Sequence record: MK250028.1
DNA: 64,000 nucleotides
Direction: 5' to 3' (one strand)
In this document: piece after piece, positions 1-64,000 of the stretch
How positions within the stretch are numbered: position 1 is the first letter of the stretch
Layout: each line of letters opens with the position of its first letter
Made by a program: the position numbers and the translations under genes
The notes under the pieces: generated by a model
The model's database searches: none
What the model was told of the DNA's origin: nothing
Seen by the model: the letters and a program-made list of their open reading frames with translations, nothing else

Positions 1-339
1 TTCATAAATAATTTCATTATTGTTTATGTGAGGAAACAAACATAACTATATGAATTTATAATAATGATGCTGCCAAAGAAAAATATGATTGAAAAATATC
101 AGGCTCTATATAAGATTTCTTATATTAGACTGCTTGTCCAAAGTGCATCAGGAGATATATATAGAATATTAAAGTCCTTTTAATATTGCTATTGCTTTCA
201 AAAAGATATATCTCCACGAGCTGAATAGAACAAATGAACGACTCAAGCTAATGTTTGGTTATATACATAAATCTTATAAGAATAAGAAGTGTCACTGTAA
301 CGGTCGGATGTGTAGTTAACTGACTTTAAAGTTATATTT

Positions 340-410
340 GGGTATTTAGCTGGAAGGTCAAGCATCTGACTGTTAATCAGAAGACGTGGGTTCGATTCCC
401 TCAGTACCCG
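340..410 (+). tRNA. trnN: tRNA-Asn(GTT)
   Basis: GGGTATT/AGTACCC acceptor, TCTGA-CTGTTAA-TCAGA anticodon arm, GTTCGATTC T-loop; short D-arm. Confidence 0.9.
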
Positions 411-520
411 CAAGTTAAAAACATAACATTTTATATATGAAGGCTCGTACCTTTCAAATTCAGATGATACCGTCAAGGCGGAGATATATAATGTTTCTGA
501 ATATGTTTTTTGATGATTGA

Positions 521-693
521 TTAAATAATAACGTAGTTTAACGGTAAATGAAGTCTTACGTTAAAGTAAGGGTTAAATAATTTAAGAAATAAAAACAGCG
601 CTATTTCTTTTATTTCTTAAAAAGAAGGGTTCATCACTGCGTATTGCAACTATGAAGTAAGGGAAGTGCAACTCCACCCTGTTAGTTATTTAA
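521..693 (+). ncRNA. Over-sized tRNA-like RNA (D-arm-like 5' part, extra long hairpins, degenerate T-arm)
   Basis: Ends pair 12 bp with one bulge (521-532/681-693); TAGTTTAACGGTAAAT D-arm-like segment; perfect 13-bp inverted repeat 582-594/608-620. Confidence 0.45.
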
Positions 694-760
694 TCTTATT
701 TTTAATTTAAATTAAATTTTTATTATAGTATACCACTTGTGAAAGCAGTATACTAGATTT

Positions 761-833
761 AGATGGTTAACTCAGTGGTTAGAGTTCTCGGCTTACATCC
801 GAGCTGTCAGGAGTTCGAATCTCTTACCATCTA
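761..833 (+). tRNA. trnV: tRNA-Val(TAC)
   Basis: AGATGGT/ACCATCT acceptor, CTCGG-CTTACAT-CCGAG anticodon arm, canonical T-arm. Confidence 0.95.
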
Positions 834-843
834 CCTTTTGGGT

Positions 844-1048
844 TTGTCTTTCGTATAGACATGGTATTACTATGGTCCTAAAGAAAAGAGAAGTAACGAG
901 GTATGAAAATGAAATATAGATAAGGGGAAAGGAGCATTAACTGCGAGTGCAGTGTGCAAAATGGAACTGGAGTGAAAGATGATTAGTGAAGCGAAAATTG
1001 AAGTATGTATTGTAAGGATAAAGGTGTGTTCGAATCCATCAAGACAAC
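844..1048 (+). ncRNA. tRNA-like termini enclosing a purine-rich insert of about 150 nt
   Basis: TTGTCTT/AAGACAA acceptor, Gln/Glu-like D-arm GTAT..ATTAC, T-arm GGTG(T)G-TTCGAAT-CCATC; no anticodon stem. Confidence 0.5.
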
Positions 1049-1387
1049 TAATAAAAATATTTATAATTTAAATAGACTTTTATATGTTTATTCAATATAA
1101 ATATTGAATCATAAAATATGAAGATATTTATGTTTTATATATTGAGTATTTATGAATTGAGTCGTTAGAAGAATTTAATTTATAAATTATGTATGTAAAA
1201 ATTAAATAAATTCATATTTTTAAAAAGATAAGATTTAGATAATTATTTTTCTATATAGTTAATATATAGTTTTTAAGGTTAACTTCATATATATTATAAA
1301 ATTTATATATGTTATTAAGTTAAATATCTAAATATTGTTTTTAACTCAAAAGAATTTTATAGGGTATTATCTAAATCTCTATAAATT

Positions 1388-1461
1388 GGGGGTATAGCTC
1401 AGTTGGCTAGAGCATCTGCTTTGCACGCAGAGGGTCATGGTTTCGAGTACCATTATCTCCA
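1388..1461 (+). tRNA. trnA: tRNA-Ala(TGC)
   Basis: Canonical cloverleaf with G3:U70. Confidence 0.97.
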
Positions 1462-1680
1462 CGCTAGGTGTGAAACATTACAGTAATAAGGATTAAACTA
1501 TATTATTAGACAATATACTTAATTACTTATTAAATAAATGAATTAAAGTAAACATGTAGAATATATTATTAAGTCTAAATATAAAATATATTTGAAGGCG
1601 TATGTTAATTTCATTCTGGTTAGAACCTATTTTAAATCCTATAGGTGAACGGGCAGCGGTGAATGTTTCAGGTAAAATTT

Positions 1681-1785
1681 AATGAAATATATTATCCCAC
1701 AGGGCAAGGGCGTGCTATTAAAATACCGTAAAGCCGGTAAGCTATAAGAGTATTAAAAGGTTCAATTCCTTTTGTATATTTCATT
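1681..1785 (+). ncRNA. Degenerate tRNA-like RNA
   Basis: 12-bp terminal stem AATGAAATATAT/GTATATTTCATT, D-like CCC..GGG stem, T-arm AAAAGG-TTCAATT-CCTTTT; anticodon arm poorly paired. Confidence 0.45.
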
Positions 1786-1791
1786 AATTTT

Positions 1792-1874
1792 GGGTGAGTG
1801 TCCCGAGTGGCAAAGGGGGCTGACTGTAAATCAGCTGTCATTTGACTTCGTAGGTTCGAGTCCTACCTCACCCA
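1792..1874 (+). tRNA. trnY: tRNA-Tyr(GTA)
   Basis: Class II cloverleaf, GCTGA-CTGTAAA-TCAGC. Confidence 0.97.
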
Positions 1875-1879
1875 CAAAT

Positions 1880-2296
1880 ATGTCAGAATTAAAAGAATAT
1901 ATATGTGAATCTTGTAATAAAAAGTTTTATTCTACTAAGACTTTTAGAAAAGATAGACATATAAAATGTGATGAATGCAAACAAAAACGTAAACATTCTA
2001 AAGAAAATGAATTAAATAGTATATTAGATTGTTCTAAAAGAACAATATCTAAAATATTGAAACGTTCAAAAATAGGATGTGCAATATGTGGGTGGAATGA
2101 ATCTACTTGTGATATTCATCATATAATAGAAAAATCTAATGGTGGAACTGATGATATTTCTAATTTAATTATTGTATGTCCAAATCATCATAGAATGATA
2201 CATACGAATAAATGCTATTCAATAGATTATTTACAAAGTTTATCTATTAAAAATACATTTAATAATTGGAAAGATTATTATCATCCAGAAAGATAA
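1880..2296 (+). CDS. Free-standing HNH endonuclease with N-terminal Zn finger
   Basis: CAICGW..CDIHHI..GG..NLIIVCPNHH motif. True start is ATG 1880; the ORF-track extension runs through tRNA-Tyr. Confidence 0.9.
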   Translation: MSELKEYICESCNKKFYSTKTFRKDRHIKCDECKQKRKHSKENELNSILDCSKRTISKILKRSKIGCAICGWNESTCDIHHIIEKSNGGTDDISNLIIVCPNHHRMIHTNKCYSIDYLQSLSIKNTFNNWKDYYHPER

Positions 2297-2318
2297 TTAG
2301 TTATGTAAGTTAAGATAT

Positions 2319-2393
2319 GGTGCGTTAGTTCAGTTTGGTCAGAATGCTACACTGTCACTGTAGAGGTCACGGATTCGAGTTCCGTACGCACCG
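2319..2393 (+). tRNA. trnD: tRNA-Asp(GTC)
   Basis: Canonical cloverleaf, CTACA-CTGTCAC-TGTAG. Confidence 0.96.
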
Positions 2394-2402
2394 CAAAAAT
2401 TT

Positions 2403-2638
2403 GGTTATATAGTTCAAAATAGGTGGAGTAGTTAATAACTGGTAATTGACATGAATATCTATTGGAAGTAATATAAAAACTAATATGAGATGTTTGCGGA
2501 TCAAATGGTATTATTCTTAAGCTCTTTTACCGTTATTAGTTTTTATATTATGAGTAAGTAGAGAATACAATAATTATCGTTTACTCATAGAATACCCTGG
2601 GTCGAGGGAGATTAATGGTTCGAATCCATTTATAACCG
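2403..2638 (+). ncRNA. tRNA-like RNA with a three-hairpin insertion of about 170 nt in the D-loop and a shortened anticodon arm
   Basis: GGTTATA/TATAACC acceptor, GTTC/GAAT D-stem separated by the insert, AATGG-TTCGAAT-CCATT T-arm; perfect 16-bp inverted repeat 2469-2484/2535-2550 inside. Confidence 0.7.
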
Positions 2639-2672
2639 CTATGAATATTATTAGATATGTTTATTGAAACAT

Positions 2673-2743
2673 TGGACTATAGTATAATGGTAGTACAGAA
2701 GATTTTGGTTCTTCTAGACTGGGTCCGAATCCCGGTAGTCCAA
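2673..2743 (+). tRNA. trnQ: tRNA-Gln(TTG)
   Basis: TGGACTA/TAGTCCA acceptor, GAAGA-TTTTGGT-TCTTC; T-loop TCCGAAT is atypical. Confidence 0.9.
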
Positions 2744-2783
2744 CGATTTTAGTGAATATTTAAAAATAATAAAAATATTATAT

Positions 2784-2856
2784 TGCGGGATGGAGCAGTT
2801 GGTAGCTTGTCGGGCTCATAACCCGAAGGTCGTGTGTTCGAGTCACACTCCCGCTA
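2784..2856 (+). tRNA. trnM: Initiator tRNA-fMet(CAT), copy 1
   Basis: 1:72 mismatch (T:T), three G-C pairs at the base of the anticodon stem. Confidence 0.95.
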
Positions 2857-2865
2857 CTATTAAAT

Positions 2866-3026
2866 GGACCTTGCGTATGGCTGGTGCCTGTACATTGGAC
2901 TGAATTAACAGAATAAACTGTATAAAATTAATCTCTATATATTATATTTTATGGATATAAAATTATTAGTTCGATTCTAATTATAGAGACAATCCAGGGG
3001 TTGTGGTTCGATTCCACAAGGGTCCA
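2866..3026 (+). tRNA. trnF: tRNA-Phe(GAA) interrupted by an 86-nt insert (exons 2866-2904 and 2991-3026)
   Basis: Joining the exons gives a 75-nt cloverleaf with TTGGA-CTGAAAA-TCCAG, GGACCTT/AGGGTCC acceptor and TGTGG-TTCGATT-CCACA T-arm. Confidence 0.85.
2905..2990 (+). other. Putative tRNA intron with nested tRNA-like acceptor/T-arm domain
   Basis: ACAG-AATAAA-CTGT hairpin; TCTCTATA(2932-39)/TATAGAGA(2982-89) stem; ATTAG-TTCGATT-CTAAT T-arm; ends in C. Confidence 0.8.
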
Positions 3027-3078
3027 CTTTAACTGAAAAATCATATATACAGTTCGAATAAATAAAATTAATTTTATT

Positions 3079-3945
3079 ATGAATTGCGAAAATTGTGGGA
3101 AATATTATATTAAACCTATTTATGGTTCTGGACGATTTTGTTGTGGAAGTTGTAGATGTGCATATACAAATAAACATAGGAAAATATCTAACGAAACAAA
3201 AGAAAAAATATCAGAGTCATTAAAAAGGTATTATAATATAAAAAATGATATAAAAATTAAAAAATATTTTTGCGGTACATTATAGTTAAATAATGAAAAC
3301 CCTGAAATATCAAAACATTAGTCATCAAAATGGTTTAATAAATTAATACCATTTGGATTAAATATTAATACATTATATACAAAAAAATTTGTTGATGAAT
3401 ATAATAAAGTTAAAGATTTATTATATACTGAATATGTAATTAATCAATTATCACCAAAAGATATTTATATTAAATATAATTGTAAAAAATATATAAATAA
3501 TTCTGAAACTTTATTACATCTATTTAAATCATATAATTTTCCTATACGACATTTTAGTGAATCAACAACAGTATCATATTTACATGGTAAATTAAAAGGA
3601 CCCACACATACATTAGGTAAAGATTGCTATCATATTACATGGAATAATAAAAAAGTATATTTACGAAGTACATATGAATTAGATTATGCATTATATTTAG
3701 ATTCAAAACAAATTGATTATGATGTTGAATGTAAGAGAATAAAATATTATGATTCTATTAAATAGAAATATAGATGCGCAATACCAGATTTTTATATTTC
3801 AAATAAAAATTTATTAGTTGAAGTAAAATCTAATTATACATTAGATATTTAGAATATGAAAGATAAATTTAATGAATATATAAAATTAGGATATAATGTT
3901 AAATTAATACTAGAACATAAAGAAACAGATTTATATAAATTATAA
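3079..3945 (+). CDS. Free-standing PD-(D/E)xK endonuclease with N-terminal Zn finger (code 15, 4 TAG)
   Basis: Open 288 aa with TAG=Q; CENCG..YGSGRFC and PDF..LLVEVKS motifs. Confidence 0.85.
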
Positions 3946-4021
3946 AATAATTATTAGAAATATACTTTACAGTTTTAATGTCGTATATTATCTAATAATG
4001 ATATAAACAAGTATAGACTTC

Positions 4022-4269
4022 CAAGTAGAATAATGAGTAAGTTTATAATTATATGCTAGCTAATTTATAGACAGAAGAACTGATAAGGGTTACAGGTCAA
4101 TTATTGAAAGGAATTGGTTTGAACATTAGTTCATAGATGTGAAGAGCAGCAGATTTCGTAAGAAGCCATAAGTTGACACACAACAATTTCGTAAAACAGC
4201 GCAAGTGCCTAATAGCGAGTATTCCTTTATATAAAGGGTGAAAAAGTCTGTGTCTCGTAAATCTACTTG
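4022..4269 (+). ncRNA. Candidate structured ncRNA
   Basis: Terminal 8-bp stem CAAGTAGA/TCTACTTG, nested AGACAGA/TCTGTGTCT pairing, GC-enriched, no ORF evident. Confidence 0.4.
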
Positions 4270-4277
4270 TTTAATTT

Positions 4278-4351
4278 TGGGTGGTAGTTCAGATGGTTAG
4301 AGCGCATCCCTGATAAGGATGAAGTCGTGAGTTCAAGTCTCACCCACCCAA
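4278..4351 (+). tRNA. trnI: tRNA-Ile(GAT)
   Basis: CATCC-CTGATAA-GGATG, canonical T-arm. Confidence 0.93.
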
Positions 4352-4539
4352 CAAATATTTAATAAAAAAGTTGTTAATAATATAAACTTTTAAATATTAT
4401 ATTCATATAAGATTATGAATTTAGTTCTTTGAAATATGAAAGAAAATAATTTATAAAATATTTTTTAATTACAAATAAAAATAAAAGATGTATCTTTTTA
4501 ATGTAATTAAAATAGTTATGTAAATTAAAATATAGAGTT

Positions 4540-4612
4540 GTTCCGTTAGCTCATCTGGCAGAGCACGATACTTTTAATATCGGGGTAACGAGTTCGAGTC
4601 TCGTACGGAACA
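4540..4612 (+). tRNA. trnK: tRNA-Lys(TTT)
   Basis: CGATA-CTTTTAA-TATCG, canonical cloverleaf. Confidence 0.95.
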
Positions 4613-4704
4613 CTATAACTTGATTAGTATATCTAAAATTAATTTATTAAAAAATATAAACATTTACTTATAAATTGAATATAATATAAGAGTTTAAAAA
4701 TTAC

Positions 4705-4778
4705 ACTACAGTAACTCAGTCGGTTAGAGTTCCAAGCTTATACCTTGGCGGTCGGGGGTTCAAGTCCCTCCTGTAGTA
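4705..4778 (+). tRNA. trnI: tRNA with TAT anticodon (nominal Ile, reads AUA)
   Basis: ACTACAG/CTGTAGT acceptor, CCAAG-CTTATAC-CTTGG; body resembles tRNA-Val at 761. Confidence 0.88.
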
Positions 4779-4974
4779 CAAATTGTAAATGAATTAAAGT
4801 ATTTGACTTATGATGAGACTTTAATTAGTAAGAAATATAAGTGTTTATGAAAGTTTATTTATGATGATGGAAGTCAATACAGCAAACATATATAATTATG
4901 ATAATGTTTACTAGAAAAAGAAAACTCAAATACTTAAAAATAAATGACTTCTGATTTTTATAATTTTGGTGAAT

Positions 4975-5048
4975 GGTTCTGTAGCTCAGTTGAACAGAGC
5001 AGTGCTCTTCTAAAGCACGGGTCGTGAGTTTGATCCTCACCAGAATCA
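4975..5048 (+). tRNA. trnR: tRNA-Arg(TCT)
   Basis: GTGCT-CTTCTAA-AGCAC; T-loop TTTGATC. Confidence 0.92.
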
Positions 5049-5093
5049 CATAATGGATTAAAGATAAATATATGAAACAATTAATTTTTATAT

Positions 5094-5390
5094 ATGATTA
5101 ATCCTGAAGTAATTATCAGTTAGGAAGACGTGAAAATAATTGATAGTTATAAAATAAAATCTATTAAAAACATGAAATGTGTTATTAATAGTATACGTGA
5201 AAAATGTGATAAAACTTATGTTATTCATAAAAGGAGTATGTATAGTTTAATAAATGAATGGAGATCACATAATCTTCTTTATGATTTGCATATAAAAAGG
5301 GAATAGACAAAAGATGTGGATTTAGATAATGAAACATTATTCAGAAAAATATGTTATTCAATATTATCTATATTTTATCTACATTTTTAA
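5094..5390 (+). CDS. Hypothetical protein (code 15, 2 TAG)
   Basis: Open 98 aa with TAG=Q; TAAATA upstream. Confidence 0.7.
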
Positions 5391-5725
5391 TATATAACGA
5401 GAGTTAGTAGTATAGCATTGTCCGGACCATTATTAAAAGTTTTAATTATTTCTTTTAGTAATGATATGCTGATTTAAATTATAAATAAATAGATTTAAAA
5501 AATAATTATGAATATAAGTAATTTAACCTTATATTTAAGAGAGACTGAAAGATTATTTTAATCTATTGATAATTAGTTTCAGGAGTTGAATATGGTTTTA
5601 ATCATGATATGTAGTTCCATTAAAATAAACTTCATGATATAGGAAGTATATGTTTTCTCGGTAAAGTATACGCCTGAATATTAGAATAAAAAGAATAGTG
5701 TCCGTAGATAAACTATTCAAATTTT

Positions 5726-5940
5726 GCTTCGATAGTTCAGTTGGTTAGAACGTCTGACTGTATACAGGAAACAACCTGATTAAATTAAACTACATAATGC
5801 TGTTAGGTATCAGACTTGCGGACGCAATATTGATTTATAACTATTATAGTAATAAATCTAAATCGCTGAAAGTTTAGTTGGTTCGAATCCAATTTATGTA
5901 GCTAATCAGAAAGTCGTAGGTTCGAGTCCTACTCGAAGCG
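5726..5940 (+). tRNA. trnN: tRNA-Asn(GTT) interrupted by a 141-nt insert (exons 5726-5761 and 5903-5940)
   Basis: Joining the exons gives a 74-nt cloverleaf with TCTGA-CTGTTAA-TCAGA (identical to tRNA-Asn at 340), a short variable loop and G73. Confidence 0.87.
5762..5902 (+). other. Putative tRNA intron with nested tRNA-like domain
   Basis: CAGG-AAACAA-CCTG hairpin; CTACATAA(5790-97)/TTATGTAG(5894-5901) stem; GTTGG-TTCGAAT-CCAAT T-arm; ends in C. Confidence 0.82.
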
Positions 5941-5945
5941 CAAAT

Positions 5946-6602
5946 ATGAGAGAAAAAGAATGTCGTATATGCCATATTCATGGTAATACATTATTTTCTT
6001 TATATACATATAATAATAAAATACATTGGGTATGTAATAAATGTTAGACAGAATATGTATAGCGACGTCGAGAACATTTAAAATTATTATCAGTTGCATA
6101 TAAAGGAAATAAATGTCAATGTTGTGGATATAATAAATGTATATCTGCATTAGAATTTCACCATATAGATCCTAATAAAAAAGAGTTTGGAATAGGATAT
6201 GCAGGTTATACACATGGATGGAATGATGTTAAATTAGAATTAGATAAATGTATTTTAGTATGCGCAAATTGTCATAGAGAAATACATGCTAATATAATAA
6301 AATGCCCAACTGAAATTATAAAAGATGAAGAAAATGTTAATATTTTATTAAATAAATTTAAATTTGATTCTATAAATAGGAATAATGATTATAAAAAATT
6401 AGTTGAAAAAATAGAACCAATTAAAAATTATACAATTCCTACAAAAGAAGAATTAATACAATTATTTAAGAAATATATTACATTTGAAAATATTGGTAGA
6501 TTATATGGTATTACAGGAAATGCCATTAAAAAATGGTGTAAAAAATATGATTTACCATATAAATCAAAAGAATTAAAAGAATATATAAATAAATTACCAT
6601 AA
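5946..6602 (+). CDS. Free-standing HNH endonuclease with C-terminal HTH-like region (code 15, 2 TAG)
   Basis: 218 aa; CQCCGY..LEFHHIDP..KCILVCANCHREIH. Confidence 0.88.
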
Positions 6603-6746
6603 ACGTCATGAGCCTTCTTAGAAAAAGGCGGTTTTAGTAACTGTACGAAGTATGTTAATACACGTGGTTAATATATATTTCAATAAGGGAAATTATAATG
6701 GATGTTGGCTAAGCAACTTCTTATATACGGTAATTTTTTAATATTT

Positions 6747-6850
6747 GGGAATATCTTCTCGTTGGTATGAGAACTCTACGGTAAGTAGAGTGCATTTGCA
6801 AACCGGTTGAAATGATCTTGCTTCACAGTGTTCGAATCCTGTTGTTCCCA
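6747..6850 (+). ncRNA. Non-canonical tRNA-like RNA (GTA triplet, G33, long variable region, bulged T-stem)
   Basis: GGGAATA/TGTTCCC acceptor, TTCTC/GAGAA D-stem, CTCTA-CGGTAAG-TAGAG, ACAG(T)G-TTCGAAT-CCTGT. Confidence 0.7.
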
Positions 6851-6950
6851 CAAATATTTTGAAAATATTTTTGATAAATATATAGACTTTACTATAAAGA
6901 TTACATATAATAATTATGAATTGAAAATAATTAAGATACGCAAATTAACT

Positions 6951-7022
6951 GGTGGGTTCGTATAGCGGTTAGTACTAGAGATTTTCATTCTCTAAACAGG
7001 AGTTCGACTCTCCTACCCACTA
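6951..7022 (+). tRNA. trnE: tRNA-Glu(TTC)
   Basis: AGAGA-TTTTCAT-TCTCT, canonical T-arm. Confidence 0.95.
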
Positions 7023-7034
7023 CTAATCAATAAT

Positions 7035-8030
7035 ATGAAATAGAATTTAGAATTTTTATCAGATGACGAATTAATATAGGAATATAGAAATTGTAATTAT
7101 TCTTTAAAAGCAGTTGATAAGAAATATAATAAATCTGGAAATACTTTATTACGATTATTTAGAAAACGTAATATAGATTATAATAAGATAAAGAATGATT
7201 ATTTATTACAATAGAAACAATTTGAAGAAAGTAAAGTTTTATATTGTGAGAATTGTGGTAAAGTAATAGATGGTTATTATGGTTCTGGAAGATTTTGTAA
7301 TAGATATTGTGCAACTGCATATGGCAATTCACATAGAGCAAAAAGAACAGAAGAATCAAAAAAGAAAACATCTATTAGTGTAAAAAATTCTATTAAATGT
7401 TAGATAGCTGCTGAACGTTCAAGAAAAATATATTAGTGCAAATATTGTAATAAAGATTTTTCTGTGTTTGATATACGCAATATTAGAGGAAGAACATATT
7501 GTTCAAAAGAATGTAAACACAAATATTTATCTGCACATACTGGTGGTTATCGAGAAGGTTCTGGAAGAGGCAAACAAGGATGGTATAAAGGAATTCATTG
7601 TGATAGTTCATGGGAATTAGCATTTCTTGTTTATTATAAAGATCATAATTTAAATATAGAACGTTGTAAAGAAAAAAGGTCTTATATTTGGAATAATGAA
7701 GTTCATTCATATTATCCTGATTTTATAACAGATGACGGGATAATAGAAATAAAAGGATATTCTACAGATTAGTGGAAATTAAAAGAAAACTAGAATCCGG
7801 ATGTAAAAGTTTTATATAAAGATGATATAAAACCATATTTAGATTATGTAATAAATACATATGGTACTGATTTTATTAAATTATATGATGGTTATAATCC
7901 AAAATTAGATTTGAAAAATTATACTTATGTATGGGTTCATAATGAAAAAGAGAATCATATGATTAGAACAGAATTATATGATGAATATATAAATAATGGT
8001 TATATAAGAGGAAGAAAAACTTTTAAATAA
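7035..8030 (+). CDS. Free-standing PD-(D/E)xK endonuclease with Zn fingers (code 15), same family as 3079
   Basis: 331 aa open with TAG=Q; CENCG..YGSGRFC, DSSWELAF, YYPDF..IIEIKG. Confidence 0.85.
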
Positions 8031-8107
8031 AAAATAGTTAAAAATAAACAAGATTTTAAATTTACGTTATTAAATTAAAAAGTTTCTTTATGAAATTAAT
8101 TTTAAAT

Positions 8108-8188
8108 ACTCCTATAGGCGAATTGGTCTAGCCACTAGATTAAGGATCTAGGTTTAATTACGTCTCGGTTCGAGTCCGAGTAGGAGTA
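8108..8188 (+). tRNA. trnL: tRNA-Leu(AAG)
   Basis: ACTCCTA/TAGGAGT acceptor, CTAGA-TTAAGGA-TCTAG, class II variable region. Confidence 0.9.
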
Positions 8189-8269
8189 CAATAATAATAT
8201 AAAATATTTTCTTATTTTATTATCAATTTCAAAAATAAATTAGATAAATAATAAGTTGAAATAATTTAT

Positions 8270-8342
8270 GCTGGATTAGCACAGTTGGTAGTGCGACGCA
8301 CTTGTAATGCGTAGGTCGTTGGTTCGAATCCGACATTCAGCT
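8270..8342 (+). tRNA. trnT: tRNA-Thr(TGT)
   Basis: ACGCA-CTTGTAA-TGCGT. Confidence 0.96.
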
Positions 8343-8369
8343 CAACATAACTTAATAATGTTTTTATAT

Positions 8370-8665
8370 TGCTGAATAATCTGTTAGCAGTGGATAAGGC
8401 ATTTAGGTTATATCTGAAAAGATATGATTTAGAGTAATCAATATTAAGAAACATAAGGTTAAAATAGCCATGGTTGGCCAACCATGAGTGACGTAAGAAA
8501 GGTCAAATCGTAGAATGGTATATGATGCTTGTAGCCTTTGAAGGTAATCAATCCTTCCGACATTTAGGAGTTAGCGTCATGAACTAACTTGTCGTGACTG
8601 AATAATGTGCTTAATATGTAATAGGGTTTGATGGTAGTCAGGAATCCATCTATGAATTCATTATT
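8370..8665 (+). ncRNA. Candidate structured ncRNA between trnT and trnM
   Basis: 18-bp perfect palindrome 8469-8486 plus several GC-rich hairpins; no ORF evident. Confidence 0.4.
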
Positions 8666-8683
8666 ATTTTTATGTTTTTATAT

Positions 8684-8756
8684 TGCGGGATGGAGCAGTT
8701 GGTAGCTTGCAGGGCTCATAACCCTGAGGTCGTGTGTTCGAGTCACACTCCCGCTA
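8684..8756 (+). tRNA. trnM: Initiator tRNA-fMet(CAT), copy 2
   Basis: Identical to the 2784 copy except for two compensated pairs in the anticodon stem. Confidence 0.95.
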
Positions 8757-8878
8757 CTAGTATGATGCATTTATTTTATGAATATGGATAACTGTTCGCG
8801 ATTGTGTATCTATAAAGTAATATTATAAATGAGGAAATATGAATGACAGTGATAATAATTGTACAATAAAACACTGCA

Positions 8879-8948
8879 TCCTGTTTGTTGTAACGAAAGC
8901 ATTTTCTCTTGAAAAGTGAAGGTTACGGTTTAATTCCGTAGACAGGAA
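8879..8948 (+). pseudogene. Degenerate tRNA (possible CTT/Lys anticodon)
   Basis: TCCTGTT/GACAGGA acceptor and TACGG-TTTAATT-CCGTA T-arm; weak D and anticodon arms. Confidence 0.55.
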
Positions 8949-9089
8949 CAAATTTTAATAGTCTATATTTAATTATATAGAATCGTAACTACAAGAACAT
9001 TAAATATTTTTAGTGGAAAGTCTTGGAGACCATCGTATTGGTACTGAGTTATAAGGTTCTCACAGAGTATAAACCTTAATTTTTTATTT

Positions 9090-9175
9090 GGAAAGGAAAT
9101 TGCGACGGCTCGCAAGCTTGTCTTGAAAACAAGTCGTACAGTGAAATGTATGGGGATCGACACCTCTCCTTTCCG
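9090..9175 (+). tRNA. trnS: tRNA-Ser(TGA)
   Basis: CTTGT-CTTGAAA-ACAAG, long variable arm, G73; T-loop ATCGACA. Confidence 0.88.
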
Positions 9176-9237
9176 CATTTTGTTTTACATATTTAAAGAC
9201 ATTATATATTTATAATATATAATGTCTTTAATTTTTA

Positions 9238-9245
9238 TATAAATA
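9238..9245 (+). promoter_or_regulatory. T4-type late promoter-like TATAAATA
   Basis: Exact match to the T4 late consensus just upstream of a TAG-containing gene; TAAATA recurs before several other TAG genes. Confidence 0.4.
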
Positions 9246-9267
9246 TTGAAATTTATTTTATTCACTT

Positions 9268-10260
9268 ATGAACAAATATATAAAGCAATTAGTTGAATAT
9301 TATTTTCATAACGAAAAAGAATTATATGAAAACAATTATAGAAAATTTAGAGAGAATTTTAATTGGTCTTATGAAAGACGATTATTATATCAATATAATA
9401 ATGATGTAGATTTTGATAATATAGTAAATGAAGAATATCATATAAGTGATGTTTTTGATGATGTTATAGATGTTATAGGAAATATTTATAAGGATAATAT
9501 AGATATAAGTAATGATATAAAAGTATATACAGGATATAATTTTAATATAAAAGATTCTTTATGTAAAAAACTAGATAATGAAAATATAAAATATCCTATA
9601 TATGTTTATATATTAAACGATACAGAATCAACTTCATATTCATATATAAAAAGTGAAGATAAGAATAATAATGAAATTGTTATATATTTAAATTCATATA
9701 TGATATAGGATAATATATAGTTATTACGTGATTCATGTAAACATGAGTTTTTACATATTAGAGAAATGTATGCATTAGAAGATAAAGATGTTTTATAGTC
9801 TAATAAAAATAAATTACCTGATGATGAAAAAAATCCTTTTAACTGGGATAATCCAAATTATTTTGATAAAAGTTTAAGATTATGTTATATATTTAATAAG
9901 TCTGAAGAACGAGCAAGATTAAATGCAGTATATGAACATATTAAATCAGAAGATGAAGATATTGATTCATTAAATAATATAACGTTATTAAACGAAATGA
10001 AATAGTGTATAAACACATTAAGAACTATTTTTATTTCTAATAATTATGGACCTATGGAAATATATAATTACTCATGCTATAAATATCATTTGATAAAATA
10101 TAAGTTAAACAAATATCATTTTGATTATAGACCAAGATTATCTGAATATTCATAGGATGACAAAGATAAATTTTAGGCAATGATATTTGAGTTACAAATA
10201 AATTATAGAAAATTCAAATAGGATATAAAGAAAATAATTTATAATAAATTTCATAAATAA
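9268..10260 (+). CDS. HExxH putative Zn metalloprotease (code 15)
   Basis: 330 aa open with TAG=Q; CKHEFLH motif. Confidence 0.7.
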
Positions 10261-10291
10261 TTATGGATAGTTTTGATAAAGAAATAAAGAT

Positions 10292-11065
10292 ATGAATATA
10301 ATAGGAAATTATATATATGGTTCAGAAGATTCAACTGATGTAGATATTGCATATATAGTTGATGAATTACCATCATTACAAGAATGTAAAAAGTTTTGTT
10401 CGGCTGATAAGAATGAAAACAGAAACTTAATAACGATAAATAACGGTATTATAACTAATTGTTATAAAGGAACAGTTGATGAATTAAATAATGCGATATT
10501 AGATACATATAAGTTACATGAACAAAATACAGAATTACTTATTAATAGAAAGGTTGGTAGAGATATACCATTGAAACTTATTAGAGCAATACGTGCAATG
10601 TTATCACATCTTTCTAGATCGCAATATAGAAAAGAAATAAAATTAGCATTAAGAAGTAATTGGTATAAGAGGTTAGACGTATTATTAAGTATTAATTTAG
10701 AATATATTGATTTTGATAAATTAAACAATAATATGTCAAGAGAAGATATATTGAAATTATTTGCATTTCAAATAGGTCAATGCATGGGACTTATATATGC
10801 AAGAAAAGAATTATATACAAAAAATGATGTTATTACATGGATAGGCAGTAATCTCGGTTATTGTCTTGATGATTATTTAAAACGAAAATATACAAGTTTA
10901 AATATATTAAATTATTTAAAAGATAAATTAATCTACCAGATTCGTTATAATTTTCCAGCAATAGAGTGTGATAATAATATAGTAAAATTTTTAAAGGACG
11001 GACATAATAAATATTATGATTTAATGCAGGAATGCCAAATAAATATTGAAAATAAAGATATTTAA
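10292..11065 (+). CDS. Pol-beta superfamily nucleotidyltransferase-like protein
   Basis: N-terminal YIYGS..STDVDI (GS..DxD) motif. Confidence 0.6.
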   Translation: MNIIGNYIYGSEDSTDVDIAYIVDELPSLQECKKFCSADKNENRNLITINNGIITNCYKGTVDELNNAILDTYKLHEQNTELLINRKVGRDIPLKLIRAIRAMLSHLSRSQYRKEIKLALRSNWYKRLDVLLSINLEYIDFDKLNNNMSREDILKLFAFQIGQCMGLIYARKELYTKNDVITWIGSNLGYCLDDYLKRKYTSLNILNYLKDKLIYQIRYNFPAIECDNNIVKFLKDGHNKYYDLMQECQINIENKDI

Positions 11066-11068
11066 TAT

Positions 11069-11455
11069 ATGAAGTTGATTTATAACAATATTATTCCTCC
11101 ACATGGATTTATAGCTATTAATATTTTTGGAAATCTTTTTGTAAGGAAAGAATATGAATATAAATTAAAGAATGATAATTATAAGAAAAGAGTATTAAAT
11201 CATGAATCTATCCATACAGAATAGATGAAAGATTTTGCAAGTTTTTTACCAGAATGTGTATAGCAATATATAGGTGGCATAATATTCTATATAATATATT
11301 TCTTTGAATGGTTATGGAGAGTCTTGTTTACAAAACATAGATTTTCACATTAGGCATATAGGAATATAACATTTGAATAGGAAGCCTTTACAAATGAATC
11401 AGATTTAGAATATTTAAGTAAACGAAATCATTTTGATTAGTGGAAAATATATTAA
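11069..11455 (+). CDS. Small HExxH protein (code 15)
   Basis: 128 aa with TAG=Q; LNHESIHTEQ and AYRNITFEQEA. Confidence 0.7.
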
Positions 11456-11460
11456 TATAA

Positions 11461-11497
11461 AAAGGATGTTAATTAAGTTTAACATCCTTTCTTTTTT
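11461..11497 (+). terminator. Intrinsic terminator
   Basis: AAAGGATGTTAA/TTAACATCCTTT stem plus T-tract. Confidence 0.8.
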
Positions 11498-11510
11498 CAT
11501 ATAAACAATG

Positions 11511-11518
11511 TATCTTTG
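11511..11518 (+). promoter_or_regulatory. Bacteroidota primary-sigma -7 element (TAnnTTTG)
   Basis: TATCTTTG upstream of 11564; the same octamer occurs at 23886 and (minus strand) 55016. Confidence 0.6.
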
Positions 11519-11563
11519 TAACTGTATAAATGAAGTAATAATTAATTAAAAATTATAATAATT

Positions 11564-11920
11564 ATGGTAGATCGTTTAAATCAAGAGTTAGAGCTGGATG
11601 ACTTGGTACTTATTGCGCATCCAAAAGTTTCAACATTGCTACGTTGCATTGTTACCAAGATCAATGCAAAGACAGTCACAGTAGCAGCACTCCCAGAGAA
11701 TGACAAAGAGAATGAGGCTGCACAATATTGCCAACATAATATGGCTGCTATAGGCGATCACAAGTTTCATGGAAACTATTTCAGAATAACAAAAGGATTC
11801 AATCGTCGTCCTGAGGAAGTTGTGAAGATTGGTCATTATCAAACAGTGCAAGACAATGGCAAAGATGTTCATTACTCTATTGTTGAAGTTGGTGATGAAG
11901 AACTTTGGCCAACTGATTAA
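11564..11920 (+). CDS. Hypothetical protein
   Basis: 118-aa ORF, TAG-free. Confidence 0.75.
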   Translation: MVDRLNQELELDDLVLIAHPKVSTLLRCIVTKINAKTVTVAALPENDKENEAAQYCQHNMAAIGDHKFHGNYFRITKGFNRRPEEVVKIGHYQTVQDNGKDVHYSIVEVGDEELWPTD

Positions 11921-11936
11921 TAATTAAATATAAATA

Positions 11937-12188
11937 ATGATTATGCAAAATATAGCAAATGAAATAAAAAATAGTAGTATAAAATTTCATAGTAATAAAT
12001 TAAATGGATTAGTAGATATGGTTATGTCTAATGATTCTAGTAATAAAATAGAATTACTACCAATTAATGATAGGGCATTAATTTATACTATGTATTGGTG
12101 TACATCTGAACATAGTAATCTATCAAGATATGAATTTGATAGGCTATTAGAAATGTCAAGGAAATTACGTAACTATTTAAATGAGTAA
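11937..12188 (+). CDS. Hypothetical protein
   Basis: ORF track; overlaps the start of the next gene. Confidence 0.65.
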   Translation: MIMQNIANEIKNSSIKFHSNKLNGLVDMVMSNDSSNKIELLPINDRALIYTMYWCTSEHSNLSRYEFDRLLEMSRKLRNYLNE

Positions 12189-12501
12189 AATAATGGTAAT
12201 AAATAATTCAAATATAAATACTTATATTAAGTTCGCAAGTGAGAAAGTATTGAATTACATTAAAGATTTTAATTCATACTTTGATGCTGATGAAGTATAT
12301 GACATTTTAAAAGAGTTATCTGAATATGATGTGAATATTATGAAATTCAATAAATATATCGGATTTCTTGTATGTCAAGTGTATAAGGATTTTATTAATA
12401 ATGAGATGATTATTGAAAAAAATACAGATTTTCAAAATTTCATTATTCCTATCATTATTAATATAAGTGATAATATTTTAAAAGATAAGATTGAACTATG
12501 A
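12181..12501 (+). CDS. Hypothetical protein
   Basis: ORF track; ATGA coupling to the next gene. Confidence 0.65.
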   Translation: MSKIMVINNSNINTYIKFASEKVLNYIKDFNSYFDADEVYDILKELSEYDVNIMKFNKYIGFLVCQVYKDFINNEMIIEKNTDFQNFIIPIIINISDNILKDKIEL

Positions 12502-12644
12502 CAGACGAACAATTAAAGAAGATATATGATAAGATTAATGAGTTGGTAGACACTGTTAATAAATTAAAAAGTATTATTGCAACTCAAGATAATAAGATAA
12601 GAATATTAGAGATTAAGTTAAATAATGTAGAAAATATATTGTAA
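12498..12644 (+). CDS. Small coiled-coil hypothetical protein (48 aa)
   Basis: Read from sequence; ATGA and TAATG overlaps with neighbours. Confidence 0.6.
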   Translation: MTDEQLKKIYDKINELVDTVNKLKSIIATQDNKIRILEIKLNNVENIL

Positions 12645-13006
12645 TGATAAGTAGTATAATTTTAATGTTATGTTTTTATATGTTTATTATTTCATTAACA
12701 TATCATAGAGATATTCAGGTAATAAACATATTTAATTTTTTTGGACCCATAGAATATACTATAAGATATATTGAAGAATTTGACAATGATTCAAAAATAT
12801 CAAGAAAATACTATAAAATTTATTGGAATTACTTCAGTATTTTGCCATTTTTTCACAATTTTTTGAGTAAAACTGATAATCAGATAGTATATACTGTAAA
12901 TGATGAAACTGAGTTAATTTCCAACTATTTTGTAACATATGAGTCCGCTAGAAATTTCTTATATAAGACAAGAGATTTCACTAAATTTATATTAAATGAA
13001 GAATGA
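12644..13006 (+). CDS. Hypothetical protein with N-terminal TM segment
   Basis: ORF track; hydrophobic N-terminus. Confidence 0.65.
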   Translation: MISSIILMLCFYMFIISLTYHRDIQVINIFNFFGPIEYTIRYIEEFDNDSKISRKYYKIYWNYFSILPFFHNFLSKTDNQIVYTVNDETELISNYFVTYESARNFLYKTRDFTKFILNEE

Positions 13007-13389
13007 AAAATATATTTAAAATAATTAAATTACTTTTCTCTTCAAAATAGTATGTAATATATGCTGTTGATAAAAAGGGAGAACAAGTAAAAGAATAGTC
13101 TAGTAATATTAATGAAACGTTTTGTCACCATATATATGATGATGCAAGATAGACTTTAATTAATACTGTTGGTGAACAAACATATGGTGAAAAATTAGAA
13201 TCATATGAACCAGATTTATTTAACGCATATAAAGAATCAGATTATCAAATAGCAAAATCTGAATATTTGCAAGCAGAATTAGATTACTATAAATTAGTGA
13301 ATAATCCTATGAGTGGAGACGCTAATATCTTATTCACAAGTTATTAGAGATTACAATAGCTAAAGAAACAATATGAAAATTTTTAGTAA
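13003..13389 (+). CDS. Hypothetical protein (code 15, 6 TAG)
   Basis: 128 aa open with TAG=Q; ATGA/TAATG coupling on both sides. Confidence 0.7.
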
Positions 13390-13754
13390 TGATAAAGTTT
13401 AAACATAAAAAGTATAATAAAACTAATTTTGATACTATTAATGTAAAAACAGCTAAAGAAGTTTGTGATATAATAATTAATAAGAAAACACAAGAACTTA
13501 TTAAGAAATGTCCAAGAACATTTAATTATATTAATAATGCAATAAATGAATCTATACGTTTATATTTTACTTCATGTATTATTTACAATAATATATTAGA
13601 TTATAATATAACATTAGATTTAAGCTGTATAAATTTTGATTTTATGAAAAAATCAAGATTTGATGTTATTAGCGATATATTAGAAGTGTATAGAAATAAA
13701 GGATATAAAATAATTCATAATGATAAAGATAAAATAACTATGTATTTTAATTAA
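13389..13754 (+). CDS. Hypothetical protein
   Basis: ORF track. Confidence 0.65.
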   Translation: MIKFKHKKYNKTNFDTINVKTAKEVCDIIINKKTQELIKKCPRTFNYINNAINESIRLYFTSCIIYNNILDYNITLDLSCINFDFMKKSRFDVISDILEVYRNKGYKIIHNDKDKITMYFN

Positions 13755-13803
13755 TATATATATAGACTTTATTAAAATTATATTATATAAATATATAGTT
13801 AAT

Positions 13804-13888
13804 GGAGAGTTAACCTAACGGGGTTAGGGACAATCTGCTAAATTGTTCGTCCATGTATGTGGATGTGGGTCGGGACCACAGCTCTCCG
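13804..13888 (+). tRNA. trnS: tRNA-Ser(GCT)
   Basis: ACAAT-CTGCTAA-ATTGT, long variable arm, G73; T-loop GTCGGGA is atypical. Confidence 0.88.
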
Positions 13889-13920
13889 CAAAAAATCCAC
13901 AACAGATTTAAAGATGTAGT

Positions 13921-14309
13921 GGTCTATAAGTTCGTTCCTTAATGAGAGATTATCACATTATATATGTGCACAAAAGAAATAATGTGATGGACCATAATGA
14001 ATAGATTATCTTAATTTTGGTATCTTCTGCAAGATTCTGATTATTGATAGAAGGTAGTTAAGCTAATTTCATATTCATTTCTATTACAGACGAAGAAAGA
14101 GGAACATTGTTTACAAGTAATAAAGAGTAACCAAATGTTATTGTTATATAGAACTGATATAATAATAGGTGAATGAAACGCTTGGCGCCAATATTAATAA
14201 AAGTGGTTGTTTATGAAAGTAATGTGTTTGATATAAAGATCTGATTAACTCATAAAGTCAAACCGGTATATATTAAATTTTTATATATAAGATAGTAAGC
14301 TTATAGATT
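13921..14309 (+). ncRNA. Candidate large structured ncRNA (about 390 nt) between trnS and trnQ
   Basis: 12-bp closing stem 13921-32/14298-309 and several internal 8-10-bp helices; no long ORF seen. Confidence 0.5.
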
Positions 14310-14313
14310 TTAT

Positions 14314-14384
14314 TGGGATATATTGTAATGGTAGCAACAGGGTTTCTGAGTCCCTTAGTACTGGTTCGAATCCGGTTATCCCAA
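14314..14384 (+). tRNA. trnQ: tRNA-Gln(CTG)
   Basis: TGGGATA/TATCCCA acceptor, AGGGT-TTCTGAG-TCCCT. Confidence 0.88.
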
Positions 14385-14443
14385 CATATTCGTAATTTTT
14401 ATTTTTTATTTTTTTATTTTTAAAGGATTTATACATAAAGAGA

Positions 14444-14477
14444 AAAGGTTAATAAGATTTATTTCTTATTAACCTTT
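14444..14477. terminator. Bidirectional terminator
   Basis: Perfect 14-bp inverted repeat between convergent units. Confidence 0.75.
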
Positions 14478-14502
14478 ATTATTTTATTTCTTAAAATAAA
14501 TA

Positions 14503-15126
14503 TTAATCTTCATCATCCCAATAATCATAATATTCATTTGGATCATAATTTAATTCTTTATCTTCCTTAAAATTATCAATCACCTTAGAATTTTCAACAA
14601 ATTCTTTTACTTTTTCTATAATATCTGCATCGTTAATCATTATTTCTTGAGTGCCATCTGTTAACATTAAACCATCAATATTTATTTTATCGATTTTACA
14701 TTCAGTTTCATCTGGATCATCAGGTTGATCATAATCATGTGAACGCATACCTGGTGTATAATCAACCCAACAATCAATGTCTGCATTAAATGCTAAACTT
14801 ACGCCATAATCTTCCATTGAACGTGTTAATATTGTTGCTGTTTCATTCTTTGGATCAACATCTGGTATAATATTACACATTAAACAATCGTCATCTTGAT
14901 CATATTGCTCTATATATCCATTATCATTAAGAAGATCCATAATTAATGAATTAATTAATTCTTGTGGCAGTGATTCCATATCAGAAAGATCAATATCTCC
15001 ATTTTCATCATAATACTTTGGATCAATATTAGATGATGTTATTATACCTTCATTAAGTGATTTCTTAAGTGCTGAAGCAATACCATTTACTAATGATTCA
15101 TATAATGCTTTATTTTGTTTCTTCAT
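14503..15126 (-). CDS. Acidic hypothetical protein
   Basis: 207-aa ORF; TAAATA upstream. Confidence 0.75.
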   Translation of the reverse strand: MKKQNKALYESLVNGIASALKKSLNEGIITSSNIDPKYYDENGDIDLSDMESLPQELINSLIMDLLNDNGYIEQYDQDDDCLMCNIIPDVDPKNETATILTRSMEDYGVSLAFNADIDCWVDYTPGMRSHDYDQPDDPDETECKIDKINIDGLMLTDGTQEIMINDADIIEKVKEFVENSKVIDNFKEDKELNYDPNEYYDYWDDED

Positions 15127-15222
15127 AATTTCTATTAAATGCTAAATTATTTTTTATATTTATCATTTTTAAAACTATTTAAAATAATTAATCTATAATA
15201 ATTAAAATAAAAGGTTTGTTTT

Positions 15223-15798
15223 ATGAGTACACGTTGTAATTTACAAATACAAGATAATATAGAAGGAGAACATATATTATATCGACACTGTGATGGTATG
15301 CCAGATTCTGCAGGTAATGAAATAAAGAATTTCCTTAATGACTATGTAAAGAATACTAATACAACATATAATTATGAAGAAATTTCTAAAGGTATTATAG
15401 AACAGTTAGGATTTGAAGACGAAGGTAAAGTAGCAAAAGATATAAACTATTTTTATGAAATTGTTGTGCATCCAAATACAATATTCTATACATGTTGGCA
15501 TGTACCTGTATTTGGCAATTATGATATTGATAGTTTGGAGGATTATCCTGATTGTGAAGAACTAGAATGTGAGGAATTCAATAAGTGTAATATACGAAAA
15601 GAAACTATTAATAAATCAACAGATGATATTGTTGATTCTAAAGAATTATTAAAATATGTAGATAGAAGAAATAAATTTCTTGATGAACTTTTAGATGAAG
15701 TTGAATTAAACGGTGGTATATCAAGAGACAAAATTATGAATATGTTAAAAGTAACATATGATCAGGGGTATAATTATAATAGAGTAGATAATATTTAA
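15223..15798 (+). CDS. Hypothetical phage protein (MSTR..LYRHCDG motif)
   Basis: 191-aa ORF. Confidence 0.75.
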   Translation: MSTRCNLQIQDNIEGEHILYRHCDGMPDSAGNEIKNFLNDYVKNTNTTYNYEEISKGIIEQLGFEDEGKVAKDINYFYEIVVHPNTIFYTCWHVPVFGNYDIDSLEDYPDCEELECEEFNKCNIRKETINKSTDDIVDSKELLKYVDRRNKFLDELLDEVELNGGISRDKIMNMLKVTYDQGYNYNRVDNI

Positions 15799-15810
15799 TT
15801 TATAATTGTT

Positions 15811-15990
15811 ATGAAAAAATATTTAGAGATTCATTTGAAATATGAATTACCAGAAGATTATGATATTGATATTATAAATGATGGTATTGATAATAAAGAA
15901 GCATGGTCTTATATATTAGATTTAATGACAGATAATGAAAATAGAGAAAGTAAGGATACATGTAAATATACAACAGTTAAGATATACTAA
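15811..15990 (+). CDS. Small hypothetical protein (59 aa)
   Basis: Read from sequence; fills the operon gap. Confidence 0.55.
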   Translation: MKKYLEIHLKYELPEDYDIDIINDGIDNKEAWSYILDLMTDNENRESKDTCKYTTVKIY

Positions 15991-15992
15991 AT

Positions 15993-16676
15993 ATGAAACA
16001 TTATGATTCAATAGATAATATAAAATATAATACAGAATTAGTAGGTGAACAGGTATGGGCATTTAATAAATTGGATGGACAAAATTTTTGTGCTAAATAT
16101 TCTGTAAAGAAAAAAGAATTTACAAATTTTGGTTCAAGAAAATGTATGGTAGATGAGACATCAGAACAATTTGGTGATGCTGTACGTTATTTTAAATCAC
16201 ATAATTATTCATCTATATTAAGTAATATAGTTGAAAAACATAGGAGAAAGAAAGATATATTTTATGGCGTTGATGAAATTACGTTTTTCTTCGAATGGTA
16301 TGGTGATCATAGTTTTGCAGGATTTCATTCTGAAGAAGATAAAGATAATATGCATCTTGCATTAATTGATGTGTTCATCAAAAAGAAGGGATATATTGAA
16401 CCAAAGATATATATGGATCTATTTAGAGATTGTGGAATAGAATTGCCGCAATTAGTTTATACGGGACCATTATCAAATGATTTTATTAAAGATATTCAAG
16501 AAAATGACTGGACTGAACCAAATTGTAAATTTCCTTATGTAAAGGAAGGTGTTGTAATAAGGAGATCTACTATTTTAAAAGGACAACGAATGCCTAAAGT
16601 AAAAGTTAAAACAAAATGGTGGTTAACAGAATTGCATAAGAGATATACAGAAGAAGAATGTAAATTATTAGAGTAA
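15993..16676 (+). CDS. ATP-dependent RNA ligase-like nucleotidyltransferase (Rnl2-type core)
   Basis: Motifs KLDGQN (I), FFFEWYG (III), EGVVIR (IV), KVKVK (V). Confidence 0.75.
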   Translation: MKHYDSIDNIKYNTELVGEQVWAFNKLDGQNFCAKYSVKKKEFTNFGSRKCMVDETSEQFGDAVRYFKSHNYSSILSNIVEKHRRKKDIFYGVDEITFFFEWYGDHSFAGFHSEEDKDNMHLALIDVFIKKKGYIEPKIYMDLFRDCGIELPQLVYTGPLSNDFIKDIQENDWTEPNCKFPYVKEGVVIRRSTILKGQRMPKVKVKTKWWLTELHKRYTEEECKLLE

Positions 16677-16678
16677 TT

Positions 16679-17131
16679 ATGACAACAGGTGAATTAGACG
16701 AAATTGTAAAAGATATTATTAATATTTTTGGTAAACATATAAAGCTTGCAAGTTTATCAGGAAAATCATATGCAACAGGACATGAAAATTATTATGATAT
16801 AGTGTTTGAGAATACTACATCATTTACTTCACGAATGTTCGGTTATCAATATAGAAAGTTCCTTAATAATCTTGCAAGTTTAACTAATGGTGAAACAAGA
16901 AAAACAAATTCATATAAAGGATTTGTATATTATTGGTTTCCTGGATTTATTTACAAGAAAAATAATTTAAGAATTGAATTTGGAAGGAAAGGTTGGAATA
17001 GACATAGTGGTGATGATTCAACTACATGTTTTTATATGACGACTAATAACAAATATATTATTGAAGAAATTGTTAATAATATATTAAGAGATAGAGATAT
17101 ACGTATTTTAAAGAAGAATGATTATGAATAA
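16679..17131 (+). CDS. Hypothetical protein
   Basis: ORF track; operonic. Confidence 0.7.
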   Translation: MTTGELDEIVKDIINIFGKHIKLASLSGKSYATGHENYYDIVFENTTSFTSRMFGYQYRKFLNNLASLTNGETRKTNSYKGFVYYWFPGFIYKKNNLRIEFGRKGWNRHSGDDSTTCFYMTTNNKYIIEEIVNNILRDRDIRILKKNDYE

Positions 17132-17771
17132 TAAACCAACATTAGTGATTCCAAAAGGTAGGTTATATACAGGAATTAAACATATGTTTAATGTATGTAA
17201 TATTGATATGCCTGATGAGAATACTAGACAATATTATTTTCCTAATTGGAGTGATGATTGTTCATTATTCATTGCAAAACCTAAAGCAATACCAGAATTA
17301 ATTGCAAGTAAATTCTGTGAATTCGGTATGTGCGGATATGATATTATAAAGAATAGTGAATATGAAAATGATATAGAGCTCATTAAACACATAGGACTAA
17401 ATAGAGTAAAAGTATGTTTAGCTTCACGATATAATATTGATGAATTGTGTCATATGAATAAACCAGTTATTTGTGCCACTGAATTTGATGTGTTAGCAAA
17501 TCATTATTTTACAAAATTAGGAATTCCACATTATATATTAAATACAGCAGGTTCAACAGAAGGATATATTGATATTGGTGCAGATTGTATTATTGATGTT
17601 GTAGAAACAGGGAAAACGCTTAAAGAAAATAATATTAATATATTAGATACACTGATTGATACTGATACATGTATATTTGAACATGCATCATTAATGGATA
17701 CAATGTTACCATCAAATATACAAATAATTTATGATCAATGGATTAATAAGACATGGGAAACGAGAATGTAA
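17118..17771 (+). CDS. hisG: ATP phosphoribosyltransferase, short-form HisG-like
   Basis: IPKGRL, KPKAIP, FGMCGYD, GSTEG..GADCIIDVVETGKTLKEN. Confidence 0.88.
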   Translation: MIMNNKPTLVIPKGRLYTGIKHMFNVCNIDMPDENTRQYYFPNWSDDCSLFIAKPKAIPELIASKFCEFGMCGYDIIKNSEYENDIELIKHIGLNRVKVCLASRYNIDELCHMNKPVICATEFDVLANHYFTKLGIPHYILNTAGSTEGYIDIGADCIIDVVETGKTLKENNINILDTLIDTDTCIFEHASLMDTMLPSNIQIIYDQWINKTWETRM

Positions 17772-18214
17772 AATATATAGTAGAATTTGATGGTAATGAT
17801 GGCACAGGAAAAACTTATACGATAAAAGTATTATCAAAAGTTTTTCCTAACTGCATTTTTATAGATAGAGGATTATTCAGTAAAGCAACATTGCTATCAG
17901 ACGAAAATGATGAAATGTATAAGTATATTGATGATAATATTGATATGAATAGAATTTATATTATATTGGATGATTATCCAGAACATTGTCAAATGCTTAT
18001 AAAAAGAAGAGGAGATTCTATTGAAGAGAAATATCATACAATAGAAGATTTAGAGTATTATCGTAAACAATTTACAAACTTATATGGTTATTGTTGTAAA
18101 AAGAATTATGATAATGTTTATTTAGTTACACGATTATTACCAGATCATGTTCAGGTAATGATTGATATTATTAAGAAATTTACTAATTTTAATAAGGAAA
18201 ATAATAATGAGTAA
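17753..18214 (+). CDS. NMP kinase-like P-loop protein (thymidylate kinase-like)
   Basis: IVEFDGNDGTGKT Walker A, IDRG motif. Confidence 0.7.
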   Translation: MGNENVKYIVEFDGNDGTGKTYTIKVLSKVFPNCIFIDRGLFSKATLLSDENDEMYKYIDDNIDMNRIYIILDDYPEHCQMLIKRRGDSIEEKYHTIEDLEYYRKQFTNLYGYCCKKNYDNVYLVTRLLPDHVQVMIDIIKKFTNFNKENNNE

Positions 18215-18857
18215 AATAATTATTGGTACCAGTAATCCAGGTAAGATTAGAGAAATTGCATCTATTCTTTCACCATTAGGATATGAGATTGAACCGCATG
18301 CATTGGATGTTGATGAAACAGGAAAGACTATTAAAGATAATGCTATTATAAAAGCAAAAGCATATAGTAATGTATTTCCAGATACTTATGTTATTGCAGA
18401 AGATAGTGGATTAGTCGTTCCTAAATTGAATAATCTTCCTGGTCCGTATTCAGCAAGATTTCATGAAATTACAATAGATGATAATTTGAATGTTATAAAT
18501 GTTCCACATGAAGAATTTACTACGGATAAATCTGAACATGATAAACTTAATAATGAGAAGTTGTTGAAGTATATTAAAGATATTCCGTTTGATGAGCGTG
18601 CAGCATATTTTGAAGTATGTTTTGTCATTGCAAAGAATGGAATTATTCAAGAAACATTTAGTGGTTATTCATATGGTTATATAGCAGATGAATTACGTGG
18701 AACAAATGGATTTGGTTATGATCCATTGTTTATTGGTGAGAATACATTTGGTAAGACATATGCAGAACTAGATTCTGCAAGAAAGAATTTAAAGAGTCAC
18801 AGAAAGCAAGCATTGAAACAATTGGGCCTTTGGGTTTCACAGAATATAGAGAATTAA
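18207..18857 (+). CDS. rdgB: Non-canonical purine NTP pyrophosphatase (RdgB/HAM1 family)
   Basis: TSNPGKIRE, EDSGL..PGPYSAR, GFGYDPLF, KNLKSHR; start ATG 18207. Confidence 0.9.
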   Translation: MSKIIIGTSNPGKIREIASILSPLGYEIEPHALDVDETGKTIKDNAIIKAKAYSNVFPDTYVIAEDSGLVVPKLNNLPGPYSARFHEITIDDNLNVINVPHEEFTTDKSEHDKLNNEKLLKYIKDIPFDERAAYFEVCFVIAKNGIIQETFSGYSYGYIADELRGTNGFGYDPLFIGENTFGKTYAELDSARKNLKSHRKQALKQLGLWVSQNIEN

Positions 18858-18863
18858 TAATAT

Positions 18864-19355
18864 ATGAAGAAATTTATTTTTCCAGGTTCATTTGATCCTT
18901 TTACAAATGGGCATAAAGCAATAGTAGATCAGACATATAAATTGTGTGATGAATTTATTATAGCATTAGCGACAAACTTAAAGAAAGGAGAAGGACTTAT
19001 TAAACGTCCTGAGCGTATTAAGTTAATTAAAGAGATTTTTAAAGATTATCCGAATGTAAAGGTAATTGATATGACAGATACCTTGATTTCTGATTATTGT
19101 AAAAAGAATGGAGTTTCTTATATTGTTAGAGGTATCAGAAATTCGGAAGACTTTACATATGAAAAATCATTGGCAGCTACTAACCATTATTTGGCAGGAG
19201 TAGAAACTATGTTGGTAATGGGTTTTTGCGAACCATATAATATTGATATTTCATCTACATTCGTTAGAGAATTGGTACATTATAAATTACCTATTGGTGA
19301 GTTTGTTCCACCAGTTGTTGAACAATATATTAAAGATAATAATTTAACATGGTAA
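18864..19355 (+). CDS. coaD: Phosphopantetheine adenylyltransferase-like (CoaD family)
   Basis: FPGSFDPFTNGH, RGIRNSEDFTYE, ISSTFVRE. Confidence 0.85.
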   Translation: MKKFIFPGSFDPFTNGHKAIVDQTYKLCDEFIIALATNLKKGEGLIKRPERIKLIKEIFKDYPNVKVIDMTDTLISDYCKKNGVSYIVRGIRNSEDFTYEKSLAATNHYLAGVETMLVMGFCEPYNIDISSTFVRELVHYKLPIGEFVPPVVEQYIKDNNLTW

Positions 19356-20218
19356 ATAAGATTCAAGAGGAAGATTTAAAAGCAGTTGAATATTGTAAAA
19401 CTGTATTATATCCTAAATGGAATATCAAAGATTTATATTCTATAGATTTTGATACATTTAGAAAAATGCCATTGGTTGTAGAAGGTGAAAGTAAAGAGAT
19501 ACGTGCATTGGATGATGATTATTGTATCATTTATTTTAAACCTACAATTTATTCATTTACATATAATAGAACTGGTATTGTAGAAGGAAGTAATATTCCA
19601 CGTGTTCATGTAAGTAAAGTATTGTGTGAGTTACTTAAAGAAAATGGTATTAAACATGCATATCTAGATTATGGTGATGAATTTGTATTAGCACGCATAA
19701 TTAAAGATACACCTAATATTGAAGTTGTTGTAAAAGCAAATCATACAGGTACAAGTAAACATAGATATTTTGGTATGGGTAAGTCACATGTAAGAATGTC
19801 ACATCCATATTATTCGGGAATGGAAATTAAAGACATGGAACCATATCCAGCACCTATTGTAAGATTTGATTGGCGAAATCCATTTTGGGAACCAAATACA
19901 CATAAGATGTTAGCTGATGAAGTTATGTGCGATGATCAAGCAGATTATTATATTGATGTTAAGAAAGCAAAGAAAACTGCAGCACTAACATTCAGTGTAT
20001 TAAGTGATTTTCTTGCAAGTAAAGATATTGTTATTTATGATTTGTGTTTGTTTATATCAGAAGATGGTGAAACAGTATATGGAGAAATTTCACCAGATTG
20101 TGGAAGATATAGACATTATGATTTAGGAAGTCTTGATAAGGATGTATGGCGTGCAGGAGGTTCATCAGATCAGGTATTGAAGAAGTGGAATTTACTGTAT
20201 AAAATGATTACACAATAA
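19349..20218 (+). CDS. purC: SAICAR synthetase-like (PurC family)
   Basis: EGESKEI, IEVVVK, GEISPDCGRY, LDKDVWR. Confidence 0.78.
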   Translation: MVNKIQEEDLKAVEYCKTVLYPKWNIKDLYSIDFDTFRKMPLVVEGESKEIRALDDDYCIIYFKPTIYSFTYNRTGIVEGSNIPRVHVSKVLCELLKENGIKHAYLDYGDEFVLARIIKDTPNIEVVVKANHTGTSKHRYFGMGKSHVRMSHPYYSGMEIKDMEPYPAPIVRFDWRNPFWEPNTHKMLADEVMCDDQADYYIDVKKAKKTAALTFSVLSDFLASKDIVIYDLCLFISEDGETVYGEISPDCGRYRHYDLGSLDKDVWRAGGSSDQVLKKWNLLYKMITQ

Positions 20219-20220
20219 TT

Positions 20221-20457
20221 ATGAGAAAATACGAATGTGAGATTGAAGATTATCATGGACATTTCTTTCACCATCGGTTTGAAGCAAACGATGATAATGA
20301 AGCGTTGGATAAAGCAAATGACCATGGTTATAGATATTATGCTAATGATGATACTTTATATTATGTAGAAGGAGATTATGTTGATTATAGTAATATAAGT
20401 ACAGATCATTATAAAGAGAATATAAAGAAGTACCATCAAATATGGACTTCAATTTAA
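20221..20457 (+). CDS. Hypothetical protein
   Basis: ORF track; last gene before the terminator. Confidence 0.6.
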   Translation: MRKYECEIEDYHGHFFHHRFEANDDNEALDKANDHGYRYYANDDTLYYVEGDYVDYSNISTDHYKENIKKYHQIWTSI

Positions 20458-20469
20458 ATAGTATATTTA

Positions 20470-20504
20470 AAAGTCACTAAAATAAAAACTTTAGTGACTT
20501 TTTC
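20470..20504 (+). terminator. Intrinsic terminator
   Basis: AAAGTCACTAAA/TTTAGTGACTTT plus T-tract. Confidence 0.8.
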
Positions 20505-20543
20505 TATTATTATATATGAATTATAATTTAAACTATAAGATAA

Positions 20544-20927
20544 ATGAATTTAATTACAAATATAAAGAAATCATACAAACATATACCATATACATTTAAA
20601 CATTGGAAGATGGTATTGAAATTAGAGAAGAAATATATAGGCTATTATAAATATCCTTTTCATGATTTAGATAAATTGTTCATGTATATATTCTTCCCTT
20701 ATTTAGGAACAAAGATAATTCAGAAAATTCATACAAAGTTTGCTAATCATCATTTACGTAAATATAAGAAACATATGAATTTTGATGAAGCTATTCTTGA
20801 TTGGGAATCTGCAAGGTTTACAAAACCTGATAAACCATTGGATGCGTGGGATACATATCAAAAATATTTTACGGAATTTTCAAATGAGCTTTTACCTATA
20901 TTTGAAAAATTTAACTTGAAACATTAA
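20544..20927 (+). CDS. Hypothetical protein, possible HD-like metal-binding family
   Basis: HDLDK..H..NHH..EAILDW pattern. Confidence 0.6.
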   Translation: MNLITNIKKSYKHIPYTFKHWKMVLKLEKKYIGYYKYPFHDLDKLFMYIFFPYLGTKIIQKIHTKFANHHLRKYKKHMNFDEAILDWESARFTKPDKPLDAWDTYQKYFTEFSNELLPIFEKFNLKH

Positions 20928-20978
20928 AGACTTTATTTATATACGTTTATATAAAATATATAATGATTTTGTTTTAGA

Positions 20979-21350
20979 AGAACATTTATAAAAACTGTTT
21001 TAATAATTAGTGTAAAAGTGAGCACACAGAAAAAGAGAATTATGATAATTTCTGTAGAGCATGGATCAATACCAGCATTATATAATATACAGTTTATAGC
21101 AACGAATGTTCTAAATTTAAATTAACTATATGTCTAACATTCTTAATTTTTATTATTGGTAATAAGTGGCAAAACATGCTAGGAATAGTAAGTTATCGGT
21201 TCGAACCCGATATAATAAAGATAGAAAATGGATGATAGTTAATGATGCTAGATATAACGCTTATTATAGAAGTATTATAGGATTTGATTGAAGTGCGGAT
21301 GTTTATTATACCTGTTCTATTTTTTAATAAAACAAATGTCCCTATAGATT
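20979..21350 (+). ncRNA. Candidate structured ncRNA containing a tRNA-like module (21149-21220)
   Basis: Nested helices 20979-21112; TTTATTAT/ATAATAAA stem with ATCGG-TTCGAAC-CCGAT T-arm; ORF-free gap. Confidence 0.45.
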
Positions 21351-21435
21351 GAAACATGGATTGAGATGAATATAATATGATGTAATTTTAAGTTTGTTAT
21401 ATTTAGCATTAATTTTTTTAATAAGAATTATTAAT

Positions 21436-21879
21436 ATGTATATGTTACGATTACAAGATTTACCAGATGGTGCAATAGTTCAATTATACTATAGGTCTTA
21501 CGAAGAAGGATATGGACGTAGTAAACCAAGGTTTAGAACATATATTATATCATTTAATGATAATACTATAATTTTTTCAAATGTAGAATCTAAATATGAA
21601 GGTAATTTTAGTTTTTATTTAAATCAAACAGCACAATATATACATTTTGATCCAACAGATATAAATAATATTAATAATTTTGGATTTGATAAAAATTATA
21701 TTATTGTATATGGAATTTATACATTTGATGATTCTAATAATAAAGTAAAAATGCCATATTCAATGAACGGCAAGTATAAAATGAACATATACCATACAAA
21801 ATGTATATATCAAGAAGATATATCAAAAATTGCAGAGGATGAAATACAAGCTTACAATAGACGATACAAATATTATTAA
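21436..21879 (+). CDS. Hypothetical protein
   Basis: ORF track, first in-frame ATG used. Confidence 0.65.
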   Translation: MYMLRLQDLPDGAIVQLYYRSYEEGYGRSKPRFRTYIISFNDNTIIFSNVESKYEGNFSFYLNQTAQYIHFDPTDINNINNFGFDKNYIIVYGIYTFDDSNNKVKMPYSMNGKYKMNIYHTKCIYQEDISKIAEDEIQAYNRRYKYY

Positions 21880-22390
21880 TATAAACATATTACCCGGTGC
21901 AAAATTTGAATGTACAATATATAAAGGCAACGGACATTATGAAAGTTCATATGGAACTATTATGAAATGCAATGATAGATTAGTATTAATGTTGTGTGGA
22001 CTTTTGTTTTTTGGATATGACTATCATTCTTGGAATAGTATTCATACTTATAATAAAAAACATTATCTGTATTATAATTATTATAAGAATGATAACGATA
22101 GTATGAAAATAAAAGGTATTGTATGGTATTTAGATTTTGAAAAATATCCAGATAATTTTGGATTGTCTCCAAAATTATTTGTTGTTACTGATATATGGTT
22201 TAATAATATACATATATATAAAAGTAATTATATGTTAAAGAAATACCAACCAAGTTTAAAACCAAATTATATACATGAAGCAAATGAAAATTGTAAATGT
22301 TTTAAATATTGCGGTGGTAGTGTATATTCATCGGAAAAGTTAGAGGAATATGCAGAAGTAATACCTAATAAAAATTATAATTATGAATAA
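21830..22390 (+). CDS. Hypothetical protein
   Basis: ORF track; start uncertain. Confidence 0.6.
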   Translation: MQRMKYKLTIDDTNIININILPGAKFECTIYKGNGHYESSYGTIMKCNDRLVLMLCGLLFFGYDYHSWNSIHTYNKKHYLYYNYYKNDNDSMKIKGIVWYLDFEKYPDNFGLSPKLFVVTDIWFNNIHIYKSNYMLKKYQPSLKPNYIHEANENCKCFKYCGGSVYSSEKLEEYAEVIPNKNYNYE

Positions 22391-23861
22391 TATTAAAGAA
22401 AATAATTTTTTTATTCCTAGAAAAATTGCTGTAGGATTTGTAAAAAGAGCAAATACATATTCAGGAAAGTTATCTTATATTACTTATTATGATAATACTA
22501 ATAAATTACGTAAGGACGTATCTTGGAATGGATGGAGAGATAAAAATATAGAACCTGTATATACGGATAATATTCCAACATCAGGTTTTATTATTAATAA
22601 ACGTGCAGGAGGCGAAAAATGGGGATGGAACCAAAGAGCAACATATGCGCGTATATATGATCCAAGAGGATTTGAATTTGAGATAACTATAGATAATCTT
22701 CTTTGGATTCTTGAATATACTAATTCAGAAAACAAGGAATTAAAAGGACAATTTGTATATAGTTGGTATGGAACTGAACTTGTACTTATGCCTATTGTTT
22801 CATCTGATTATGAAGAATCTAAACGTTTATCTGAACAACAATATAATAAAACATCGTTTAAAGAACGTGATTTAATTCCGGGAACACTTTATAAAATGAA
22901 AGGTAAGGAATTAAATGAATTGGTATATATTGGTAAAGTAAAAGTATCCACAGAATTCAATATGTCTTATGTTAATAAATTAGCATTTGTACCTATACAG
23001 GATTCTTGGAAGTTATATTCACATTATGATAAAAATATCAACAGATCTGATTTCTTTATATTTAAAAGTGTTTCGTCTGTTATAGCAGAAATGCAACAAA
23101 ATTATTTTAGTGAAGATATTGTAAAAGAATATCTACATAGATTTGATATGTGTGCGTATTCATATAATTTCTGGAATAATTTTGGTAATTTCATTGATAA
23201 ATTTGTTTCTGACCATCCATGTATAATGAATGATTATAAAAAACCATATAAGATAGAATATAATAGATATAGCACAGAGAAAAATAATTATAATAATATT
23301 ATTGATAAATTCGAATATAATGGTATAAAGTTAGATTCATTAAGAATTATTCCTGAATGGTTAATTCAAACAGACAGAGAACACATATTTTATGAAAATA
23401 CAAGTGTATTAAAATCTGTTATATCTGATGATGGTAAATCTGTATTGATAAAAGAACAATATCCTACTATAGAAAATATTAATACATTTAATAGGATTGT
23501 ATATAAACGAATGTATGATTTCATGAATATTGATTTAAATACAAATACATTTAATAAAATATGTGATCCTGGATTGTGGGATGAATATAGAGGACATTAT
23601 TCTTTCGAAGTATCAAATATTATATATAAGCATCCATCAGAAACTACAGATGTTCAGAAAGCAAGAGAAATTAATACTCAGGTTTCATTAAATGATAACA
23701 GAACATTCCTATATTATATAACGAAGGATAATTATATATCTATATCATTGCAGGAAATGATACGGAATCATCGATATATGAAATTCGGTTTCTCAAATGG
23801 TATAGAAGAGAATAAATGGATAACATTAGATGCAATATTGTTACCGAAAAAGATTAAGTAA
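22383..23861 (+). CDS. Large hypothetical phage protein
   Basis: 492-aa ORF, TAG-free. Confidence 0.8.
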   Translation: MNNIKENNFFIPRKIAVGFVKRANTYSGKLSYITYYDNTNKLRKDVSWNGWRDKNIEPVYTDNIPTSGFIINKRAGGEKWGWNQRATYARIYDPRGFEFEITIDNLLWILEYTNSENKELKGQFVYSWYGTELVLMPIVSSDYEESKRLSEQQYNKTSFKERDLIPGTLYKMKGKELNELVYIGKVKVSTEFNMSYVNKLAFVPIQDSWKLYSHYDKNINRSDFFIFKSVSSVIAEMQQNYFSEDIVKEYLHRFDMCAYSYNFWNNFGNFIDKFVSDHPCIMNDYKKPYKIEYNRYSTEKNNYNNIIDKFEYNGIKLDSLRIIPEWLIQTDREHIFYENTSVLKSVISDDGKSVLIKEQYPTIENINTFNRIVYKRMYDFMNIDLNTNTFNKICDPGLWDEYRGHYSFEVSNIIYKHPSETTDVQKAREINTQVSLNDNRTFLYYITKDNYISISLQEMIRNHRYMKFGFSNGIEENKWITLDAILLPKKIK

Positions 23862-23885
23862 TTTTTTTATTTCAAAATAATTATG

Positions 23886-23893
23886 TATCTTTG
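23886..23893 (+). promoter_or_regulatory. Bacteroidota -7 element TATCTTTG
   Basis: Upstream of 23939. Confidence 0.55.
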
Positions 23894-23938
23894 TATTGTT
23901 AATAAACAAAAAGTATAAACAATTAAAAATATATAATT

Positions 23939-24430
23939 ATGACAACAAATAAAAAGAATACAGTTAAGAAGTATATACTCTCACAAAATTTACCTTTTGG
24001 TAATTTAAAGTCTGGTATGATTTTTTCTTATGATCCTATTACAAAAACTGCAGTATTTCCAAATGGACAAGAGATTTCACCATTTGATGTAAGTGATAAG
24101 AATTTCGTAAAACCTACGGCAGATGTAAAGTTTAATGTAGGTGATTGTGTCATTTATCATACGCGATTGTATAAGATTACTGATATTAACTATGTAACAG
24201 GTCGTTGTAAGCTTTTAGAGTTTTACGCAAATAAAGAGGTTGATTTTGTAAGTCATTCTGTATTGACAGCAGCACAAGTTTATTGGTTTGTTAATTCGTC
24301 TGGAACTGTTTCATCATCATATATTGGCAAACAACCAGATGCAGACTTATGGAGAGCAAAAACAAAGAACATGTTTAATACCAAGGAGGAGTGTCAGAAG
24401 TATAAGAATATTGTTCTTAAAAGTAAATAA
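23939..24430 (+). CDS. Hypothetical protein
   Basis: 163-aa ORF. Confidence 0.75.
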   Translation: MTTNKKNTVKKYILSQNLPFGNLKSGMIFSYDPITKTAVFPNGQEISPFDVSDKNFVKPTADVKFNVGDCVIYHTRLYKITDINYVTGRCKLLEFYANKEVDFVSHSVLTAAQVYWFVNSSGTVSSSYIGKQPDADLWRAKTKNMFNTKEECQKYKNIVLKSK

Positions 24431-24480
24431 AGAATATTTTTCAAATTTAAAATTTTAAATTAATATTTTATTTAACTCTT

Positions 24481-24514
24481 AAAGAGATTTGTAGTGATTA
24501 CAAGTCTCTTTTTT
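24481..24514 (+). terminator. Intrinsic terminator
   Basis: AAAGAGATTTGTA/TACAAGTCTCTTT plus T-tract. Confidence 0.75.
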
Positions 24515-24550
24515 CTTTTTAATAAATATATAAAATATAAAAGAAGTATT

Positions 24551-25144
24551 ATGCCAACAATGATGCCATTAATGGATAAAGATACCGTAAGATATATAAC
24601 ATAGAATATTACACCAGAAGAAACTAAATATGTAGCTGATATAAAATCTACTATTGATGATACAAAGTGTGAACCAGAGAAATGTGATGATGTTATATAT
24701 CTTACTAAGATTATCGCTTTTTATACTAAATTTACAAATCTTGCAAATACAACACCTAATAATCAATATAAGATGCATATTCAAGATTTTATGTGGAGAT
24801 TACAACAATATAAAGAAGATATATTCGAAGTAGTTCAGTCTATCATAGGAGTTTTAAATGGTTCAGATATTACAAAGATTGAATTACCTATAAGTGATAA
24901 TCCATTAGAGATTATAAATGAATTAAAACAATGTGTACAAAATTGGTTTACACTTCATACAGATGATATTGAATATGAAGGCGCTAGATCATTAACTAGT
25001 TCATTCCTTTCTGTAATTCATAAGTTTGTTTACCTTTTTAGATTAGATAAATGCTCGACTGCTGATTATGGTCAGGATTAGAAATTACCAAATCCTGATG
25101 CAGGATTATGTGGAGTAAACGGAGCATATGCAGTAAATTTTTAA
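24551..25144 (+). CDS. Hypothetical protein, possibly ferritin-like helical bundle (code 15)
   Basis: 197 aa open with TAG=Q; fold guess is weak. Confidence 0.65.
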
Positions 25145-25155
25145 TATGATATAAT

Positions 25156-26109
25156 ATGAATCCTATAAATCAACCATCATCTAGAAATTACAATATCAAT
25201 GGTAGTACAAGAAATAATGGGTTCTTATATAAAATTATGCCTTTATCATTTAATTTACAATAGAGAGGAAATGATTTTAAAGTTAAAAAATACAATAAGT
25301 GTAAATTTAATATCGGCGATAATGTAAGAGGATTGTGTTTGGAAGATAAGAAAGAACATTCAGGACGAATTACTAATATCTTATACAGTACAAATACAGA
25401 AGTTCCTTATTTAGTTTATATCATTGATAATAAGACAAGATAGAAATTATCATTAAACTTTAGTTCGCTAGAATTTAATAATTCTAAAATTGATGAGTCA
25501 TATGGGTTTGATGTTGCCATTAAACTATATGAAACATTAAATAAAGATAAATATAATAAATTAAAACTTTAGAATAGAATGGTAAATTCAATAAAAGTTT
25601 TACTTGAAGAATATTTTAATAATACAGAACAAATGGATATGTTGTTAAATGATTATTAGAAACAACAGAAAAAAGCAAGTAAAGCATATGATTCACGTCA
25701 AGAGTTTTTAAAATCAATATTAGGTAAAGTAACATATAACAAATATCAAAATAAAGGTATGTTTGCTCCTATTCCTTTATCTGCATTGCATTTAACATTC
25801 GAAGATTTTTATTATTTGTTTCCAGAGAATAATATTAAGATGAGACCAATGGATAATGAAGCAGGTGTAGAGAAAGTAAAGAAACTTATTGCACGTATTA
25901 ATAAGGAATATCCTAATAACGGTATTAGATTGTTAGATAATGGTGTTTCTTATACATTAAGTTCAAATCTTGTATTTAAGAGATTAGATAATATAATTGA
26001 TTTTTTATAGATAATTCAGAAAAATGTTTTGAGGATTTCATCTGATAAAACAAATCCAACAGTTAATTGGAAGGCGATGATAAAGAAATTCAGAAATTAT
26101 CTACGATAA
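25156..26109 (+). CDS. Hypothetical protein (code 15); possible internal start at 25579
   Basis: 317 aa open with TAG=Q; TAAATA at 25548 precedes the internal ATG. Confidence 0.65.
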
Positions 26110-26142
26110 TCAAATAAGTAAAATAAATTAATTAAAATAATA

Positions 26143-26646
26143 ATGATGATAACTACAAACATAAGTAACATTCCAGACGCATGGGATGGTTATTTTGAAC
26201 AATAGGTTAATAAGTTCACGCCTTCTGTTGAAGTTCCTAAGCCTTGGAGACATCCGGTTGGACCTGAACCTATGATGAAACCTTGCAAGCATCATAAGAC
26301 ATAGTTTATTATAAAACATAAATCTGCTACATTACCAAATGGACCAGAACATGGATGTAACGTATGTGATCCATATCATCCAAATTTGTATGATCATATG
26401 AATATGCCTTGTTTTAATCAACATAAACCATATGGTATCGCTACTAATAGATTAATGAGTCCATTTGAAGATGATGATAGACCTGATTGGCATGAATTCC
26501 ATGCTAAGAATCGTAAACCTATGATGTTTGAAGAAGTTATAGATGAAAATGGTTGTTCACATGGTCCTCATGGAACAATTAATGTTAGACCAGTTGAACC
26601 TGCTGATGATGAAGCAGATGAGATTGAAGATGAAGTAACAGTTTAA
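26143..26646 (+). CDS. Pro/His/Cys-rich hypothetical protein (code 15)
   Basis: 167 aa open with TAG=Q. Confidence 0.7.
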
Positions 26647-26679
26647 AATGAAAATTAATTAATGATAGAAATATAAATT

Positions 26680-27447
26680 ATGCAAACATCAAGTAAAGTT
26701 TCATACGATAATTGGAGTGATTGGAATTTAGGAAATTAGATAATGAATATAAGACCTGTTGGTACATATTGCTTCTGTGAACATCATCATTGTCACCATC
26801 ATCATCCTTGTGATTGTGTAGATTGTGAATTCTCAGAATCATATATTAAACCAGAATCTTGTTGTCATCATCATCCGCATCCACCAGTACCATGTCCACC
26901 ACATCATTGTGATTGTCATGATCCACATTTATTTCCAATTGATCAAGATAATGATGGATTTGTAGAAAGTGATATGATTCATAAACATCCAGAACCATAT
27001 ATTCCAGAACCATTACCAGAAGAAATTGGAGATAAAGAAGATGATACAACAAATAGAATGGAAGTAGGTGACGAAGTTGATGATATTGATGATTCAACAA
27101 ATTATTATGGTTCAAATTTAGTTGTAAGTATTCCTAAAGAAATTCAACCAGTAGAAACATCAGATGAAATTGATTCTATTTTAGATGAAGATACACAAGA
27201 TGATATGGTAACTACTGATGAAGATGGTTATCATACATTAAGTGATGAAGTTCCAGCAGAAGAAGATAATTGGGAAACATCAAAAATGATTGATACTAAT
27301 ACATCTAAAATTATTGAAGAAACACCAGTTCCTGAATAGAAATTAAAGGAAGTTGAAACTATTCCATCTGTAGAATCAGTAGAAGAGAAACCCACACGTG
27401 GACGTAGAAGAGTTAATCGTGGAGGAAGACGTAAAAAAGAAGAATAA
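26680..27447 (+). CDS. His/Cys/Pro-rich, acidic low-complexity protein with basic tail (code 15)
   Basis: 255 aa open with TAG=Q; CFCEHHHCHHHHPCDC.., ends RGRRRVNRGGRRKKEE. Confidence 0.75.
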
Positions 27448-27469
27448 TTTTTATTCTATATATAATAGA

Positions 27470-27506
27470 AAAGAGACTTAGAACAAAAATACTAAGTCTC
27501 TTTTTA
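27470..27506. terminator. Bidirectional terminator
   Basis: AAAGAGACTTAG/CTAAGTCTCTTT between convergent genes. Confidence 0.8.
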
Positions 27507-27551
27507 TTTTTTATAAACATTCACATTTAATTTTAATATAAAATTATAAAA

Positions 27552-28178
27552 TTAAAGCATACATTCATCCCACCAGTCAGCGCGGAAAGTCATATCACAA
27601 GACATCAAATCTGTACTGTCATAATTAAGTGTAGGACCAGGTACACCTGTTGTAGGGAAAATGTAATAGAATACCCATTGCCAATATGGATTACCAGCAC
27701 GATCTTGCATAGTAATAGTCATTGATGGCGCCACGTAATCTTTCTTAAGGCCTTCACGACCTGTAAGAGGATCATAAATAAGGTCAACCCATTCACGAAG
27801 GAACTTATATGTGTAGTTCTCAGGTGAACCGTTATCATATGAAAGGTTAAGGTTAAAGTGTAATGTCAAGTCGACATTAGTTCTATCCGGTTTTGCACCA
27901 GCGAATGAACGTTGTGCAAATTTATACTTTTGCTCTGTTGCGTTAGCACCAAATGAAGTAGAAATCTGACCAACACTTTGTACACCTTCAAGAATAATAT
28001 TCAAACGTTCATCATCTGTTGTATCAACCATACCTTGAGGACAACTTAATTGAACAGTAAACAAGTTCAAATATATAGGTTCCCATAATGAGGTAGATAC
28101 ACGGCTATTTCTAAAATGTGATAATCCTAACAAACCTGGAGATTTCTTAGGTAAAGTAGGTCCATTTGTTACTGCCAT
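27552..28178 (-). CDS. Tail tube protein (T4 gp19-like)
   Basis: EPIYLNLF, RSFAG, YKFLREW.DLIYDPLTG..GLKKDY pattern of myovirus tube proteins. Confidence 0.7.
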   Translation of the reverse strand: MAVTNGPTLPKKSPGLLGLSHFRNSRVSTSLWEPIYLNLFTVQLSCPQGMVDTTDDERLNIILEGVQSVGQISTSFGANATEQKYKFAQRSFAGAKPDRTNVDLTLHFNLNLSYDNGSPENYTYKFLREWVDLIYDPLTGREGLKKDYVAPSMTITMQDRAGNPYWQWVFYYIFPTTGVPGPTLNYDSTDLMSCDMTFRADWWDECML

Positions 28179-28331
28179 ATTATTATTAAAGTATATTTTA
28201 TTTTATTTATCTGTGAAAAATAGGTAGATTAAATGTAGACAAAAATATTTTTTTATAGTATAAATTAAGAATTTAAAAAAAATAGAGATAAATAATTAAG
28301 TTCAAAAAATAAATTTTAAATAAAGAAGAAA

Positions 28332-28505
28332 ATGAAGAAGATTTTATTTGTACTTGCTGCTGTTGTAACAATGAGTTTCGCTTCTTGTGGTAACAAGACT
28401 ACTACATGTGGAACAGCAAATGATTCAACTGCAACAGATACTACAGTTGTTGATTCTACAGCTACAGATTCAACTGCAGCTGATTCTACAGTTTGTCCTA
28501 TGTAA
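28332..28505 (+). CDS. Small lipoprotein with D-(S/T)-T repeats (57 aa)
   Basis: MKKILFVLAAVVTMSFAS-C lipobox; mature part has DST, DTT, DST, DST, DST. Confidence 0.75.
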   Translation: MKKILFVLAAVVTMSFASCGNKTTTCGTANDSTATDTTVVDSTATDSTAADSTVCPM

Positions 28506-28678
28506 TTCATAAGACAAACTTTATTTTAGAGAAGATTATTGTGTAATTAAAATATAACCTAATATAAGGTTTATATTAAACTAATTTTAGAGATATACTA
28601 AATATATTCATTTATATTTGGTATATCTTTTTTTATTTAATAAATATTTAAAATTTATTTAACTGAATTATATAATAT

Positions 28679-29575
28679 ATGGCAACATGGAATCAAGCAG
28701 TTCAATAGATGGGTAAGTTTTATCAATAGAATATACATACATATCAAGGTGGTAAATCAGGACATGCGACAGGTGCTAGACGTTCTTATTCATGCCCTTT
28801 AGTTGGACACAGTGTAGGAGATGATTGTTCAGGATTTACTTCTGCGTGTTTATAGTTATTTGGAGCATTTCCAGGCTCATATATTGTTTCATCTAGTGGT
28901 TTTGCATCAACATCTGGTGCAACAGCCGCATATTTAAGAAAAGCTGGATTTTCACCGTTAAGATATATTAGTTATTCATCTTTATAGCCATATGATATTG
29001 TTGCAAGAAATGGACATGTTGAAGTATTTTGTGGTATGAAGGGAAGTTCACCAATGTCATACGCATGGGGAAATATTCATGATGGCATAAATGGACATGT
29101 TGGTATGCCATGTTGGTTTTCTAAACAGTCTTATTCTATTGTATGGAGAAATTCTGGTGTAAGTATAGATACACCATTAGATTTTTCTTCAGTGTCTGGC
29201 GGTTCATTACAACAATAGATGAATTCTGGATATGGTACAGGTGGAACATTAAATGGGTAGACAGGTTCATAGTTTAATTATACATCAAATACATATCCTG
29301 TTCATGATGAATATGAAACTATTTCATCTGGTAATGGTTCAAAATCTGTATTTGAAATTGTAGGTGAAAATACATTACGTATGGCATATACAAATTCATC
29401 ATATATACAACAATTAGATTCATCTAATTATTAGTTAAAAAATACTCGTATATATTCAACTAATGATGCATCTATAATATTAGATGAATTATCAATACCA
29501 TTAGATCCATTTGATACGAGTGTTAATACATTAGATTCAAGTGTTATTGATAATTCAGTTAAAACAAATAATTAA
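28679..29575 (+). CDS. NlpC/P60-type peptidoglycan peptidase, virion-associated (code 15, at least 8 TAG)
   Basis: 298 aa with TAG=Q; DDCSGF and GHVE catalytic motifs; C-terminal domain shared with the next gene. Confidence 0.75.
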
Positions 29576-30285
29576 TAATATATGGCTGGCAAGAAATTAC
29601 TTAATGGTGTTTATATAACAAAGAAAATAATGGAAGCTTTTAATCTTAAAGATTATCAGGCTGCTGGATTTGCTGGTTGTTTTATGGAAGAATCTGGTTG
29701 TGATCCCGGTGCATATAATGCCGCTGAAAAATCTGGAAGATTTAAAGGTTCATCAGCGAACGGTGCAGGTTATGGTGCAGGTCTTGCATAGTGGTCTAAT
29801 GCATGGAAACGGTAGATATAGAGATAGTTTAATAATTCAAGGCCTATAGAAAATTGGACATTAGATTAGCAAATAGCTATTGTTACTAAAGGCTGTTCAT
29901 AGTCTTTTGTAAATTTATTAAGAAAATGTACATCAGTAGGTTAGTCTACAGATATTGTTTTAAGAGGATATGAAAATGGTTCTGCAGGTAAAGGTACTAA
30001 ATTACGTTCATAGCAATCAATGAAAGCATATACGTGGTGTAAGACATCATATATGGCAGATGGTAGTAGACGTACGTTTAGTGATGGATATATTGGTGCA
30101 TTAACATGTAGAACATCATGGGCTAATGCAGTTTTAAGTAAAATGGGATCAGTTAATCTTGCAGATTTATCCGGATTAGGAACAGAAGTAGGTGGAGGAT
30201 TAGGTGATGATGGCTCTTTTGGTTCTACTGGTGGAGGAGGAACTGGAGATTCAAACGCATATCCTGTTCATGATGAATATGAAAC
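29292..30285 (+). repeat. 28-bp identical segment (29292-29319 and 30258-30285) in paralogous C-terminal domains
   Basis: CATATCCTGTTCATGATGAATATGAAAC present twice. Confidence 0.85.
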
Positions 30286-30622
30286 ATTTACTGGACAAGG
30301 TGGAAATATATTTGCAAATGCAAAAGATAATGCATTTCAATTAGCTGCTGATGCATCAAAATCTAAATTTTCATCTAAAGATTCTGAAGCATCTAAGCAT
30401 ACACGTATATATTCTACAAATGATTCTTGTATTGTTTTAGATGAATTAAGTATACCATATGATCCAAATGATCCAACTATTGAATATGCAAATCAAAATG
30501 TAAAAGCGGAAGATGTTAAGAAAGATACATCTACTAATGCAAAAGATAATACTAAAGACACATCTACAAATAAAAGTACAAATAAATCTAATACTACAAA
30601 AAAGACAACTAAATCTAAATAA
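29582..30622 (+). CDS. Phage tail lysozyme-like protein (code 15)
   Basis: 346 aa with TAG=Q; QAAGFAGCFMEESG..GAGLAQW; shared C-terminal YPVHDEYET..RIYSTND domain. Confidence 0.75.
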
Positions 30623-30624
30623 TT

Positions 30625-33600
30625 ATGATTACAATAAATGGTATTAAATATTTAAAAAAAGGAGAGACATCAAATGATAAAACAATAACGCATTATTATT
30701 ATACAGATTCATTAAAGAAAACTTATAATATAATATATAATGGCAAAAATGCTAAATTATATACAGATACTAAAGTATACAAGGATTCTGATACAAATTA
30801 GATTATAAAGAAAGATTTCTTTAATTATACTATTGATTACGGCACAGGAAAATATGGAGGCGTTTGTTATTCAAAATCAGATGAAGATAAGATATTAGGT
30901 ATGGTCGATTCTGATAGTAATATAGATGGAAGTTCTAATGGAGATTCTACAACTGATGGTGATAATAGTTCAAACTCTGGAAATAATTCTGATGATTCTG
31001 ATAATAATGACGGTAATAGTTCAAATAATGGTAATGGAACAGGTGATGATACAAATGATTCTGATAGTAATGGATCTGGTAATAAAGATACTAATAATAA
31101 AGGTATATTTGAGGATTCAATGGGTAATAAAGATAAAGATAATCCTCGAAGTTCATTACCATTAGGAGCAGATATTAAAGATCCTGATGTTACAGGTTTT
31201 AGCATTGATGAAGTAACAGCGCCACATCCACGAGAAAACAATTGGTATAATAAAGGTTCTGTTTGTCCAATAATACGTATAAATGATCATTATTTTTCTG
31301 ATACTGAAATATAGCATTTTTCTATGGAAACTGGATATTATAAGAATTTTTATGATTATCAAGTATACCAAGCACCGTTAACAGGTGTTTTACCAACTAT
31401 GAGGCTTATTGTTACAACAACAGATCCAGGTTTATTAAAGAAAGATTTTATAAAGCAAGGTGATAGATGTAATGTATTTTTCTAGAGTAATCATTCTATG
31501 ATTAAATCTATGAGATGTGATTTCAGAATTACTAATGTTGTAACAGATTAGTTAGATTAGACGTAGTATTAGAAATATCAAACATAGATTATAACAGGTG
31601 AACTTTATGTCCCGGATTTAAGAAATGAAGAAACTCGTTATAATTTTAATGGTTCATCAAGAGATGCTATGATGGATTTGGCAAAGAGATTAAGATTAAG
31701 TTTTTTCTTTTGTGATCCTGATGATACTAATGATAAAATGGTTTGGTGTAATTGTAAAACACCTGAAATGTTCATTCATGATTTAACAACACATGCATGG
31801 AAAAATTCTATATCATTCTTTGAATCTTGGATTGATCCACGTTATGGATTATCTTTTATGAATATTAATAGATTATTAGGTGAAGATGGATTTGATGAAT
31901 CAATAGATATGACATTCTGGACTAATACATTTATTAATAATAGAGCAGTTGATGGAAAATCTGCAAATGAAACAGATACAGAATAGAAAAATAGTACACA
32001 TATTCAAACAAAATGTTTTACTAATATTATTAATGATAATGAATCTGCTACAGTATATCATGTTAATAGTTGGAGATTGGTTAATAATGCATAGGAAATA
32101 CAAGATTTTGTTGGATTGAATTGTAAAATGCAATATTCATCTGTTAATCCTGGATTATTATCAGATGAGAATAATAATCCAAATTATAGTGTAGAATTTT
32201 CATTATGTTTAAATAGAACTAAATTTGATCCAACTAAAAAGGATAATGATTTTTATGTATTATTAGGACCTGGTAGAAATATGACATATGCGAGTGGCGA
32301 TGCCGCCATGGGAACATCTGAAACACAATCTTCAAATAAAAATGAACCTGAACAAGTTACAAATCAAATGTCTGATGGTGATGCAGATGCAATGGATAGT
32401 ACAGGAAATAATATGATGTCTTCTGGTAATACACATCAATTTTATGAAGTTGCTTATGAACATAATATGAGAAATTTACTATAGTTATAGAAATAGTATT
32501 TACTTGTAGAATTAAATGGTGCAAACTTAAGTATTGTTCGCGGTGAAAAAATGCCTATTGTATTAATGGATTTAAATAAAGCAGAACAAGCTATTAGAAC
32601 TAGTCAAGCACGTACAAAGATAGAAGAATGTATGTATGAAGCTGAATCCGGTTGGTATATAATTGATGGTATTGAATGGGTTTTTGATCCTGATAATGAT
32701 TAGGGACAAGGTACAAACTGGCGAACTAATGTGAAATTAGTTAGAAGAGAATGGCCAATACCATCAAAAATAAAAGATGCAAATGGTAATACTGTTTCAA
32801 AAAATGTCGCAAATAGTATTGTTTTGGTAGATATTGGAAACGGACAATAGATAAGAATGGCTTATTATGATGCAGTAAAGAAATATAGTTAGGAAATAAA
32901 AAATGGTGATGTCAAAATATTAGGTGGAACAACATCTGAAGACGCAGTTGTAATTGGTCAGAAAAAACAAAACATATCTTCAACTAATGATGAATAGAAT
33001 TCAGATGATCTAGAAGAAAGTGGTAAATTATATACTGCAAATGGTGTAGAGACTGTAAGTGCAGTTAATTTTAATCTTGATTTAATGGATCAATATGTAA
33101 AAGATTCTGATTATGTTGGTTAGTCTACAATACCTTTAACTGGTTTGAAAGATTTTATGAAAAATATTTATAAAACAATATTATCTGAATCCGATAATAA
33201 ATGTAAATTGGTATCTGGAAGACGGTGGGCAGTAGATGAATATGGTAATAAGGTAAATGGAAATGCGTTTGTAAAGAAATATGATTATTATAAATGTATG
33301 AATGCTATAGGTGAAGTAATGTATTTTAAAAAAAATAATTCAAGTCATTTATATGGTGAAGCTATTGATATTATTAATAATGGTATAGATTTTACTGAAC
33401 TTATGACTAATGTAATAATGAAATCACCTGCGATATTAAAATTATTTTATGATAATGGTGTTTCTGCTTATATAGAGCAAGCAAAGGATGATACAGGTGC
33501 AACTACTAAACATTACCATATTGGAACTGATACAATAAAACAACGAGAATTTTGGGAATCTGTTAAAGCTATATTAGGTTCTGATATGATTCCAGGAACT

Positions 33601-33714
33601 ATGATAACATTTATGAACTATATGACAAAAAATACATAGAGAACAACAGAATTCTCTGGAAGTAGTGAAATAGACGAAAACACATTACAAAAAAATAGTA
33701 ATAATGATAAATGA
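30625..33714 (+). CDS. Baseplate hub-like protein fused to a C-terminal M15/LAS Zn peptidase (code 15, 1029 aa)
   Basis: One frame joins four ORF-track fragments via TAG=Q; GWY.IDGI..VKLVRREWP hub-like end; SHLYGEAID and HYH peptidase motifs. Confidence 0.7.
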
Positions 33715-33718
33715 AAAT

Positions 33719-33750
33719 AAGGGAATAGATTACAAATATCTATTCCCTTT
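33719..33750. terminator. Bidirectional terminator at the + / - block junction
   Basis: AAGGGAATAGAT/ATCTATTCCCTT. Confidence 0.8.
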
Positions 33751-33756
33751 ATTATA

Positions 33757-34722
33757 TTAAATATGTTTTCTTTTTAATATTTGAATAAATTCATCTTCAG
33801 TTATTTGAGCACCTGCTGCACCTTCATGTCCTCCACCATGATAATATTCTTGAAGATATTTACCACAATGGAATTCATGTGTATCTGTAGGATTATACAA
33901 TGAAATTGCCCACATACCATCAGGTAATCTCTTAAATACAATACCGTTTTTGATTTTATCTTTACATGTTTTAAATATCTGTGAATTTGTTGGTTTCTGA
34001 ATAAACAAAGCACATGCAGATCGATTATCAAATCCTACAGTCCATGTAAAATCACCATATGAATTAATGAGGTTCTTATTGTTTCTATCAATAATCTCTG
34101 ATTCTAACTTACCTAATTCTTTAAGTTTCCCTAGTTCACATGCTAATTCTTCTGGTTTTGCTTGATATATTATATAATATACATGATTAATAATTTCACT
34201 TACATTTAAATCATATTTATTATTAACACCAATGTTTACATATCTACAAAAATCAAAATTAATATTCTCCGCATCATAACTCCAGCTATCCCATGCAGAC
34301 AATACTTTAAACAAATCCGGTATTCTTCCAATAAAATTATACAAATAGCTAAAAGCATTATATAATGCAGAATGATCGATTGTCCTTAAACCCTGAATAT
34401 CGTCAAAATGTAATTCTTTTGAACTATTAATCATAGGCGCATGATGGTCAAACCAATATAGTTTATCACCAAAATGTTTTTTCAGTTTAAGCATTGTTTC
34501 TGCTGTATCAAACGAAATATCTGATATATAAACATAATCATATACACCTATAATATCATTTTGAATATTTAAGTTCTCCATCCCATTATAATCTTCACCT
34601 AATAGTGTGATCATATTTGGATGTATTCCTTTTTCAATTACAAGAAAATTATATATGATAGCCATCGAAAATAAACCATCATTATCTTCCTTGTGATATA
34701 TAATTAAATATTTGTCATCCAT
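33757..34722 (-). CDS. DHH/DHHA1 family phosphoesterase
   Basis: YH.EDNDG, FDHH, GGGHEGAAG. Confidence 0.85.
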   Translation of the reverse strand: MDDKYLIIYHKEDNDGLFSMAIIYNFLVIEKGIHPNMITLLGEDYNGMENLNIQNDIIGVYDYVYISDISFDTAETMLKLKKHFGDKLYWFDHHAPMINSSKELHFDDIQGLRTIDHSALYNAFSYLYNFIGRIPDLFKVLSAWDSWSYDAENINFDFCRYVNIGVNNKYDLNVSEIINHVYYIIYQAKPEELACELGKLKELGKLESEIIDRNNKNLINSYGDFTWTVGFDNRSACALFIQKPTNSQIFKTCKDKIKNGIVFKRLPDGMWAISLYNPTDTHEFHCGKYLQEYYHGGGHEGAAGAQITEDEFIQILKRKHI

Positions 34723-34734
34723 TATATTATTAAT

Positions 34735-34920
34735 TTAATAATTAGTTTTCTGTTTCTCTAACATTTCTATTGCTTTTGCTTGTCTATCTACTGTCTCTTG
34801 AAGTTGTTCACACTTATATTTGTAATAATGAGCTTCACCAGCTGCAATCAATATACAAACACATGTAAGTCCCAATATATAAATATCAAGCTTATTAAAA
34901 ATCTTTTTTATTGTTTCCAT
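34735..34920 (-). CDS. Small membrane-anchored coiled-coil protein
   Basis: TM segment followed by a coiled coil. Confidence 0.6.
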   Translation of the reverse strand: METIKKIFNKLDIYILGLTCVCILIAAGEAHYYKYKCEQLQETVDRQAKAIEMLEKQKTNY

Positions 34921-34931
34921 TTAATATATAA

Positions 34932-35633
34932 TTATTTTGATAAAGTACAATTATTAAAGAAAGTACAATATGATATATTAACTATATCATTATATATAAT
35001 TGTATCAACAAGTTCATCATATCTCAAAAGAGATGCTATGAAATTTTTATTATTCTGAAATTTAACACCTGGTTGCAATATCTTCGTTTCATAATGCATC
35101 CATATATTAACATTATTAAACTTATTTTTTAATATATCTATATACTTATGATAATCATCAAATGTATTAAATACACCTTTAAATAATGTATCTATTATGT
35201 TAATATCATTGAAATCAACACTATTTAATAAATTTAATTCATCTGTATTACATGTTTCATATATTACATTATTATCTTTATCATATGATTTTGTATTATA
35301 TAAAATAAGTTGTATATCCTTTTCAGTTGTATTAATTATTTTTATATTTCTAACTATCAACGGACATGATATAATATATGATATAGGACATAGTATGCAG
35401 TTCTTTTTAATATTACTATCAAATATTAATGTAACACCACCATCTGAATATTCTATATCATCTATATTATGAACAATATTAATGTTTATATTATAATCAT
35501 TCTTTTGTTTCTTTAATTTCAGTATATCATCTTTCCATCTTTTGAATTCTAATTCTCTTTGTTCATTTAGAACCTTTGAACCAACAGATTCATTATTTAC
35601 TATGTTATCAAATTCTTCGTCAAATAAATTCAT
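34932..35633 (-). CDS. Hypothetical protein
   Basis: 233-aa ORF. Confidence 0.7.
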   Translation of the reverse strand: MNLFDEEFDNIVNNESVGSKVLNEQRELEFKRWKDDILKLKKQKNDYNININIVHNIDDIEYSDGGVTLIFDSNIKKNCILCPISYIISCPLIVRNIKIINTTEKDIQLILYNTKSYDKDNNVIYETCNTDELNLLNSVDFNDINIIDTLFKGVFNTFDDYHKYIDILKNKFNNVNIWMHYETKILQPGVKFQNNKNFIASLLRYDELVDTIIYNDIVNISYCTFFNNCTLSK

Positions 35634-35778
35634 ACCTTTTTAAAATTAATCAATAATTATATAGAAAAATGATGAAAAAGTTATATATTTTCTTAAAAAT
35701 ATTGATATTTTAACAATAAAAAATGATTCCAGTAGAAGTATACTGGAATCATTAAAATATTAAAATAAAATAGTTAAA

Positions 35779-35861
35779 TTAAATATTTTCTTTTGGTAAA
35801 TAAACACGTGTCTTTTGTTCTTTCTGACGTCCATCAGACCAATTCGAAATTTTAGTTAAAT
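35779..35861 (-). CDS. nrdD: NrdD exon 6
   Basis: (Y)LTKISNWSDGRQKEQKTRVY..stop; phase matches exon 5. Confidence 0.9.
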
Positions 35862-36106
35862 CACAATATACCCGAACTTTCATTCTATTTTAAAGGGGTT
35901 AGACTATACCACTAACTTCTTGAGTTACATCTTGGTAGTCGTTGAGGGCTTTTATTTGTTTCGTATCAAATAACTATCCCTGCTGATTATCCATTGTTAT
36001 ATCATTAGAATTTTTACACTTTGGTATCTAATGCTTTAGGAACTTCCAGCATATTCGATGTTTGCTATATATGTCACCATATATAGGGGCATTTAATTAA
36101 AAATTT
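35862..36106 (-). mobile_element. Group I intron 5 of nrdD (245 nt, no ORF)
   Basis: 5' U.G P1 (GGGT/GCCC), 3' omega-G, P/Q/R/S-like ATGCTGGAAG, ATAATCAGCAG, CTCAACGACTA, GTATAGTCT. Confidence 0.9.
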
Positions 36107-36445
36107 ACCCGATTATTCTGTCATATAAACTTACATGAACTGATCCACACTTTGGACATACACTAAATGGTGTCTTTGAAATATATCCACAATCTTCACA
36201 TTTACAATTAGGAACATTAAATGTCCAATATTGACAACCATTCTCTGCCGCAAATTTCATAATGTGAACAATCTGTTTCTTAGACAAGTGCTCTGACAAA
36301 TTGAGATGCGCTGCTGAACCACCATCCAAAAAATCTCCAATATAGTTCTTACCATGTAAGGTAATCTTATCAAAGATTGACAATGTTTTATCATTTGGTT
36401 TGAATATGTAAGACGCATACAGGTTAGTGTCTGTTGGTACCCAAT
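36107..36445 (-). CDS. nrdD: NrdD exon 5
   Basis: (Y)WVPTDTNLYASY..GGSAAHLNL..CPKCG..RIIG. Confidence 0.92.
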
Positions 36446-37194
36446 CAACTCTGTTACATGATTACATAATAATTTTAATATTATTGTTGAATGTAATCTG
36501 ATTTATTAATATATTCATTTAGATTTATTAAACCTGCATGAATTTTCCTATGACAATTTGAACATACACATACACATTTTTTTATTTCTTCATATAGTTT
36601 TTCTTTACCTCTCCCTCGATGTTTACCTATTGTAAAATCTTTTTCATTTGGATCTATATGATGAAAATCTATACAACATGGTTCATATTCACTACATATT
36701 ATACATGGATTCTTTAATGAATATAACCATTCTGTTTTTCTTTTTTGTGAACGCTTATTTTTGTTCATTATGTATTTCAGGATGTGCTTTTCTCATCTAT
36801 TTCCTATATAATTTTCTACATTCTTTACATACTGCACGTCCTTTTTCAAACATTTCTATAGACAATTCTTTACCACATTTATTACATATTTTTGTTGTCA
36901 TATATATTAAATTATGTTTTATTATTTATCACCGGAACATGACAAAAATAACATAACCCAATTATATTAATAAACGCTTAATTATTTCTAATCAAGTCTC
37001 TATGTTACCATAGAGTTCGGACTATTGCATAGTTTTGTTTCACAACAAAACTCCTTTTTATTTAGTCTCTCAGGCTGCCCATAACATTGTTGTTATTGCT
37101 TGCCCCTCGTTATCCTTACTACCGGTACCTAAGGTAATAAAATGTAAGGAACTTCGAGTCAATTAAAAAAGGTTTTACATGGACATTGTTGTCT
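36446..37194 (-). mobile_element. Group I intron 4 of nrdD (749 nt)
   Basis: P1 TGGAT/GTCCA, omega-G, CTGAGAGACTA and AATAGTCC core motifs; carries an HNH gene. Confidence 0.9.
36481..36901 (-). pseudogene. Intron-encoded HNH endonuclease split by a +1 frameshift (36901-36755 and 36768-36481)
   Basis: N-terminal CNKCG..CKEC piece stops at TAA after an A5 run; the HNH part (FHHIDP..CSNCHRKIH) continues in the +1 frame with its own ATG. Confidence 0.7.
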
Positions 37195-37679
37195 ATCCAT
37201 CTTCAGAATCCCAATTATAATTCTTTATTGCCAAACTTTCAGCTGGTATACATTCAGTATTGAACGTTAACTTATGACCGTTAAATGTACCTGCAGCTTC
37301 TTGATTCTTTTGCTTTATATATCCAAATATTGTTTGACAAAGTTTTTCATAATGAGGATTTACATTACAAGTAATTCCTAAGAATTCTGCCATTTGATTA
37401 AGACCATTCAAACCAATTGTTAAATATTGCTTATTCAAATTAATAAATCCTGCTTTATATACAGGTAATAATCCTGCGTCATACATATCCCAAAGAAGTT
37501 CATTATATGCTGTATGATATTTATATACTCTATCAAGAATATTACCAAAATATTCGCACATATCATCATAATGCTCTTCTACATTTTCTTTTGTTACTCC
37601 AGATTTCTTAACACTGTTAAACCAGTCTTGAGTTATGCGACTAAGATTCAGGGTTATCACACTTTTACTTCCTGTTTGA
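37195..37679 (-). CDS. nrdD: NrdD exon 4
   Basis: (I)QTGSKSVITLNL..QYLTIGLNG..ECIPAESL..WDSEDG. Confidence 0.93.
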
Positions 37680-38905
37680 CGTTTTCTCCATATATTTCTA
37701 TATGGTCCGGGTCATATCTTATGTTTATTTAAATAATAAACATTGCACTATTTCGGCATTTAAAACGATTCGTTTCCTAAAACGTTACTACGTATCAATA
37801 GTAGTCCTACTCCACCTGCTCATCACTTAGGGGATGACCTCCACACACATTAATAATTTTTATATGTTCTACCTATTAACATATTCCTAAAATTATTCAT
37901 TAAATAATTTTTATATTTACCGATTTTTAATTCTTCAATAGATTTGCCATTATTATATTGTTCTCTTAAATAAACAACTTCATCTTTAGATAACAATGGT
38001 AACTTCTATTTACATTTATCAGTTCTAATAGGCATTTTTACATGCATATATGATTTTCCAAATAATATTTTATTAAATCCACTCCATGAATATAAATTAC
38101 TATATTCTTTAAAAATATCATCTTCTTTTTCACCATTTACAAAATATCTTATTCTTATGTTTAATACTTCTTCATCAGATAAATTCTTAGAATTTGCATG
38201 CATATTTCCTCTACGTGTTCTTCGATCTGATTTATAAAAATCATTTACTTTATCTGTATTATATTCTATACCAATTTCAGGTCTTGTATAATAATGCCAA
38301 TATTTTGAAAATCCACTTTTTGACATTCTATCTTTATACATTTCATATACTTCTCCAAAAGTATATTTCATAGAATAACGTATTTTTCTTAATTCTAATA
38401 ATTCATTATCATTTAATATTGCTTTGGGATGCTCCTCCCCAACTTTTATTATAGTTGCAGAATGTCCACCCAATGTAGAATTATATCCATTATTATAACT
38501 ATCATATAATTTAATGTAATATATTTCTTTATTATCAGCTTCATCCTAATTAGGAACATTATCTTCTAATATTGAAAAATTTGATTCATTAATATTATAT
38601 TTTCTCATTGCTCTATATAATTTATAATCACTATGTTTCATATCATTTAAATGTTCTCTTACTCTTATATGATAATGATGTGTCTACCCAATATATACTT
38701 TTCCATTAGGAAATGATATTTTATAAATTGTAAATATTTTATTCATATATTATAAATGTAAAATTATAACATATTTATATTAACTTGGCTCGGTATTACC
38801 ATGCATATAGTTTCACAACTTATGTTTAGGCTTCACCGATGCATTAATATCGCTATATTAATACATTGCTTGATTAGCAATTAAGCACATAAAGGACCCA
38901 AGTTG
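37680..38905 (-). mobile_element. Group I intron 3 of nrdD (1226 nt)
   Basis: P1 GGAT/GTCC, omega-G, GTAATACCGAG and AAGATATGACC motifs; carries GIY-YIG gene. Confidence 0.87.
37850..38746 (-). CDS. Intron-encoded GIY-YIG endonuclease (code 15)
   Basis: 298 aa with TAG=Q; TIYKI..VYIGQT..E.YYI..GYN. Confidence 0.88.
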
Positions 38906-39667
38906 ATCCCTAAATTTCCATTTGTGAAGTTGAATTCCTTTGTTTGTATCTTATTCTTAAGTCTGCAGTTATGTGTTATATTTCCATTAGGCATTAAGAA
39001 ATATGGTTCAAGATTCTTATCGCAGAGTTCTACACAATAATAATCTTTTGGTTCATCAAGATTTACAACTTCAACCTTTGTAATTTTTCTTATAACAATG
39101 TCTTGATCTACATCTTTAAAATCATTTCTAAACATACCCATATATTGTCCATACTCAAAGATAAGTTGATCTCCTGTTTGAAGCAAATATGCTTGCTTAT
39201 CTTTAATCATCTTATCATCATCAATAATAGGGAATATATGATCCGGTGTAACTCTCATTACATTTCGTGATTCATCCGGATTAAAATCGTCTGGAGCGAA
39301 ATAAATTCTTACTTCTTGAACTGCTTCTGCTTTTACAAACTTAGCATTTACCCATTCACCTGTACATTTACCTGTTGTACCATTAAAATTCATATGATAT
39401 ACATTAATAATTTCATCCTTATGCTTTTCATATGCATTTTTAAATGACTCAACCATATATGCGTTTGAACCTGCGTTTTCTTCCATATTACAAGGTTCTA
39501 CATACATGAATGGAGTATCACCATCGAAACAACAACTTGATAATGAATCAACTGTATCTGACATATATGTAAAGAATGAATGACCTCTTGCATATTCATC
39601 CGCCACAAAATCTGCAGATTCCTTATCAAGGAATTCACCATCCTTATATACTAATGCGAAACTTTCC
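38906..39667 (-). CDS. nrdD: NrdD exon 3 (contains mini-intein)
   Basis: (V)ESFAL..GHSFFTYMSD..SLSSC[intein]CRLKN..GNLG. Confidence 0.93.
38968..39531 (-). mobile_element. Mini-intein (188 aa) between the two Cys of the NrdD SCCR active-site motif
   Basis: Starts CFDGDT, has VTPDH block B, ends THN followed by Cys; too short for an endonuclease domain. Confidence 0.9.
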
Positions 39668-40487
39668 CATTTATATTCTATATAGTTCGTTACACTATAT
39701 ACGTTCATAATAATGAACTGCTTTATGTTACCATAAAGATTAGACTATATCACAATCCTATAAATATAGGATTCTCCCCATTTCCACTCACTTGAGTGTA
39801 CTTCCTTTCGGAATAGTCGTTGAACCTTATTATATAAATGAATATTTATGACCATAATATAATCTATTTGCATTTATCGATTTTACTAATCCTGATATAC
39901 ATGCAGTTCCTCCAATATTTTTAATAACTTCGGACATTGATGAATATATTATATTATTATCTAAACATTTTATTTTCTTTGGAAACGTTTTTCCCTTCAT
40001 CGTATTACCAAATGTTTTAATAGAATATAATTCATTCTCTGATTGTGTGCACCATTCTAAATTATCTACTCTATTATCTGATCTATTACCATTTAAATGA
40101 TTTACAAATGGTTTATTTTCAGGATTTGGTATAAATTCTTGAGCAACAAGTCTATGACATAAATATCTAGTTTTAATAGAATTTTGCATTAATGATATTC
40201 TTAAATAACCATCTAATGTATATTCTACTTTTAATGGTTTACCTTTATACGGACGTAATCCACTCCATCTACAAGGCACCATTCTATCTTTACTTCTGAA
40301 ATTACCTAAATTACTAACTTCAAATGCTCCATCATATCCTGTTATACTTTTCCAAATTTCTTCCATAATATTCTCTTATATAATCTTGGTTGCTGATTAT
40401 CTAATAACTTCGCATATTTATTAGAGTTCCCAGCAGTTAAAGGAGTTTTTCAATAATAAATTACTTTATTATGCCGCAGATTGATTT
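39668..40487 (-). mobile_element. Group I intron 2 of nrdD (820 nt)
   Basis: P1 CCGT/GCGG, omega-G, CTGCTGGGAA, AATCAGCAACC, GTTCAACGACTA, GATATAGTCT. Confidence 0.9.
39830..40366 (-). CDS. Intron-encoded NUMOD4-HNH endonuclease
   Basis: EIWKSI.GY..EVSNLG; HRLVAQEF..VNHLNGNRSDNRVDNLEW. Confidence 0.9.
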   Translation of the reverse strand: MEEIWKSITGYDGAFEVSNLGNFRSKDRMVPCRWSGLRPYKGKPLKVEYTLDGYLRISLMQNSIKTRYLCHRLVAQEFIPNPENKPFVNHLNGNRSDNRVDNLEWCTQSENELYSIKTFGNTMKGKTFPKKIKCLDNNIIYSSMSEVIKNIGGTACISGLVKSINANRLYYGHKYSFI

Positions 40488-40659
40488 ACGGGGAAGGTGA
40501 TTATCGTACGAAGACGTTCCTTATTAAACCATATCATGAAGTCTTTCTGTAACCATGAAACACTTTCCCAACATGGTCTTGTTCCTTCTTCATCAGGAAA
40601 TACAAATTCACCAAACATACCTTCAAAGAACGGTTTATCAAAATAAGAGAAATTTACAA
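40488..40659 (-). CDS. nrdD: NrdD exon 2
   Basis: (F)VNFSYFDKPFFEGMFG..WFNKERL..ITFP(V). Confidence 0.92.
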
Positions 40660-42067
40660 CATTTTTTCTTCTACATAAATCGTTACTTTATGTACGTTAC
40701 TATTTGTAACTGCTCTATGATTTCCATAGACGATTAACGAATTTCACGTTAAAAGGGTTTGTTTAAACCGTTTAGACTATATCACCAAATTTAATTTTCT
40801 TAAATTTGCACCTACACTTCCATAACACTTGTTATGTACTCTACTAACTCATTTAAAGTTTTCGATAGTCGTTGAACTTTTATCCTTGTAGGATAATTAG
40901 CTGCGTATGATTACCCAATCTTTATCGTTTTTACAATCTGATAGCCGTTATACTATCTGCTACTATCTATGTTACCATGATATGCTGTAGATAAAGCTCT
41001 AAGGGACTTCCCGCAATTCAAGGTGTTTATTAACGTCAGCACATGTAATTTCTCTTATAATTTAATTATTACCAAAATTATGTATTTTATACATGTGACA
41101 ATTTTTACAATATGTTATAAGATTATCTATGTTATTAAGTTCTTTATTTTTTATCGCTAAATTAAATAATTCATCAAAATTATCAGTAGGATTTAATTCT
41201 GGATGTTCTGATAATAAATTATGAAATAATATTTTAAATGGAACTATATGATGAACTTGAAGATTTTCATGACAACCGCATAGCTAACAAGTATTATGAT
41301 CTCTCTCTATAACTTCTGGAACTAATCGATTAAAATATGTTCTTATTTTATTACCTAATCTTGTAGTATCTGTTGTATATGGAATATTAGTAATATTTAA
41401 ACTATTTAATACTCTATTAATTACAGCTATTGTACAATTATATCTCCGTGCCAATTCTGTTTTTGATATTGACTATTCAATATATAAATTATATAATTTT
41501 TTATAATCATTAAAATCTTCTGGTATTTCTTTTTTATGATAATTCCACATAGATTCTGCAAAAGTACGTCTTTTAATCCCATTATGTTTTAAATGACTTC
41601 TTATAGTAGTTGCTGAACAGTTAAATATTTTACCTATTTCTACTGTAGATTTACCATCATTATATAATTTTATTATTTCCTAATCATTTGTATCATCATA
41701 TTGTTCATAAACTTCATAATTAGTATTTTTTATATTATATTTTTTAAAATATCTATTAATAGTACCTTTATGACATTTATATATTTCTGAAATTTCTTTC
41801 ATTGTTAAACCATTATTAACATAATTTATTAAATCTTCTTTTTTAATTATTAATTTAGATTTTTCAATATTCCATTTTCTTAAATATTCTTTAATATTTG
41901 CTAATGTTGTATTTCCTTCTTTAGCACACTATTTTCGTGTTAAACCTTTAATAACATAATTTTCATATAACCAATCTCTATCTTTTGTAAAATATCTATA
42001 ATTAGACATAATTTCAGATATGTAAAATTACATACAGGATTATGTAATTTTTAATTTATTTTAGTTT
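40660..42067 (-). mobile_element. Group I intron 1 of nrdD (1408 nt), endonuclease gene in the P1 loop
   Basis: 8-bp P1 GTCAGCAT/GTGCTGAC spanning the ORF, omega-G, AATTGCGGGAA, GTTCAACGACTA, GATATAGTCT. Confidence 0.9.
41062..42009 (-). CDS. Intron-encoded HNH endonuclease with repeated HTH-like N-terminal region (code 15)
   Basis: 315 aa with TAG=Q; CQLCG..LQVHHIVP..NLITYCKNCH. Confidence 0.85.
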
Positions 42068-43184
42068 ATGCTGACTATAATCCTCTGGAGGCCGCAGGTT
42101 GGTTAATTGAATACACGACCTATTGAAAGAATTGTTGAATACATGAACCAATAGTTCTTGTACCATCACCAATCTTAATAGGGTTTGTAAAATCTTTTAT
42201 TGAACCTTCTACATCATACTTAGAAAGTTCTGTTTCATATTCTTTAAGTTCCTCATCTGATAATGGTCGTTCTGAATTATAAACAAGTTCATCACGAAGT
42301 TTGTTTAATTCGTCTGAACCAAAATCATGATTTCTCAATGTATCTACATCTTTACACCAATAATTAGATTCATTAAGAAGTTTCCTATATTTAGGTCCAA
42401 TCTTATAAAATTCTTTACTATGCAAATGATAATCTTCACCAAACTCTTTTCTTGCAAAATAATCAAAATAAACAAGAAATTCCGATGTTGCAACTGCACC
42501 TGCAAATTGAGCAGCAACTGCAAATACAAGATTTACATACATACCACAATAAGAATCAAGATTTTGTGGATGACATGAAAGACCTCCTATTTTTTCTAAA
42601 CCATTATGAAGGAATGGATACATAGTTATACTTGTGCAATACGGACTTATGGCACCAGCGAAGCTAGACTCATCGTTCTTATATATAATATGGTTTTTTA
42701 AATCTTTTTGATATTGTTTTGCTTTAAAATTTGGATATAGTTCTTTAAGTTTCCTTGTAATCATACCTCTGCTTACAAGAATATTATCAGCTTTATGAAT
42801 TTCAGCATTTAATACGCCGATATTCTTAGAAGAAACGTTAGAATTATCATCTACAGTACTATTTGCAGTATTAGATGCATTCTTATATCTTTCAATAAAT
42901 GCTTCTTTGTTAGCAACCCATTCTCTGATTTCCTTCTTCTTATTACGATAAAGAATAAATTCTTTCGCAACTTTAGGACAATCATGAGAATACAAACTTG
43001 TTTCAATTTGATCCTGTATTTCCTCTACAGGAATACCATCATATGGTGTTATTGAGTTTGCAATATTAGCTATAGTATCTTTAGTATACTTAGTTTTCGT
43101 AGACTTAAACGCCTCACGAATCGCTCGTTTAACTGTCTAAACACTATAGTTCTCAAAACTACCATCACGTTTCGTTACCTTCAT
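42068..43184 (-). CDS. nrdD: NrdD exon 1 (anaerobic ribonucleoside-triphosphate reductase, ATP cone), 3 TAG
   Basis: MKVTKRDG ATP cone; SPYC.SITMYP; Q[TAG]VVYSINQPAASRGL[TAG]SA. The six exons sum to 2958 nt in phase. Confidence 0.95.
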
Positions 43185-43320
43185 ACTTAGTTTTCTTTCT
43201 ATTTTATTTTGGTAAAATATTTATTCTCGACTATGAGAATTTTTCAAAATATTATTTTATATATTATATAAAAAAATGCAAATGAAGTCTTATAACAAAC
43301 ATCATTTGCATTAAAATATT

Positions 43321-44040
43321 TTAATTATTTTTAAAAATTTTTTCTTTCCAATAATTAAAATCAATATCTTTGATTTGATATTGAATTAAATTTCCAGTTA
43401 ATACATCAGAAAGTTTTACAGGTTTATAATCATTTCCATCAACACCAACATCATATGTCATTGTTTTTTCTTTTAGTTTCTTAGCAATATTTGCATCTGT
43501 ACCTGTATATGTTTCAACATTCTTTGGTGTATGCAGATGTCCATGTATATTGAACTTTCCTAAAAATTGACCATCACAATGTGGATAATGTGAAACTGTA
43601 AATTGAAGAATTATTTTATCTTTATAATCGTCATATATTTGTACAATAAGTTCTGTACTCCAATATACTTTACTATTCTCATTATATGGCATCATATTCC
43701 TTCTTTGCAATACATTCTTTACATCATGATTTCCAATAATATTATAAATCTTTTCAGCATTAATATTATTAACCATTTCATCATATGTACTTACATTACT
43801 AAATATAAAATCACCACAATTTATAAGTATTGGATTAACACATTCAGATAAAGTTTCATTAAGATTATCAAATAAAACTTTATTCATTTCTTGTACATTT
43901 TTAAATGGTCGATTACAATATTTTATTATATTTGCATGATTTGCATGTATATCGCTAGTAAAAAATATTCTATTTATATCAGATACTTTAAACTTTAATA
44001 TATGCGGCCCCATTACTACTGTTTTCTTTTCTTGCTTCAT
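43321..44040 (-). CDS. Calcineurin-like metallophosphoesterase
   Basis: TSDIH, GDF, GNHD, HYP, HGHLH. Confidence 0.88.
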   Translation of the reverse strand: MKQEKKTVVMGPHILKFKVSDINRIFFTSDIHANHANIIKYCNRPFKNVQEMNKVLFDNLNETLSECVNPILINCGDFIFSNVSTYDEMVNNINAEKIYNIIGNHDVKNVLQRRNMMPYNENSKVYWSTELIVQIYDDYKDKIILQFTVSHYPHCDGQFLGKFNIHGHLHTPKNVETYTGTDANIAKKLKEKTMTYDVGVDGNDYKPVKLSDVLTGNLIQYQIKDIDFNYWKEKIFKNN

Positions 44041-44043
44041 TAT

Positions 44044-44298
44044 TTACCAAAATCCCCTTTTATAATCTTCATATTCTACATAACATCTTTCTACATTCCT
44101 AAATAGAATTTTAAAATAACGTGGAAGTTCATCATACATTAATGCTAAACATTGATCTACACTTAATGGATCAACTATATATTCATGTCCAGATAATTCC
44201 CAACATTTAGTTATAAGTTTTGCTTCACTTTCAACATAATCACACATAAATGGAGCAATCCATATATTACCAGAGTTCTTAATTGTTACAATTCTCAT
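44044..44298 (-). CDS. Hypothetical protein
   Basis: ORF track. Confidence 0.65.
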   Translation of the reverse strand: MRIVTIKNSGNIWIAPFMCDYVESEAKLITKCWELSGHEYIVDPLSVDQCLALMYDELPRYFKILFRNVERCYVEYEDYKRGFW

Positions 44299-44300
44299 TA

Positions 44301-45104
44301 TTACATATTTCTAAATGAAGTTTTTGGATCAAAACCTGCATTTATAATTTTTGTTTTATTATCAGGTAAGCATTCAGGTTCTTTCTTTGTTTCCCAAAGA
44401 AAATTCTCTATATCTATATAAACATTCTGCTCATTTGTTATTCTACTTCTATTTGAACCTAATACATCAAACTTTTGTTTTACAAATATAGGATTAATTG
44501 TTAATCCTGCATTACCATCAAGATAGTGAGAAATATCATCTGATTCATTAGCATACATAAAAGTAGGTGATTCAAGCTTTCTGAATATATCTGGATTCTC
44601 TATTTTCCAACTTTGTTTTTCAAATTCAAATTTAGGAATATACCACCTACTATTTCTATCATACAATTTATCAATATGAAGCTTTTCTCTTAATCCATTT
44701 TTCTTACAATATTCATCAAATTTACATTGGACCTTATTATAAATTTTATCCCACAAATTCTTATCATGTACATATTCTTCAGCAACTGGTATAGGATTTA
44801 ATTCAATAGGGACATATGTATTTCTTGTAATTTTATGCATAATTACATAAAATGGACATATATAGATATAAGGATAAAATCCACATACAATAGATTCCAT
44901 CCATGCTACATAATCTTCTTTAAATCCATTTGTATGAAAATAAAGATGTCCATAATCATGAATTTCCTTTATAATAGATTTATATTTTTTATCATCTTTA
45001 TCTATTTGTATAGGATTACGTACATAGGTAATACTTTCATCTGGTTTACCAAGAATAAATCCAAATGAATCATAAAAATCCTTATATTTTGATACTATTT
45101 TCAT
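44301..45104 (-). CDS. Hypothetical phage protein
   Basis: 267-aa ORF. Confidence 0.75.
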   Translation of the reverse strand: MKIVSKYKDFYDSFGFILGKPDESITYVRNPIQIDKDDKKYKSIIKEIHDYGHLYFHTNGFKEDYVAWMESIVCGFYPYIYICPFYVIMHKITRNTYVPIELNPIPVAEEYVHDKNLWDKIYNKVQCKFDEYCKKNGLREKLHIDKLYDRNSRWYIPKFEFEKQSWKIENPDIFRKLESPTFMYANESDDISHYLDGNAGLTINPIFVKQKFDVLGSNRSRITNEQNVYIDIENFLWETKKEPECLPDNKTKIINAGFDPKTSFRNM

Positions 45105-45109
45105 AATGA

Positions 45110-45562
45110 TTAAACTTTCATTTCTTTGCTAGATTCTGCAATATAAAGTTTCATATGTGTAAATATCATATATCCCCTATATACAGTATCTAAATTTTCA
45201 TTTTCGTAAAAATGCTTTACTGCATTCTTCCTTTGTTCTTCACGTATTTCATCTATTCCTCTCCATTGAGATTCAGACCTATATGTATATTCATTAAATT
45301 TAAATCCATATGAATATTGTTCATATAAATCATTATTTAGTTTTCGAACGTGATTATATATATTTTCCCAAAGTTTCTTATCTATCCGTTTATTTGCATT
45401 CATAAAAAGATAAATCATGTCATAATTATCTTCTATATATGTAGCAAATGTTTCTTTAATATATGGCTGAAATTCTTCATATGGATGATGTTTCTTTGGA
45501 CGACCTCGTTTTCTTTTAACCGGTTGTTCAATAATTTCTTCAGTATCTTTAATTTCTTCCAT
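45110..45562 (-). CDS. Hypothetical protein with AT-hook-like motif
   Basis: KRKRGRPKK. Confidence 0.7.
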   Translation of the reverse strand: MEEIKDTEEIIEQPVKRKRGRPKKHHPYEEFQPYIKETFATYIEDNYDMIYLFMNANKRIDKKLWENIYNHVRKLNNDLYEQYSYGFKFNEYTYRSESQWRGIDEIREEQRKNAVKHFYENENLDTVYRGYMIFTHMKLYIAESSKEMKV

Positions 45563-45564
45563 TT

Positions 45565-45759
45565 TTACTTTGCAAACTTTAATTTCATAATAAGTTCATC
45601 CACTAATTCACCTGGAACATCATTCACTTTAATATATTGATTATCAAACTCAGACCATACACATGTGCATTCAGTCCACTTCAATACATCAATTAACTTT
45701 TGAACCGTATCCTTTGAAAGTGATACTTGATTATTATTTCCTTTAAGTGTAAAATCCAT
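45565..45759 (-). CDS. Hypothetical protein
   Basis: ORF track. Confidence 0.6.
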   Translation of the reverse strand: MDFTLKGNNNQVSLSKDTVQKLIDVLKWTECTCVWSEFDNQYIKVNDVPGELVDELIMKLKFAK

Positions 45760-45880
45760 TATCGTTTTAATTTAAGTTATTAATATACATATATTACTTT
45801 AAAAATATTGATTTGTTTACTCATATAAAATAAAAAATCTCTAATAATCTTTCAAAATTATTAGAGATAAAAATATAAAA

Positions 45881-46675
45881 TTACTTTCCAAGAATTAAAT
45901 TAGGAATTCCGTGACTACCAACATATGTTTTTGGTAGTTCTCCTGTCCATTTTTCAATTGCCATTTTTTGAATAAGCAAAGGTGTAAGAGACTGTTCTTT
46001 CAACTTATTTGCTTTAGCTTCTGCTTCTGCAAGAACAATCTTTTTCTTTGCTTCTGCTTCTGCCACGCGTATCTCATTGCTGACTCGCATTTCATCTTGT
46101 ATAGCTTTGTTTTTAGCATTAATAGCTTCTTCATAAGATTTCGGATAACCAATACCTGGTGTTAGTTGCTGAAGAATAAAATGTTCTTTTGCAAATGATT
46201 TTCTAACTCTATCCTCAAATGATTTATCAACTGATTCTCGATTTGATACAATCTGATCTGCTGTATACTTATTAAATTCAATACGAGCAGCGTCTCTAAT
46301 ATATACATATAATGTATTCTTTACAATATCATCAAGTTGCTTACGATATTTCTTAAATATAATAGGTGATTTCCCATCTTCTATTTTTACAAGAACTGCT
46401 GGATCAACTGTAAATTTTGTTCCATCTTTACTGTTTACTTCAAATGAAGGATAATCAACTGTCTGGATAAATGTGGGATACTCAAATACGTCATTCGTAA
46501 ATGGACAATACCATTTAACGCCTGTACATAGACTTACTTCACCCACACCCTTATCATCACCATAAAGATTTACATAAATACCTTCACACCCTGCGTCTAT
46601 CCTCTCATACCAGCAAGATGTCAAACTCATACATGCTATAATAGCAACAATAAAATTCAATAGAATTTTCTTCAT
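45881..46675 (-). CDS. SPFH/band-7 (prohibitin) domain lipoprotein
   Basis: LTS-C lipobox; RIDAG..G; coiled coil EAINAK..AEAEA; IEKWTG.LP. Confidence 0.88.
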   Translation of the reverse strand: MKKILLNFIVAIIACMSLTSCWYERIDAGCEGIYVNLYGDDKGVGEVSLCTGVKWYCPFTNDVFEYPTFIQTVDYPSFEVNSKDGTKFTVDPAVLVKIEDGKSPIIFKKYRKQLDDIVKNTLYVYIRDAARIEFNKYTADQIVSNRESVDKSFEDRVRKSFAKEHFILQQLTPGIGYPKSYEEAINAKNKAIQDEMRVSNEIRVAEAEAKKKIVLAEAEAKANKLKEQSLTPLLIQKMAIEKWTGELPKTYVGSHGIPNLILGK

Positions 46676-46700
46676 ATAAAATTATATTTTAAATAGTTAA

Positions 46701-46952
46701 TTAATGTTGTATATTCTTATTCATTTCTTTTTGCCTCTTCATATATCTAATATAAAAATCATTATAATATCGCAATACAATAATACAGCAATATATAGTA
46801 AATAATATAACAAATAACGCTACAATATTTAAAATCGTAGATGTTACAGAAAGTAATGTAGGTATTGCATATCCAAACATTACAACCAGCAGAATAATAA
46901 ATCCTGATGTTACTGTATAAATTCCTAATTTTCTAAGTGGATTATGATACAT
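46701..46952 (-). CDS. Two-TM membrane protein
   Basis: Two hydrophobic helices. Confidence 0.65.
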   Translation of the reverse strand: MYHNPLRKLGIYTVTSGFIILLVVMFGYAIPTLLSVTSTILNIVALFVILFTIYCCIIVLRYYNDFYIRYMKRQKEMNKNIQH

Positions 46953-47062
46953 AGTTTTAATTTTTATAATTACAAATTTTATATAATTATTTATTACATT
47001 TGTCTACTTTTAATATAAAGAAAAGAGAATAACAAGTTAATGTTATTCTCTTCAATATAAAA

Positions 47063-49099
47063 TTACTTTTCAATCATCTTAATAGATCTCTTAACGAATT
47101 TCGCTAAATCTTCACCTTGAAGCAAACCATACTGCAACAATGCAATATCAATCAACTCGTGAATATGATTATCTGTATGTGCATGATTATTGATGATTTC
47201 TTTCTTCTTCTCAAGGACTTTATCAAGTTCTTCCTTAATAGGTTTCTTTGCATCATCATTTTCTGCGTTTTCAAGGCGTGAATTAATGTCTTTAACTTGT
47301 TCATTAATTTCATTAATTGCAGGTCCAATTTCTTTTTCTGCAATCTTAATAATTTTCTTAACAACCTTTGAATCTGCATTAATTACAAATTTAATATTTG
47401 CATTATCCTCAAGATACATACCAGCATTATTAAGCATAGACATTTCTTTCATACGACGGAAGAACTCATCTGCGATAATAGTAATAGGCAAAGCATCCTT
47501 GCCATCTTGCTTAACCTGGAATTGATGTGTAATCTTAGGAAGATTCAAATCAATACAATCAAACAAAGAAATAAGCATACTAATAATATTATCAGAAATT
47601 GGTTTAACTTTCTTTGTATCATCTTCTTTCTGAATAAGTTCCTCTGGTACTGCAGAGTCAATTCTCTTAAATGTTACATTCTTATCCTGAAGTTTCATCT
47701 CGAATGTATGAACTTCAAATGCACCATATTGACTATTAAACAACAAGATGTTATATCCATATTCCTTCAATGCTTCAATATATGTATATTGTGTAGCAGT
47801 ATCATATGTATAAAGATATACAATCTTTCCATTCTTATCTTTCTGTGTCTCTGATACCTTATCATAATATTCATCAAAAGTATACATCTTATTATCTGTA
47901 TCAACAAGAAGAATAATATCCTTTGCCTTGTCAAAAATATTAGGCTCCGTTACAACACCAAGGTTAATAAATGTTTTAATCGTCTCCCATTTCTTTTCAT
48001 ATGTTTCACGATCTTTCTTCATAAGAGTTCTCAATGAACTCATTACCTTATTTGTAATATGTGAACTAATCTTCTTAACATTCGCATCATTCTGAAGAAC
48101 TGATCTTGAAACATTCAAAGGAATATCAGGGGAATCAATCACACCATGAAGAAGACTCAAATAATCTGGCAATACACCATCAACATCATCTGTAACGAAT
48201 ACGCGGTTACAATACAAATTCAAATGTCTACGTTCAAAAATAGGATGTTTTTGATCGAATGCTGGGAAATAAAGAATACCCTTAAATGTAAATGGTGTAT
48301 CAATATTAATATGAATCCAGAAAAGAGGGTCAGGTCTACCAGGAAATGTATCCTTATAAAACTTAATATAATCTTCATCTTTAAGTTCTGATGCAGACTT
48401 CAACCACAATGGTTCATCTCTTGTAATCAAATTTTCTGTAGGCTCTGGATATGTAACTTCACCTGTAGACGCATCTGTTGTAGGTGCAGGAATATCTTTA
48501 AGATAAATCTTTACAGGAAGATATTCAGCATATTTCTTAAGAAGTTCAGAAAGTTTTGAATTATTTACATATTCATTATACTCATCAGAAATATGCATAA
48601 TTACATCTGTACCAACAGTTTCTTTATCATCATCTACAAGAGTAAATTCTGTTGTTCCTTCACAAGTCCAACGACATGCTGTTGAACCTTCCTTATAACT
48701 CTTTGTGACAATCTCAACCTTTGAACTCACCATGAAACTTGAATAGAATCCAAGTCCAAAATGTCCAATAATCTGAGTATCTTTATATTTCTCAAGAAAA
48801 TCATTAGCACCCGAAAATGCAATCTGATTAATATACTTCTCTACTTCATCAGCAGTCATACCGATACCCATATCAGATACAGTAATAGTATTATCTTCAT
48901 GATTAATAGATACCGTAACTTTCAAATCATCGGGATTTGCATTATACTCATTTGCACTAATAACCTTAACAAGTTTCTCTGTTGCATCAACTGCATTACT
49001 AACAATCTCACGGATAAAAATATCCTGATCGTTGTACATGAACTTTTTTATCAATGGAAAAATATCCTAACTAGTAACTCCAATATTACCTTTTTGCAT
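47063..49099 (-). CDS. htpG: Hsp90/HtpG chaperone (code 15, single TAG at codon 11)
   Basis: MQKGNIGVTS[TAG]DIFPLIKKFMY..REIVSNAVDA, GHFGLGFYS, DSPDIPLNVSR. Confidence 0.95.
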
Positions 49100-49340
49100 A
49101 TTTAATTATTAATAAAATTTTTATTTAATTATTATACTCTAATATATGTTAATTGTTTGAATTATTTTAAAATAAAAAAGGATATAACCTTTAGAGTTAT
49201 ACCCTTTAAAAATTAATAGTATGTTTTTAATAATTATTCAAAATCTAAAAGTCCAATAAAATCTCCGCTTTAAATTAACCTCCAATAACACAGGGACATT
49301 CATTACTCATTAATCATCCAATTAATCTATAATACTATTT

Positions 49341-49424
49341 TCATCTCATTTTCAACTCCTAAACTTATATCAAACTTTTATTTTAAAATAAAAATCTTTA
49401 TAAAAATTATCATCTCATTTTCAA
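49341..49424. repeat. 15-bp direct repeat upstream of htpG (49341-49355, 49410-49424)
   Basis: TCATCTCATTTTCAA twice in a non-coding gap. Confidence 0.6.
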
Positions 49425-49778
49425 TTCCAATATATTACTTCATAATCTTCAAATTAACTTTCTTGGGTATAATACTACTGTACTATTAAAATAAAGTTTC
49501 AATAATACCTTCCTAATAAACTGAAATAACTAATAAATAGTATCTAATTTATGTTTTTACTTGATTTATGGGATTATCAGAAATATGTATATTGTTTATT
49601 CTTAAATATATTTAATCGTTCATATTCTATTATATATTACTACAACTATACATATATTCATATCATATTTCTAATTATAAATATCTATTGATACTTATCT
49701 GATAAAGGAAATGGTCATAAAATCATAATGGTTTAGCCTATAGATTCAGTTATACTATTATTTTTTATATTATATCTT

Positions 49779-50204
49779 TTACTTATTAGTACTATCCTCT
49801 TTATTATTTTGAGCAATATCTTCATTCATCATTCGATAAATACGCTCAGGTGATTCATTGAATGTTGCAGACTCAATTGCCTCATTATTAAAGTAAATAG
49901 TTGATACATACTTTCCAGATTCCTCTGTTTGAGAAATAACAGAAATAATATCTGTATTTACAATCATTACAGAATTATCGTCATTCGAATGAAGCTTCAA
50001 AAAATCTGTATTACCAAAATCAATAATATTTTGATAAATTTTCTCGGGTGTTTCATTCACTGTAATACTATCAATATTATCATCATCAAAATATACAGTT
50101 GTTACTTTATCTTCTGTACATACAATACTAATCTTATTAATACGTATAATAATAACACTGTTATCTTCCTTTGAATGAAGTTTCAAAAACTTATTTGTTG
50201 ACAT
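49779..50204 (-). CDS. Tandem-duplicated small-domain protein (FlbD-like)
   Basis: Two repeats FLKLHS..DNSV.I....I..V/I..T.YF......NE.PE.IY. Confidence 0.7.
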   Translation of the reverse strand: MSTNKFLKLHSKEDNSVIIIRINKISIVCTEDKVTTVYFDDDNIDSITVNETPEKIYQNIIDFGNTDFLKLHSNDDNSVMIVNTDIISVISQTEESGKYVSTIYFNNEAIESATFNESPERIYRMMNEDIAQNNKEDSTNK

Positions 50205-50299
50205 ATTTGTTATTTAGTTTATATTACTTTATTAAATTCAAATTACAATAATCATATAATGTAAATTAGATAAAGTCTATAATTTATTTAAAATATTTT

Positions 50300-50704
50300 T
50301 TACTTACAAGGAATCCAATTAAACTCCATAGAAAATACTTGCAATCCTGGTTCATACTTAATATGATACATTTTGCAATCATTTCTATTTAATGTAAATA
50401 TAGTTCCTTGTGGTCCTTCTACTTGCTTAAGAATTAATACATTAAGAAGTTGACTTTTTGATGTATAAATAAACTTCTTACATATATATTTCTTAACTAT
50501 TTCTCTTGATCCACAAACTGACTTTTGCCTAAGCATATACTTTTGTCCAATAACAAACTTTTTGTTAACAAGAGCTTTTGCATTATTCTTTGCCTCTTGT
50601 TTTGATAATTCAACAATAGGTTCAATTAATGCGTCTTGCTCTTGTTCTTGCTTAGTCTTTAGTTCAGATTTTTTTGGACTCGCTTCCATCAAAAAAAATC
50701 CCAT
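50300..50704 (-). CDS. Hypothetical protein
   Basis: ORF track. Confidence 0.65.
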   Translation of the reverse strand: MGFFLMEASPKKSELKTKQEQEQDALIEPIVELSKQEAKNNAKALVNKKFVIGQKYMLRQKSVCGSREIVKKYICKKFIYTSKSQLLNVLILKQVEGPQGTIFTLNRNDCKMYHIKYEPGLQVFSMEFNWIPCK

Positions 50705-50721
50705 AACTATATATACTAAAA

Positions 50722-51843
50722 TTACTTTTTATCTGTATCTGTCAATGATACTTCAAGTTGACGTGCAAATTCACGCAAATGATGCTCATATTCTTTTCGT
50801 TCCTCTGCACCACGTTCATGAATATTCTTAACTTCCTGAATAGTCTGAATAAGTTCCTGAGTTGTGTCCTTAAGTGTATCAAGTTTAATAACCGATTCCT
50901 CACTTGCCTTTGCAACATTAACAGAATTCATATGCAATGCCTTTGCATTTTCACGAAGGATCTTATTCGTTGTATCAGTAATTCTTTGTTGTGCCTCAAT
51001 AGAATTTTTCTGATTATTCATAATGATACTAATAGAAATCTGATTCTTCCACAACGGTAAAACATTATTTACAATATTATCAGACTTATCTGCAATTGCA
51101 ATATTATTTTGCTGAGTTGCTCTAATCTGAAGAAGATTCTGCGTCAATACATATTCAGTTGTCTCCATATCAACAACCTTCTTCTGGATCTGATTCAAGA
51201 AATTCTGAGTATCATTAATCTCATACATTTCATAATCATTTGCATGTGCCTTCATATTTTCAAGTTCATCCTTTACTGCTTGCTCACGAATTTTAGCAGC
51301 CAAAATCAACTCTCGTATTTGCTCAATATATGATACATTAGCATCAAAAATAACATTAAGTGTTGAGTTATCTCTCAATGCAACAGTACGTGCTTGATCA
51401 ATCTTTTCACCAATCTTAGATACGCTATCCTTAATAGTATCATATTTTGTCATAATAGACTCAACAGAAGTCATCATCTTTCCAATAATAGGGAAATTAC
51501 GCCAAAACTTTTTCCACCGTGTATTAGTATTAATCTCATCAATATCAATAAGATTAAGTTGTCCAAGAAGTTCATTTGTCAACTGAACAACAACAGATGA
51601 ATTATCGCCACGAACAGAATTCAAAAGGTTATCACCATTTCGAGAAATAACAGAGCTAAGTTCCTTACCATATGATGTAACAGTTGTCATATCATGTCGA
51701 TCAAGTTTCTCTGTCTTTTGTAGATACTTTTGCTTTTCATCAGCAGACATAACAGCAATACGCTGATCATAGTTATACTGATTTTGAGTAAGGGTTTCTA
51801 CTTGTCCCTTCTCATTAAACATTGCTACTTTTGTATTATCCAT
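50722..51843 (-). CDS. telA: Toxic anion resistance protein (TelA family)
   Basis: 373-aa coiled coil; YG..LS, QIRATQQNN..DK..IV.NVLPLWKNQI. Confidence 0.85.
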   Translation of the reverse strand: MDNTKVAMFNEKGQVETLTQNQYNYDQRIAVMSADEKQKYLQKTEKLDRHDMTTVTSYGKELSSVISRNGDNLLNSVRGDNSSVVVQLTNELLGQLNLIDIDEINTNTRWKKFWRNFPIIGKMMTSVESIMTKYDTIKDSVSKIGEKIDQARTVALRDNSTLNVIFDANVSYIEQIRELILAAKIREQAVKDELENMKAHANDYEMYEINDTQNFLNQIQKKVVDMETTEYVLTQNLLQIRATQQNNIAIADKSDNIVNNVLPLWKNQISISIIMNNQKNSIEAQQRITDTTNKILRENAKALHMNSVNVAKASEESVIKLDTLKDTTQELIQTIQEVKNIHERGAEERKEYEHHLREFARQLEVSLTDTDKK

Positions 51844-51916
51844 TAACTTTAGTAATTTAAAATTATTAATTAAAATTTACATTAATATATATAATAACTT
51901 ATTGAAAATGTTTAAT

Positions 51917-52480
51917 TTACCAATCACATTTTTCAGTTATTAACTTTAATTTGTCTTTCTCTTCTTTTTTCAATGCATCAACTTCTTCTTTTACCATATG
52001 TGGATCATCATATATTTGAATTTTAGGTAAAACTTTTTTATTCTTATTACGACCCCACATTTCATTTAGATATTTGCTATATTTAGACATCGCTTCAAAT
52101 CTATAATCAGGTGCATATCTATTATTATTTGTTGCAATATAATATAATTCTTCCTTTTTCTTATCAACGAAATCTTCTAATGTTTTGTTATTACCTATAT
52201 ATCTTTCCAATAATCTATAATTAAATCCTGTATTTTGATTATTATCTGGAGTAATAGTATTTGCAAGAATTTTTTTACGTTCTCTATCAATAACAATATA
52301 TTTAAGTTCACATACGTTAAGTTCTTCGATAAAATTATCACAAACAGACTTATCATCAAATTCTTCTGCTTGTTCATTATCTGAATTTTGTGGAATACCG
52401 TAATTATTGATAGATCTAATCTTATCTATATAAATAACTACATATCTCTTATGCCATAAATATCTTCTATAATTATTCAT
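51917..52480 (-). CDS. Hypothetical protein
   Basis: ORF track. Confidence 0.65.
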   Translation of the reverse strand: MNNYRRYLWHKRYVVIYIDKIRSINNYGIPQNSDNEQAEEFDDKSVCDNFIEELNVCELKYIVIDRERKKILANTITPDNNQNTGFNYRLLERYIGNNKTLEDFVDKKKEELYYIATNNNRYAPDYRFEAMSKYSKYLNEMWGRNKNKKVLPKIQIYDDPHMVKEEVDALKKEEKDKLKLITEKCDW

Positions 52481-52485
52481 AATAA

Positions 52486-53265
52486 TTAAACTTTATCTTG
52501 ACTAAATATATTATATGAAATATTAAATTCTTTCTCGTTATTTGTTATATTTTTAATAGTACCGAATTCATCTATCATAAATCCAGCTCTACAATCCAAA
52601 CATGCATATGTTTCTCTAAATATAGGTGTTTCTTGTTGTTGTGTATGTCCAAATATCTGATAATAAATATCATCTAATTTATTATCTTCATATTGTAATT
52701 CGCATTCATCAGCCCAAAGTATTGAACCGTATTTAGAATACCCTCCACGTGCATATCCTACATAATCAAAAACTTTTGCTAACTTTTGATTATCATGTTT
52801 CTGTATAAGTTCATTTAAATATGTAATAGAATCATAAATATTCTTATGTTTTATTTCACCTACATATTCGTTTTTCCATTGATTACCAATACATGAATGA
52901 CTAAATGTTACCATACAATCATTTATCATTCTGTATGTAACTACTTTAAAATATTTTATATTATCAATAAACAATTTACGATATTCATCAGCATGCTCAT
53001 AATCATATCGCGATCTAGATAAAAATTTCTTGCTGATATATTGTATATCATGATTTCCTAATAATAGTGTTACTTTATCAATATTTTTAGATTTAAAATC
53101 AAGAATTTCTTTGAAATTACTTATAGCATCATCTATAGTTATTCCTTCATATCTATATGGATCCAAATAATCACCTAAGAATATAATTTCATCACATTCT
53201 TGATTCACACATTCTTTCCAAAATGTACGTCCATGAATATCCGGTATAATTATAATTTTACTCAT
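52486..53265 (-). CDS. Calcineurin-like metallophosphoesterase
   Basis: PDIHG, FLGDYLD, LGNHD, FSHS, FGHT. Confidence 0.9.
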   Translation of the reverse strand: MSKIIIIPDIHGRTFWKECVNQECDEIIFLGDYLDPYRYEGITIDDAISNFKEILDFKSKNIDKVTLLLGNHDIQYISKKFLSRSRYDYEHADEYRKLFIDNIKYFKVVTYRMINDCMVTFSHSCIGNQWKNEYVGEIKHKNIYDSITYLNELIQKHDNQKLAKVFDYVGYARGGYSKYGSILWADECELQYEDNKLDDIYYQIFGHTQQQETPIFRETYACLDCRAGFMIDEFGTIKNITNNEKEFNISYNIFSQDKV

Positions 53266-53318
53266 TAAATAAAATACTTTTATAAATTATATTCATTAGA
53301 TGATTATTTGTTTGATAA

Positions 53319-54365
53319 TTATTCAGATACATTATCTTTCATAACTTCATGATATTGTTCCTTTGCATATTCTTGCATATCAGGAACGTCATCTGTTTCA
53401 TCAATAATTTCAATATTGAGTATTGTTTCGATAACATCCTCCAATGTTACAATACCTCTAAACGTTCCATATTCATCAGTAATTGCAGAAATATGTTCAT
53501 GATTCTTTACCATATCATTAAATATATCTGATACATCTGTAGTATCAATATAGTTATGAATATCATGGACATAATCAGAAATCTTAATATTCTCCTTTGT
53601 TAAATCCAATTCATTCTTAAGAATATAACCACTACAATAGTTATTCATATTCATACAAGGAATACGAGAGAATGTATCACCATTAGAAAGATATTTATAT
53701 AAATCTGTATCTTTATGAACTGTTATATAATCCGCAATAGTTTCAACAACAGTTGCAGGCGTCATAATATCTTCAGCTTTATATTGATTAAGTTTCAATA
53801 TACGTTGAATAATCATATTCTCTTTCTTATCAATTACTCCCTCTTTTGCACCTTCATCTGTCATTGCAATAATCTCTTCACGTGAAATAGCAACAGCATT
53901 ATCATTACTAATAAGACGTGTTACAAAATTAAGAATCTTAACCAGTGGATATGTAATATAAATCATTATATTAATTACACGAGTAACATACAATGTAATA
54001 TTTTTCCAATAATTTGCACCTATAGTTTTTGGTAAAATCTCAGCAAACATAAGAATCAATACTGTAAATATTGCTGATATGATACCTATAAATGAAGCGC
54101 CATCAATACCTTGTTCAACTGCATATGCTGATGCAGCTGAACCAACAATAGATGCACCTACTGTATTTGCAATAGTATTAATAATAAGGATAGCAGACAA
54201 TGGCTTATCCATATTTTCCTTAAAATTTCTTAATATATCTGCCCCGGATTTTCCTTTAAGTGTAGATACAAAAGACATAGGTGTAGAAGACAAACAAGCT
54301 TCACATAACGAGCAAATTGCTGATACCACAATGGCAATCAACATATAAATTATAATTGTTTCCAT
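53319..54365 (-). CDS. CNNM/DUF21 plus CBS domain membrane protein (HlyC/CorC family)
   Basis: SLCEACL, ILIINTIANTVGA, AEILPKTIG, IMTP, SRIP, DEYG..GIVTLED. Confidence 0.92.
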   Translation of the reverse strand: METIIIYMLIAIVVSAICSLCEACLSSTPMSFVSTLKGKSGADILRNFKENMDKPLSAILIINTIANTVGASIVGSAASAYAVEQGIDGASFIGIISAIFTVLILMFAEILPKTIGANYWKNITLYVTRVINIMIYITYPLVKILNFVTRLISNDNAVAISREEIIAMTDEGAKEGVIDKKENMIIQRILKLNQYKAEDIMTPATVVETIADYITVHKDTDLYKYLSNGDTFSRIPCMNMNNYCSGYILKNELDLTKENIKISDYVHDIHNYIDTTDVSDIFNDMVKNHEHISAITDEYGTFRGIVTLEDVIETILNIEIIDETDDVPDMQEYAKEQYHEVMKDNVSE

Positions 54366-54370
54366 TTAGC

Positions 54371-54679
54371 TTAATCTTTTTTATAATAATCCTTCAGCCA
54401 ATCACATTCTTCAAGATAATGAATATATTCACCATTACGGAATGATCCCTCTAAATATTGTGTATCATCCCATGTTTCCTCATGATTATAACCTGTTCTA
54501 AGACTATGACACAATACTCTTACATCATTACATTCATCTTCATTGAAATCAGTTAATAATGTAAATACCATATCACCTTCACCACCACCATTACGGAATG
54601 TATAACCGGTTTTCAGATACTGAGGACGAGACCAGAAATCTGAATGATTCATAGGATAGAATTGTACTTTATTACTCAT
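54371..54679 (-). CDS. Hypothetical protein
   Basis: ORF track. Confidence 0.7.
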   Translation of the reverse strand: MSNKVQFYPMNHSDFWSRPQYLKTGYTFRNGGGEGDMVFTLLTDFNEDECNDVRVLCHSLRTGYNHEETWDDTQYLEGSFRNGEYIHYLEECDWLKDYYKKD

Positions 54680-54717
54680 AATTATTTTATTTTTAATTGT
54701 TTAATATACCATATTAA

Positions 54718-54981
54718 TTAGAATGGCAGTTCAGATTCAATAACACCGGGTTCTCCTAATGGGAGAAAATCCATACATGTATTTGTATTAAATACACGAT
54801 CAAATGCATACATTACAGAAAACTTTACAAACTCATCCTTATCAACAATAAGATCTGATGTTTCCTGCTGAATATATGATGCTTCTGCAACTAATGTATT
54901 TAATGTATCATTATCAGTTAATTCTTTATTAAAACGATTCTTATATTCGTTTTTAATCATTTCTATTAATGTTGTATTCAT
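54718..54981 (-). CDS. Hypothetical protein
   Basis: ORF track; TATCTTTG promoter upstream. Confidence 0.7.
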   Translation of the reverse strand: MNTTLIEMIKNEYKNRFNKELTDNDTLNTLVAEASYIQQETSDLIVDKDEFVKFSVMYAFDRVFNTNTCMDFLPLGEPGVIESELPF

Positions 54982-55015
54982 ATTTCTTATTTTTTATAAT
55001 TGAATTATTACATCA

Positions 55016-55023
55016 CAAAGATA
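55016..55023 (-). promoter_or_regulatory. Bacteroidota -7 element TATCTTTG
   Basis: Reverse complement CAAAGATA upstream of 54981. Confidence 0.55.
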
Positions 55024-55093
55024 CACATATTTTTTAAAACAAAAAAATGATGATACTATATTTTTCAATATAATACCATCATTTAATATTTAA

Positions 55094-56257
55094 TTATTGT
55101 TCGTCAATATAACTATTTGAATCATCATTATCAATATTTTCAGATTGTTCATCTTCAATATTAGTTATACTCTTTAATATATTATCTTTATATTTTTTAT
55201 TTATACATTTATTTAATATATATGGTTCCATAGTTTCCGATCTACTAAACATAAATCCATTTGATTCATATAAATTTGAATTCTTTTTACATAAAGCAGA
55301 TATTCTAGAAAATGCAACACCTGTTATCTTTTCCGCATCTTTTAATTTATTACATTTATATAACAATTTTCCGTTTAAATTAAATACATTTACTCCTTTT
55401 TGTGTTAATAATATATCTTTATTTTTATAATTTACACAATAATTATATATTTCATTAGTCCATTTTCTAGTTAATGTAGGTAACTAATATTTTATTATAT
55501 AATTTTCATAATAATATTTAAAAATAGTTCTTGCTTTCTTAGATGATATAATATAATAACCAAAATTTTTTGTTTTATCTTCTATAAAAATATTTGATGT
55601 TTTATCCTATAATATTTCTTCAAATCTTTGTTTTATATATAATAGTGTTTCATATGTTCCTACACAACTTATATATAAACGTTTACTTTTATGTCTATTT
55701 TCATTATATACTCCTATAGAACCATCTCCATCTATTACACCTATAATAAAGCAATCCTTATATATAGTTTCTAATATTGGTGGTATATATACATTCGTTT
55801 TCTATTTAGTAATATTAAAATTTTTATATAAATCATTCACTATCTACTCAGATAAAATATGAAAACTTACATTTTTAAATTTTTTATTATTTAAAATATT
55901 ATAACCATAATATAATTTATATGTTGATGATATATTATATTTCAACTATTTTAAAAAATTCTCATCTTTTATTGATAATTTTATATTCAAATTTTTATTT
56001 GTTTTATCTATAGAACCATCGGCAGCTATAAACCCTGCATAGTAAGAATTTATCGGATTTATTAATGAAAAATAATTATCATTAACATTATAAATACGTT
56101 CTCCTTTAATATTTTTCTTTAGTTGTAAATTATATACCTTTTTCCAATATGTTAAATTCTTACAAATTTTACCGGTAATTTCTTTTGATGCAACCTATTC
56201 TGAAATATTTTTATTATTTGCATAATCTATAATTTCCTATAATATATTTTTATCCAT
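55094..56257 (-). CDS. Free-standing double-motif LAGLIDADG endonuclease (code 15)
   Basis: 387 aa with TAG=Q; YYAGFIAADGSI and FIIGVIDGDGSI. Confidence 0.85.
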
Positions 56258-56376
56258 TTATTAAAAAATATTTTATATATTTATATAAAATATGGAAGCA
56301 TTTAAACTTAAATGCTTCCATAAATATTAATTAGTTTCATTTTCTGATGATTGTTCATCTTCAATATTAGTTATAC
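55143..56376. repeat. 28-bp direct repeat (55143-55170, 56349-56376) flanking most of the LAGLIDADG gene
   Basis: GATTGTTCATCTTCAATATTAGTTATAC; encodes ITNIEDEQS at the end of both the ligase and the endonuclease. Confidence 0.9.
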
Positions 56377-57838
56377 CTGCATCTAATTCTTTTTCTTCCT
56401 TATTAACAAAACGATAGCACTTCAATTTGAATGCACGAGGTATCATATCATCTATTTTAATTACAATGCCTTCATGTGGAACTTTATTATTACATTCAGG
56501 TGATAACATTTCCATATAAAAATTCTTATCACTTGACATCTTATTCCAAAAATTTTCGTGCCAATGATTAGTTATATCAAGTTCAGGATACAAATCTTTA
56601 GCTTTACCATAATAATATTCAATTACAGGTGTTAATTCATGTTGAATACACCATACTTGTACTTCTCGTGGTGAAAATTCATGTACATCTCCATCAACAT
56701 TTGTTAAAGTAATACGATATATCATTATCTTAAAATGCTTTCCATATGTATACTCTTCACCAGACTTTAAAGGTACACATCCATAATCATATCCCTTTTG
56801 TATATAATTATTATTTGGAAGATAACCTACAATTTCTGCATAAATCATCATTCCCTTTATCATGTGTGGCTTTAATACATTAAATGCTTCACCCCATATA
56901 TCAAAATTATAGAATCCCTTATGATATACATTACCATTTTTTTCAGATGCCTTCATTATATACTGGTTTTTTATAACAGTTCTTGATGAATATAAATAAT
57001 CATAATCATTAAATTCATAACCTGTTAAAAATTTCGCAATTTTCTGCTTTATAGTTAATTGTTTCTTACATAAAACATAACCAACACAAAGAGAAGTACC
57101 GTGCCATTTAGAACTTATATGTATATAATCATTAGGTTGAACAACAAATGGAACCTTCTTAACAAGTGCAGTGTCGTAATGGAACCTAAATTGTTCTGGT
57201 ATAACTCTGTTAAATCTCTTTAACTTTCGTTGTCTTCTCTTATATCTAGATTGATCACCTCCAGTTTTATTTCTCTTTATAAATATCTTTGGTATAAATT
57301 TCTTTGATAACCAAAATGATTTACCATTATGTTCAATAGTATCAAACCATGTTCCATCCTTTATATCATTCTCATTAACTTCTATATTAAAATTATCTAA
57401 TATAAAATTAAGAACTACTTGTAATTCTATCAAGAAACCATCTGATACACCATTAGGTAAAAATACTTTTTCAACTTCTCCAGTAGATGGATCAATTTTA
57501 TCCATTGTTGCTCGTAGTCTAATGGACTTCACTCTACCATTATCATCAAATAACCCAGTTTTATTAGGATTACTATTCATTTCATTTTTACGATATAAAT
57601 TAGCATATCTTAAAAATTCAGGATTTATTTGTGTACTTGATGGAAAGAATACATATTTTCCTGGTTGTGAATCCTTACTTACTATAACATTATAAATTGT
57701 ATCTCCACCTATTCTACAACACTTTAACTTGTTAACTTCAGGATTAGGATGTGGAGAGAAATCCTCTTCCTTGATATAAATTACACGTGAAACATAATTA
57801 GGGTGTAATTCACTTTCCTTCGACTTAATAAACTTCAT
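56327..57838 (-). CDS. RNA ligase-like protein with long N-terminal domain (possible upstream start 57868 with TAG at codon 3)
   Basis: KWHGTS (I), YAEIVG (III), EGIVIK (IV), FKLK (V). Confidence 0.8.
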   Translation of the reverse strand: MKFIKSKESELHPNYVSRVIYIKEEDFSPHPNPEVNKLKCCRIGGDTIYNVIVSKDSQPGKYVFFPSSTQINPEFLRYANLYRKNEMNSNPNKTGLFDDNGRVKSIRLRATMDKIDPSTGEVEKVFLPNGVSDGFLIELQVVLNFILDNFNIEVNENDIKDGTWFDTIEHNGKSFWLSKKFIPKIFIKRNKTGGDQSRYKRRQRKLKRFNRVIPEQFRFHYDTALVKKVPFVVQPNDYIHISSKWHGTSLCVGYVLCKKQLTIKQKIAKFLTGYEFNDYDYLYSSRTVIKNQYIMKASEKNGNVYHKGFYNFDIWGEAFNVLKPHMIKGMMIYAEIVGYLPNNNYIQKGYDYGCVPLKSGEEYTYGKHFKIMIYRITLTNVDGDVHEFSPREVQVWCIQHELTPVIEYYYGKAKDLYPELDITNHWHENFWNKMSSDKNFYMEMLSPECNNKVPHEGIVIKIDDMIPRAFKLKCYRFVNKEEKELDAGITNIEDEQSSENETN

Positions 57839-57940
57839 ACTAGATTTAATTTTATTTTCCTATGTCATTCTTTAGTTCGAGTCTCCACTACTCACGTATC
57901 ACCAGATTATTTTTTAATAGGAAAATAATCAAACCTATTA

Positions 57941-58213
57941 TTAATATTTAGAAAACTGTTCATTCAGAACAGATAATTCTTTTTCTTTCTTAAAAATTAG
58001 CTTATCTAGGAAATCATCCATCATTCTCATTTCATCTTGATTTAGAATAATGTCAATATATGGTTTTCCATAATGATATGTTTGATAATCACTTTTCATT
58101 ATCCATTCAATATCATGCAACTTTTTTAATTCTTTACATGCGGATATAATACCTTTAGTCTTTAATATTCTTTCATGTAAAGAATTAATTTTTTTTAAAG
58201 TATCTTCATTCAT
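57941..58213 (-). CDS. Hypothetical protein
   Basis: ORF track. Confidence 0.65.
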   Translation of the reverse strand: MNEDTLKKINSLHERILKTKGIISACKELKKLHDIEWIMKSDYQTYHYGKPYIDIILNQDEMRMMDDFLDKLIFKKEKELSVLNEQFSKY

Positions 58214-58216
58214 AAT

Positions 58217-58708
58217 TTAAAATAGTTTAACGGACGCATTAGTATCCATTCTTTCCTTCATACCATTATTATAATAATCAGCCAAAATTTCAGCTTTAAT
58301 TTTAGGTGACAATACTTTCCGTACTACATAATCATAATTAAAATTAAAGAATTCATTTATAGCTATTACCATTTCATATGCAGATAATGTCTTCACCTCT
58401 GCTAATTTATTTTTCATGTAATAGAAGATTTTTCCTGTTTCTTCCTTAGGTATTTTTGGAACGACGAATGTAGATGTATCAACTTTATATTGTTCTGCAA
58501 ATGGAGATTCTATCCATATGCTATATAATTTTTCTGCTGTATCTTTCCTTTCATGCAACAAGACTATATCATCTGTCATCGCATAATCATACTAATCTGC
58601 GACTAAAGGAGATACAGTCATTGTTTGACTTGAAAGATCTGCATTATAGTCTGAACTCGCAAAATACCCATCATTACTAAGCATCTTCTATGTATTAATT
58701 CTTGCCAT
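58217..58708 (-). CDS. Hypothetical protein (code 15, 2 TAG)
   Basis: 163 aa after extension through two TAGs. Confidence 0.65.
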
Positions 58709-58774
58709 ATAATGTTTGATATTTTTTCTTTTACTATAATTATATGATAAAAATAGCAAATTGTTTATAATATT

Positions 58775-60283
58775 TTACATAGAAAATAAATCTTGTGCTT
58801 GTATTTGTGTTTCAGTTAATCCTAATTGCGGAGTACTCATAGAATCAGATGCACCGGGACGAATACCAACAGATGAAGAATAATTATTTGAATTATTATG
58901 TTGGTAATTATTATCTCCTTTATGCTTATCTTTTACTAATCCATCCAATGAAACATTCTCAGGAATAATATTTTCCTCAAGATTCTCTTCAATTCTTAAA
59001 TATGTAGGATTAAAATCAAATTTCTTCTTATCTCCCATGTGTCCAGAATTACGTATTGCTACTGCTTTCAAATAATATGTATTATCTACACGCATTAAAG
59101 ATGACTGAATAATACCGAACAAACTATCAACAGTTGCGATAAGACCTCCAGATTCTGAAACGTTACTCATACCAATATCAGTAGAATCATATGCAGTTCT
59201 ATTTGTCTGTGTTAATGATACAACACACCAATTATTTCTCTGAGCCATCGCACGAACATCCTCGCAGATAGATTTAATCTTTAAATATGTACTTTCAGAA
59301 TTTGGATTCTTTGCGTCTTTCATAATATTAACATAATCAATGAAAATGTTCTTAAACTTAAATGGTTTATCTTCTGTAGATAACTCTTCTTCTTGCTTAA
59401 GTAAGAATGACTCAATATCATAAACAGTTGCAGATGATGTAGGGAACTCTTCTATAATAAACTTACCTGGATTAATAAGTGAATTCATATAAAATTCCTT
59501 CATTTTCTGCATCATAAGATTTGTGTCTGATGCATACTTATCATATTCTTCAATTGGAATATTAAAAAGATTTGAACCTATACGTTGTGCTACAAGCTGA
59601 TAAGCCATCTCCAATGTAATATATGCAGAATTCTCACCATTTCTTACAGAATTCGCACATAGATTACAAAGCCACATAGATTTACCAACTTTAGGTGACC
59701 CCATAAATACATTAAGAGTCTTATTTGCCCAACCGCCTTTCAAACATTGATCAACAAAATTATAACCTGTTTTCCTTGTTTCAAGTTCAGTTTGTTTATG
59801 ATTAATTGGGTCAAAGAAATCATGTCCTTTAGAATTATTTAATGTAAAATTAGTTTCACTCTGAAATAATGATTTTATATGTTGTACAATTTCTGCACAA
59901 TTTTCAAATGTAACTTCAGATTCTGTTGTCTTTACATATTCAATAACTCTTCGGAGACCTGTCATTAAATTCTACCATTCGCCAAATGCTACTGTATTCT
60001 GTTCTAACCATTCATCTGTATATTGACTAACCATATCACGAGTTTGCCATAATGTATGAATTTGATCTTCTGTTACTTTATCATCTTTAGCTGCTAATCT
60101 AATAAGATCTATTGTTTGTTGCTCAGTTGGTTCTGCTCTAAAATCTAATATATGCGGTTTAACCACATCAAATATAATTTTTAATGCAGGATTAGTAAAA
60201 TATCTTCCTTTAAAAGACTATACAAGATTTAAATTCTTAATTATATAAAAGAATATGACGTTTTCAAGATACGTATTATTCAT
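58775..60283 (-). CDS. DnaB/T4 gp41-like replicative helicase (code 15, 2 TAG)
   Basis: 502 aa joining two ORF-track pieces; GSPKVGKS, ITLEM, IDYVNI, TQTNR, SESGG..D. Confidence 0.9.
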
Positions 60284-60408
60284 AAATAAATTATTCTACC
60301 TTTGTTTTAATTTATAGTGAGTAAAAGTATTAAAGTTTATTAGCAATTCAAAAATTAAGAAAATTATATATAGTTTTGTAAAACTATAAAAAATTCTCAA
60401 TTTTTATA

Positions 60409-61221
60409 TCATTTTATTGGAATTTTTGATGTTTTTTCAAAGATTTTTCTATTGTTTTCATCATTAAGTATATACCCACTGTGAATAACAAATTTATCTC
60501 TATCAAACTCCCCATATTCATCTGATTTCATATGAACAGTTTCCTTATATACAAATCTTCCATATTTCTTTCCATCATCAAATGTATTCCAATCAATATC
60601 AGTTGATTCTTTCAAAATATCTATAAGTTCATCTGCTTTCTTTGATGTACATTCCTTATGTGACAAATAAGTTCTTACTGTTTGTTGCTTGCTGTTTCTT
60701 ATACAATCAAGTTGTCTATATAAGAACCATGTATAAACATCATTATATGATGGAACATTCCATGCTTTACAATCGAACTCATGTAATTTTATATTATTAA
60801 TAATATCAATAAGTTCAAATTTACTGAATTGCTCTTTACATGTTCTATTAATTGCTTCAATAATCATTAATTGATTAAACTTAGATGTTGCCATTGATGC
60901 ACATAGTGGTAATATCTTCTCCAATCTATAACCAAAAAATGAATCTGTTTCTGGTGTATCAAAATCTGTAATAGCAAGAGATATTTCATCTGATTGAACA
61001 TATGCAAATTTACATCCTTGTATACATTCACATAAATATCTTGCGGTTTCATTCATAATATTAATGAATGTATCATCAAATGGTTTCTTGAAATATTTTT
61101 TAATAGTTGATGAAAATGATCTACCGTCTAACATAACCATTACATAACTATTTGGCATTAACTTATAATCTGTTAAACCACGAAGATATAACATTCTATC
61201 TTCAATATTCTTAAATTTCAT
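60409..61221 (-). CDS. Thg1-like 3'-5' nucleotidyltransferase (tRNA-His guanylyltransferase family)
   Basis: MLDGRSFS, KPFD, YVQSDEISL, FDCKAW, RQLDCIRNS; start ATG 61221. Confidence 0.9.
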   Translation of the reverse strand: MKFKNIEDRMLYLRGLTDYKLMPNSYVMVMLDGRSFSSTIKKYFKKPFDDTFINIMNETARYLCECIQGCKFAYVQSDEISLAITDFDTPETDSFFGYRLEKILPLCASMATSKFNQLMIIEAINRTCKEQFSKFELIDIINNIKLHEFDCKAWNVPSYNDVYTWFLYRQLDCIRNSKQQTVRTYLSHKECTSKKADELIDILKESTDIDWNTFDDGKKYGRFVYKETVHMKSDEYGEFDRDKFVIHSGYILNDENNRKIFEKTSKIPIK

Positions 61222-61308
61222 AATTATACAAATATAATAAAAGGATATTATCAAATAAATCAAATATTTGGTAATATCCTCATGTTATTAAAAATTAAAT
61301 ATTCATTA

Positions 61309-61545
61309 TTAATATACAAATTGAATCTTTGATTCCGCCATATTTGTGATACGCCATGAGAACATAGTACCACTCATCTGCTCTGTTACCTTATGTTCAC
61401 AATTTGTAACATTTGTAGCCTCAACAAGATGCACTTCCTTAATTTTCTTAGGCTTACCATTATCTGGATTTTCTCCATCAATAACAACAGTACACATATA
61501 GAACTTATTGCCTTCTGATGGTTGCATTACTTTCATGTCTTCCAT
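61309..61545 (-). CDS. Hypothetical protein (DUF4494-like)
   Basis: GKPKKIKE.HLVEA pattern; family call from memory. Confidence 0.6.
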   Translation of the reverse strand: MEDMKVMQPSEGNKFYMCTVVIDGENPDNGKPKKIKEVHLVEATNVTNCEHKVTEQMSGTMFSWRITNMAESKIQFVY

Positions 61546-61740
61546 AAATTAAACAATTAAATTTGATTTTTTACTTCTTGCTTATCCTTCTTAGTTTTAG
61601 TTTTTAAATTAATTATTTTTAAAAACCTATGTTTCTTGTTTCATAGACACACTACTTTTTAGTATAGTTATTATTTATAACTTCTGTCATCCATAGTTAG
61701 TATCTCCACAAGCGTAAATTCGGTAAAACTCAACCCTATT

Positions 61741-62055
61741 TTAAACTATTAAATTTAATTTTTTCTCTTCTTGCTTATCATTTTTATCCTTCATATTCTT
61801 TCTACTTTCAAAAAGTTTCTTATCATATGGACTTAATTCCCTACAATTAGCACATATAAAAACTTTCAATGGAACTTGTGTAGTTTCTGAACCTTGACCA
61901 ATAAGCATACCAGGAACTTTCTTAAAAATAATACCAGGTATAAAAACCTCACATCCACAATTTGGACATACTTCTGAAGGATAATCTAACGGATTTACCG
62001 CTGGCATATTTGCATTAGTACCAGCGGCATTTCCAAATAGTTTGCTATTTTCCAT
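61741..62055 (-). CDS. Zn-ribbon hypothetical protein
   Basis: CPNCG..CANC. Confidence 0.7.
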   Translation of the reverse strand: MENSKLFGNAAGTNANMPAVNPLDYPSEVCPNCGCEVFIPGIIFKKVPGMLIGQGSETTQVPLKVFICANCRELSPYDKKLFESRKNMKDKNDKQEEKKLNLIV

Positions 62056-63164
62056 TAGTCAACTTTATTCTCTTCTTTTTCTGCATCAGCTGCAGCTTCT
62101 TCAGCCTCACGACGTGCAATAACAGCATCACGTTCATCAGATGGCACATCTGACAAAATTACACGATTCTTCTCAATCTTATGTACATATACCTGTACAT
62201 TTGCACCTGCAGGAATTTCATTATTTCTCATTGCCTCGCGAGTCTCATCCTTTACAAGTGTCTTATGCAACATACCTGTAATAAACTCGTCAAGCTCGAC
62301 GAACACACCAAATGAGGTTGTACCTGTTACTTTACCCTCAAATACATGGTCCTTATCATTCTCCAACAAATCCTCAAGTTCACGAAGCTTGACTGGAAGC
62401 ATTGTTCTCAAGAACTTCTTACGTGATACAACAAAACCATAATTTGGATCATAAGATTCAATCATAACCTCAAACTTAGTACCAACCATGCTCTCAAAAT
62501 CAGTTACACGGTTAGCTGCTGCCATTGAACCAGGCATAAATGCCTTAACCGTATTCATAATATCAACAACAAATCCACCCTTATTAGTAGACAAAATTGT
62601 TGCGTAATATGCCTTAGACTTCTTGGTAATCTGTTCCTTCATCTCTCTCTCAAGAGTTTCAACATAACCATTCCAGATAGATGCCTTCTCAACATCACCC
62701 TCTGTAATCTTAGCATTCAAATCCATACCAAGAAGTTGTTCCTTAAACTTAGGATCCTTCAATGCGGTTACAAACATATCCTTATCCATTGTCTTATCAT
62801 CACCGACATTGAACTGATTAAAGAACTGATGTTCCTTATTAAGATCAACGATAACATTGTTAGAACCACCATTAATTGTCAACATCAATGTATCATCATC
62901 AATAGGATCAATATCAGAAATATGCACAAGTGCATTCTTAACAAGTTCCTTACTACCAATTACATGAACATTTGCATATGCATCATACAAATCCTGTGCA
63001 TAAGATTCATGACTATAAACTTTCTCGTTATTCTTTGTCTTAATATTCTTATTTACCTTAAGTGAAGTACCATTCCATCCATCATCATATGGACTCCAAT
63101 CAAATGAACCCGGTGTTGGTTCGCCCCATTCATAACGTTGGGTCAACTCATTAAATTTCGCCAT
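62055..63164 (-). CDS. Ribosomal protein S1-like protein
   Basis: S1 repeats NKGGFVVDI..AFMPGS and GKVTGTTSFGVFVEL..GMLH. Confidence 0.85.
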   Translation of the reverse strand: MAKFNELTQRYEWGEPTPGSFDWSPYDDGWNGTSLKVNKNIKTKNNEKVYSHESYAQDLYDAYANVHVIGSKELVKNALVHISDIDPIDDDTLMLTINGGSNNVIVDLNKEHQFFNQFNVGDDKTMDKDMFVTALKDPKFKEQLLGMDLNAKITEGDVEKASIWNGYVETLEREMKEQITKKSKAYYATILSTNKGGFVVDIMNTVKAFMPGSMAAANRVTDFESMVGTKFEVMIESYDPNYGFVVSRKKFLRTMLPVKLRELEDLLENDKDHVFEGKVTGTTSFGVFVELDEFITGMLHKTLVKDETREAMRNNEIPAGANVQVYVHKIEKNRVILSDVPSDERDAVIARREAEEAAADAEKEENKVD

Positions 63165-63233
63165 TAAATATTCGTTTTTAAAAAATTAAACTTAAAATTA
63201 TCAAAAATTAAAAATTATTAAATATTAAATTAA

Positions 63234-64000
63234 TTACTGTTGTACTGTTGAAAGAACAGTAAATGATGTTTGATCAGTTGATTCAATTCTTACCTTTTGC
63301 TTTGAATCATTAGGTAATGTAATAATAATACTCTCTGCATCACCTTTAAGATTTACTGCTGTAAAGAAATTACTTCTGTAAATAGGTATTGCATTTTCTG
63401 CACCTGTACCATCTTTCAAGAAACCAAGCAAATAATCATAAGATTCATTTGTATCATCATACGCATAAAGTGCCCATTTGCCTGTACCTTCATCAATCTT
63501 TGTATAGAACTTAATAATATCTTTCTTTGCATCTGTAACAAAAATAGAAGAAATATTAGTAAGATTCTTCAATACATTCATTGAAATCTCAAATGACATA
63601 GGATTTGCAATAACATTAATTCTATCAAAGAAAAGTTCATCTGATACTTGTTCAAACTCAGATATATTGCAATCCTTTACCTTCATTGTATTTGTACGAG
63701 ATTTAAGTCTAATAGACTGTGCATGGAACTCATCTCCTACATGTCCCTTATAAACATCAAAATCTACATTCAATTGAAAATCTGTATCCTTGAAAATATC
63801 GATAACGGAAATAAATCGTGGAAGAATCATAAAGATACCAATCTTAATTCTTACATTATATTTCTCATTCCATTCATCAAGAGAATATGCAACATTATCA
63901 TTATCTCTGATATTCAAAATTTCCAATCCAGCATTTTCAAAAGAAATCTTTGCATATTTAACTACAGTATGATCTGCAGTAAAACCCTTTGAAACAAAGC
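63234..64000 (-). CDS. Hypothetical protein, 5' end outside the window (possibly sliding-clamp-like)
   Basis: Frame open to the window edge; function guessed only from context. Confidence 0.6.
   Translation of the reverse strand, partial: FVSKGFTADHTVVKYAKISFENAGLEILNIRDNDNVAYSLDEWNEKYNVRIKIGIFMILPRFISVIDIFKDTDFQLNVDFDVYKGHVGDEFHAQSIRLKSRTNTMKVKDCNISEFEQVSDELFFDRINVIANPMSFEISMNVLKNLTNISSIFVTDAKKDIIKFYTKIDEGTGKWALYAYDDTNESYDYLLGFLKDGTGAENAIPIYRSNFFTAVNLKGDAESIIITLPNDSKQKVRIESTDQTSFTVLSTVQQ

What the first reader, a model, noticed from the sequence alone, without database searches (positions are those of the whole stretch)
2403..2639. tRNA-like RNA with a three-hairpin domain inserted in the D-loop
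Seen: intact acceptor, D-stem (GTTC/GAAT), 5-nt variable loop and T-arm, ending G73-C74 like its neighbours. About 170 nt sit inside the D-loop and form three helices: AATAGGT/ATCTATT, a perfect 16-bp stem 2469-84/2535-50, and ATGAGTAA/TTACTCAT. The anticodon arm is only 4 bp with a 6-nt loop (GGGTCG). Inference: a processed, non-decoding tRNA scaffold displaying a large RNA domain, or an intron at a non-canonical site.
Basis: partly seen in the sequence, partly recalled or inferred. Interest (0 to 1): 0.74.

Follow-up and report, generated by a model that had tools for sequence, protein, structure and literature searches.

The report
tRNA-shaped phage RNA carrying a rod
In the transfer-RNA gene array of a Lak megaphage of gut Prevotella sits a conserved, unannotated gene for an RNA with a complete tRNA body that cannot read codons in the normal way and carries a conserved 160-base rod growing out of its D-loop; its function is unknown.

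Summary
The window is Prevotella phage Lak-B1. It has a 7-bp acceptor stem, the D-stem GTTC/GAAT, every tertiary-contact base of a class-I tRNA, a 5-nt variable loop, a T-arm and G73-C74. Standard tRNA finders, Rfam and the published Lak tRNA tables all miss it.

Homologues occur once per genome in every Lak-A, -B and -C genome checked, and in two further Lak-like contigs. They always lie just upstream of tRNA-Gln(UUG). Compensatory changes support the acceptor stem, T-stem, anticodon-arm analogue and the long stem. The shared fold is one rod (2426-2586), with an invariant closing helix and a 95-100% conserved apex.

The anticodon-arm analogue keeps its stem but is a hot spot of variation, with loops of 6 or 9 nt and no U33. 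Ordinary decoding is therefore very unlikely. No copy lacks the rod, and one relative lacks the whole gene.

Best reading: a non-decoding tRNA chassis that displays a functional rod. Excision of the rod as an intervening sequence is not excluded. No transcript data were available here, so function is inferred, not shown.

The parts
2403..2409 (+). Acceptor stem, 5' strand (GGTTATA). It pairs with 2631-2637.
   Evidence: Read. Seven of 7 pairs form in all 9 variants. Pair 5-68 is A-U in the B lineage and G-C in the A lineage.
2410..2411 (+). U8 and A9 linker.
   Evidence: Read directly. Invariant in alignment A4.
2412..2415 (+). D-stem, 5' strand (GTTC). It pairs with GAAT 2590-2593.
   Evidence: Invariant, so there is no covariation evidence. 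The neighbouring tRNA-Asp (2319-2394) has the same D-stem.
2416..2425 (+). 5' part of the D-loop (AAAATAGGTG), with A14, A15, G18 (2422) and G19 (2423).
   Evidence: Read directly. Conserved apart from one C/T site.
2426..2448 (+). Closing helix of the rod, 5' strand. GAGTA 2426-30, AAC 2437-39 and GGTAATTG 2441-48 pair with 2571-2586.
   Evidence: This is the minimum-energy fold of the isolated insert in B1, L035, L034 and A1. RNAalifold predicts it on both alignments. It is nearly invariant, so there is no covariation. One C-to-A change in L034 is absorbed by a register shift.
2449..2467 (+). Middle of the rod, 5' side: internal loops and a short helix (TCTATT 2458-63 with AGTAGA 2557-62 in B1).
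Evidence: This is the least conserved part (56-70% identity between A and B) and its fold is uncertain.
2468..2485 (+). Long stem, 5' strand.
   Evidence: The stem is 16/16 in the B lineage and L034, and 14 bp with one bulged U in the A lineage. There is one compensatory C-G to U-A swap. Changes from U-A to U-G fit only the + strand RNA.
2486..2533 (+). Conserved apex of the rod (TGAGATGTTTGCGGATCAAATGGTATTATTCTTAAGCTCTTTTACCGT).
   Evidence: Alignment columns 79-135 (2481-2537), which hold this apex, are 94.7% identical between Lak-A1 and B1 and 100% between L034 and B1. The internal pairing is not resolved, because two alifold runs disagree.
2534..2551 (+). Long stem, 3' strand.
2552..2570 (+). 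Middle of the rod, 3' side.
   Evidence: Helix 3 is 8/8 in B1, 7/8 in L034 and L035, and 3-4/8 in Lak-A.
2571..2586 (+). Closing helix of the rod, 3' strand (TAATTATC, GTT, TACTC).
   Evidence: Identical in all variants (the 15 bases of alignment columns 170-184). Fold.
2587..2589 (+). 3' part of the D-loop (ATA). A2589 takes the place of A21.
   Evidence: Read directly. The first base is A or G among variants.
2590..2593 (+). D-stem, 3' strand (GAAT).
2594..2608 (+). A26 followed by the anticodon-arm analogue, CCCT-GGGTCG-AGGG (4 bp, 6-nt loop).
   Evidence: The stem is kept by three pairs that change on both sides. Loop sequence and length vary. Ten of 16 variable columns among Lak-A variants fall here (P = 4e-9). 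GTC is kept in 5 of 6 loop variants.
2609..2613 (+). Variable loop of 5 nt (AGATT). It supplies G45 and U48 for the core triples.
   Evidence: Read directly. Invariant.
2614..2630 (+). T-arm: AATGG, loop TTCGAAT, CCATT.
   Evidence: The second pair is A-U in B and U-A in A. The first pair is G-U in L034.
2631..2639 (+). Acceptor stem 3' strand (TATAACC), discriminator G73 (2638) and C74 (2639). No CCA is encoded.
   Evidence: The neighbouring tRNAs also carry C74 followed by a non-C base.
2319..2394 (+). Context: tRNA-Asp(GUC), 8 nt upstream of the element.
2673..2744 (+). Context: tRNA-Gln(UUG), 33 nt downstream. It is the next tRNA gene downstream of the element in every locus scanned with a tRNA finder.
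1880..2296 (+). Context: HNH endonuclease ORF upstream, syntenic with the element in the A and B lineages and in L034 and L035.
   Evidence: Pfam PF01844, E = 5.8e-9. tblastn shows 85-87% identity next to the element in Lak-A loci.

Best explanation
This is a single-copy gene for a non-decoding, tRNA-shaped RNA of about 237 nt. It was found only in Lak megaphages and two Lak-like contigs.

Shown:
- It has a complete class-I tRNA core: acceptor stem, D-stem, T-arm, a 5-nt variable loop, and U8, A14, A15/U48, G18, G19, A21, U54, U55, C56 and A58.
- A domain of about 161 nt leaves the D-loop between G19-U20-G and A21. That is the naturally length-variable part of the D-loop.
- The domain folds back on itself as one long imperfect hairpin (a rod).
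- The gene lies on the same strand as the tRNA array and at tRNA-like spacing within it.

Inferred:
- It is transcribed with the array.
- Its ends are cut by RNase P and by a 3' endonuclease, and it receives CCA. Lak phages are annotated as encoding a CCA-adding enzyme.
- The tRNA body serves as a processing signal, a stabiliser and possibly a handle for tRNA-binding proteins.
- The rod, with its invariant base and nearly invariant apex, is the working part and binds a protein or nucleic-acid partner.
- The shortened, fast-changing anticodon-arm analogue acts as a structural strut or a variable contact surface, not as a codon reader.
- The body may descend from a tRNA-Asp-type gene.
For: - Identity and copy number: the window is Lak-B1. 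The element occurs at one place in each of 15 Lak genomes. It has no paralogue in the 64-kb window or in the loci fetched by then.
- Wider distribution: it is present in two further Lak-like contigs of 531 and 464 kb. It is absent from 185,579 bacterial and archaeal species genomes, where only chance 20-mer matches appeared.
- Structure: 99.5% of cells pair, and 6 pairs change on both sides, in the acceptor stem, T-stem, anticodon-arm analogue and long stem. No shuffle reached the observed pairing or covariation score.
- Strand: the one-sided changes go to G-U, which fits only the + strand RNA. The + strand folds at -33.3 kcal/mol against -22.0 for the - strand.
- Cloverleaf: with the insert removed, ARAGORN recognises a cloverleaf with a 6-nt loop.
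- Rod: it is the minimum-energy fold of the isolated insert in four lineages.
- Conservation: apex 95-100%, closing strand 100%, middle of the rod 56-70%, anticodon-arm analogue 39%.
- Hot spot: P = 4e-9 within Lak-A.
- No decoding features: the loops are 6 or 9 nt, lack U33 and vary in sequence.
- No rod-less allele: none among at least 25 copies. In contrast, the anticodon-loop intron of tRNA-Phe is present in B1 and A1 and absent in L034.
- Transcription unit: there is no terminator-like site and no ORF of 50 aa or more across the element.
- CCA: Devoto et al. 2019 list a cca gene and report some expression of tRNAs.
Against: - No transcript, end-mapping or stability data were available. 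Processing, CCA addition and persistence of the full-length RNA are inferences.
- D-stem and closing helix are invariant, so they carry no covariation evidence.
- The sample has few independent lineages (roughly A, B/L035 and L034), so the shuffle statistics overstate the support.
- The Lak-A rod is no more stable than shuffled sequence (z = -0.13).
- The apex fold is unresolved.
- One contig (L018) has lost the 5' acceptor and D strand while the rest is intact.
- One relative (L044) lacks the gene altogether, so it is dispensable in that lineage.
- No partner for the rod is known, and no Rfam family matches it.
Confidence: 0.45

Rival explanations
1. The rod is an intervening sequence or non-canonical intron that is removed after transcription. 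One route is cleavage of the long duplex by host RNase III. This would leave either a two-piece tRNA-like RNA held together by the acceptor stem, D-stem and stub helix, as in fragmented 23S rRNA, or a joined RNA of about 75 nt if a phage RNA ligase seals the ends. The product would be an unusual tRNA-Asp-like molecule with a short anticodon loop.
For: - The insert is a long hairpin that replaces part of a loop, which is the geometry of rRNA intervening sequences.
- Lak tRNA genes are already known to carry 'enigmatic introns'. The same paper lists a D-loop insertion in a tRNA-Met of another huge phage as 'possible intron?'.
- An RNA-ligase-family ORF (PF09414) lies beside the tRNA array at 15993-16676, and a matching RNA_ligase gene is called at the corresponding place in L034 and L035. 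Devoto et al. also list a T4 Rnl2-like gene.
- GTC is retained in 5 of 6 loop variants, G73 and G10 are present, and the D-stem equals that of tRNA-Asp.
Against: - Intervening sequences are sporadic and poorly conserved. Here no allele lacks the rod, and its apex and base are the best conserved parts of the gene.
- Even after removal, the product has no 7-nt anticodon loop and no U33.
- There is no bulge-helix-bulge motif at the junctions, no group I core, and no similarity to the boundaries of the Lak anticodon-loop introns.
- The ends left in a D-loop are not a nick in a duplex, which is the substrate Rnl2-type ligases prefer (established knowledge of T4 Rnl2).
Confidence: 0.25
2. The element is a decaying duplicate of a tRNA gene. 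It was disabled by a palindromic insertion and an anticodon-loop deletion, has no function, and persists only because little time has passed.
For: - The anticodon arm is degenerate and highly variable.
- The L018 allele has lost the 5' strand.
- The gene is absent in L044.
- Lak-A carries a clearly degenerate tRNA-like remnant just upstream, scoring 18.7 bits at L001:522-591.
- The Lak-A rod has no excess stability.
Against: - Stems are kept by compensatory changes in four helices.
- Devoto et al. report only about 61-65% identity between Lak-A and Lak-B over an alignment with A1. The element is about 85% identical, and its apex 95-100%.
- All tertiary-contact bases of the tRNA core are intact.
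- Variation is concentrated in one hairpin that still keeps its stem, rather than spread evenly.
Confidence: 0.1
3. The rod is a small mRNA. It would encode a hydrophobic peptide of 23-27 aa (MFAD(Q/R)MVL...), starting at ATG 2490. This resembles a type I toxin or a tmRNA-style message embedded in a tRNA-like RNA.
For: The frame is open in every aligned variant (read). Type I toxin mRNAs are strongly folded, which is established knowledge.
Against: - None of the 5 variable sites in the conserved part of the frame falls on a third codon position, and all five change the amino acid (read).
- The C-terminal halves differ completely between A and B.
- An open frame of about 24 codons is expected by chance in roughly one case in five at 26% G+C (my estimate).
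- There is no G3-U70 pair, and ARAGORN's only tmRNA call in the first 16 kb is a low-stringency permuted one at 2652-3152, outside the element. The only Rfam tmRNA match is an 11-nt fragment at E = 5.8.
Confidence: 0.03

Closest known systems
Lak megaphage 'enigmatic' tRNA introns (Devoto et al. 2019, PMC6784885, Supplementary Table 6)
   Same: Same phages and the same tRNA array. Both are tRNA genes interrupted by conserved inserts of 80-140 nt with no Rfam family. That table also lists a tRNA-Met of another huge phage with a 60-nt D-loop insert, marked 'possible intron?'.
   Different: - Those inserts sit in the anticodon loop next to a normal anticodon. They consist of a small 5' hairpin, an AAATTAAA-like spacer and a nested mini-tRNA with its own acceptor stem and T-arm. 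They are present in some genomes and absent in others.
- This insert sits in the D-loop after G18-G19, has no T-loop motif and is a rod. It is present in every copy, and the host 'tRNA' has no usable anticodon loop.
- The element is not in their tRNA or intron tables.
tmRNA (transfer-messenger RNA)
   Same: The acceptor stem and T-arm frame a large internal domain that enters and leaves through a long helix next to D-loop-like bases. tmRNAs are known in huge phages (my knowledge).
   Different: There is no G3-U70 alanine identity pair (U3-A70 here). D-stem, anticodon-arm analogue and variable loop are retained. There are no pseudoknot ring and no tag frame. ARAGORN's tmRNA mode and Rfam find no tmRNA in the element.
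Intervening sequences of bacterial 23S rRNA, excised by RNase III without religation (my knowledge: Burgin et al. 1990, Salmonella)
   Same: An extended stem-loop grows out of what is normally a short loop of a structured RNA. The host RNA could stay functional as two pieces.
   Different: Those sequences are sporadic and weakly conserved. This rod is fixed, with a 95-100% conserved apex. Excision was not tested.
Engineered 'tRNA scaffold' for expressing recombinant RNA (my knowledge: Ponchon and Dardel 2007)
   Same: A tRNA body provides RNase P and 3' processing and protection from nucleases for a passenger RNA domain.
   Different: The artificial scaffold replaces the anticodon arm. Here the passenger leaves from the D-loop, and a short anticodon-arm analogue is kept. 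This one is natural and conserved.
Other non-coding RNAs in phage tRNA arrays: T4 species 1 and 2 RNAs, and GOLLD and ROOL RNAs (my knowledge)
   Same: All are structured RNAs of unknown function that lie among or beside phage tRNA genes and depend on tRNA-type processing.
   Different: There is no sequence or model match. The whole-window Rfam scan finds only tRNAs. This RNA is much smaller than GOLLD or ROOL, and it is built on a complete tRNA core.
YrlA / bacterial Y RNA
   Same: A tRNA-like module is joined to a long stem.
   Different: The topology is the opposite. In YrlA the RNA ends lie in the long stem and the tRNA-like module is at the apex. There is no Rfam match.

Membership tests
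Canonical decoding tRNA (Rfam RF00005) | 7-bp acceptor stem with discriminator, and a T-arm with a T-loop of TTCRANY type. | tested here: met
   All pairs form in 9 variants, with compensatory changes.
Canonical decoding tRNA (Rfam RF00005) | D-arm with a loop of about 7-11 nt carrying G18 and G19. | tested here: not met
   D-stem, A14, G18, G19 and A21 are present, but the loop is 174 nt long.
Canonical decoding tRNA (Rfam RF00005) | 5-bp anticodon stem with a 7-nt loop, U33 and a purine at position 37. | tested here: not met
   The stem is 4-5 bp. The loops are 6 nt (9 nt in L034), lack U33 and vary in sequence.
Canonical decoding tRNA (Rfam RF00005) | Score at or above the family's gathering threshold of 29 bits. 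| tested here: not met
   B1 gives no hit. A1 and L034 give only local hits to the 3' part, at 24.7 and 22.5 bits. ARAGORN at default settings does not call it.
tmRNA | G3-U70 alanine identity pair, tag-peptide frame and pseudoknots, and no anticodon arm. | tested here: not met
   The pair is U3-A70. ARAGORN -m finds no tmRNA in the element; its one low-stringency permuted call lies at 2652-3152. Rfam gives only an 11-nt fragment at E = 5.8.
Group I intron in a tRNA gene | Conserved P3-P9 catalytic core (Rfam RF00028), length of about 200 nt or more, and insertion in the anticodon loop. | tested here: not met
   There is no match even at E up to 10 on three lineages. The insert is a 161-nt rod and sits in the D-loop.
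Archaeal or eukaryal endonuclease-spliced intron | Bulge-helix-bulge motif at the exon-intron junctions. | tested here: not met
   The predicted junction is a 5-bp helix with a 5-6-nt bulge on the 5' strand only. There are no paired 3-nt bulges. Whether the phage or host has a splicing endonuclease was not tested.
Lak anticodon-loop introns with a nested mini-tRNA | Position 37/38, with a 5' hairpin, an AAATTAAA spacer, and a nested acceptor stem and T-arm. | tested here: not met
   Comparison with the sequences. The insert has no T-loop motif and different boundaries.
Lak anticodon-loop introns with a nested mini-tRNA | Presence or absence varies among related genomes. | tested here: not met
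   Every copy of the element carries the rod. The Phe intron is polymorphic.
rRNA-type intervening sequence | An extended hairpin replaces a loop. | tested here: met
rRNA-type intervening sequence | Excision by RNase III, sporadic occurrence and weak sequence conservation. | tested here: inconclusive
   Excision cannot be tested with these tools. The occurrence and conservation criteria are not met.
MITE or palindromic repeat element | Many dispersed copies per genome. | tested here: not met
   There is one place per Lak genome and no second copy in the window or the loci fetched by then.
YrlA / Y RNA | RNA ends in the long stem with a Ro-binding helix, a tRNA-like module at the apex, and a match to the Rfam model. 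| tested here: not met
   The topology is the opposite and there is no Rfam match.

The most novel reading that the evidence does not exclude
The RNA is a new kind of phage tRNA mimic. A fully folded tRNA chassis would deliver a conserved rod-shaped effector to machinery that handles tRNAs, such as the ribosome, a synthetase, a modification enzyme, or a host tRNA-cleaving defence nuclease. The fast-changing anticodon-arm analogue would be the surface on which phage and host chase each other, acting as a decoy or inhibitor and not as a decoder.
Probability: 0.2. Interest if true: 0.85.

Novelty: new variant of a known kind. Interest (0 to 1): 0.6.

Why it matters
Lak megaphages are among the largest known phages and are common in gut microbiomes rich in Prevotella. 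Their tRNA arrays are already known to hold unexplained 'introns'.

This element adds a different architecture. I know of no other natural tRNA-like RNA that combines:
- an intact tRNA core;
- a conserved structured domain attached to the D-loop;
- an anticodon arm that has been released from decoding and evolves quickly while keeping its stem.

If the full-length RNA is stable, it would be a natural counterpart of the engineered tRNA scaffold and a candidate tRNA-mimicking effector in phage-host conflict. If the rod is removed, it would be a first case of an intervening sequence in the D-loop of a bacterial-type tRNA gene. Either outcome can be tested directly with existing metatranscriptomes and simple in vitro processing assays.

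The case also shows that tRNA finders and Rfam miss such genes.

Tried and rejected
- Known RNA families. The window was scanned at gathering thresholds, and B1, Lak-A1 and L034 at E up to 10. Only chance-level hits and sub-threshold tRNA matches to the 3' part appeared.
- tmRNA. ARAGORN's tmRNA mode gave only a spurious permuted call elsewhere.
- Class-II tRNA parse. I tried reading the small hairpin as a long variable arm with the intron in the anticodon loop. ARAGORN at 70-80% stringency gives three mutually inconsistent parses (Thr, Tyr, Val) with mismatched anticodon stems, so I rejected it.
- Origin from tRNA-Asp. D-stem, G73 and the GTC in the loop agree. Overall similarity of the joined frame to tRNA-Asp is no higher than to Thr, Ala or Gln, so I keep this only as a lead.
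- Paralogues or a repeat family. None were found.
- Host origin. A scan of species-representative genomes gave only chance 20-mer matches.
- More distant homologues:
  - Five pattern scans of viral contigs and one of metagenomes gave only A- and B-type copies. One of the viral scans was wasted on a gap range set too short.
  - The neighbour-protein route gave L034, L035 and the empty site in L044.
  - Relatives from phages of about 400-450 kb have no tRNA array near the marker gene.
- CRISPR escape as the cause of the hot spot. No spacer in the held part of the published spacer file matches.
- Consensus fold of the apex. RNAalifold gave two different answers on two alignments, so it is unresolved.
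- Literature. Searches found no description of this element, nothing under the exact phrases I tried for six-membered anticodon loops, and no further treatment of Lak tRNA introns after 2019.
- Promoter scan. Sigma-70-type matches equal the shuffle expectation, and the scan is not suited to Bacteroidota.
Full report
**Source and setting.** The first 12 kb of the window are 100% identical to Prevotella phage Lak-B1, MK250020.1, positions 123981-135980. The window is therefore Lak-B1 starting at record position 123981.
- Lak phages have genomes of about 540-550 kb and about 26% G+C. They read TAG as glutamine.
[quoted passage not shown] 2019, PMC6784885).
- The element lies in a dense, same-strand tRNA array. 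ARAGORN finds 17 tRNAs in the window, 16 of them in the first 9 kb.
- It starts 8 nt after tRNA-Asp(GUC) and ends 33 nt before tRNA-Gln(UUG).

**Observation.**
- The frame consists of the following parts:
  - the acceptor stem, 2403-2409 with 2631-2637;
  - U8 and A9;
  - D-stem GTTC 2412-15 with GAAT 2590-93;
  - A26;
  - a 4-bp stem with the 6-nt loop GGGTCG (2595-2608);
  - the 5-nt variable loop AGATT;
  - the T-arm AATGG-TTCGAAT-CCATT;
  - G73 and C74.
- Reading the sequence against the standard tRNA numbering, all tertiary-contact bases of a class-I tRNA are in place. These are U8, A14, A15 with U48, G18 and G19 (2422-23), A21 (2589), G45, U54, U55, C56 and A58.
- The extra 161 nt therefore leave the D-loop after G19-U20-G and return three bases before G22. 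This is the stretch of the D-loop that varies in length among normal tRNAs.
- Default ARAGORN, Rfam at gathering thresholds and Rfam at E up to 10 do not call the element.
- It is also absent from the tRNA and intron tables of Devoto et al. The B1 coordinates 126383-126619 do not appear, and the listed neighbours are Asp 126299-126373 and Gln 126653-126723.
- With the insert deleted in a script, ARAGORN reports a clean cloverleaf with a two-base 'anticodon', meaning a 6-nt loop. It does so at default stringency for Lak-A1 and at 90% stringency for B1.

**Homologues.**
- blastn finds one copy in each of the 15 deposited Lak genomes. The copies are 100% identical in the nine B genomes and about 85% identical in A1, A2 and C1.
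- Pattern scans of IMG/VR and of metagenome contigs add further A- and B-type copies with small differences.
- Walking out from a neighbouring 257-aa ORF gave two more lineages, from contigs of 531 and 464 kb: L034:3790-4027 and L035:1122-1357.
- Wherever both flanks are in hand, the order is tRNA-Tyr, HNH endonuclease gene, the element, tRNA-Gln. A tRNA-Asp sits between the HNH gene and the element in B, L034 and L035. Lak-A has a degenerate tRNA-like remnant at that place.
- In a more distant relative, L044, the HNH gene is 80% identical and the order is Tyr, HNH, Asp, Gln. Only 11 nt separate Asp from Gln. The whole element is missing there.
- One 2.9-kb metagenome contig (L018) has an 18-nt deletion that removes the 5' acceptor strand and most of the D-stem strand. 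The rest of that copy is intact.
- There is no second copy in the window or in the loci fetched by then. There is no real match in 185,579 species-representative bacterial and archaeal genomes.

**Structure, tested on nine distinct sequences (alignment A4).**
- I specified a structure made of the frame, a closing helix, the inner long stem and the small hairpin. On it, 99.5% of cells pair and six pairs change on both sides.
- The changing pairs are acceptor 5-68 (A-U or G-C), long stem (C-G or U-A), T-stem (A-U or U-A), and three pairs in the small hairpin.
- None of 500 shuffles reached the observed pairing, the number of cells changed on both sides or the covariation score. For the count of pairs changed on both sides, 26 of 500 did. 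Sliding the partners drops pairing to 29-49%.
- There are only about three independent lineages, so these numbers overstate the support. D-stem and closing helix never vary.
- The one-sided changes go to G-U. This fits an RNA read from the + strand, which also folds better than the - strand (-33.3 against -22.0 kcal/mol).

- The 16-bp stem is real. It is 16/16 in the B lineage and L034, and 14 bp with one bulged U in Lak-A.
- Helix 3 (ATGAGTAA with TTACTCAT) is 8/8 only in B1. It is 7/8 in L034 and L035 and 3-4/8 in Lak-A.
- Helix 1 can form in all variants (6-7 of 7 pairs) but has no compensatory change. It would also tie up G18 and G19.
- When the insert alone (2426-2586) is folded, all four lineages give the same shape without any constraint: one long imperfect hairpin. 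In B1 it is built as follows:
  - closing helix GAGTA 2426-30 with TACTC 2582-86;
  - AAC and GGTAATTG 2437-48 with 2571-81;
  - internal loops;
  - an 18-bp stem, 2468-85 with 2534-51;
  - an apex, 2486-2533.
- In full-length B1, the three-hairpin fold is about 3 kcal/mol better than the rod fold (-52.0 against -48.8 kcal/mol with the tRNA frame enforced). Both folds may be populated in B1.
- The rod is the only fold shared by all lineages.
- Two caveats apply. The Lak-A rod is no more stable than shuffled sequence (z = -0.13). The pairing inside the apex is unresolved, because RNAalifold gave different answers on two alignments.

**Pattern of conservation.** Identity between Lak-A1 and B1, by region:

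| Region | Identity A1 vs B1 |
|---|---|
| 5' frame | 91% |
| Closing helix | 96% and 100% |
| Apex | 95% (100% between L034 and B1) |
| Middle of the rod | 56-70% |
| Small hairpin | 39% |

- For comparison, Devoto et al. give about 61-65% identity between B and A genomes over an alignment with A1.
- Among six otherwise almost identical Lak-A variants, 10 of 16 variable columns fall in the 19 columns of the small hairpin (hypergeometric P = 4e-9).
- That hairpin always keeps a G+C-rich stem: CCCT/AGGG, ACCCA/TGGGT, GCCCC/GGGGT, ACTCA/TGGGT or CCCC/GGGG.
- Its loop is GGGTCG, GAGTCG, AGGTCG, ATGTCT, GTGGGA or the 9-nt TCAAGTCTT.
- No variant has the 7-nt loop with U33 that decoding needs.
- GTC survives in five of six variants. 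Together with G73, G10 and a D-stem identical to that of the adjacent tRNA-Asp, this hints at descent from a tRNA-Asp-type gene. Overall similarity of the joined frame does not single out Asp.

**What it is not.**
- It matches no Rfam family, including group I introns, tmRNA, 6S, SRP, Y RNA, small ribozymes, GOLLD and ROOL.
- ARAGORN finds no tmRNA in it, and the acceptor stem has U3-A70 where tmRNA has G3-U70.
- It is not one of the published Lak introns. Those sit in the anticodon loop and carry a small hairpin, an AAATTAAA-like spacer and a nested mini-tRNA with its own T-arm. They are also present in some genomes and absent in others. For example, tRNA-Phe(GAA) is interrupted in B1 (2867-3027) and in A1 but continuous in L034.
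- It is not a repeat family.
- It is probably not coding. An ATG-initiated frame of 23-27 codons runs through the apex. All five variable sites in its conserved part fall on first or second codon positions and change the amino acid. The C-terminal parts are unrelated between lineages (read).

**Most likely mechanism.**
- Shown: a conserved, single-copy, + strand RNA structure with a complete tRNA core and a rod attached in the D-loop. The anticodon-arm analogue is free of decoding constraint. The rod has a sequence-constrained base and apex.
- Inferred: the gene is transcribed as part of the tRNA array. There is no terminator-like site nearby and no ORF of 50 aa or more over it.
- Inferred: RNase P and a 3' endonuclease release the RNA, using the acceptor stem, T-arm and elbow. 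CCA is then added. None is encoded, and Lak is annotated with a cca gene.
- Inferred: the tRNA body acts as processing signal, stabiliser and perhaps handle, while the rod does the work by binding a partner that recognises its conserved apex.
- I put this reading at about 0.45.
- The main rival, at about 0.25, is that the rod is cut out. This could happen by RNase III, as for rRNA intervening sequences, possibly followed by sealing by one of the phage RNA ligases. An RNA-ligase-family ORF (PF09414) lies at 15993-16676 beside the array, and a matching RNA_ligase gene is called at the corresponding place in L034 and L035.
  - Against this rival, no allele lacks the rod.
  - The rod's apex and base are the most conserved parts of the gene.
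  - The product would still lack a normal anticodon loop.
- A functionless decaying gene (about 0.1) fits the L018 deletion, the L044 absence and the weak Lak-A rod. It does not fit the compensatory changes or the uneven conservation.

**Novelty.** Insert-bearing tRNA genes in huge phages are published, including one D-loop case flagged 'possible intron?'. The general kind is therefore known. This gene, its D-loop rod with a conserved apex, the fast-changing anticodon-arm analogue and the empty site in a relative are not described in the papers I could search. I rate it a new variant of a known kind, with interest about 0.6. The decisive data are RNA ends and sizes, which existing metatranscriptomes or a simple cloning experiment would give.

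Noticed in passing
window 2867-3027 (+): A tRNA-Phe(GAA) gene is split by an insert of about 100 nt in the anticodon loop. The insert holds a nested mini-tRNA without a D-arm: acceptor CTCTATA/TATAGAG, a 6-bp hairpin and the T-arm ATTAG-TTCGATT-CTAAT. It is orthologous to the Phe intron listed for Lak-A1 and A2. Devoto's Table 1 counts only one intron for the B genomes, so this one was not counted. ARAGORN misses it even in intron mode. L034:5178-5253 carries the uninterrupted allele with the loop CTGAAAA.
   Followed up: partly
window 5726-5941 (+): This is the tRNA-Tyr(GTA) gene with a 141-nt intron published for Lak-B1. ARAGORN in intron mode calls it Ser(gct). The nested mini-tRNA in the intron has itself been expanded by about 50 nt compared with the Lak-A version.
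   Followed up: partly
window 15993-16676 (+): An ORF of 227 aa matches Pfam RNA_ligase (PF09414, E = 4e-8), next to the last tRNA of the array (Gln-CUG, 14314-14385). An RNA_ligase gene of 227-249 aa is called at the corresponding place in L034 and L035. It could serve tRNA repair or the joining of cut tRNA halves. It is shorter than the 282-aa T4 Rnl2-like gene listed by Devoto et al. for A1, and whether the two correspond was not checked.
   Followed up: partly
L001:522-591 (Lak-A1), between the HNH gene and the element: A degenerate tRNA-like sequence (Rfam tRNA model 18.7 bits, E = 0.12) occupies the place where the B lineage, L034 and L035 have tRNA-Asp. Its D-arm resembles that of tRNA-Asp and of the element.
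   Followed up: partly
L019:8340-8790 (-), the Lak-A orthologue of the HNH ORF at window 1880-2296: The Lak-A copy of the HNH endonuclease is 85-87% identical in protein sequence. It has a TAA stop three codons after the only upstream ATG, so it either starts elsewhere or is a pseudogene.
   Followed up: no
L027:201-327 and 79-193 (MK250020.1 423150-423276 and 423028-423142); L028 (201303-201398): Lak-B1 has other odd tRNA-like genes. The 127-nt 'Undet' gene has a 4-bp stem with a 6-nt loop (TCCT-TTGAGT-AGGA) where the anticodon arm should be, plus about 60 extra nt before the T-arm. The 115-nt 'Gly-CCC' gene has about 45 extra nt in the variable region. The 96-nt 'Undet' gene has a 7-nt loop without U33 and a long variable arm. 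The element may belong to a wider set of non-decoding tRNA-like RNAs in these phages.
   Followed up: partly
L018:1826-2063 (metagenome contig OBLI01019356.1): This natural allele of the element has lost 18 nt covering the 5' acceptor strand and most of the D-stem strand. The rod and the 3' half are unchanged.
   Followed up: partly
L044:3138-3297 (ENA ERZ15609952, 207-kb contig): A related phage has tRNA-Asp and tRNA-Gln only 11 nt apart, downstream of an HNH gene that is 80% identical. This is an empty site for the element.
   Followed up: yes
window 9090-9176 (+): ARAGORN calls a possible 87-nt tRNA-Ser(tga) here only at reduced stringency. ARAGORN at default settings calls a tRNA-Ser(tga) at the end of the tRNA array in the Lak-A-type contigs L019 and L021.
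   Followed up: no

What the first reader, a model, noticed from the sequence alone, without database searches (positions are those of the whole stretch)
2905..5902. Candidate new tRNA intron class that uses a tRNA mimic to define its 3' splice site
Seen: two unrelated tRNAs have inserts of different length and position (36/37 and 35/36) but the same grammar. Each has 3 nt, a 4-bp stem with an AAWMAA loop, an ATWAAATTAA linker, then an 8-bp stem plus 5-bp T-arm plus C (equivalently 7 bp, N73, C74, as in all array tRNAs). The spacing agrees at both ends only for the Phe and Asn junctions, which cross-validates them. Inference: tRNA 3'-processing cuts after the mimic, a second cut is guided by the 5' hairpin, and a phage RNA ligase (15993 or 56327) joins the exons. 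This could gate tRNA supply or shield precursors from anticodon nucleases. I recall intron-containing tRNAs being mentioned for Lak phages but not this shared architecture; a literature check is needed.
Basis: partly seen in the sequence, partly recalled or inferred. Interest (0 to 1): 0.93.

Follow-up and report, generated by a model that had tools for sequence, protein, structure and literature searches.

The report
Mobile tRNA-mimic introns in Lak megaphage tRNAs
Two transfer-RNA genes of a giant gut phage (Lak-B1) are interrupted in the anticodon loop by short related inserts that each contain a small hairpin and a copy of a phage pre-tRNA; the inserts were reported in 2019 as "enigmatic introns", but the shared design is new and suggests a testable way they could be cut out.

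Summary
The window is Prevotella phage Lak-B1/B9. tRNA-Phe(GAA) carries an 86-nt insert (2905-2990) and tRNA-Asn(GTT) a 141-nt insert (5762-5902). Uninterrupted alleles in other Lak genomes fix both junctions. Both inserts follow one plan: WTA, a 4-bp hairpin with an A-rich loop, an A-rich linker, a nested tRNA-like fold with a 13-bp acceptor/T stack, and a final C. The Thr and Gly inserts of other Lak genomes follow the same plan, so there are four related types. All stems covary. The nested fold copies the ends of ordinary Lak tRNA genes, which have C74 in 16 of 16 cases. The nearly identical Asn-type insert sits in three divergent Asn genes, so the element is mobile. Lak tRNA introns were already published (Devoto 2019) and called enigmatic. 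New here are the common architecture, the pre-tRNA mimicry, the B-lineage Phe copy, and the retyping of the published "Tyr" host gene as Asn. Splicing by tRNA end-processing enzymes plus a phage RNA ligase is plausible but untested. No RNA data exist, no enzyme is known for the 5' cut, and a canonical RNase Z cut may fall one nucleotide short.

The parts
2866..2904 (+). tRNA-Phe(GAA) exon 1. It ends after anticodon base 36.
   Evidence: 99.5% identical to the uninterrupted Phe gene of Lak-B2 up to this base. The spliced sequence is called tRNA-Phe(gaa).
2905..2990 (+). Phe-type insert (intron), 86 nt, at position 36/37.
   Evidence: Absent from Lak-B2, B4, B7 and B8. Present in B1, B3, B5, B6 and B9, and as a diverged 79-nt form in A1, A2 and C1. 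Found by the descriptor.
2908..2921 (+). 5' hairpin ACAG-AATAAA-CTGT, 3 nt after the 5' junction.
   Evidence: The same position holds CAGG/CCTG, CAAG/CTTG or CAATC/GATTG in the other types. All 4 aligned pairs show both-side changes across the types (three of them within the four 4-bp-stem types; pair 7-14 only versus the Thr type).
2922..2931 (+). A-rich linker ATAAAATTAA, which would be the leader of the nested mimic.
   Evidence: The motif AAATYAA(W) is conserved in all four insert types.
2932..2989 (+). Nested D-armless tRNA-like fold: a -1:73 pair, a 7-bp acceptor stem, a stem-loop, and a 5-bp T-arm with loop TTCGATT.
   Evidence: Rfam RF00005 scores 31.4 bits at 2933-2989. The T-stem has two compensatory double changes relative to the A1 copy.
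2990..2990 (+). Terminal unpaired C (position 74 of the mimic), the last base of the insert.
   Evidence: All four insert types end with this C after a 13-bp stack. Ordinary Lak tRNA genes have C74 in 16/16.
2991..3027 (+). tRNA-Phe exon 2 (2991-3026) plus C74 (3027).
   Evidence: The T-stem pair T-A in B1 is C-G in A1, a compensatory change between two interrupted alleles.
3079..3945 (+). Free-standing endonuclease-like ORF with in-frame TAG codons. It belongs to the same B1/B2 polymorphic block as the Phe insert.
   Evidence: The block 2905-3950 in B1 is replaced by 40 nt in B2. Homologs lie next to interrupted Asn (A2) and Gly (L124) genes. There is a weak endonuclease PHROG hit and no Pfam hit.
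5726..5761 (+). tRNA-Asn(GTT) exon 1. It ends after anticodon base 35.
   Evidence: The uninterrupted ortholog is in A1, A2 and C1 (L002:8798-8872). The spliced sequence is called tRNA-Asn(gtt).
5762..5902 (+). Asn-type insert (intron), 141 nt, at position 35/36.
   Evidence: Found by the descriptor. Devoto 2019 list the same sequence as the B1 'Tyr(GTA)' intron.
5765..5778 (+). 5' hairpin CAGG-AAACAA-CCTG.
5779..5789 (+). A-rich linker ATTAAATTAAA.
5790..5901 (+). Nested tRNA-like fold: an 8-bp plus 5-bp stack with T-loop TTCGAAT (T-arm at 5877-5893).
   Evidence: The A-lineage copy lacks 48 nt of the interior but keeps both stems.
5818..5869 (+). Extra 52-nt hairpin-forming segment inside the mimic. 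The A-lineage copy has a 4-nt loop here.
   Evidence: Comparison of the B1 and A1 copies.
5902..5902 (+). Terminal unpaired C, the last base of the insert.
5903..5941 (+). tRNA-Asn exon 2 (5903-5940) plus C74 (5941).
340..411 (+). Second, uninterrupted tRNA-Asn(GTT) paralog. Its orthologs in A1, A2, C1 and L228 carry the Asn-type insert.
15993..16676 (+). RNA ligase family protein (227 aa), a candidate exon-sealing enzyme.
   Evidence: PF09414 E=4e-8. phrog_548 RNA ligase.
56327..57868 (-). RNA ligase family protein (513 aa, ligase domain at the C-terminus), a candidate exon-sealing enzyme.
   Evidence: PF09414 E=5e-6. phrog_968 RNA ligase E=3.5e-23.

Best explanation
What it is: The two inserts belong to one family of small (79-141 nt), ORF-less, mobile introns that sit in the anticodon loops of Lak megaphage tRNA genes. 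Each has two parts. The first is a 5' module: W-U-A, a 4-5 bp hairpin with an A-rich hexaloop, and an A-rich linker. The second is a nested mimic of a Lak pre-tRNA: the linker acts as leader, followed by a 13-bp acceptor/T-arm stack with a TTCGAWT-type T-loop and one unpaired C.

Proposed mechanism:
1. The interrupted gene is transcribed as one precursor.
2. The host's tRNA end-processing enzymes treat the nested mimic as a pre-tRNA.
3. RNase P cuts at the 5' end of the mimic.
4. An RNase Z-type 3' endonuclease cuts after the unpaired C. That is the 3' splice site, and it leaves a 5'-phosphate on exon 2.
5. The 27-31 nt tail left on exon 1 is removed by a second endonuclease, 3 nt upstream of the hairpin. 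The enzyme is unknown. It could be a host RNase E/G-type enzyme or a phage enzyme.
6. The two halves are held together by the tRNA body and are sealed by one of the phage's Rnl2-family RNA ligases.

Spread: copies reach new tRNA genes by a mechanism that recognises the anticodon loop. In at least one case the intron travels together with a neighbouring free-standing homing-endonuclease gene.

Shown here: the architecture, common descent, covariation, mobility, the match to Lak pre-tRNA ends, and the presence of the ligase genes.

Inferred: that the inserts are spliced at all, and every enzymatic step.
For: - Four insert types share the grammar: Phe, Asn, Thr and Gly. The linker and acceptor sequences are recognisably homologous (AAATYAA-W-CTMYATR).
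- In a structure-based alignment 119 of 119 stem cells pair, and 16 of 17 pairs show changes on both sides. Controls with the partner slid by 1-3 columns give 2-6 such pairs. RNAalifold recovers the nested T-arm independently, with covariation.
- The stack length of 13 bp followed by C is kept in two ways. The Phe type uses an outer -1:73 pair. The other three use an inner extra pair. This suggests that distance from the T-loop matters.
- Ordinary Lak tRNA genes have T(-1) in 15/16 and C74 in 16/16 (P~1e-14). Position 75 is C in only 1/16 and A76 occurs in 12/16. The mimics plus the first exon-2 bases (C|AA three times, C|TA once) copy this context.
- Applying one rule to all types (cut 3 nt before the hairpin and after the C) gives a 7-nt anticodon loop and a callable tRNA in all four.
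- The interrupted Phe alleles of the A and B lineages have diverged introns, yet their exons keep pairing. This includes one compensatory T-A to C-G change, which argues for selection on the interrupted gene.
- No ribozyme family matches either insert.
- The window encodes two RNA ligases, a Thg1-like enzyme and two metallophosphoesterases. The published annotation adds a CCA-adding enzyme.
- Mobility: a ~99% identical Asn-type intron lies in three Asn genes with quite different exons that share only GACTGT^TAATC.
- The intron, an exon-2 variant and orf3079 form one presence/absence block between B1 and B2.
Against: - No RNA-level evidence of any kind exists: no spliced reads and no mapped cleavage products.
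- RNase Z normally cuts directly after the discriminator, and a C after the discriminator reduces its activity (PMC7479834). Counted from the T-loop, the cut would come one base early and leave the C on exon 2. The model needs either helix-end recognition or a cut after C74.
- No enzyme is identified for the 5' splice site. The hairpin's role is a guess.
- Each genome examined keeps an uninterrupted Asn(GTT) paralog, and host tRNAs are available, so unspliced disrupted genes could be tolerated.
- Intact exons around the Asn-type intron may only reflect recent insertion, not selection.
- The Phe and Asn mimics are not markedly more stable than shuffled sequence.
- Only 64 kb of a 548-kb genome was screened for enzymes.
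Confidence: 0.4

Rival explanations
1. Unspliced selfish insertion. The element is a small non-autonomous mobile DNA that lands in tRNA anticodon loops and simply inactivates the gene. The phage tolerates this because it has paralogs or can use host tRNAs. The tRNA-like part is a relic of the element's origin, or serves only its mobility.
For: - Every genome seen keeps an intact Asn(GTT) paralog beside the interrupted one.
- The nearly identical Asn-type intron in divergent exons indicates recent spread, so intact exons need not mean selection.
- The tRNA arrays are full of homing endonuclease genes, and one of them destroyed tRNA-Val in Lak-A2.
- There are no RNA data.
Against: - A pure DNA parasite has no reason to keep RNA stems through compensatory changes, a constant 13-bp stack plus C, or the exact pre-tRNA end context.
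- The Phe intron is old, having diverged between the A and B lineages, yet its exons still pair and include a compensatory change.
- There are no terminal inverted repeats, target duplications or IS200/605-type end layout (by inspection).
Confidence: 0.2
2. Gene within a gene. The nested tRNA-like RNA is the selected product, released by RNase P and RNase Z as a stable small RNA. It might act as a decoy for tRNA-targeting host defences or as a regulator. The host tRNA serves mainly as a transcription and processing platform. Exon ligation is secondary or absent.
For: - The mimic has all the features needed for excision as a tRNA-like RNA.
- Devoto 2019 already read the Thr intron as a possible tRNA.
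- By established knowledge, tRNA-like small RNAs released by RNase P/Z are known elsewhere (MALAT1 mascRNA).
Against: - The interiors of the mimics are not conserved between types. There is no common anticodon-like loop, the D-arm is present or absent, and one copy carries a 52-nt insertion.
- This model does not explain the conserved 5' hairpin module.
- It does not explain why insertion is always in an anticodon loop at a position that restores a 7-nt loop.
Confidence: 0.12
3. The inserts persist mainly as DNA-level protection and hitch-hikers in an arms race among homing endonucleases. The insert breaks the anticodon-loop recognition site of a tRNA-gene-targeting endonuclease encoded nearby and is copied into empty alleles together with it (collaborative homing). 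This is compatible with RNA-level splicing.
For: - The B1/B2 polymorphic block starts at the intron insertion site and ends right after the stop codon of orf3079.
- orf3079 homologs lie just downstream of interrupted Asn (A2) and Gly (L124) genes.
- An HNH gene starts 5 nt after the interrupted Asn gene.
Against: - The HNH ortholog also sits beside the empty Asn allele in A1, A2 and C1.
- A1 and C1 carry Phe and Asn introns with no adjacent orf3079 homolog.
- Asn-type copies in different genes share only 6 + 5 nt of flank, too little for repair-based homing.
- The endonuclease activity and target of orf3079 are untested, and it has no Pfam hit.
Confidence: 0.2
4. Known intron chemistry in disguise: either a minimal self-splicing ribozyme intron (group I-like) or a BHB-type intron cut by an EndA-like splicing endonuclease encoded elsewhere in the phage.
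For: - Bacterial and phage tRNA genes are known to host group I introns in the anticodon loop.
- Short ORF-less anticodon-loop introns are typical of archaea.
- Only 64 kb of the genome was screened here.
Against: - There is no Rfam ribozyme or intron match even at E<=10.
- 79-141 nt is far below group I size.
- No bulge-helix-bulge can be drawn around the junctions, and predicted folds show a three-way junction instead.
- The published Lak-A1 annotation, as far as it is held here as text (the file was cut when stored), has no entry matching 'splic' or 'RNase'.
Confidence: 0.05

Closest known systems
Lak megaphage 'enigmatic' tRNA introns (Devoto et al. 2019, Nat Microbiol, PMC6784885)
   Same: They are the same objects. 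The paper lists introns in Phe(GAA), Gly(TCC), Thr(TGT) and 'Tyr(GTA)' genes, notes their identity across cohorts, finds no Rfam hit, and says the Thr intron may itself encode a tRNA. The B1 'Tyr' intron sequence in its Table S6 is the 5762-5902 insert shifted by two bases.
   Different: - The paper describes no common architecture and no mimicry of pre-tRNA ends.
- It credits the B genomes with one intron, so the Phe intron of B1, B3, B5, B6 and B9 is not listed.
- Empty alleles show that the 'Tyr(GTA)' host gene is Asn(GTT), with the junction at 35/36.
Archaeal/eukaryal protein-spliced tRNA introns (BHB motif, EndA/Sen endonuclease, RtcB or Trl1 ligase), including intron transposition in Thermoproteales (review PMC4090602)
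   Same: They are short and ORF-less and mostly lie in the anticodon loop. They need protein enzymes and a ligase. Related introns are found in non-homologous tRNAs, which implies transposition.
   Different: - There is no bulge-helix-bulge.
- Junctions are at 36/37 and 35/36, not 37/38.
- The host is a bacterium, and no EndA is known for it or found here.
- The intron carries a tRNA-like fold and a conserved 5' hairpin instead.
Group I introns in bacterial and phage tRNA anticodon loops (for example cyanobacterial tRNA-Leu(UAA), and tRNA-fMet with I-Ssp6803I)
   Same: They sit in the anticodon loop of a bacterial-type tRNA gene. They are mobile and associated with homing endonucleases.
   Different: They are 200 nt or longer with a conserved catalytic core and are self-splicing. 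The Lak inserts are 79-141 nt with no match to any Rfam intron or ribozyme model.
tRNA-like processing signals: MALAT1/MEN-beta mascRNA and mitochondrial 'tRNA punctuation' (established knowledge)
   Same: A tRNA-like fold embedded in a longer RNA recruits RNase P and RNase Z, so the fold's ends define the cleavage sites. This is what the nested mimic is proposed to do.
   Different: Those systems produce RNA ends, not a spliced product. They are eukaryotic or organellar, and no ligation follows.
Phage T4 Rnl1/Pnkp repair of nicked tRNA anticodon loops; Rnl2-family ligases (established knowledge; the Lak rnlB annotation is)
   Same: A phage RNA ligase joins a 3'-OH and a 5'-phosphate within a broken anticodon loop that is held together by the tRNA body. 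This is the proposed last step.
   Different: In T4 the break comes from a host anticodon nuclease, not from removal of an intron. The Lak ligases are very divergent and have no PDB sequence relatives.

Membership tests
Lak-type tRNA-mimic intron (operational family defined here) | The insert lies in a tRNA anticodon loop, and removing it restores a 7-nt loop and a callable tRNA. | tested here: met
   Phe at 36/37 and Asn at 35/36, supported by empty alleles. ARAGORN calls the spliced sequences as tRNAs.
Lak-type tRNA-mimic intron (operational family defined here) | The 5' module: WTA, a 4-5 bp hairpin with hexaloop AAWMAA or AGTAAA, and an A-rich linker ending in AAATYAA(W). | tested here: met
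   Both window inserts and the Thr, Gly and A-lineage copies have it.
Lak-type tRNA-mimic intron (operational family defined here) | A nested tRNA-like fold with a 13-bp acceptor/T stack and a TTCGNNN T-loop, followed by one C as the last base. | tested here: met
   119 of 119 stem cells pair.
tRNA (Rfam RF00005), asked of the nested fold | Score at or above the gathering threshold of 29 bits. | tested here: inconclusive
   The Phe-insert mimic scores 31.4 bits but lacks a D-arm. The Asn-insert mimic gets no hit of its own. ARAGORN calls the Thr-type mimic tRNA-His(atg), and it folds as a cloverleaf.
Group I intron | A conserved catalytic core (P3-P9) and a length of about 200 nt or more. | tested here: not met
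   No Rfam intron or ribozyme match at E<=10. The inserts are 86 and 141 nt.
Archaeal-type BHB tRNA intron | A bulge-helix-bulge (two 3-nt bulges around a 4-bp helix) holding both splice sites. | tested here: not met
   Predicted folds and inspection show a three-way junction. The 4-bp helix is a local intron hairpin and does not pair the two junctions.
Archaeal-type BHB tRNA intron | An EndA-family splicing endonuclease is available. | not tested
   Twenty ORFs of the window were scanned against Pfam without such a hit. The stored part of the published Lak-A1 annotation has no 'splic' or 'RNase' entry. The rest of the 548-kb genome and the host were not screened.
IS200/IS605-derived miniature elements (PATEs) | Similar subterminal hairpins at both ends, insertion 3' of a fixed 4-5 nt target, and no TIR or TSD. 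| tested here: not met
   There is indeed no TIR or TSD. But the two hairpins are unrelated, the left hairpin is only 3 nt from the end, and the upstream targets differ (CTGAA, CTTGT, CTTCC, ACTGT).
Spliced intron (in the functional sense) | The exons are joined in RNA. | not testable with these tools

The most novel reading that the evidence does not exclude
These inserts define a new protein-dependent tRNA splicing pathway in the bacterial/phage world. The intron carries its own pre-tRNA mimic, so the universal tRNA end-processing enzymes (RNase P and an RNase Z-type nuclease) excise it. A hairpin-guided cut frees exon 1, and a phage RNA ligase seals the anticodon loop. The same RNA could spread by the reverse reaction, that is, ligation into cleaved anticodon loops. 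That would explain its presence at equivalent positions in non-homologous tRNAs.
Probability: 0.3. Interest if true: 0.88.

Novelty: new variant of a known kind. Interest (0 to 1): 0.62.

Why it matters
Apart from self-splicing group I introns, bacteria and their viruses are not known to have tRNA introns, and no protein-based tRNA splicing system is known there. The Lak introns have stood since 2019 as an unexplained exception.

Three findings turn that curiosity into a concrete hypothesis that can be tested at the bench:
- All the introns share one two-part design.
- The larger part is a faithful copy of a Lak pre-tRNA, including the conserved C74 context.
- The element moves between unrelated tRNA genes.

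If the hypothesis is right, it would be a third, independent solution to tRNA splicing. It would also link tRNA end-processing, phage RNA-repair ligases and mobile elements. If the inserts turn out not to be spliced, they are instead a new kind of tRNA-targeting selfish element in giant phages.

The work also corrects the published record. The host of the "Tyr" intron is an Asn gene, and five baboon Lak genomes (B1, B3, B5, B6, B9) have an unlisted Phe intron.

Tried and rejected
The true copies had to be picked out with my own descriptor.
- A stricter pattern found only Lak contigs in IMG/VR. In 185,579 reference genomes it found 10 chance hits, none with the grammar. No new insert type and no cellular copy was found. 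The patterns were built from the known types, so distant relatives could have been missed.
- MAFFT alignments of the cores were not consistent with the structure: the hairpin register was off and the Phe acceptor was shifted by one. I therefore did not build a covariance model. I counted pairs on a hand-made structural alignment in Python. RNAalifold on the MAFFT alignment recovered only the T-arm.
- A relaxed descriptor gave only AT-rich noise.
- Rfam at E<=10 showed nothing but tRNA in the inserts. It showed nothing in the conserved 3951-4277 spacer.
- A PDB sequence search with both ligases returned nothing useful.
- I considered the HNH gene at 5946-6602 as the homing partner of the Asn intron. 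I rejected this because its ortholog sits next to the empty allele in A1, A2 and C1.
- I considered an IS200/605-type miniature element and rejected it on end layout and the lack of a common target.
- I considered a BHB motif and could not draw one.
- A shared 'GG' in the interior loops, possibly an elbow contact with the T-loop, was noted. I give it little weight because the Gly-type fold puts one G in a stem.
- Literature searches for a later explanation of the Lak introns found none.

Full report
**1. What the window is.**
Bases 2600-6100 are 100% identical to Prevotella phage Lak-B1 and Lak-B9 (MK250020, MK250028). They are 99.9% identical to B3, B5 and B6. B2, B4, B7 and B8 match over only 70% of this stretch, and the human-derived A1, A2 and C1 match at about 84% over parts of it. 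The first 15 kb is a tRNA array, with 17 genes found by ARAGORN and 16 by Rfam. ORFs carry in-frame TAG codons, as expected for this recoded phage.

**2.
- tRNA-Phe(GAA) has exon 1 at 2866-2904, an 86-nt insert at 2905-2990, and exon 2 at 2991-3026.
- tRNA-Asn(GTT) has exon 1 at 5726-5761, a 141-nt insert at 5762-5902, and exon 2 at 5903-5940.
- The Phe insert reads TTA, ACAG-AATAAA-CTGT, ATAAAATTAA, then an 8-bp stem enclosing 25 nt and a 5-bp T-arm (ATTAG-TTCGATT-CTAAT), then C.
- The Asn insert reads ATA, CAGG-AAACAA-CCTG, ATTAAATTAAA, then an 8-bp stem enclosing 79 nt and a T-arm (GTTGG-TTCGAAT-CCAAT), then C.
- Empty alleles fix the junctions. Lak-B2 has an uninterrupted Phe gene, and A1, A2 and C1 have an uninterrupted ortholog of this Asn gene.
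- The first and last insert bases differ from the neighbouring exon bases, so 36/37 and 35/36 are unambiguous.
- The joined exons are called tRNA-Phe(gaa) and tRNA-Asn(gtt).
- A descriptor of the full grammar finds 2 sites in the window against 0.017 expected from dinucleotide shuffles.
- The nested fold of the Phe insert passes the Rfam tRNA threshold with 31.4 bits, as a D-armless tRNA.

**3. It is a family of four types.**
- A1 and A2 carry a 114-nt insert in tRNA-Thr(TGT) at 36/37. That site is empty in C1 and B1.
- A2, C1 and several metagenome contigs carry an 84-87 nt insert in tRNA-Gly(TCC).
- Both have the same order of parts: W-T-A, a 4-5 bp hairpin with loop AATAAA, a linker ending AAATTAAA, a nested tRNA-like fold, and C.
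- The linker and acceptor sequences are visibly homologous across types (AAATYAA-W-CTMYATR), so the types share an ancestor.
- In a structure-based alignment of seven distinct sequences, all 119 stem cells pair. 16 of 17 pairs change on both sides. Controls with the partner slid by 1-3 columns give 2-6 such pairs, and none of 2000 shuffles reaches the observed pairing.
- Part of the acceptor signal comes from a one-base register shift of the Phe type. The hairpin and T-stem changes are genuine compensations. For example, the Phe T-stem is ATTAG/CTAAT in B1 and AATGG/CCATT in A1.
- RNAalifold on an independent MAFFT alignment also recovers the T-arm with covariation.
- The stack of acceptor plus T-stem is always 13 bp followed by one C, but it is reached in two ways. 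The Phe type uses an outer -1:73 pair. The other three use an extra inner pair. This looks like selection on a distance.

**4. The nested fold copies a Lak pre-tRNA, not just a tRNA.**
- The 16 ordinary tRNA genes of the window have T at -1 in 15 cases and C at position 74 in all 16 (P about 1e-14 at 13.6% C).
- Position 75 is C in only one case, and A76 occurs in 12 cases.
- Counted from the T-loop, every mimic has a paired -1:73, then C74. The first two exon-2 bases supply A-A or T-A, so the local sequence C|AA or C|TA equals the commonest trailers of real Lak tRNA genes.
- The A-rich linker therefore sits where a 5' leader would.
- The interiors of the mimics are not conserved. The Thr type is a full cloverleaf (z = -3.45). 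The Gly and Phe types have one stem-loop. The B-lineage Asn copy has a 52-nt hairpin (5818-5869) where the A-lineage copy has a 4-nt loop.
- So the ends and the T-arm are what selection keeps.

**5. The element moves.**
- The Asn-type insert is 96-99% identical, apart from that 52-nt piece, in three Asn(GTT) genes whose exons differ almost completely. Their acceptor stems are GGGAATA in A1, GCTCAGA in contig L228, and GCTTCGA in B1. The three genes share only GACTGT^TAATC around the site.
- In the A lineage one paralog is filled and the other is empty. In the B lineage it is the reverse (window 340-411 is the empty one).
- Between B1 and B2, sequence identity runs up to base 2904 and resumes at 3951. 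In between, B1 has the intron, a diverged exon 2 and orf3079 (3079-3945), while B2 has only a 40-nt exon 2.
- orf3079 has a Zn-ribbon-like N-terminus shared with orf7035, and a C-terminus with a D...E-x-K-like motif and a weak endonuclease PHROG hit.
- Homologs of orf3079 lie just downstream of the interrupted Asn gene in A2, where they replace the first 49 nt of tRNA-Val, and near the interrupted Gly gene in L124.
- This suggests co-transfer with a free-standing homing endonuclease in some cases. It cannot explain jumps between genes that share only 11 nt.

**6. What is already known.**
- Devoto et al. 2019 reported Lak tRNA introns in Phe, Gly, Thr and "Tyr" genes and called them enigmatic. 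They found no Rfam match and noted that the Thr intron may encode a tRNA.
- Their "Tyr(GTA)" intron is the Asn-type insert, with tRNAscan's eukaryotic-mode boundaries two bases off. Empty alleles and the common rule give Asn(GTT).
- They credit the B genomes with one intron, so the Phe intron of B1, B3, B5, B6 and B9 is not in their table.
- Later Lak, recoding and jumbo-phage papers add nothing on mechanism.
- The objects are therefore known. The shared design, the pre-tRNA mimicry and the evidence for mobility are new.

**7. How it most likely works.**
- The best reading is an RNA-level intron removed with the help of tRNA end-processing enzymes.
- RNase P would cut at the mimic's 5' end, and an RNase Z-type enzyme would cut after the unpaired C. 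Both leave a 3'-OH and a 5'-phosphate, which an ATP-dependent Rnl-type ligase can join.
- The window encodes two PF09414 ligases. The tRNA body would hold the halves together, as in T4 anticodon-loop repair.
- The 27-31 nt tail left on exon 1 must be cut 3 nt before the hairpin, at a conserved W-U-A-(A)-C-A. I have no enzyme for this step.
- One point supports function of the interrupted genes. The Phe intron has diverged between the A and B lineages, yet the exons still pair, including a compensatory T-A to C-G change in the T-stem.
- Weak points:
  - There are no RNA data.
  - RNase Z normally cuts right after the discriminator and dislikes a following C. The model needs the enzyme to read the -1:73 pair as part of the helix, or a cut after C74. 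The universal C74 of Lak tRNA genes hints at the latter but does not prove it.
  - Intact paralogs and host tRNAs could make unspliced disruption tolerable.
- I put the full mechanism at 0.4. That the inserts are processed at the mimic I put somewhat higher.

**8. Rivals.**
- An unspliced selfish insertion (0.2).
- The mimic itself as the selected small RNA (0.12).
- A DNA-level role in a homing-endonuclease arms race (0.2; this is not exclusive of splicing).
- Ribozyme or BHB chemistry (0.05). This is disfavoured by size, by the absence of Rfam hits and by the predicted folds.

**9. Distribution.**
With patterns built from the four types I found copies only in Lak genomes and Lak-like contigs. 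I found none in 185,579 reference bacterial and archaeal genomes. More distant relatives would have escaped these patterns.

**10. Verdict.**
The class is not newly discovered, but its architecture gives the first concrete, testable mechanism for it.

Noticed in passing
window 340-14385 (16 tRNA genes): Every ordinary tRNA gene has C at position 74 (16/16). Almost every one has T at -1 (15/16) and A at 76 (12/16). Position 75 is C only once, so the genes encode C-N-A rather than CCA. T(-1) can pair with A/G73 in 15/16. This points to an unusual 3'-end maturation rule, or an RNase P contact, in Lak or Prevotella.
   Followed up: partly
window 5726-5941; L002:2385-2549: The intron host gene published as tRNA-Tyr(GTA) (Devoto 2019, Table S6) is tRNA-Asn(GTT) when compared with uninterrupted alleles. 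The published boundaries are shifted by two bases.
   Followed up: yes
window 2905-3950 versus L001:3306-3345: Between Lak-B1 and Lak-B2 a 1046-bp block (Phe intron, diverged exon 2 and orf3079) is replaced by a 40-bp exon 2. The flanks are 99.5-100% identical. B1, B3, B5, B6 and B9 have the block. B2, B4, B7 and B8 do not.
   Followed up: yes
L004:2906-3928 (Lak-A2) versus L002:2905-2953 (Lak-A1): In Lak-A2 a 1023-bp cassette with a homolog of orf3079 (39% identity) replaces the first 49 nt of tRNA-Val(TAC). This destroys the gene, and it matches the missing Val in the published A2 tRNA table.
   Followed up: partly
window 1880-2296, 3079-3945, 5946-6602, 7035-8030 (+); 37850-38746, 39830-40366, 55094-56257 (-): There are many free-standing homing-endonuclease-like genes. 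Two are HNH (one starts 5 nt after the interrupted Asn gene). Two are related ORFs that share a CxxC...GSGRFC N-terminus. The others are GIY-YIG, NUMOD4/HNH_3 and LAGLIDADG. Four of them lie inside the tRNA array.
   Followed up: partly
window 3951-4277: A 327-bp spacer without an ORF lies between orf3079 and tRNA-Ile. It is G+C-richer than its surroundings, is 100% identical in B1 and B2, and has no Rfam match at E<=1. It may be one of the expressed 'large intergenic regions' mentioned for Lak phages.
   Followed up: partly
window 5818-5869: The B-lineage Asn-type intron carries a 52-nt hairpin-forming segment inside the mimic's inner stem-loop, where the A-lineage copy has a 4-nt loop. It is an insertion within an insertion, of unknown origin. 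No other copy was seen in the loci compared.
   Followed up: partly
window 60409-61221 (-); 43321-44040 (-); 52486-53265 (-): A Thg1-like tRNA-His guanylyltransferase family protein (PF04446, E=1e-24) and two calcineurin-type phosphoesterases are encoded in the window. Together with the two RNA ligases they could form an RNA end-healing and repair set.
   Followed up: no
window 2866-3026 and L001:3267-3342: tRNA-Phe(GAA) is structurally odd in all Lak alleles, interrupted or not. It has an oversized, weakly paired D region and low tRNA scores, and tRNAscan labelled it 'pseudo' in the published tables.
   Followed up: no
L002:1130-1221; L003:8718-8806: Two long tRNA calls in the A/C lineages were seen: Trp(CCA) of 92 nt and Arg(TCT) of 89 nt in C1, against 74 nt in A1. 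They have unusually long extra arms. The Trp extra arm begins with TTAACAG, the same heptamer that starts the Phe intron. This may be coincidence.
   Followed up: no

What the first reader, a model, noticed from the sequence alone, without database searches (positions are those of the whole stretch)
2866..3026. tRNA-Phe carries an 86-nt anticodon-loop insert ending in a nested tRNA-like module
Seen: removing 2905-2990 restores CTGAAAA (junction 36/37). The insert reads TTA, ACAG-AATAAA-CTGT, a 10-nt A/T linker, then TCTCTATA..ATTAG-TTCGATT-CTAAT-TATAGAGA-C. That is an acceptor-like stem stacked on a perfect T-arm, ending exactly at the junction. Established: group I introns are longer, need P7 and end in G; BHB introns need a bulge-helix-bulge. 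Neither is present.
Basis: partly seen in the sequence, partly recalled or inferred. Interest (0 to 1): 0.88.

Follow-up and report, generated by a model that had tools for sequence, protein, structure and literature searches.

The report
Megaphage tRNA intron with tRNA mimic
The phenylalanine tRNA gene of this Prevotella "Lak" megaphage is split by an 86-base intron that carries a small tRNA look-alike; such introns were reported as "enigmatic" in 2019, and how they are removed is still unknown.

Summary
The window is Prevotella phage Lak-B1. Bases 2866-3026 are a tRNA-Phe(GAA) gene interrupted at 2905-2990.

Three kinds of natural allele fix the borders at 36|37:
- Lak-B2, B4, B7 and B8 carry an uninterrupted gene at the same place.
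- Lak-A1 and C1 carry an 85%-identical intron.
- One metagenome contig holds the exact join of the A1 exons.

The insert is not new as a kind. Devoto et al. 2019 listed tRNA introns in Lak phages, including Phe(GAA) in Lak-A1, and called them enigmatic. They did not list this B-lineage copy.

Four intron types (Phe, Thr, Gly, and Asn, which was published as "Tyr") share one plan:
- three bases, WUA;
- a 4-5 bp hairpin with an A-rich loop;
- an A/U linker;
- a tRNA mimic made of an 8-bp acceptor-like stem, a hairpin with GG, and a T-arm;
- a final C.

All 119 stem pairs are canonical and they co-vary between types. No group I, group II, BHB or known ribozyme signature was found.

Both splice sites sit at fixed distances from intron structures, not from the tRNA body. 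My best guess, at low confidence, is that tRNA end-processing enzymes cut at the mimic and a phage RNA ligase reseals the exons. Two RNA ligase genes lie in the window. The cut at the 5' site is unexplained.

The parts
2866..2904 (+). tRNA-Phe(GAA) 5' exon: acceptor 5' strand, D-arm, anticodon stem 5' strand, and loop bases C32-A36
   Evidence: Read. Identical to the 5' half of the uninterrupted Lak-B2 tRNA-Phe except for one base at 2896.
2905..2990 (+). 86-nt intron of the Lak tRNA-intron family
   Evidence: Absent from Lak-B2, B4, B7 and B8. About 85% identical over the region to the Lak-A1/C1 locus, which carries a 79-nt intron. An exact empty-site allele exists in L143.
2905..2921 (+). 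5' module: UUA followed by hairpin P1 (ACAG / AAUAAA loop / CUGU). The 5' splice site lies 3 nt upstream of P1.
   Evidence: All four intron types have WUA plus a 4-5 bp hairpin with an A-rich 6-nt loop. The P1 pairs co-vary.
2922..2931 (+). A/U linker AUAAAAUUAA (family consensus AAAUYAAW)
   Evidence: AAATYAAWCT is shared by all four types although it is single-stranded.
2932..2990 (+). Nested tRNA-like module: 8-bp acceptor-like stem (2932-2939 with 2982-2989), hairpin with GGAU loop (2940-2964), T-arm (2965-2981), terminal C (2990)
   Evidence: There are two double compensatory changes in the T-stem between Lak-B1 and Lak-A1 (ATTAG/CTAAT versus AATGG/CCATT). Within the Phe copies the T-loop varies only at positions 59-60 (TTCGATT, TTCGATC, TTCGACT).
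2991..3026 (+). tRNA-Phe 3' exon (A37 to discriminator A73), followed by C74 at 3027
   Evidence: It differs at 3 of 36 bases from the Lak-A1 3' exon, including a compensatory T-stem change (TGTGG/CCACA versus CGTGG/CCACG).
3079..3945 (+). Free-standing endonuclease-like ORF with four in-frame TAG codons (Lak phages read TAG as a sense codon). It is part of the block that distinguishes Lak-B1 from Lak-B2.
   Evidence: Translation. Weak hits to NUMOD3, DUF7487, phrog_314 'homing endonuclease' and phrog_15137 'endonuclease', all below curated cut-offs. Lak-B1 2905-3950 replaces 40 nt of Lak-B2.
5726..5941 (+). Second interrupted tRNA, tRNA-Asn(GTT), with a 141-nt intron of the same family at 5762-5902 between positions 35 and 36
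   Evidence: ARAGORN calls the join tRNA-Asn(gtt). The intronless ortholog in Lak-A1 (L002 5809-5883) reads CTGTTAA. Same architecture.
15993..16676 (+). RNA ligase family protein (227 aa), a candidate exon-sealing enzyme
   Evidence: Pfam PF09414, 34 bits against a cut-off of 27. phrog_548 'RNA ligase', E=1.9e-12.
56327..57838 (-). RNA ligase family protein (503 aa), a candidate exon-sealing enzyme
   Evidence: PF09414, 27.2 bits against a cut-off of 27. phrog_968 'RNA ligase', E=3e-23. Near-full-length homolog of genes annotated 'RNA ligase' in many phages; in one listed record the match also overlaps a polynucleotide kinase gene.

Best explanation
The insert is a real intron. It belongs to a small family of mobile tRNA introns found so far only in Lak megaphages, and it must be removed exactly between A36 and A37 to give a working tRNA-Phe(GAA).

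The splice sites are set by the intron's own structures, not by the tRNA body. The 5' site is always 3 nt upstream of hairpin P1. The 3' site is always right after the single C that follows the nested tRNA mimic.

Proposed mechanism (inferred, not shown):
1. The nested mimic is handled like one of the phage's own pre-tRNAs.
2. A tRNA 3'-end endonuclease of the RNase Z type cuts after the C, which creates the 3' splice site.
3. RNase P probably cuts at the 5' end of the mimic.
4. A second endonuclease that measures from P1 makes the 5' cut in the A/U-rich stretch.
5. The 3'-OH and 5'-phosphate ends, held together by the tRNA body, are sealed by one of the phage's RNA ligases.

The intron spreads at the DNA level among Lak tRNA genes, possibly helped by the free-standing endonuclease genes that sit next to the tRNAs.
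For: Shown:
- Precise intron-plus and intron-minus alleles exist with no target duplication.
- The exons stay foldable while they diverge. Compensatory changes occur in the exon T-stem, and a U.G to C-G change occurs in the anticodon stem, between Lak-B1 and Lak-A1.
- Four intron types share one architecture. All 119 of 119 cells in P1, the acceptor-like stem and the T-stem are canonical, against a mean of 62 and a maximum of 66 when strands are swapped between types.
- The insertion point differs between types: 36|37 in Phe and Thr, read the same way in Gly where the join is ambiguous by one A, and 35|36 in Asn. The distances to P1 and to the mimic stay constant.
- All 17 ARAGORN-called tRNA genes in the window encode C at position 74 and none encodes CCA. 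They therefore need 3' processing and CCA addition. The mimic ends in the same way, with a base paired to N-1 and then C followed by AA or UA.
- The window encodes two RNA ligase family proteins and a Thg1-like enzyme. Devoto et al. also list a CCA-adding enzyme and a T4 Rnl2-like ligase in Lak genomes.
- Mobility is indicated by the Asn intron. It sits in one tRNA-Asn paralog in the A lineage and in the other paralog in the B lineage, and identical introns sit in different tRNA-Asn bodies.
Against: - There is no RNA-level evidence of splicing at all.
- Nothing known explains a precise cut 3 nt upstream of a 4-bp hairpin, and the general endonucleases I invoke are rarely exact to one base.
- From my own knowledge of the enzymes: RNase Z normally cuts after the discriminator, and C74 is an anti-determinant in Bacillus. 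The reading therefore needs either an 8/5, 13-bp (tRNA-Sec-like) geometry with C as the discriminator, or an enzyme that cuts after C74.
- The Thr-type T-loop (UUCGUUU) lacks A58.
- RNA ligases are common in phages that have no tRNA introns, so their presence is only circumstantial.
- The conserved single-stranded linker and the conserved P1 loop could equally point to a ribozyme core or to the binding site of a dedicated protein.
Confidence: 0.35

Rival explanations
1. A dedicated splicing endonuclease, encoded by the phage and not yet recognised, binds P1 and the tRNA mimic and makes both cuts. The mimic is a protein handle rather than a substrate for RNase P or RNase Z. Ligation is by a phage RNA ligase or host RtcB.
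For: Both splice sites lie at fixed distances from intron structures. The single-stranded linker AAAUYAAW and the A-rich P1 loop are conserved in sequence across types, as expected for a protein-binding site. Most Lak genes have no known function.
Against: No candidate enzyme was found. Pfam scans of the 30 largest ORFs in the window gave no EndA/Sen-like or other RNA endonuclease hit. Most of the roughly 548-kb genome was not examined.
Confidence: 0.25
2. The intron is a new, very small self-splicing or self-cleaving ribozyme. P1, the linker and the tRNA-like fold make up its core.
For: Sequence conservation of unpaired segments (WUA, AAUAAA loop, AAAUUAAA linker) and a compact, co-varying fold. 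Bacterial tRNA introns known so far are self-splicing (general knowledge).
Against: There is no match to any Rfam ribozyme or intron family at E<=1. The central part of the fold is freely replaceable, from 18 to 79 nt, with or without an extra arm. The last base of the 5' exon is not conserved (A, U, C), and no internal guide pairing with the exons is conserved across types (my reading). At 79 nt it would be smaller than any known self-splicing intron.
Confidence: 0.15
3. The insert is a selfish insertion that is never spliced. The tRNA-Phe gene is dead in Lak-B1, and the nested module, once released by RNase P and RNase Z, is the only product, for example a decoy or regulatory tRNA-like RNA.
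For: Lak-B2-type phages manage with an intact gene and Lak-B1-type phages with a split one. ARAGORN scores the joined B1 gene below its default threshold. The host supplies its own tRNA-Phe (general knowledge).
Against: The exons keep perfect pairing through compensatory changes between lineages. The join with identical exons exists as an intact gene and scores 49.5 bits as a tRNA. The four interrupted tRNAs read codons ending in A or U, which are expected to be in high demand in a 27% G+C genome (inference; G+C). The published tRNA tables list no other tRNA-Phe gene.
Confidence: 0.12
4. Cutting occurs after the base before the C, the canonical RNase Z site, and one base earlier on the 5' side. 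The C then becomes part of the anticodon loop and rewrites the anticodon (for example GAA to GAC).
For: Loop arithmetic allows CTGA+CAA for Phe, and ARAGORN's own intron mode reads the Asn gene as 'Ser(gct)' in this way.
Against: Intronless alleles with the same exons read GAA. The intronless ortholog of the interrupted Asn gene reads GTT. The shift would fall on anticodon position 36 in Phe and Thr but on position 35 in Asn, so there is no consistent rule.
Confidence: 0.02

Closest known systems
Lak megaphage tRNA introns (Devoto et al. 2019, Nat Microbiol, PMC6784885; Table S6)
   Same: Same phage group, the same tRNA (Phe GAA in Lak-A1, A2 and C1), about 85% identity over the region, and the same lack of any Rfam hit. 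That paper also noted that the Thr(TGT) intron 'may encode a tRNA'.
   Different: That paper lists only one intron, 'Tyr GTA', for the baboon B lineage, and no tRNA-Phe in its tables. It placed borders with eukaryotic tRNAscan settings (37/38). It did not describe the common architecture or the mimicry of the phage's tRNA 3' ends. Its 'Tyr(GTA)' is tRNA-Asn(GTT) by comparison with the intronless ortholog.
Archaeal and eukaryal tRNA introns cut at a bulge-helix-bulge motif
   Same: A short intron in the anticodon loop, probably removed by proteins. Related introns occur in several different tRNA genes, as in the intron transposition described in Thermoproteales (my own knowledge).
   Different: There is no bulge-helix-bulge. 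The position is 36|37 or 35|36, not 37|38. The host is a bacterium, and no EndA-like gene was seen in the part of the genome scanned.
Bacterial group I introns in tRNA anticodon loops (cyanobacterial tRNA-Leu(UAA), tRNA-fMet, Azoarcus tRNA-Ile)
   Same: A bacterial-world tRNA gene interrupted in the anticodon loop, with intron-plus and intron-minus alleles.
   Different: Length is 79-141 nt, against roughly 200 nt or more. There is no P7 or group I core by Rfam, the 3' end is C rather than G, and there is no conserved U at the 5' splice site.
tRNA-like processing signals cut by RNase P and RNase Z (mascRNA from MALAT1, plant mitochondrial t-elements, tRNA punctuation)
   Same: An acceptor/T-arm stack with a T-loop and no working anticodon, embedded in a longer transcript at the exact point where an end is needed.
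   Different: Those systems only cut. Here the flanks would have to be rejoined, and the module sits inside another tRNA.
Phage T4 tRNA repair (Pnkp plus Rnl1) and free-standing homing endonucleases in tRNA clusters or beside introns (T4 SegB; F-CphI 'collaborative homing' in cyanophage psbA)
   Same: Phage RNA ligases can seal a break in an anticodon loop. Endonuclease genes lie next to tRNA genes, and an intron plus a neighbouring endonuclease gene is present or absent as one block.
   Different: No link between these ligases or endonucleases and the intron has been shown. Lak-A1 has the intron without the neighbouring ORF.

Membership tests
Lak megaphage tRNA intron family | Lies in the anticodon loop of a tRNA gene of a Lak phage | tested here: met
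   The window is 100% identical to Prevotella phage Lak-B1. The insert follows A36 of tRNA-Phe.
Lak megaphage tRNA intron family | Homologous to a published Lak intron | tested here: met
   85% identity to the Lak-A1/C1 locus, whose intron sequence is the one printed in Table S6.
Lak megaphage tRNA intron family | Shared plan: WUA, P1 hairpin with A-rich loop, A/U linker, tRNA-like module, terminal C | tested here: met
   12 distinct variants of 4 types were parsed. 119/119 canonical pairs, with covariation between types.
Group I intron | Conserved catalytic core (P3-P9, with the G-binding site in P7) | tested here: not met
   No Rfam intron hit at E<=1 in window 1-16000, or at E<=0.1 in two related loci. 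An 86-nt insert leaves no room for the core.
Group I intron | 3'-terminal G, and U at the end of the 5' exon | tested here: not met
   Every type ends in C. The 5' exons end in A, U, C and U.
Group I intron | Self-splicing with a guanosine cofactor | not testable with these tools
   Needs an in vitro transcript.
Bulge-helix-bulge tRNA intron | Two 3-nt bulges holding the splice sites, separated by a 4-bp helix | tested here: not met
   The exon bases before the 5' site (CUGA or UGAA) cannot pair with the intron bases before the 3' site (AGAG or GAGA). Those intron bases are already paired in the nested stem.
Bulge-helix-bulge tRNA intron | Splicing endonuclease (EndA/Sen) available | not tested
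   Only the 30 largest ORFs of the window and a few small ones were scanned. The host genome and the rest of the phage genome were not examined.
Group II intron | Six-domain structure with domain V, usually with a reverse transcriptase ORF | tested here: not met
   No Rfam hit. The insert is 86 nt and holds no ORF.
Known small self-cleaving ribozymes (hammerhead, twister, twister-sister, pistol, hatchet, HDV-like, hairpin) | Match to the family covariance model | tested here: not met
   None at E<=1.
tRNA-like structures processed by RNase P and RNase Z | Acceptor stem stacked on a T-arm with a UUCRA T-loop and a G53-C61 closing pair | tested here: met
   An 8+5 bp stack (7+6 in Thr). The T-stem pair next to the loop is G-C in 10/10 variants. 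The loop is TTCGA in all types but Thr.
tRNA-like structures processed by RNase P and RNase Z | D-loop GG that forms the elbow with the T-loop | tested here: inconclusive
   Every type has GG in or beside the loop of the first hairpin after the acceptor strand. Only Thr has a canonical D-arm. The tertiary contact cannot be tested here.
tRNA-like structures processed by RNase P and RNase Z | Actual cleavage by RNase P and RNase Z at the ends of the module | not testable with these tools
   Needs enzyme assays or end-mapping of RNA.

The most novel reading that the evidence does not exclude
These introns use a third route of tRNA splicing. A tRNA mimic built into the intron recruits the ordinary tRNA end-processing enzymes (RNase Z, RNase P) to make the cuts, and a phage RNA ligase of the T4 Rnl type rejoins the exons. 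If so, splicing would be a by-product of pre-tRNA maturation plus RNA repair, with no ribozyme and no bulge-helix-bulge endonuclease.
Probability: 0.22. Interest if true: 0.85.

Novelty: new member of a known kind. Interest (0 to 1): 0.6.

Why it matters
tRNA introns are known to be removed in two ways: self-splicing group I ribozymes in bacteria and organelles, and bulge-helix-bulge endonucleases in archaea and eukaryotes. The Lak introns fit neither. In the literature I could search they have stayed unexplained since 2019.

This analysis turns "enigmatic" into rules that can be tested:
- a common architecture;
- exact borders proven by empty-site alleles;
- splice sites tied to a hairpin and to a tRNA mimic;
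- a 3' end that copies the phage's own pre-tRNA ends;
- candidate ligases close by.

If the processing-enzyme route is right, it would be a new splicing pathway and would give phage RNA ligases a natural job. The analysis also corrects one published assignment (Tyr to Asn) and adds an unlisted tRNA-Phe gene to the B-lineage Lak genomes.

Tried and rejected
- ARAGORN at default settings misses both the split gene and the joined B1 tRNA-Phe. Its intron mode finds only the second intron, and names it Ser.
- The Rfam E-value scan gave nothing inside the inserts.
- I looked for an internal guide sequence pairing with both exon ends, for pairing of the intron start with the linker, and for a pseudoknot from the P1 loop. 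Short A/U pairings exist in single types, but none is kept across the four types, so I rejected them (my reading).
- RNase P cannot explain the 5' splice site, because the acceptor-like stem starts 27 nt downstream of it.
- An IS200/IS605-type or MITE-type insertion is unlikely: there is no conserved target and no target duplication.
- A loose collection pattern gave more than 120 mostly false hits. The tighter patterns found only Lak contigs in the viral and metagenome collections. In 185,579 species genomes they found one false positive.
- MAFFT put the Phe acceptor strand one column out of register with the other types, so I counted pairs by script instead of with the count of structure pairs.
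- PDB sequence searches with the two ligases found nothing. The S1-domain protein is like ribosomal protein bS1, not a nuclease.
- Literature searches for a later mechanistic study found none.

Full report
**Identity of the window.** The 317 bases around the finding are 100% identical to Prevotella phage Lak-B1 (MK250020.1), a roughly 548-kb megaphage assembled from baboon faeces. The window has 27% G+C. It opens with a tRNA array: ARAGORN finds 17 tRNAs and Rfam agrees.

**The observation.**
- The 5' exon is 2866-2904 and ends CTGAA.
- The insert is 2905-2990 (86 nt). It reads TTA, then ACAG-AATAAA-CTGT, then the linker ATAAAATTAA, then TCTCTATA, then a 25-nt stretch that folds into a hairpin with a GGAT loop, then ATTAG-TTCGATT-CTAAT, then TATAGAGA, then C.
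- The 3' exon is 2991-3026.

Neither ARAGORN nor the Rfam tRNA model sees the split gene. The joined exons are called tRNA-Phe(GAA) only when ARAGORN's threshold is lowered to 90%. The gene has several G.U pairs and a weak D-arm.

**Natural alleles settle the borders.** Three kinds of allele exist.
- Lak-B2, B4, B7 and B8 match the query only up to base 2904. They carry an uninterrupted gene there, with loop CTGAAAC, which ARAGORN calls tRNA-Phe(gaa) (L001 3083-3158).
- Lak-A1, A2 and C1 carry a 79-nt version of the insert at the same point.
- The exact 75-nt join of the Lak-A1 5' and 3' exons occurs in metagenome contig L143 at 6927-7001. It scores 49.5 bits on the Rfam tRNA model.

No base is shared across either border. 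The intron therefore runs TTAACAG...GAGAC, lies between A36 and A37, and has no target duplication.

**Chance.** A hairpin with a TTCRA loop followed directly by a 7-bp stem arose in 36 of 200,000 shuffles of the insert.

**Prior knowledge.** Devoto et al. [quoted passage not shown]
- Their Table S6 prints introns for Lak-A1 Tyr(GTA), Phe(GAA) and Thr(TGT) and for Lak-A2 Gly(TCC). Tyr, Phe and Gly are marked "no hit in rfam".
- For the Thr intron, Rfam found a tRNA inside it, and the true border was one base away from the tRNAscan prediction.
- For the baboon B lineage they list a single intron (Tyr), and their tRNA tables contain no Phe gene.

So the kind is known, but this copy was not listed. 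I found no later mechanistic work.

**One family, one architecture.** I collected copies from the 15 Lak genomes, IMG/VR and metagenomes. This gave 12 distinct variants of four types. All follow one plan:
- exon, then W-U-A;
- hairpin P1, 4-5 bp, with an A-rich 6-nt loop (usually AAUAAA);
- a 10-12 nt A/U linker matching AAAUYAAW;
- an 8-nt strand;
- a hairpin with GG in or beside its loop;
- in some types an extra arm, which in Thr is capped by a GNRA loop;
- a 5-bp T-stem with loop UUCGWWU;
- the 8-nt partner strand;
- one C, then exon.

In the seven structurally distinct variants all 119 pair positions of P1, the acceptor-like stem and the T-stem are canonical. Every position but one shows two or more pair types. 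Swapping 3' strands between types gives a mean of 62 and at most 66 canonical pairs out of 119.

Compensatory changes also occur within types. The Phe T-stem is ATTAG/CTAAT in Lak-B1 and AATGG/CCATT in Lak-A1. The eighth acceptor pair of Asn is A-T or G-C. Across Phe copies the nested T-loop varies only at positions 59-60, as in real tRNAs.

None of the nested modules has an anticodon loop. The Phe module has no anticodon arm at all.

**A second member in the window, and a correction.** Bases 5726-5941 hold a tRNA with a 141-nt intron of this family at 5762-5902. It was published as Tyr(GTA).
- The join is called tRNA-Asn(GTT) by ARAGORN.
- The intronless ortholog in Lak-A1 (L002 5809-5883) reads CTGTTAA.
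- It has a short variable loop and G73 (my reading).

The intron therefore lies between positions 35 and 36. The insertion point in the tRNA differs between types, but the distance from the 5' site to P1 (3 nt) and from the mimic to the 3' site (one C) does not. From this I infer that the intron, not the tRNA body, specifies the cuts.

**What it is not.**
- There is no Rfam match to group I, group II or any small ribozyme at E<=1.
- The intron ends in C, and the last exon base is A, U or C.
- A bulge-helix-bulge would need CUGA or UGAA to pair with AGAG or GAGA. These are not complementary, and the latter are already paired in the nested stem.

**Evidence that it is spliced (indirect).**
- The exons diverge between lineages while keeping their pairing. 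The T-stem is TGTGG/CCACA in Lak-B1 and CGTGG/CCACG in Lak-A1, and an anticodon-stem U.G becomes C-G.
- The same exons exist as an intact gene.
- No other tRNA-Phe gene is listed for these phages.

**Mimicry of the phage's own tRNA ends.** All 17 called tRNA genes in the window have C at position 74, and none encodes CCA. Mature ends must therefore be made by 3' processing plus CCA addition. Devoto et al. list a CCA-adding enzyme in Lak.

The nested module ends the same way. It can be read in two ways:
- as a 7/5 tRNA, its N73 pairs with N-1 and is followed by C74 and then AA or UA;
- as an 8/5 stack of 13 bp, the C is the discriminator.

Either way the 3' splice site is where a tRNA 3'-end endonuclease would be expected to cut (inference).

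**Ligases.** The window encodes two RNA ligase family proteins. One is at 15993-16676: PF09414 at 34 bits, and phrog_548. The other is at 56327-57838: PF09414 at 27.2 bits, phrog_968 at E=3e-23, and a near-full-length match to genes annotated RNA ligase in many phages, one of which has a polynucleotide kinase gene alongside. The window also encodes a Thg1-like enzyme and two metallophosphoesterases. These make enzymatic resealing plausible, but they are common in phages without introns.

**Mobility.**
- Lak-B1 and Lak-B2 are identical up to 2904, apart from one mismatch, and again from 3951 onward. Lak-B1 2905-3950 replaces 40 nt of Lak-B2. That block holds the intron, a 3' exon that resembles the Lak-A1 allele, and an ORF (3079-3945) with four in-frame TAG codons and weak endonuclease or NUMOD3 similarity.
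- HNH endonuclease ORFs follow tRNA-Tyr and the split tRNA-Asn.
- The Asn intron occupies one tRNA-Asn paralog in the A lineage and the other in the B lineage. Identical introns sit in different tRNA-Asn bodies.
- Lak-A1 has the Phe intron without the neighbouring ORF, so the link to that ORF is not obligatory.

**Mechanism: what is shown and what is inferred.**
- Shown: the exact borders, the family architecture with covariation, the fixed geometry of the splice sites, the shared C-ending 3' context, and the presence of ligase genes.
- Inferred: that the mimic is cut by RNase Z-type and RNase P enzymes, that a hairpin-measuring endonuclease makes the 5' cut, and that a phage ligase seals the exons.

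The 5' cut is the weak point. I found no conserved pairing or known enzyme rule that explains it. The rivals are a dedicated phage endonuclease, a new small ribozyme, and a dead gene.

**Distribution.** With the patterns used, the family was found only in Lak contigs. The one hit among the species-representative bacterial and archaeal genomes was a false positive.

**Verdict.** This is a real and well-supported feature. It is a new copy of a published but unexplained intron family. Interest is moderate to high because the mechanism is open and is now directly testable.

Noticed in passing
window 5726-5941 (intron 5762-5902): A second split tRNA with a 141-nt intron of the same family. It was published as Tyr(GTA), but it is tRNA-Asn(GTT) with the intron between positions 35 and 36. 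The intronless ortholog is in Lak-A1 (L002 5809-5883).
   Followed up: yes
window, all 17 ARAGORN tRNAs (for example 340-411 and 4278-4352): Every tRNA gene encodes C at position 74 after the discriminator, but none encodes CCA. Only tRNA-Val has C75.
   Followed up: yes
window 2402-2640; Lak-A1 L002 2326-2563: A conserved RNA of about 238 nt, framed by a 7-bp acceptor stem (GGTTATA/TATAACC) and a T-arm (AATGG-TTCGAAT-CCATT), lying between tRNA-Asp and tRNA-Gln. Lak-A1 shows compensatory changes in both stems. There is no Rfam or ARAGORN call. The fold z-score is -2.65. It may be a tRNA with a large insert of another kind, or a tRNA-ended structured RNA.
   Followed up: partly
window 1681-1790: An 11-bp stem (AATGAAATATA/TATATTTCATT) encloses a T-arm-like hairpin (AAAAGG-TTCAATT-CCTTTT) and ends 6 nt before tRNA-Tyr. 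A related element is visible upstream of tRNA-Tyr in Lak-A1.
   Followed up: no
window 21150-21218: A 69-nt tRNA-shaped sequence (acceptor TTATTAT/ATAATAA, T-arm ATCGG-TTCGAAC-CCGAT) with no recognisable anticodon arm. ARAGORN does not call it.
   Followed up: no
window 6747-6850 and 838-1050: Two further tRNA-like stretches. The first has GGGAATA...TGTTCCC around a GTTCGAATCC motif. The second has GGTTTGTCTT...AAGACAAC with GTTCGAATCC. No tool calls either. The first is conserved in another Lak contig (L087).
   Followed up: no
window 1880-2296, 3079-3945, 5946-6602, about 7430-8040: Free-standing endonuclease genes lie among the tRNA genes. The HNH assignments at 1880-2296 and 5946-6602 are above the Pfam cut-off. 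The other two have weak endonuclease hits with a PD...E-x-K-like motif. Three of the four (all but 1880-2296) contain in-frame TAG codons, as expected for the TAG-as-sense code used by Lak.
   Followed up: partly
window 38881-42995 (- strand): Anaerobic ribonucleotide reductase (NrdD) fragments lie next to an intein splicing domain hit and a NUMOD4+HNH_3 endonuclease ORF (39830-40366). This suggests an nrdD gene interrupted by an intein or a homing endonuclease.
   Followed up: no
window 60409-61263 (-) and 62055-63164 (-): A Thg1-like tRNA-His guanylyltransferase (E=1.6e-24) and a protein resembling ribosomal protein bS1 lie near the 503-aa RNA ligase.
   Followed up: partly
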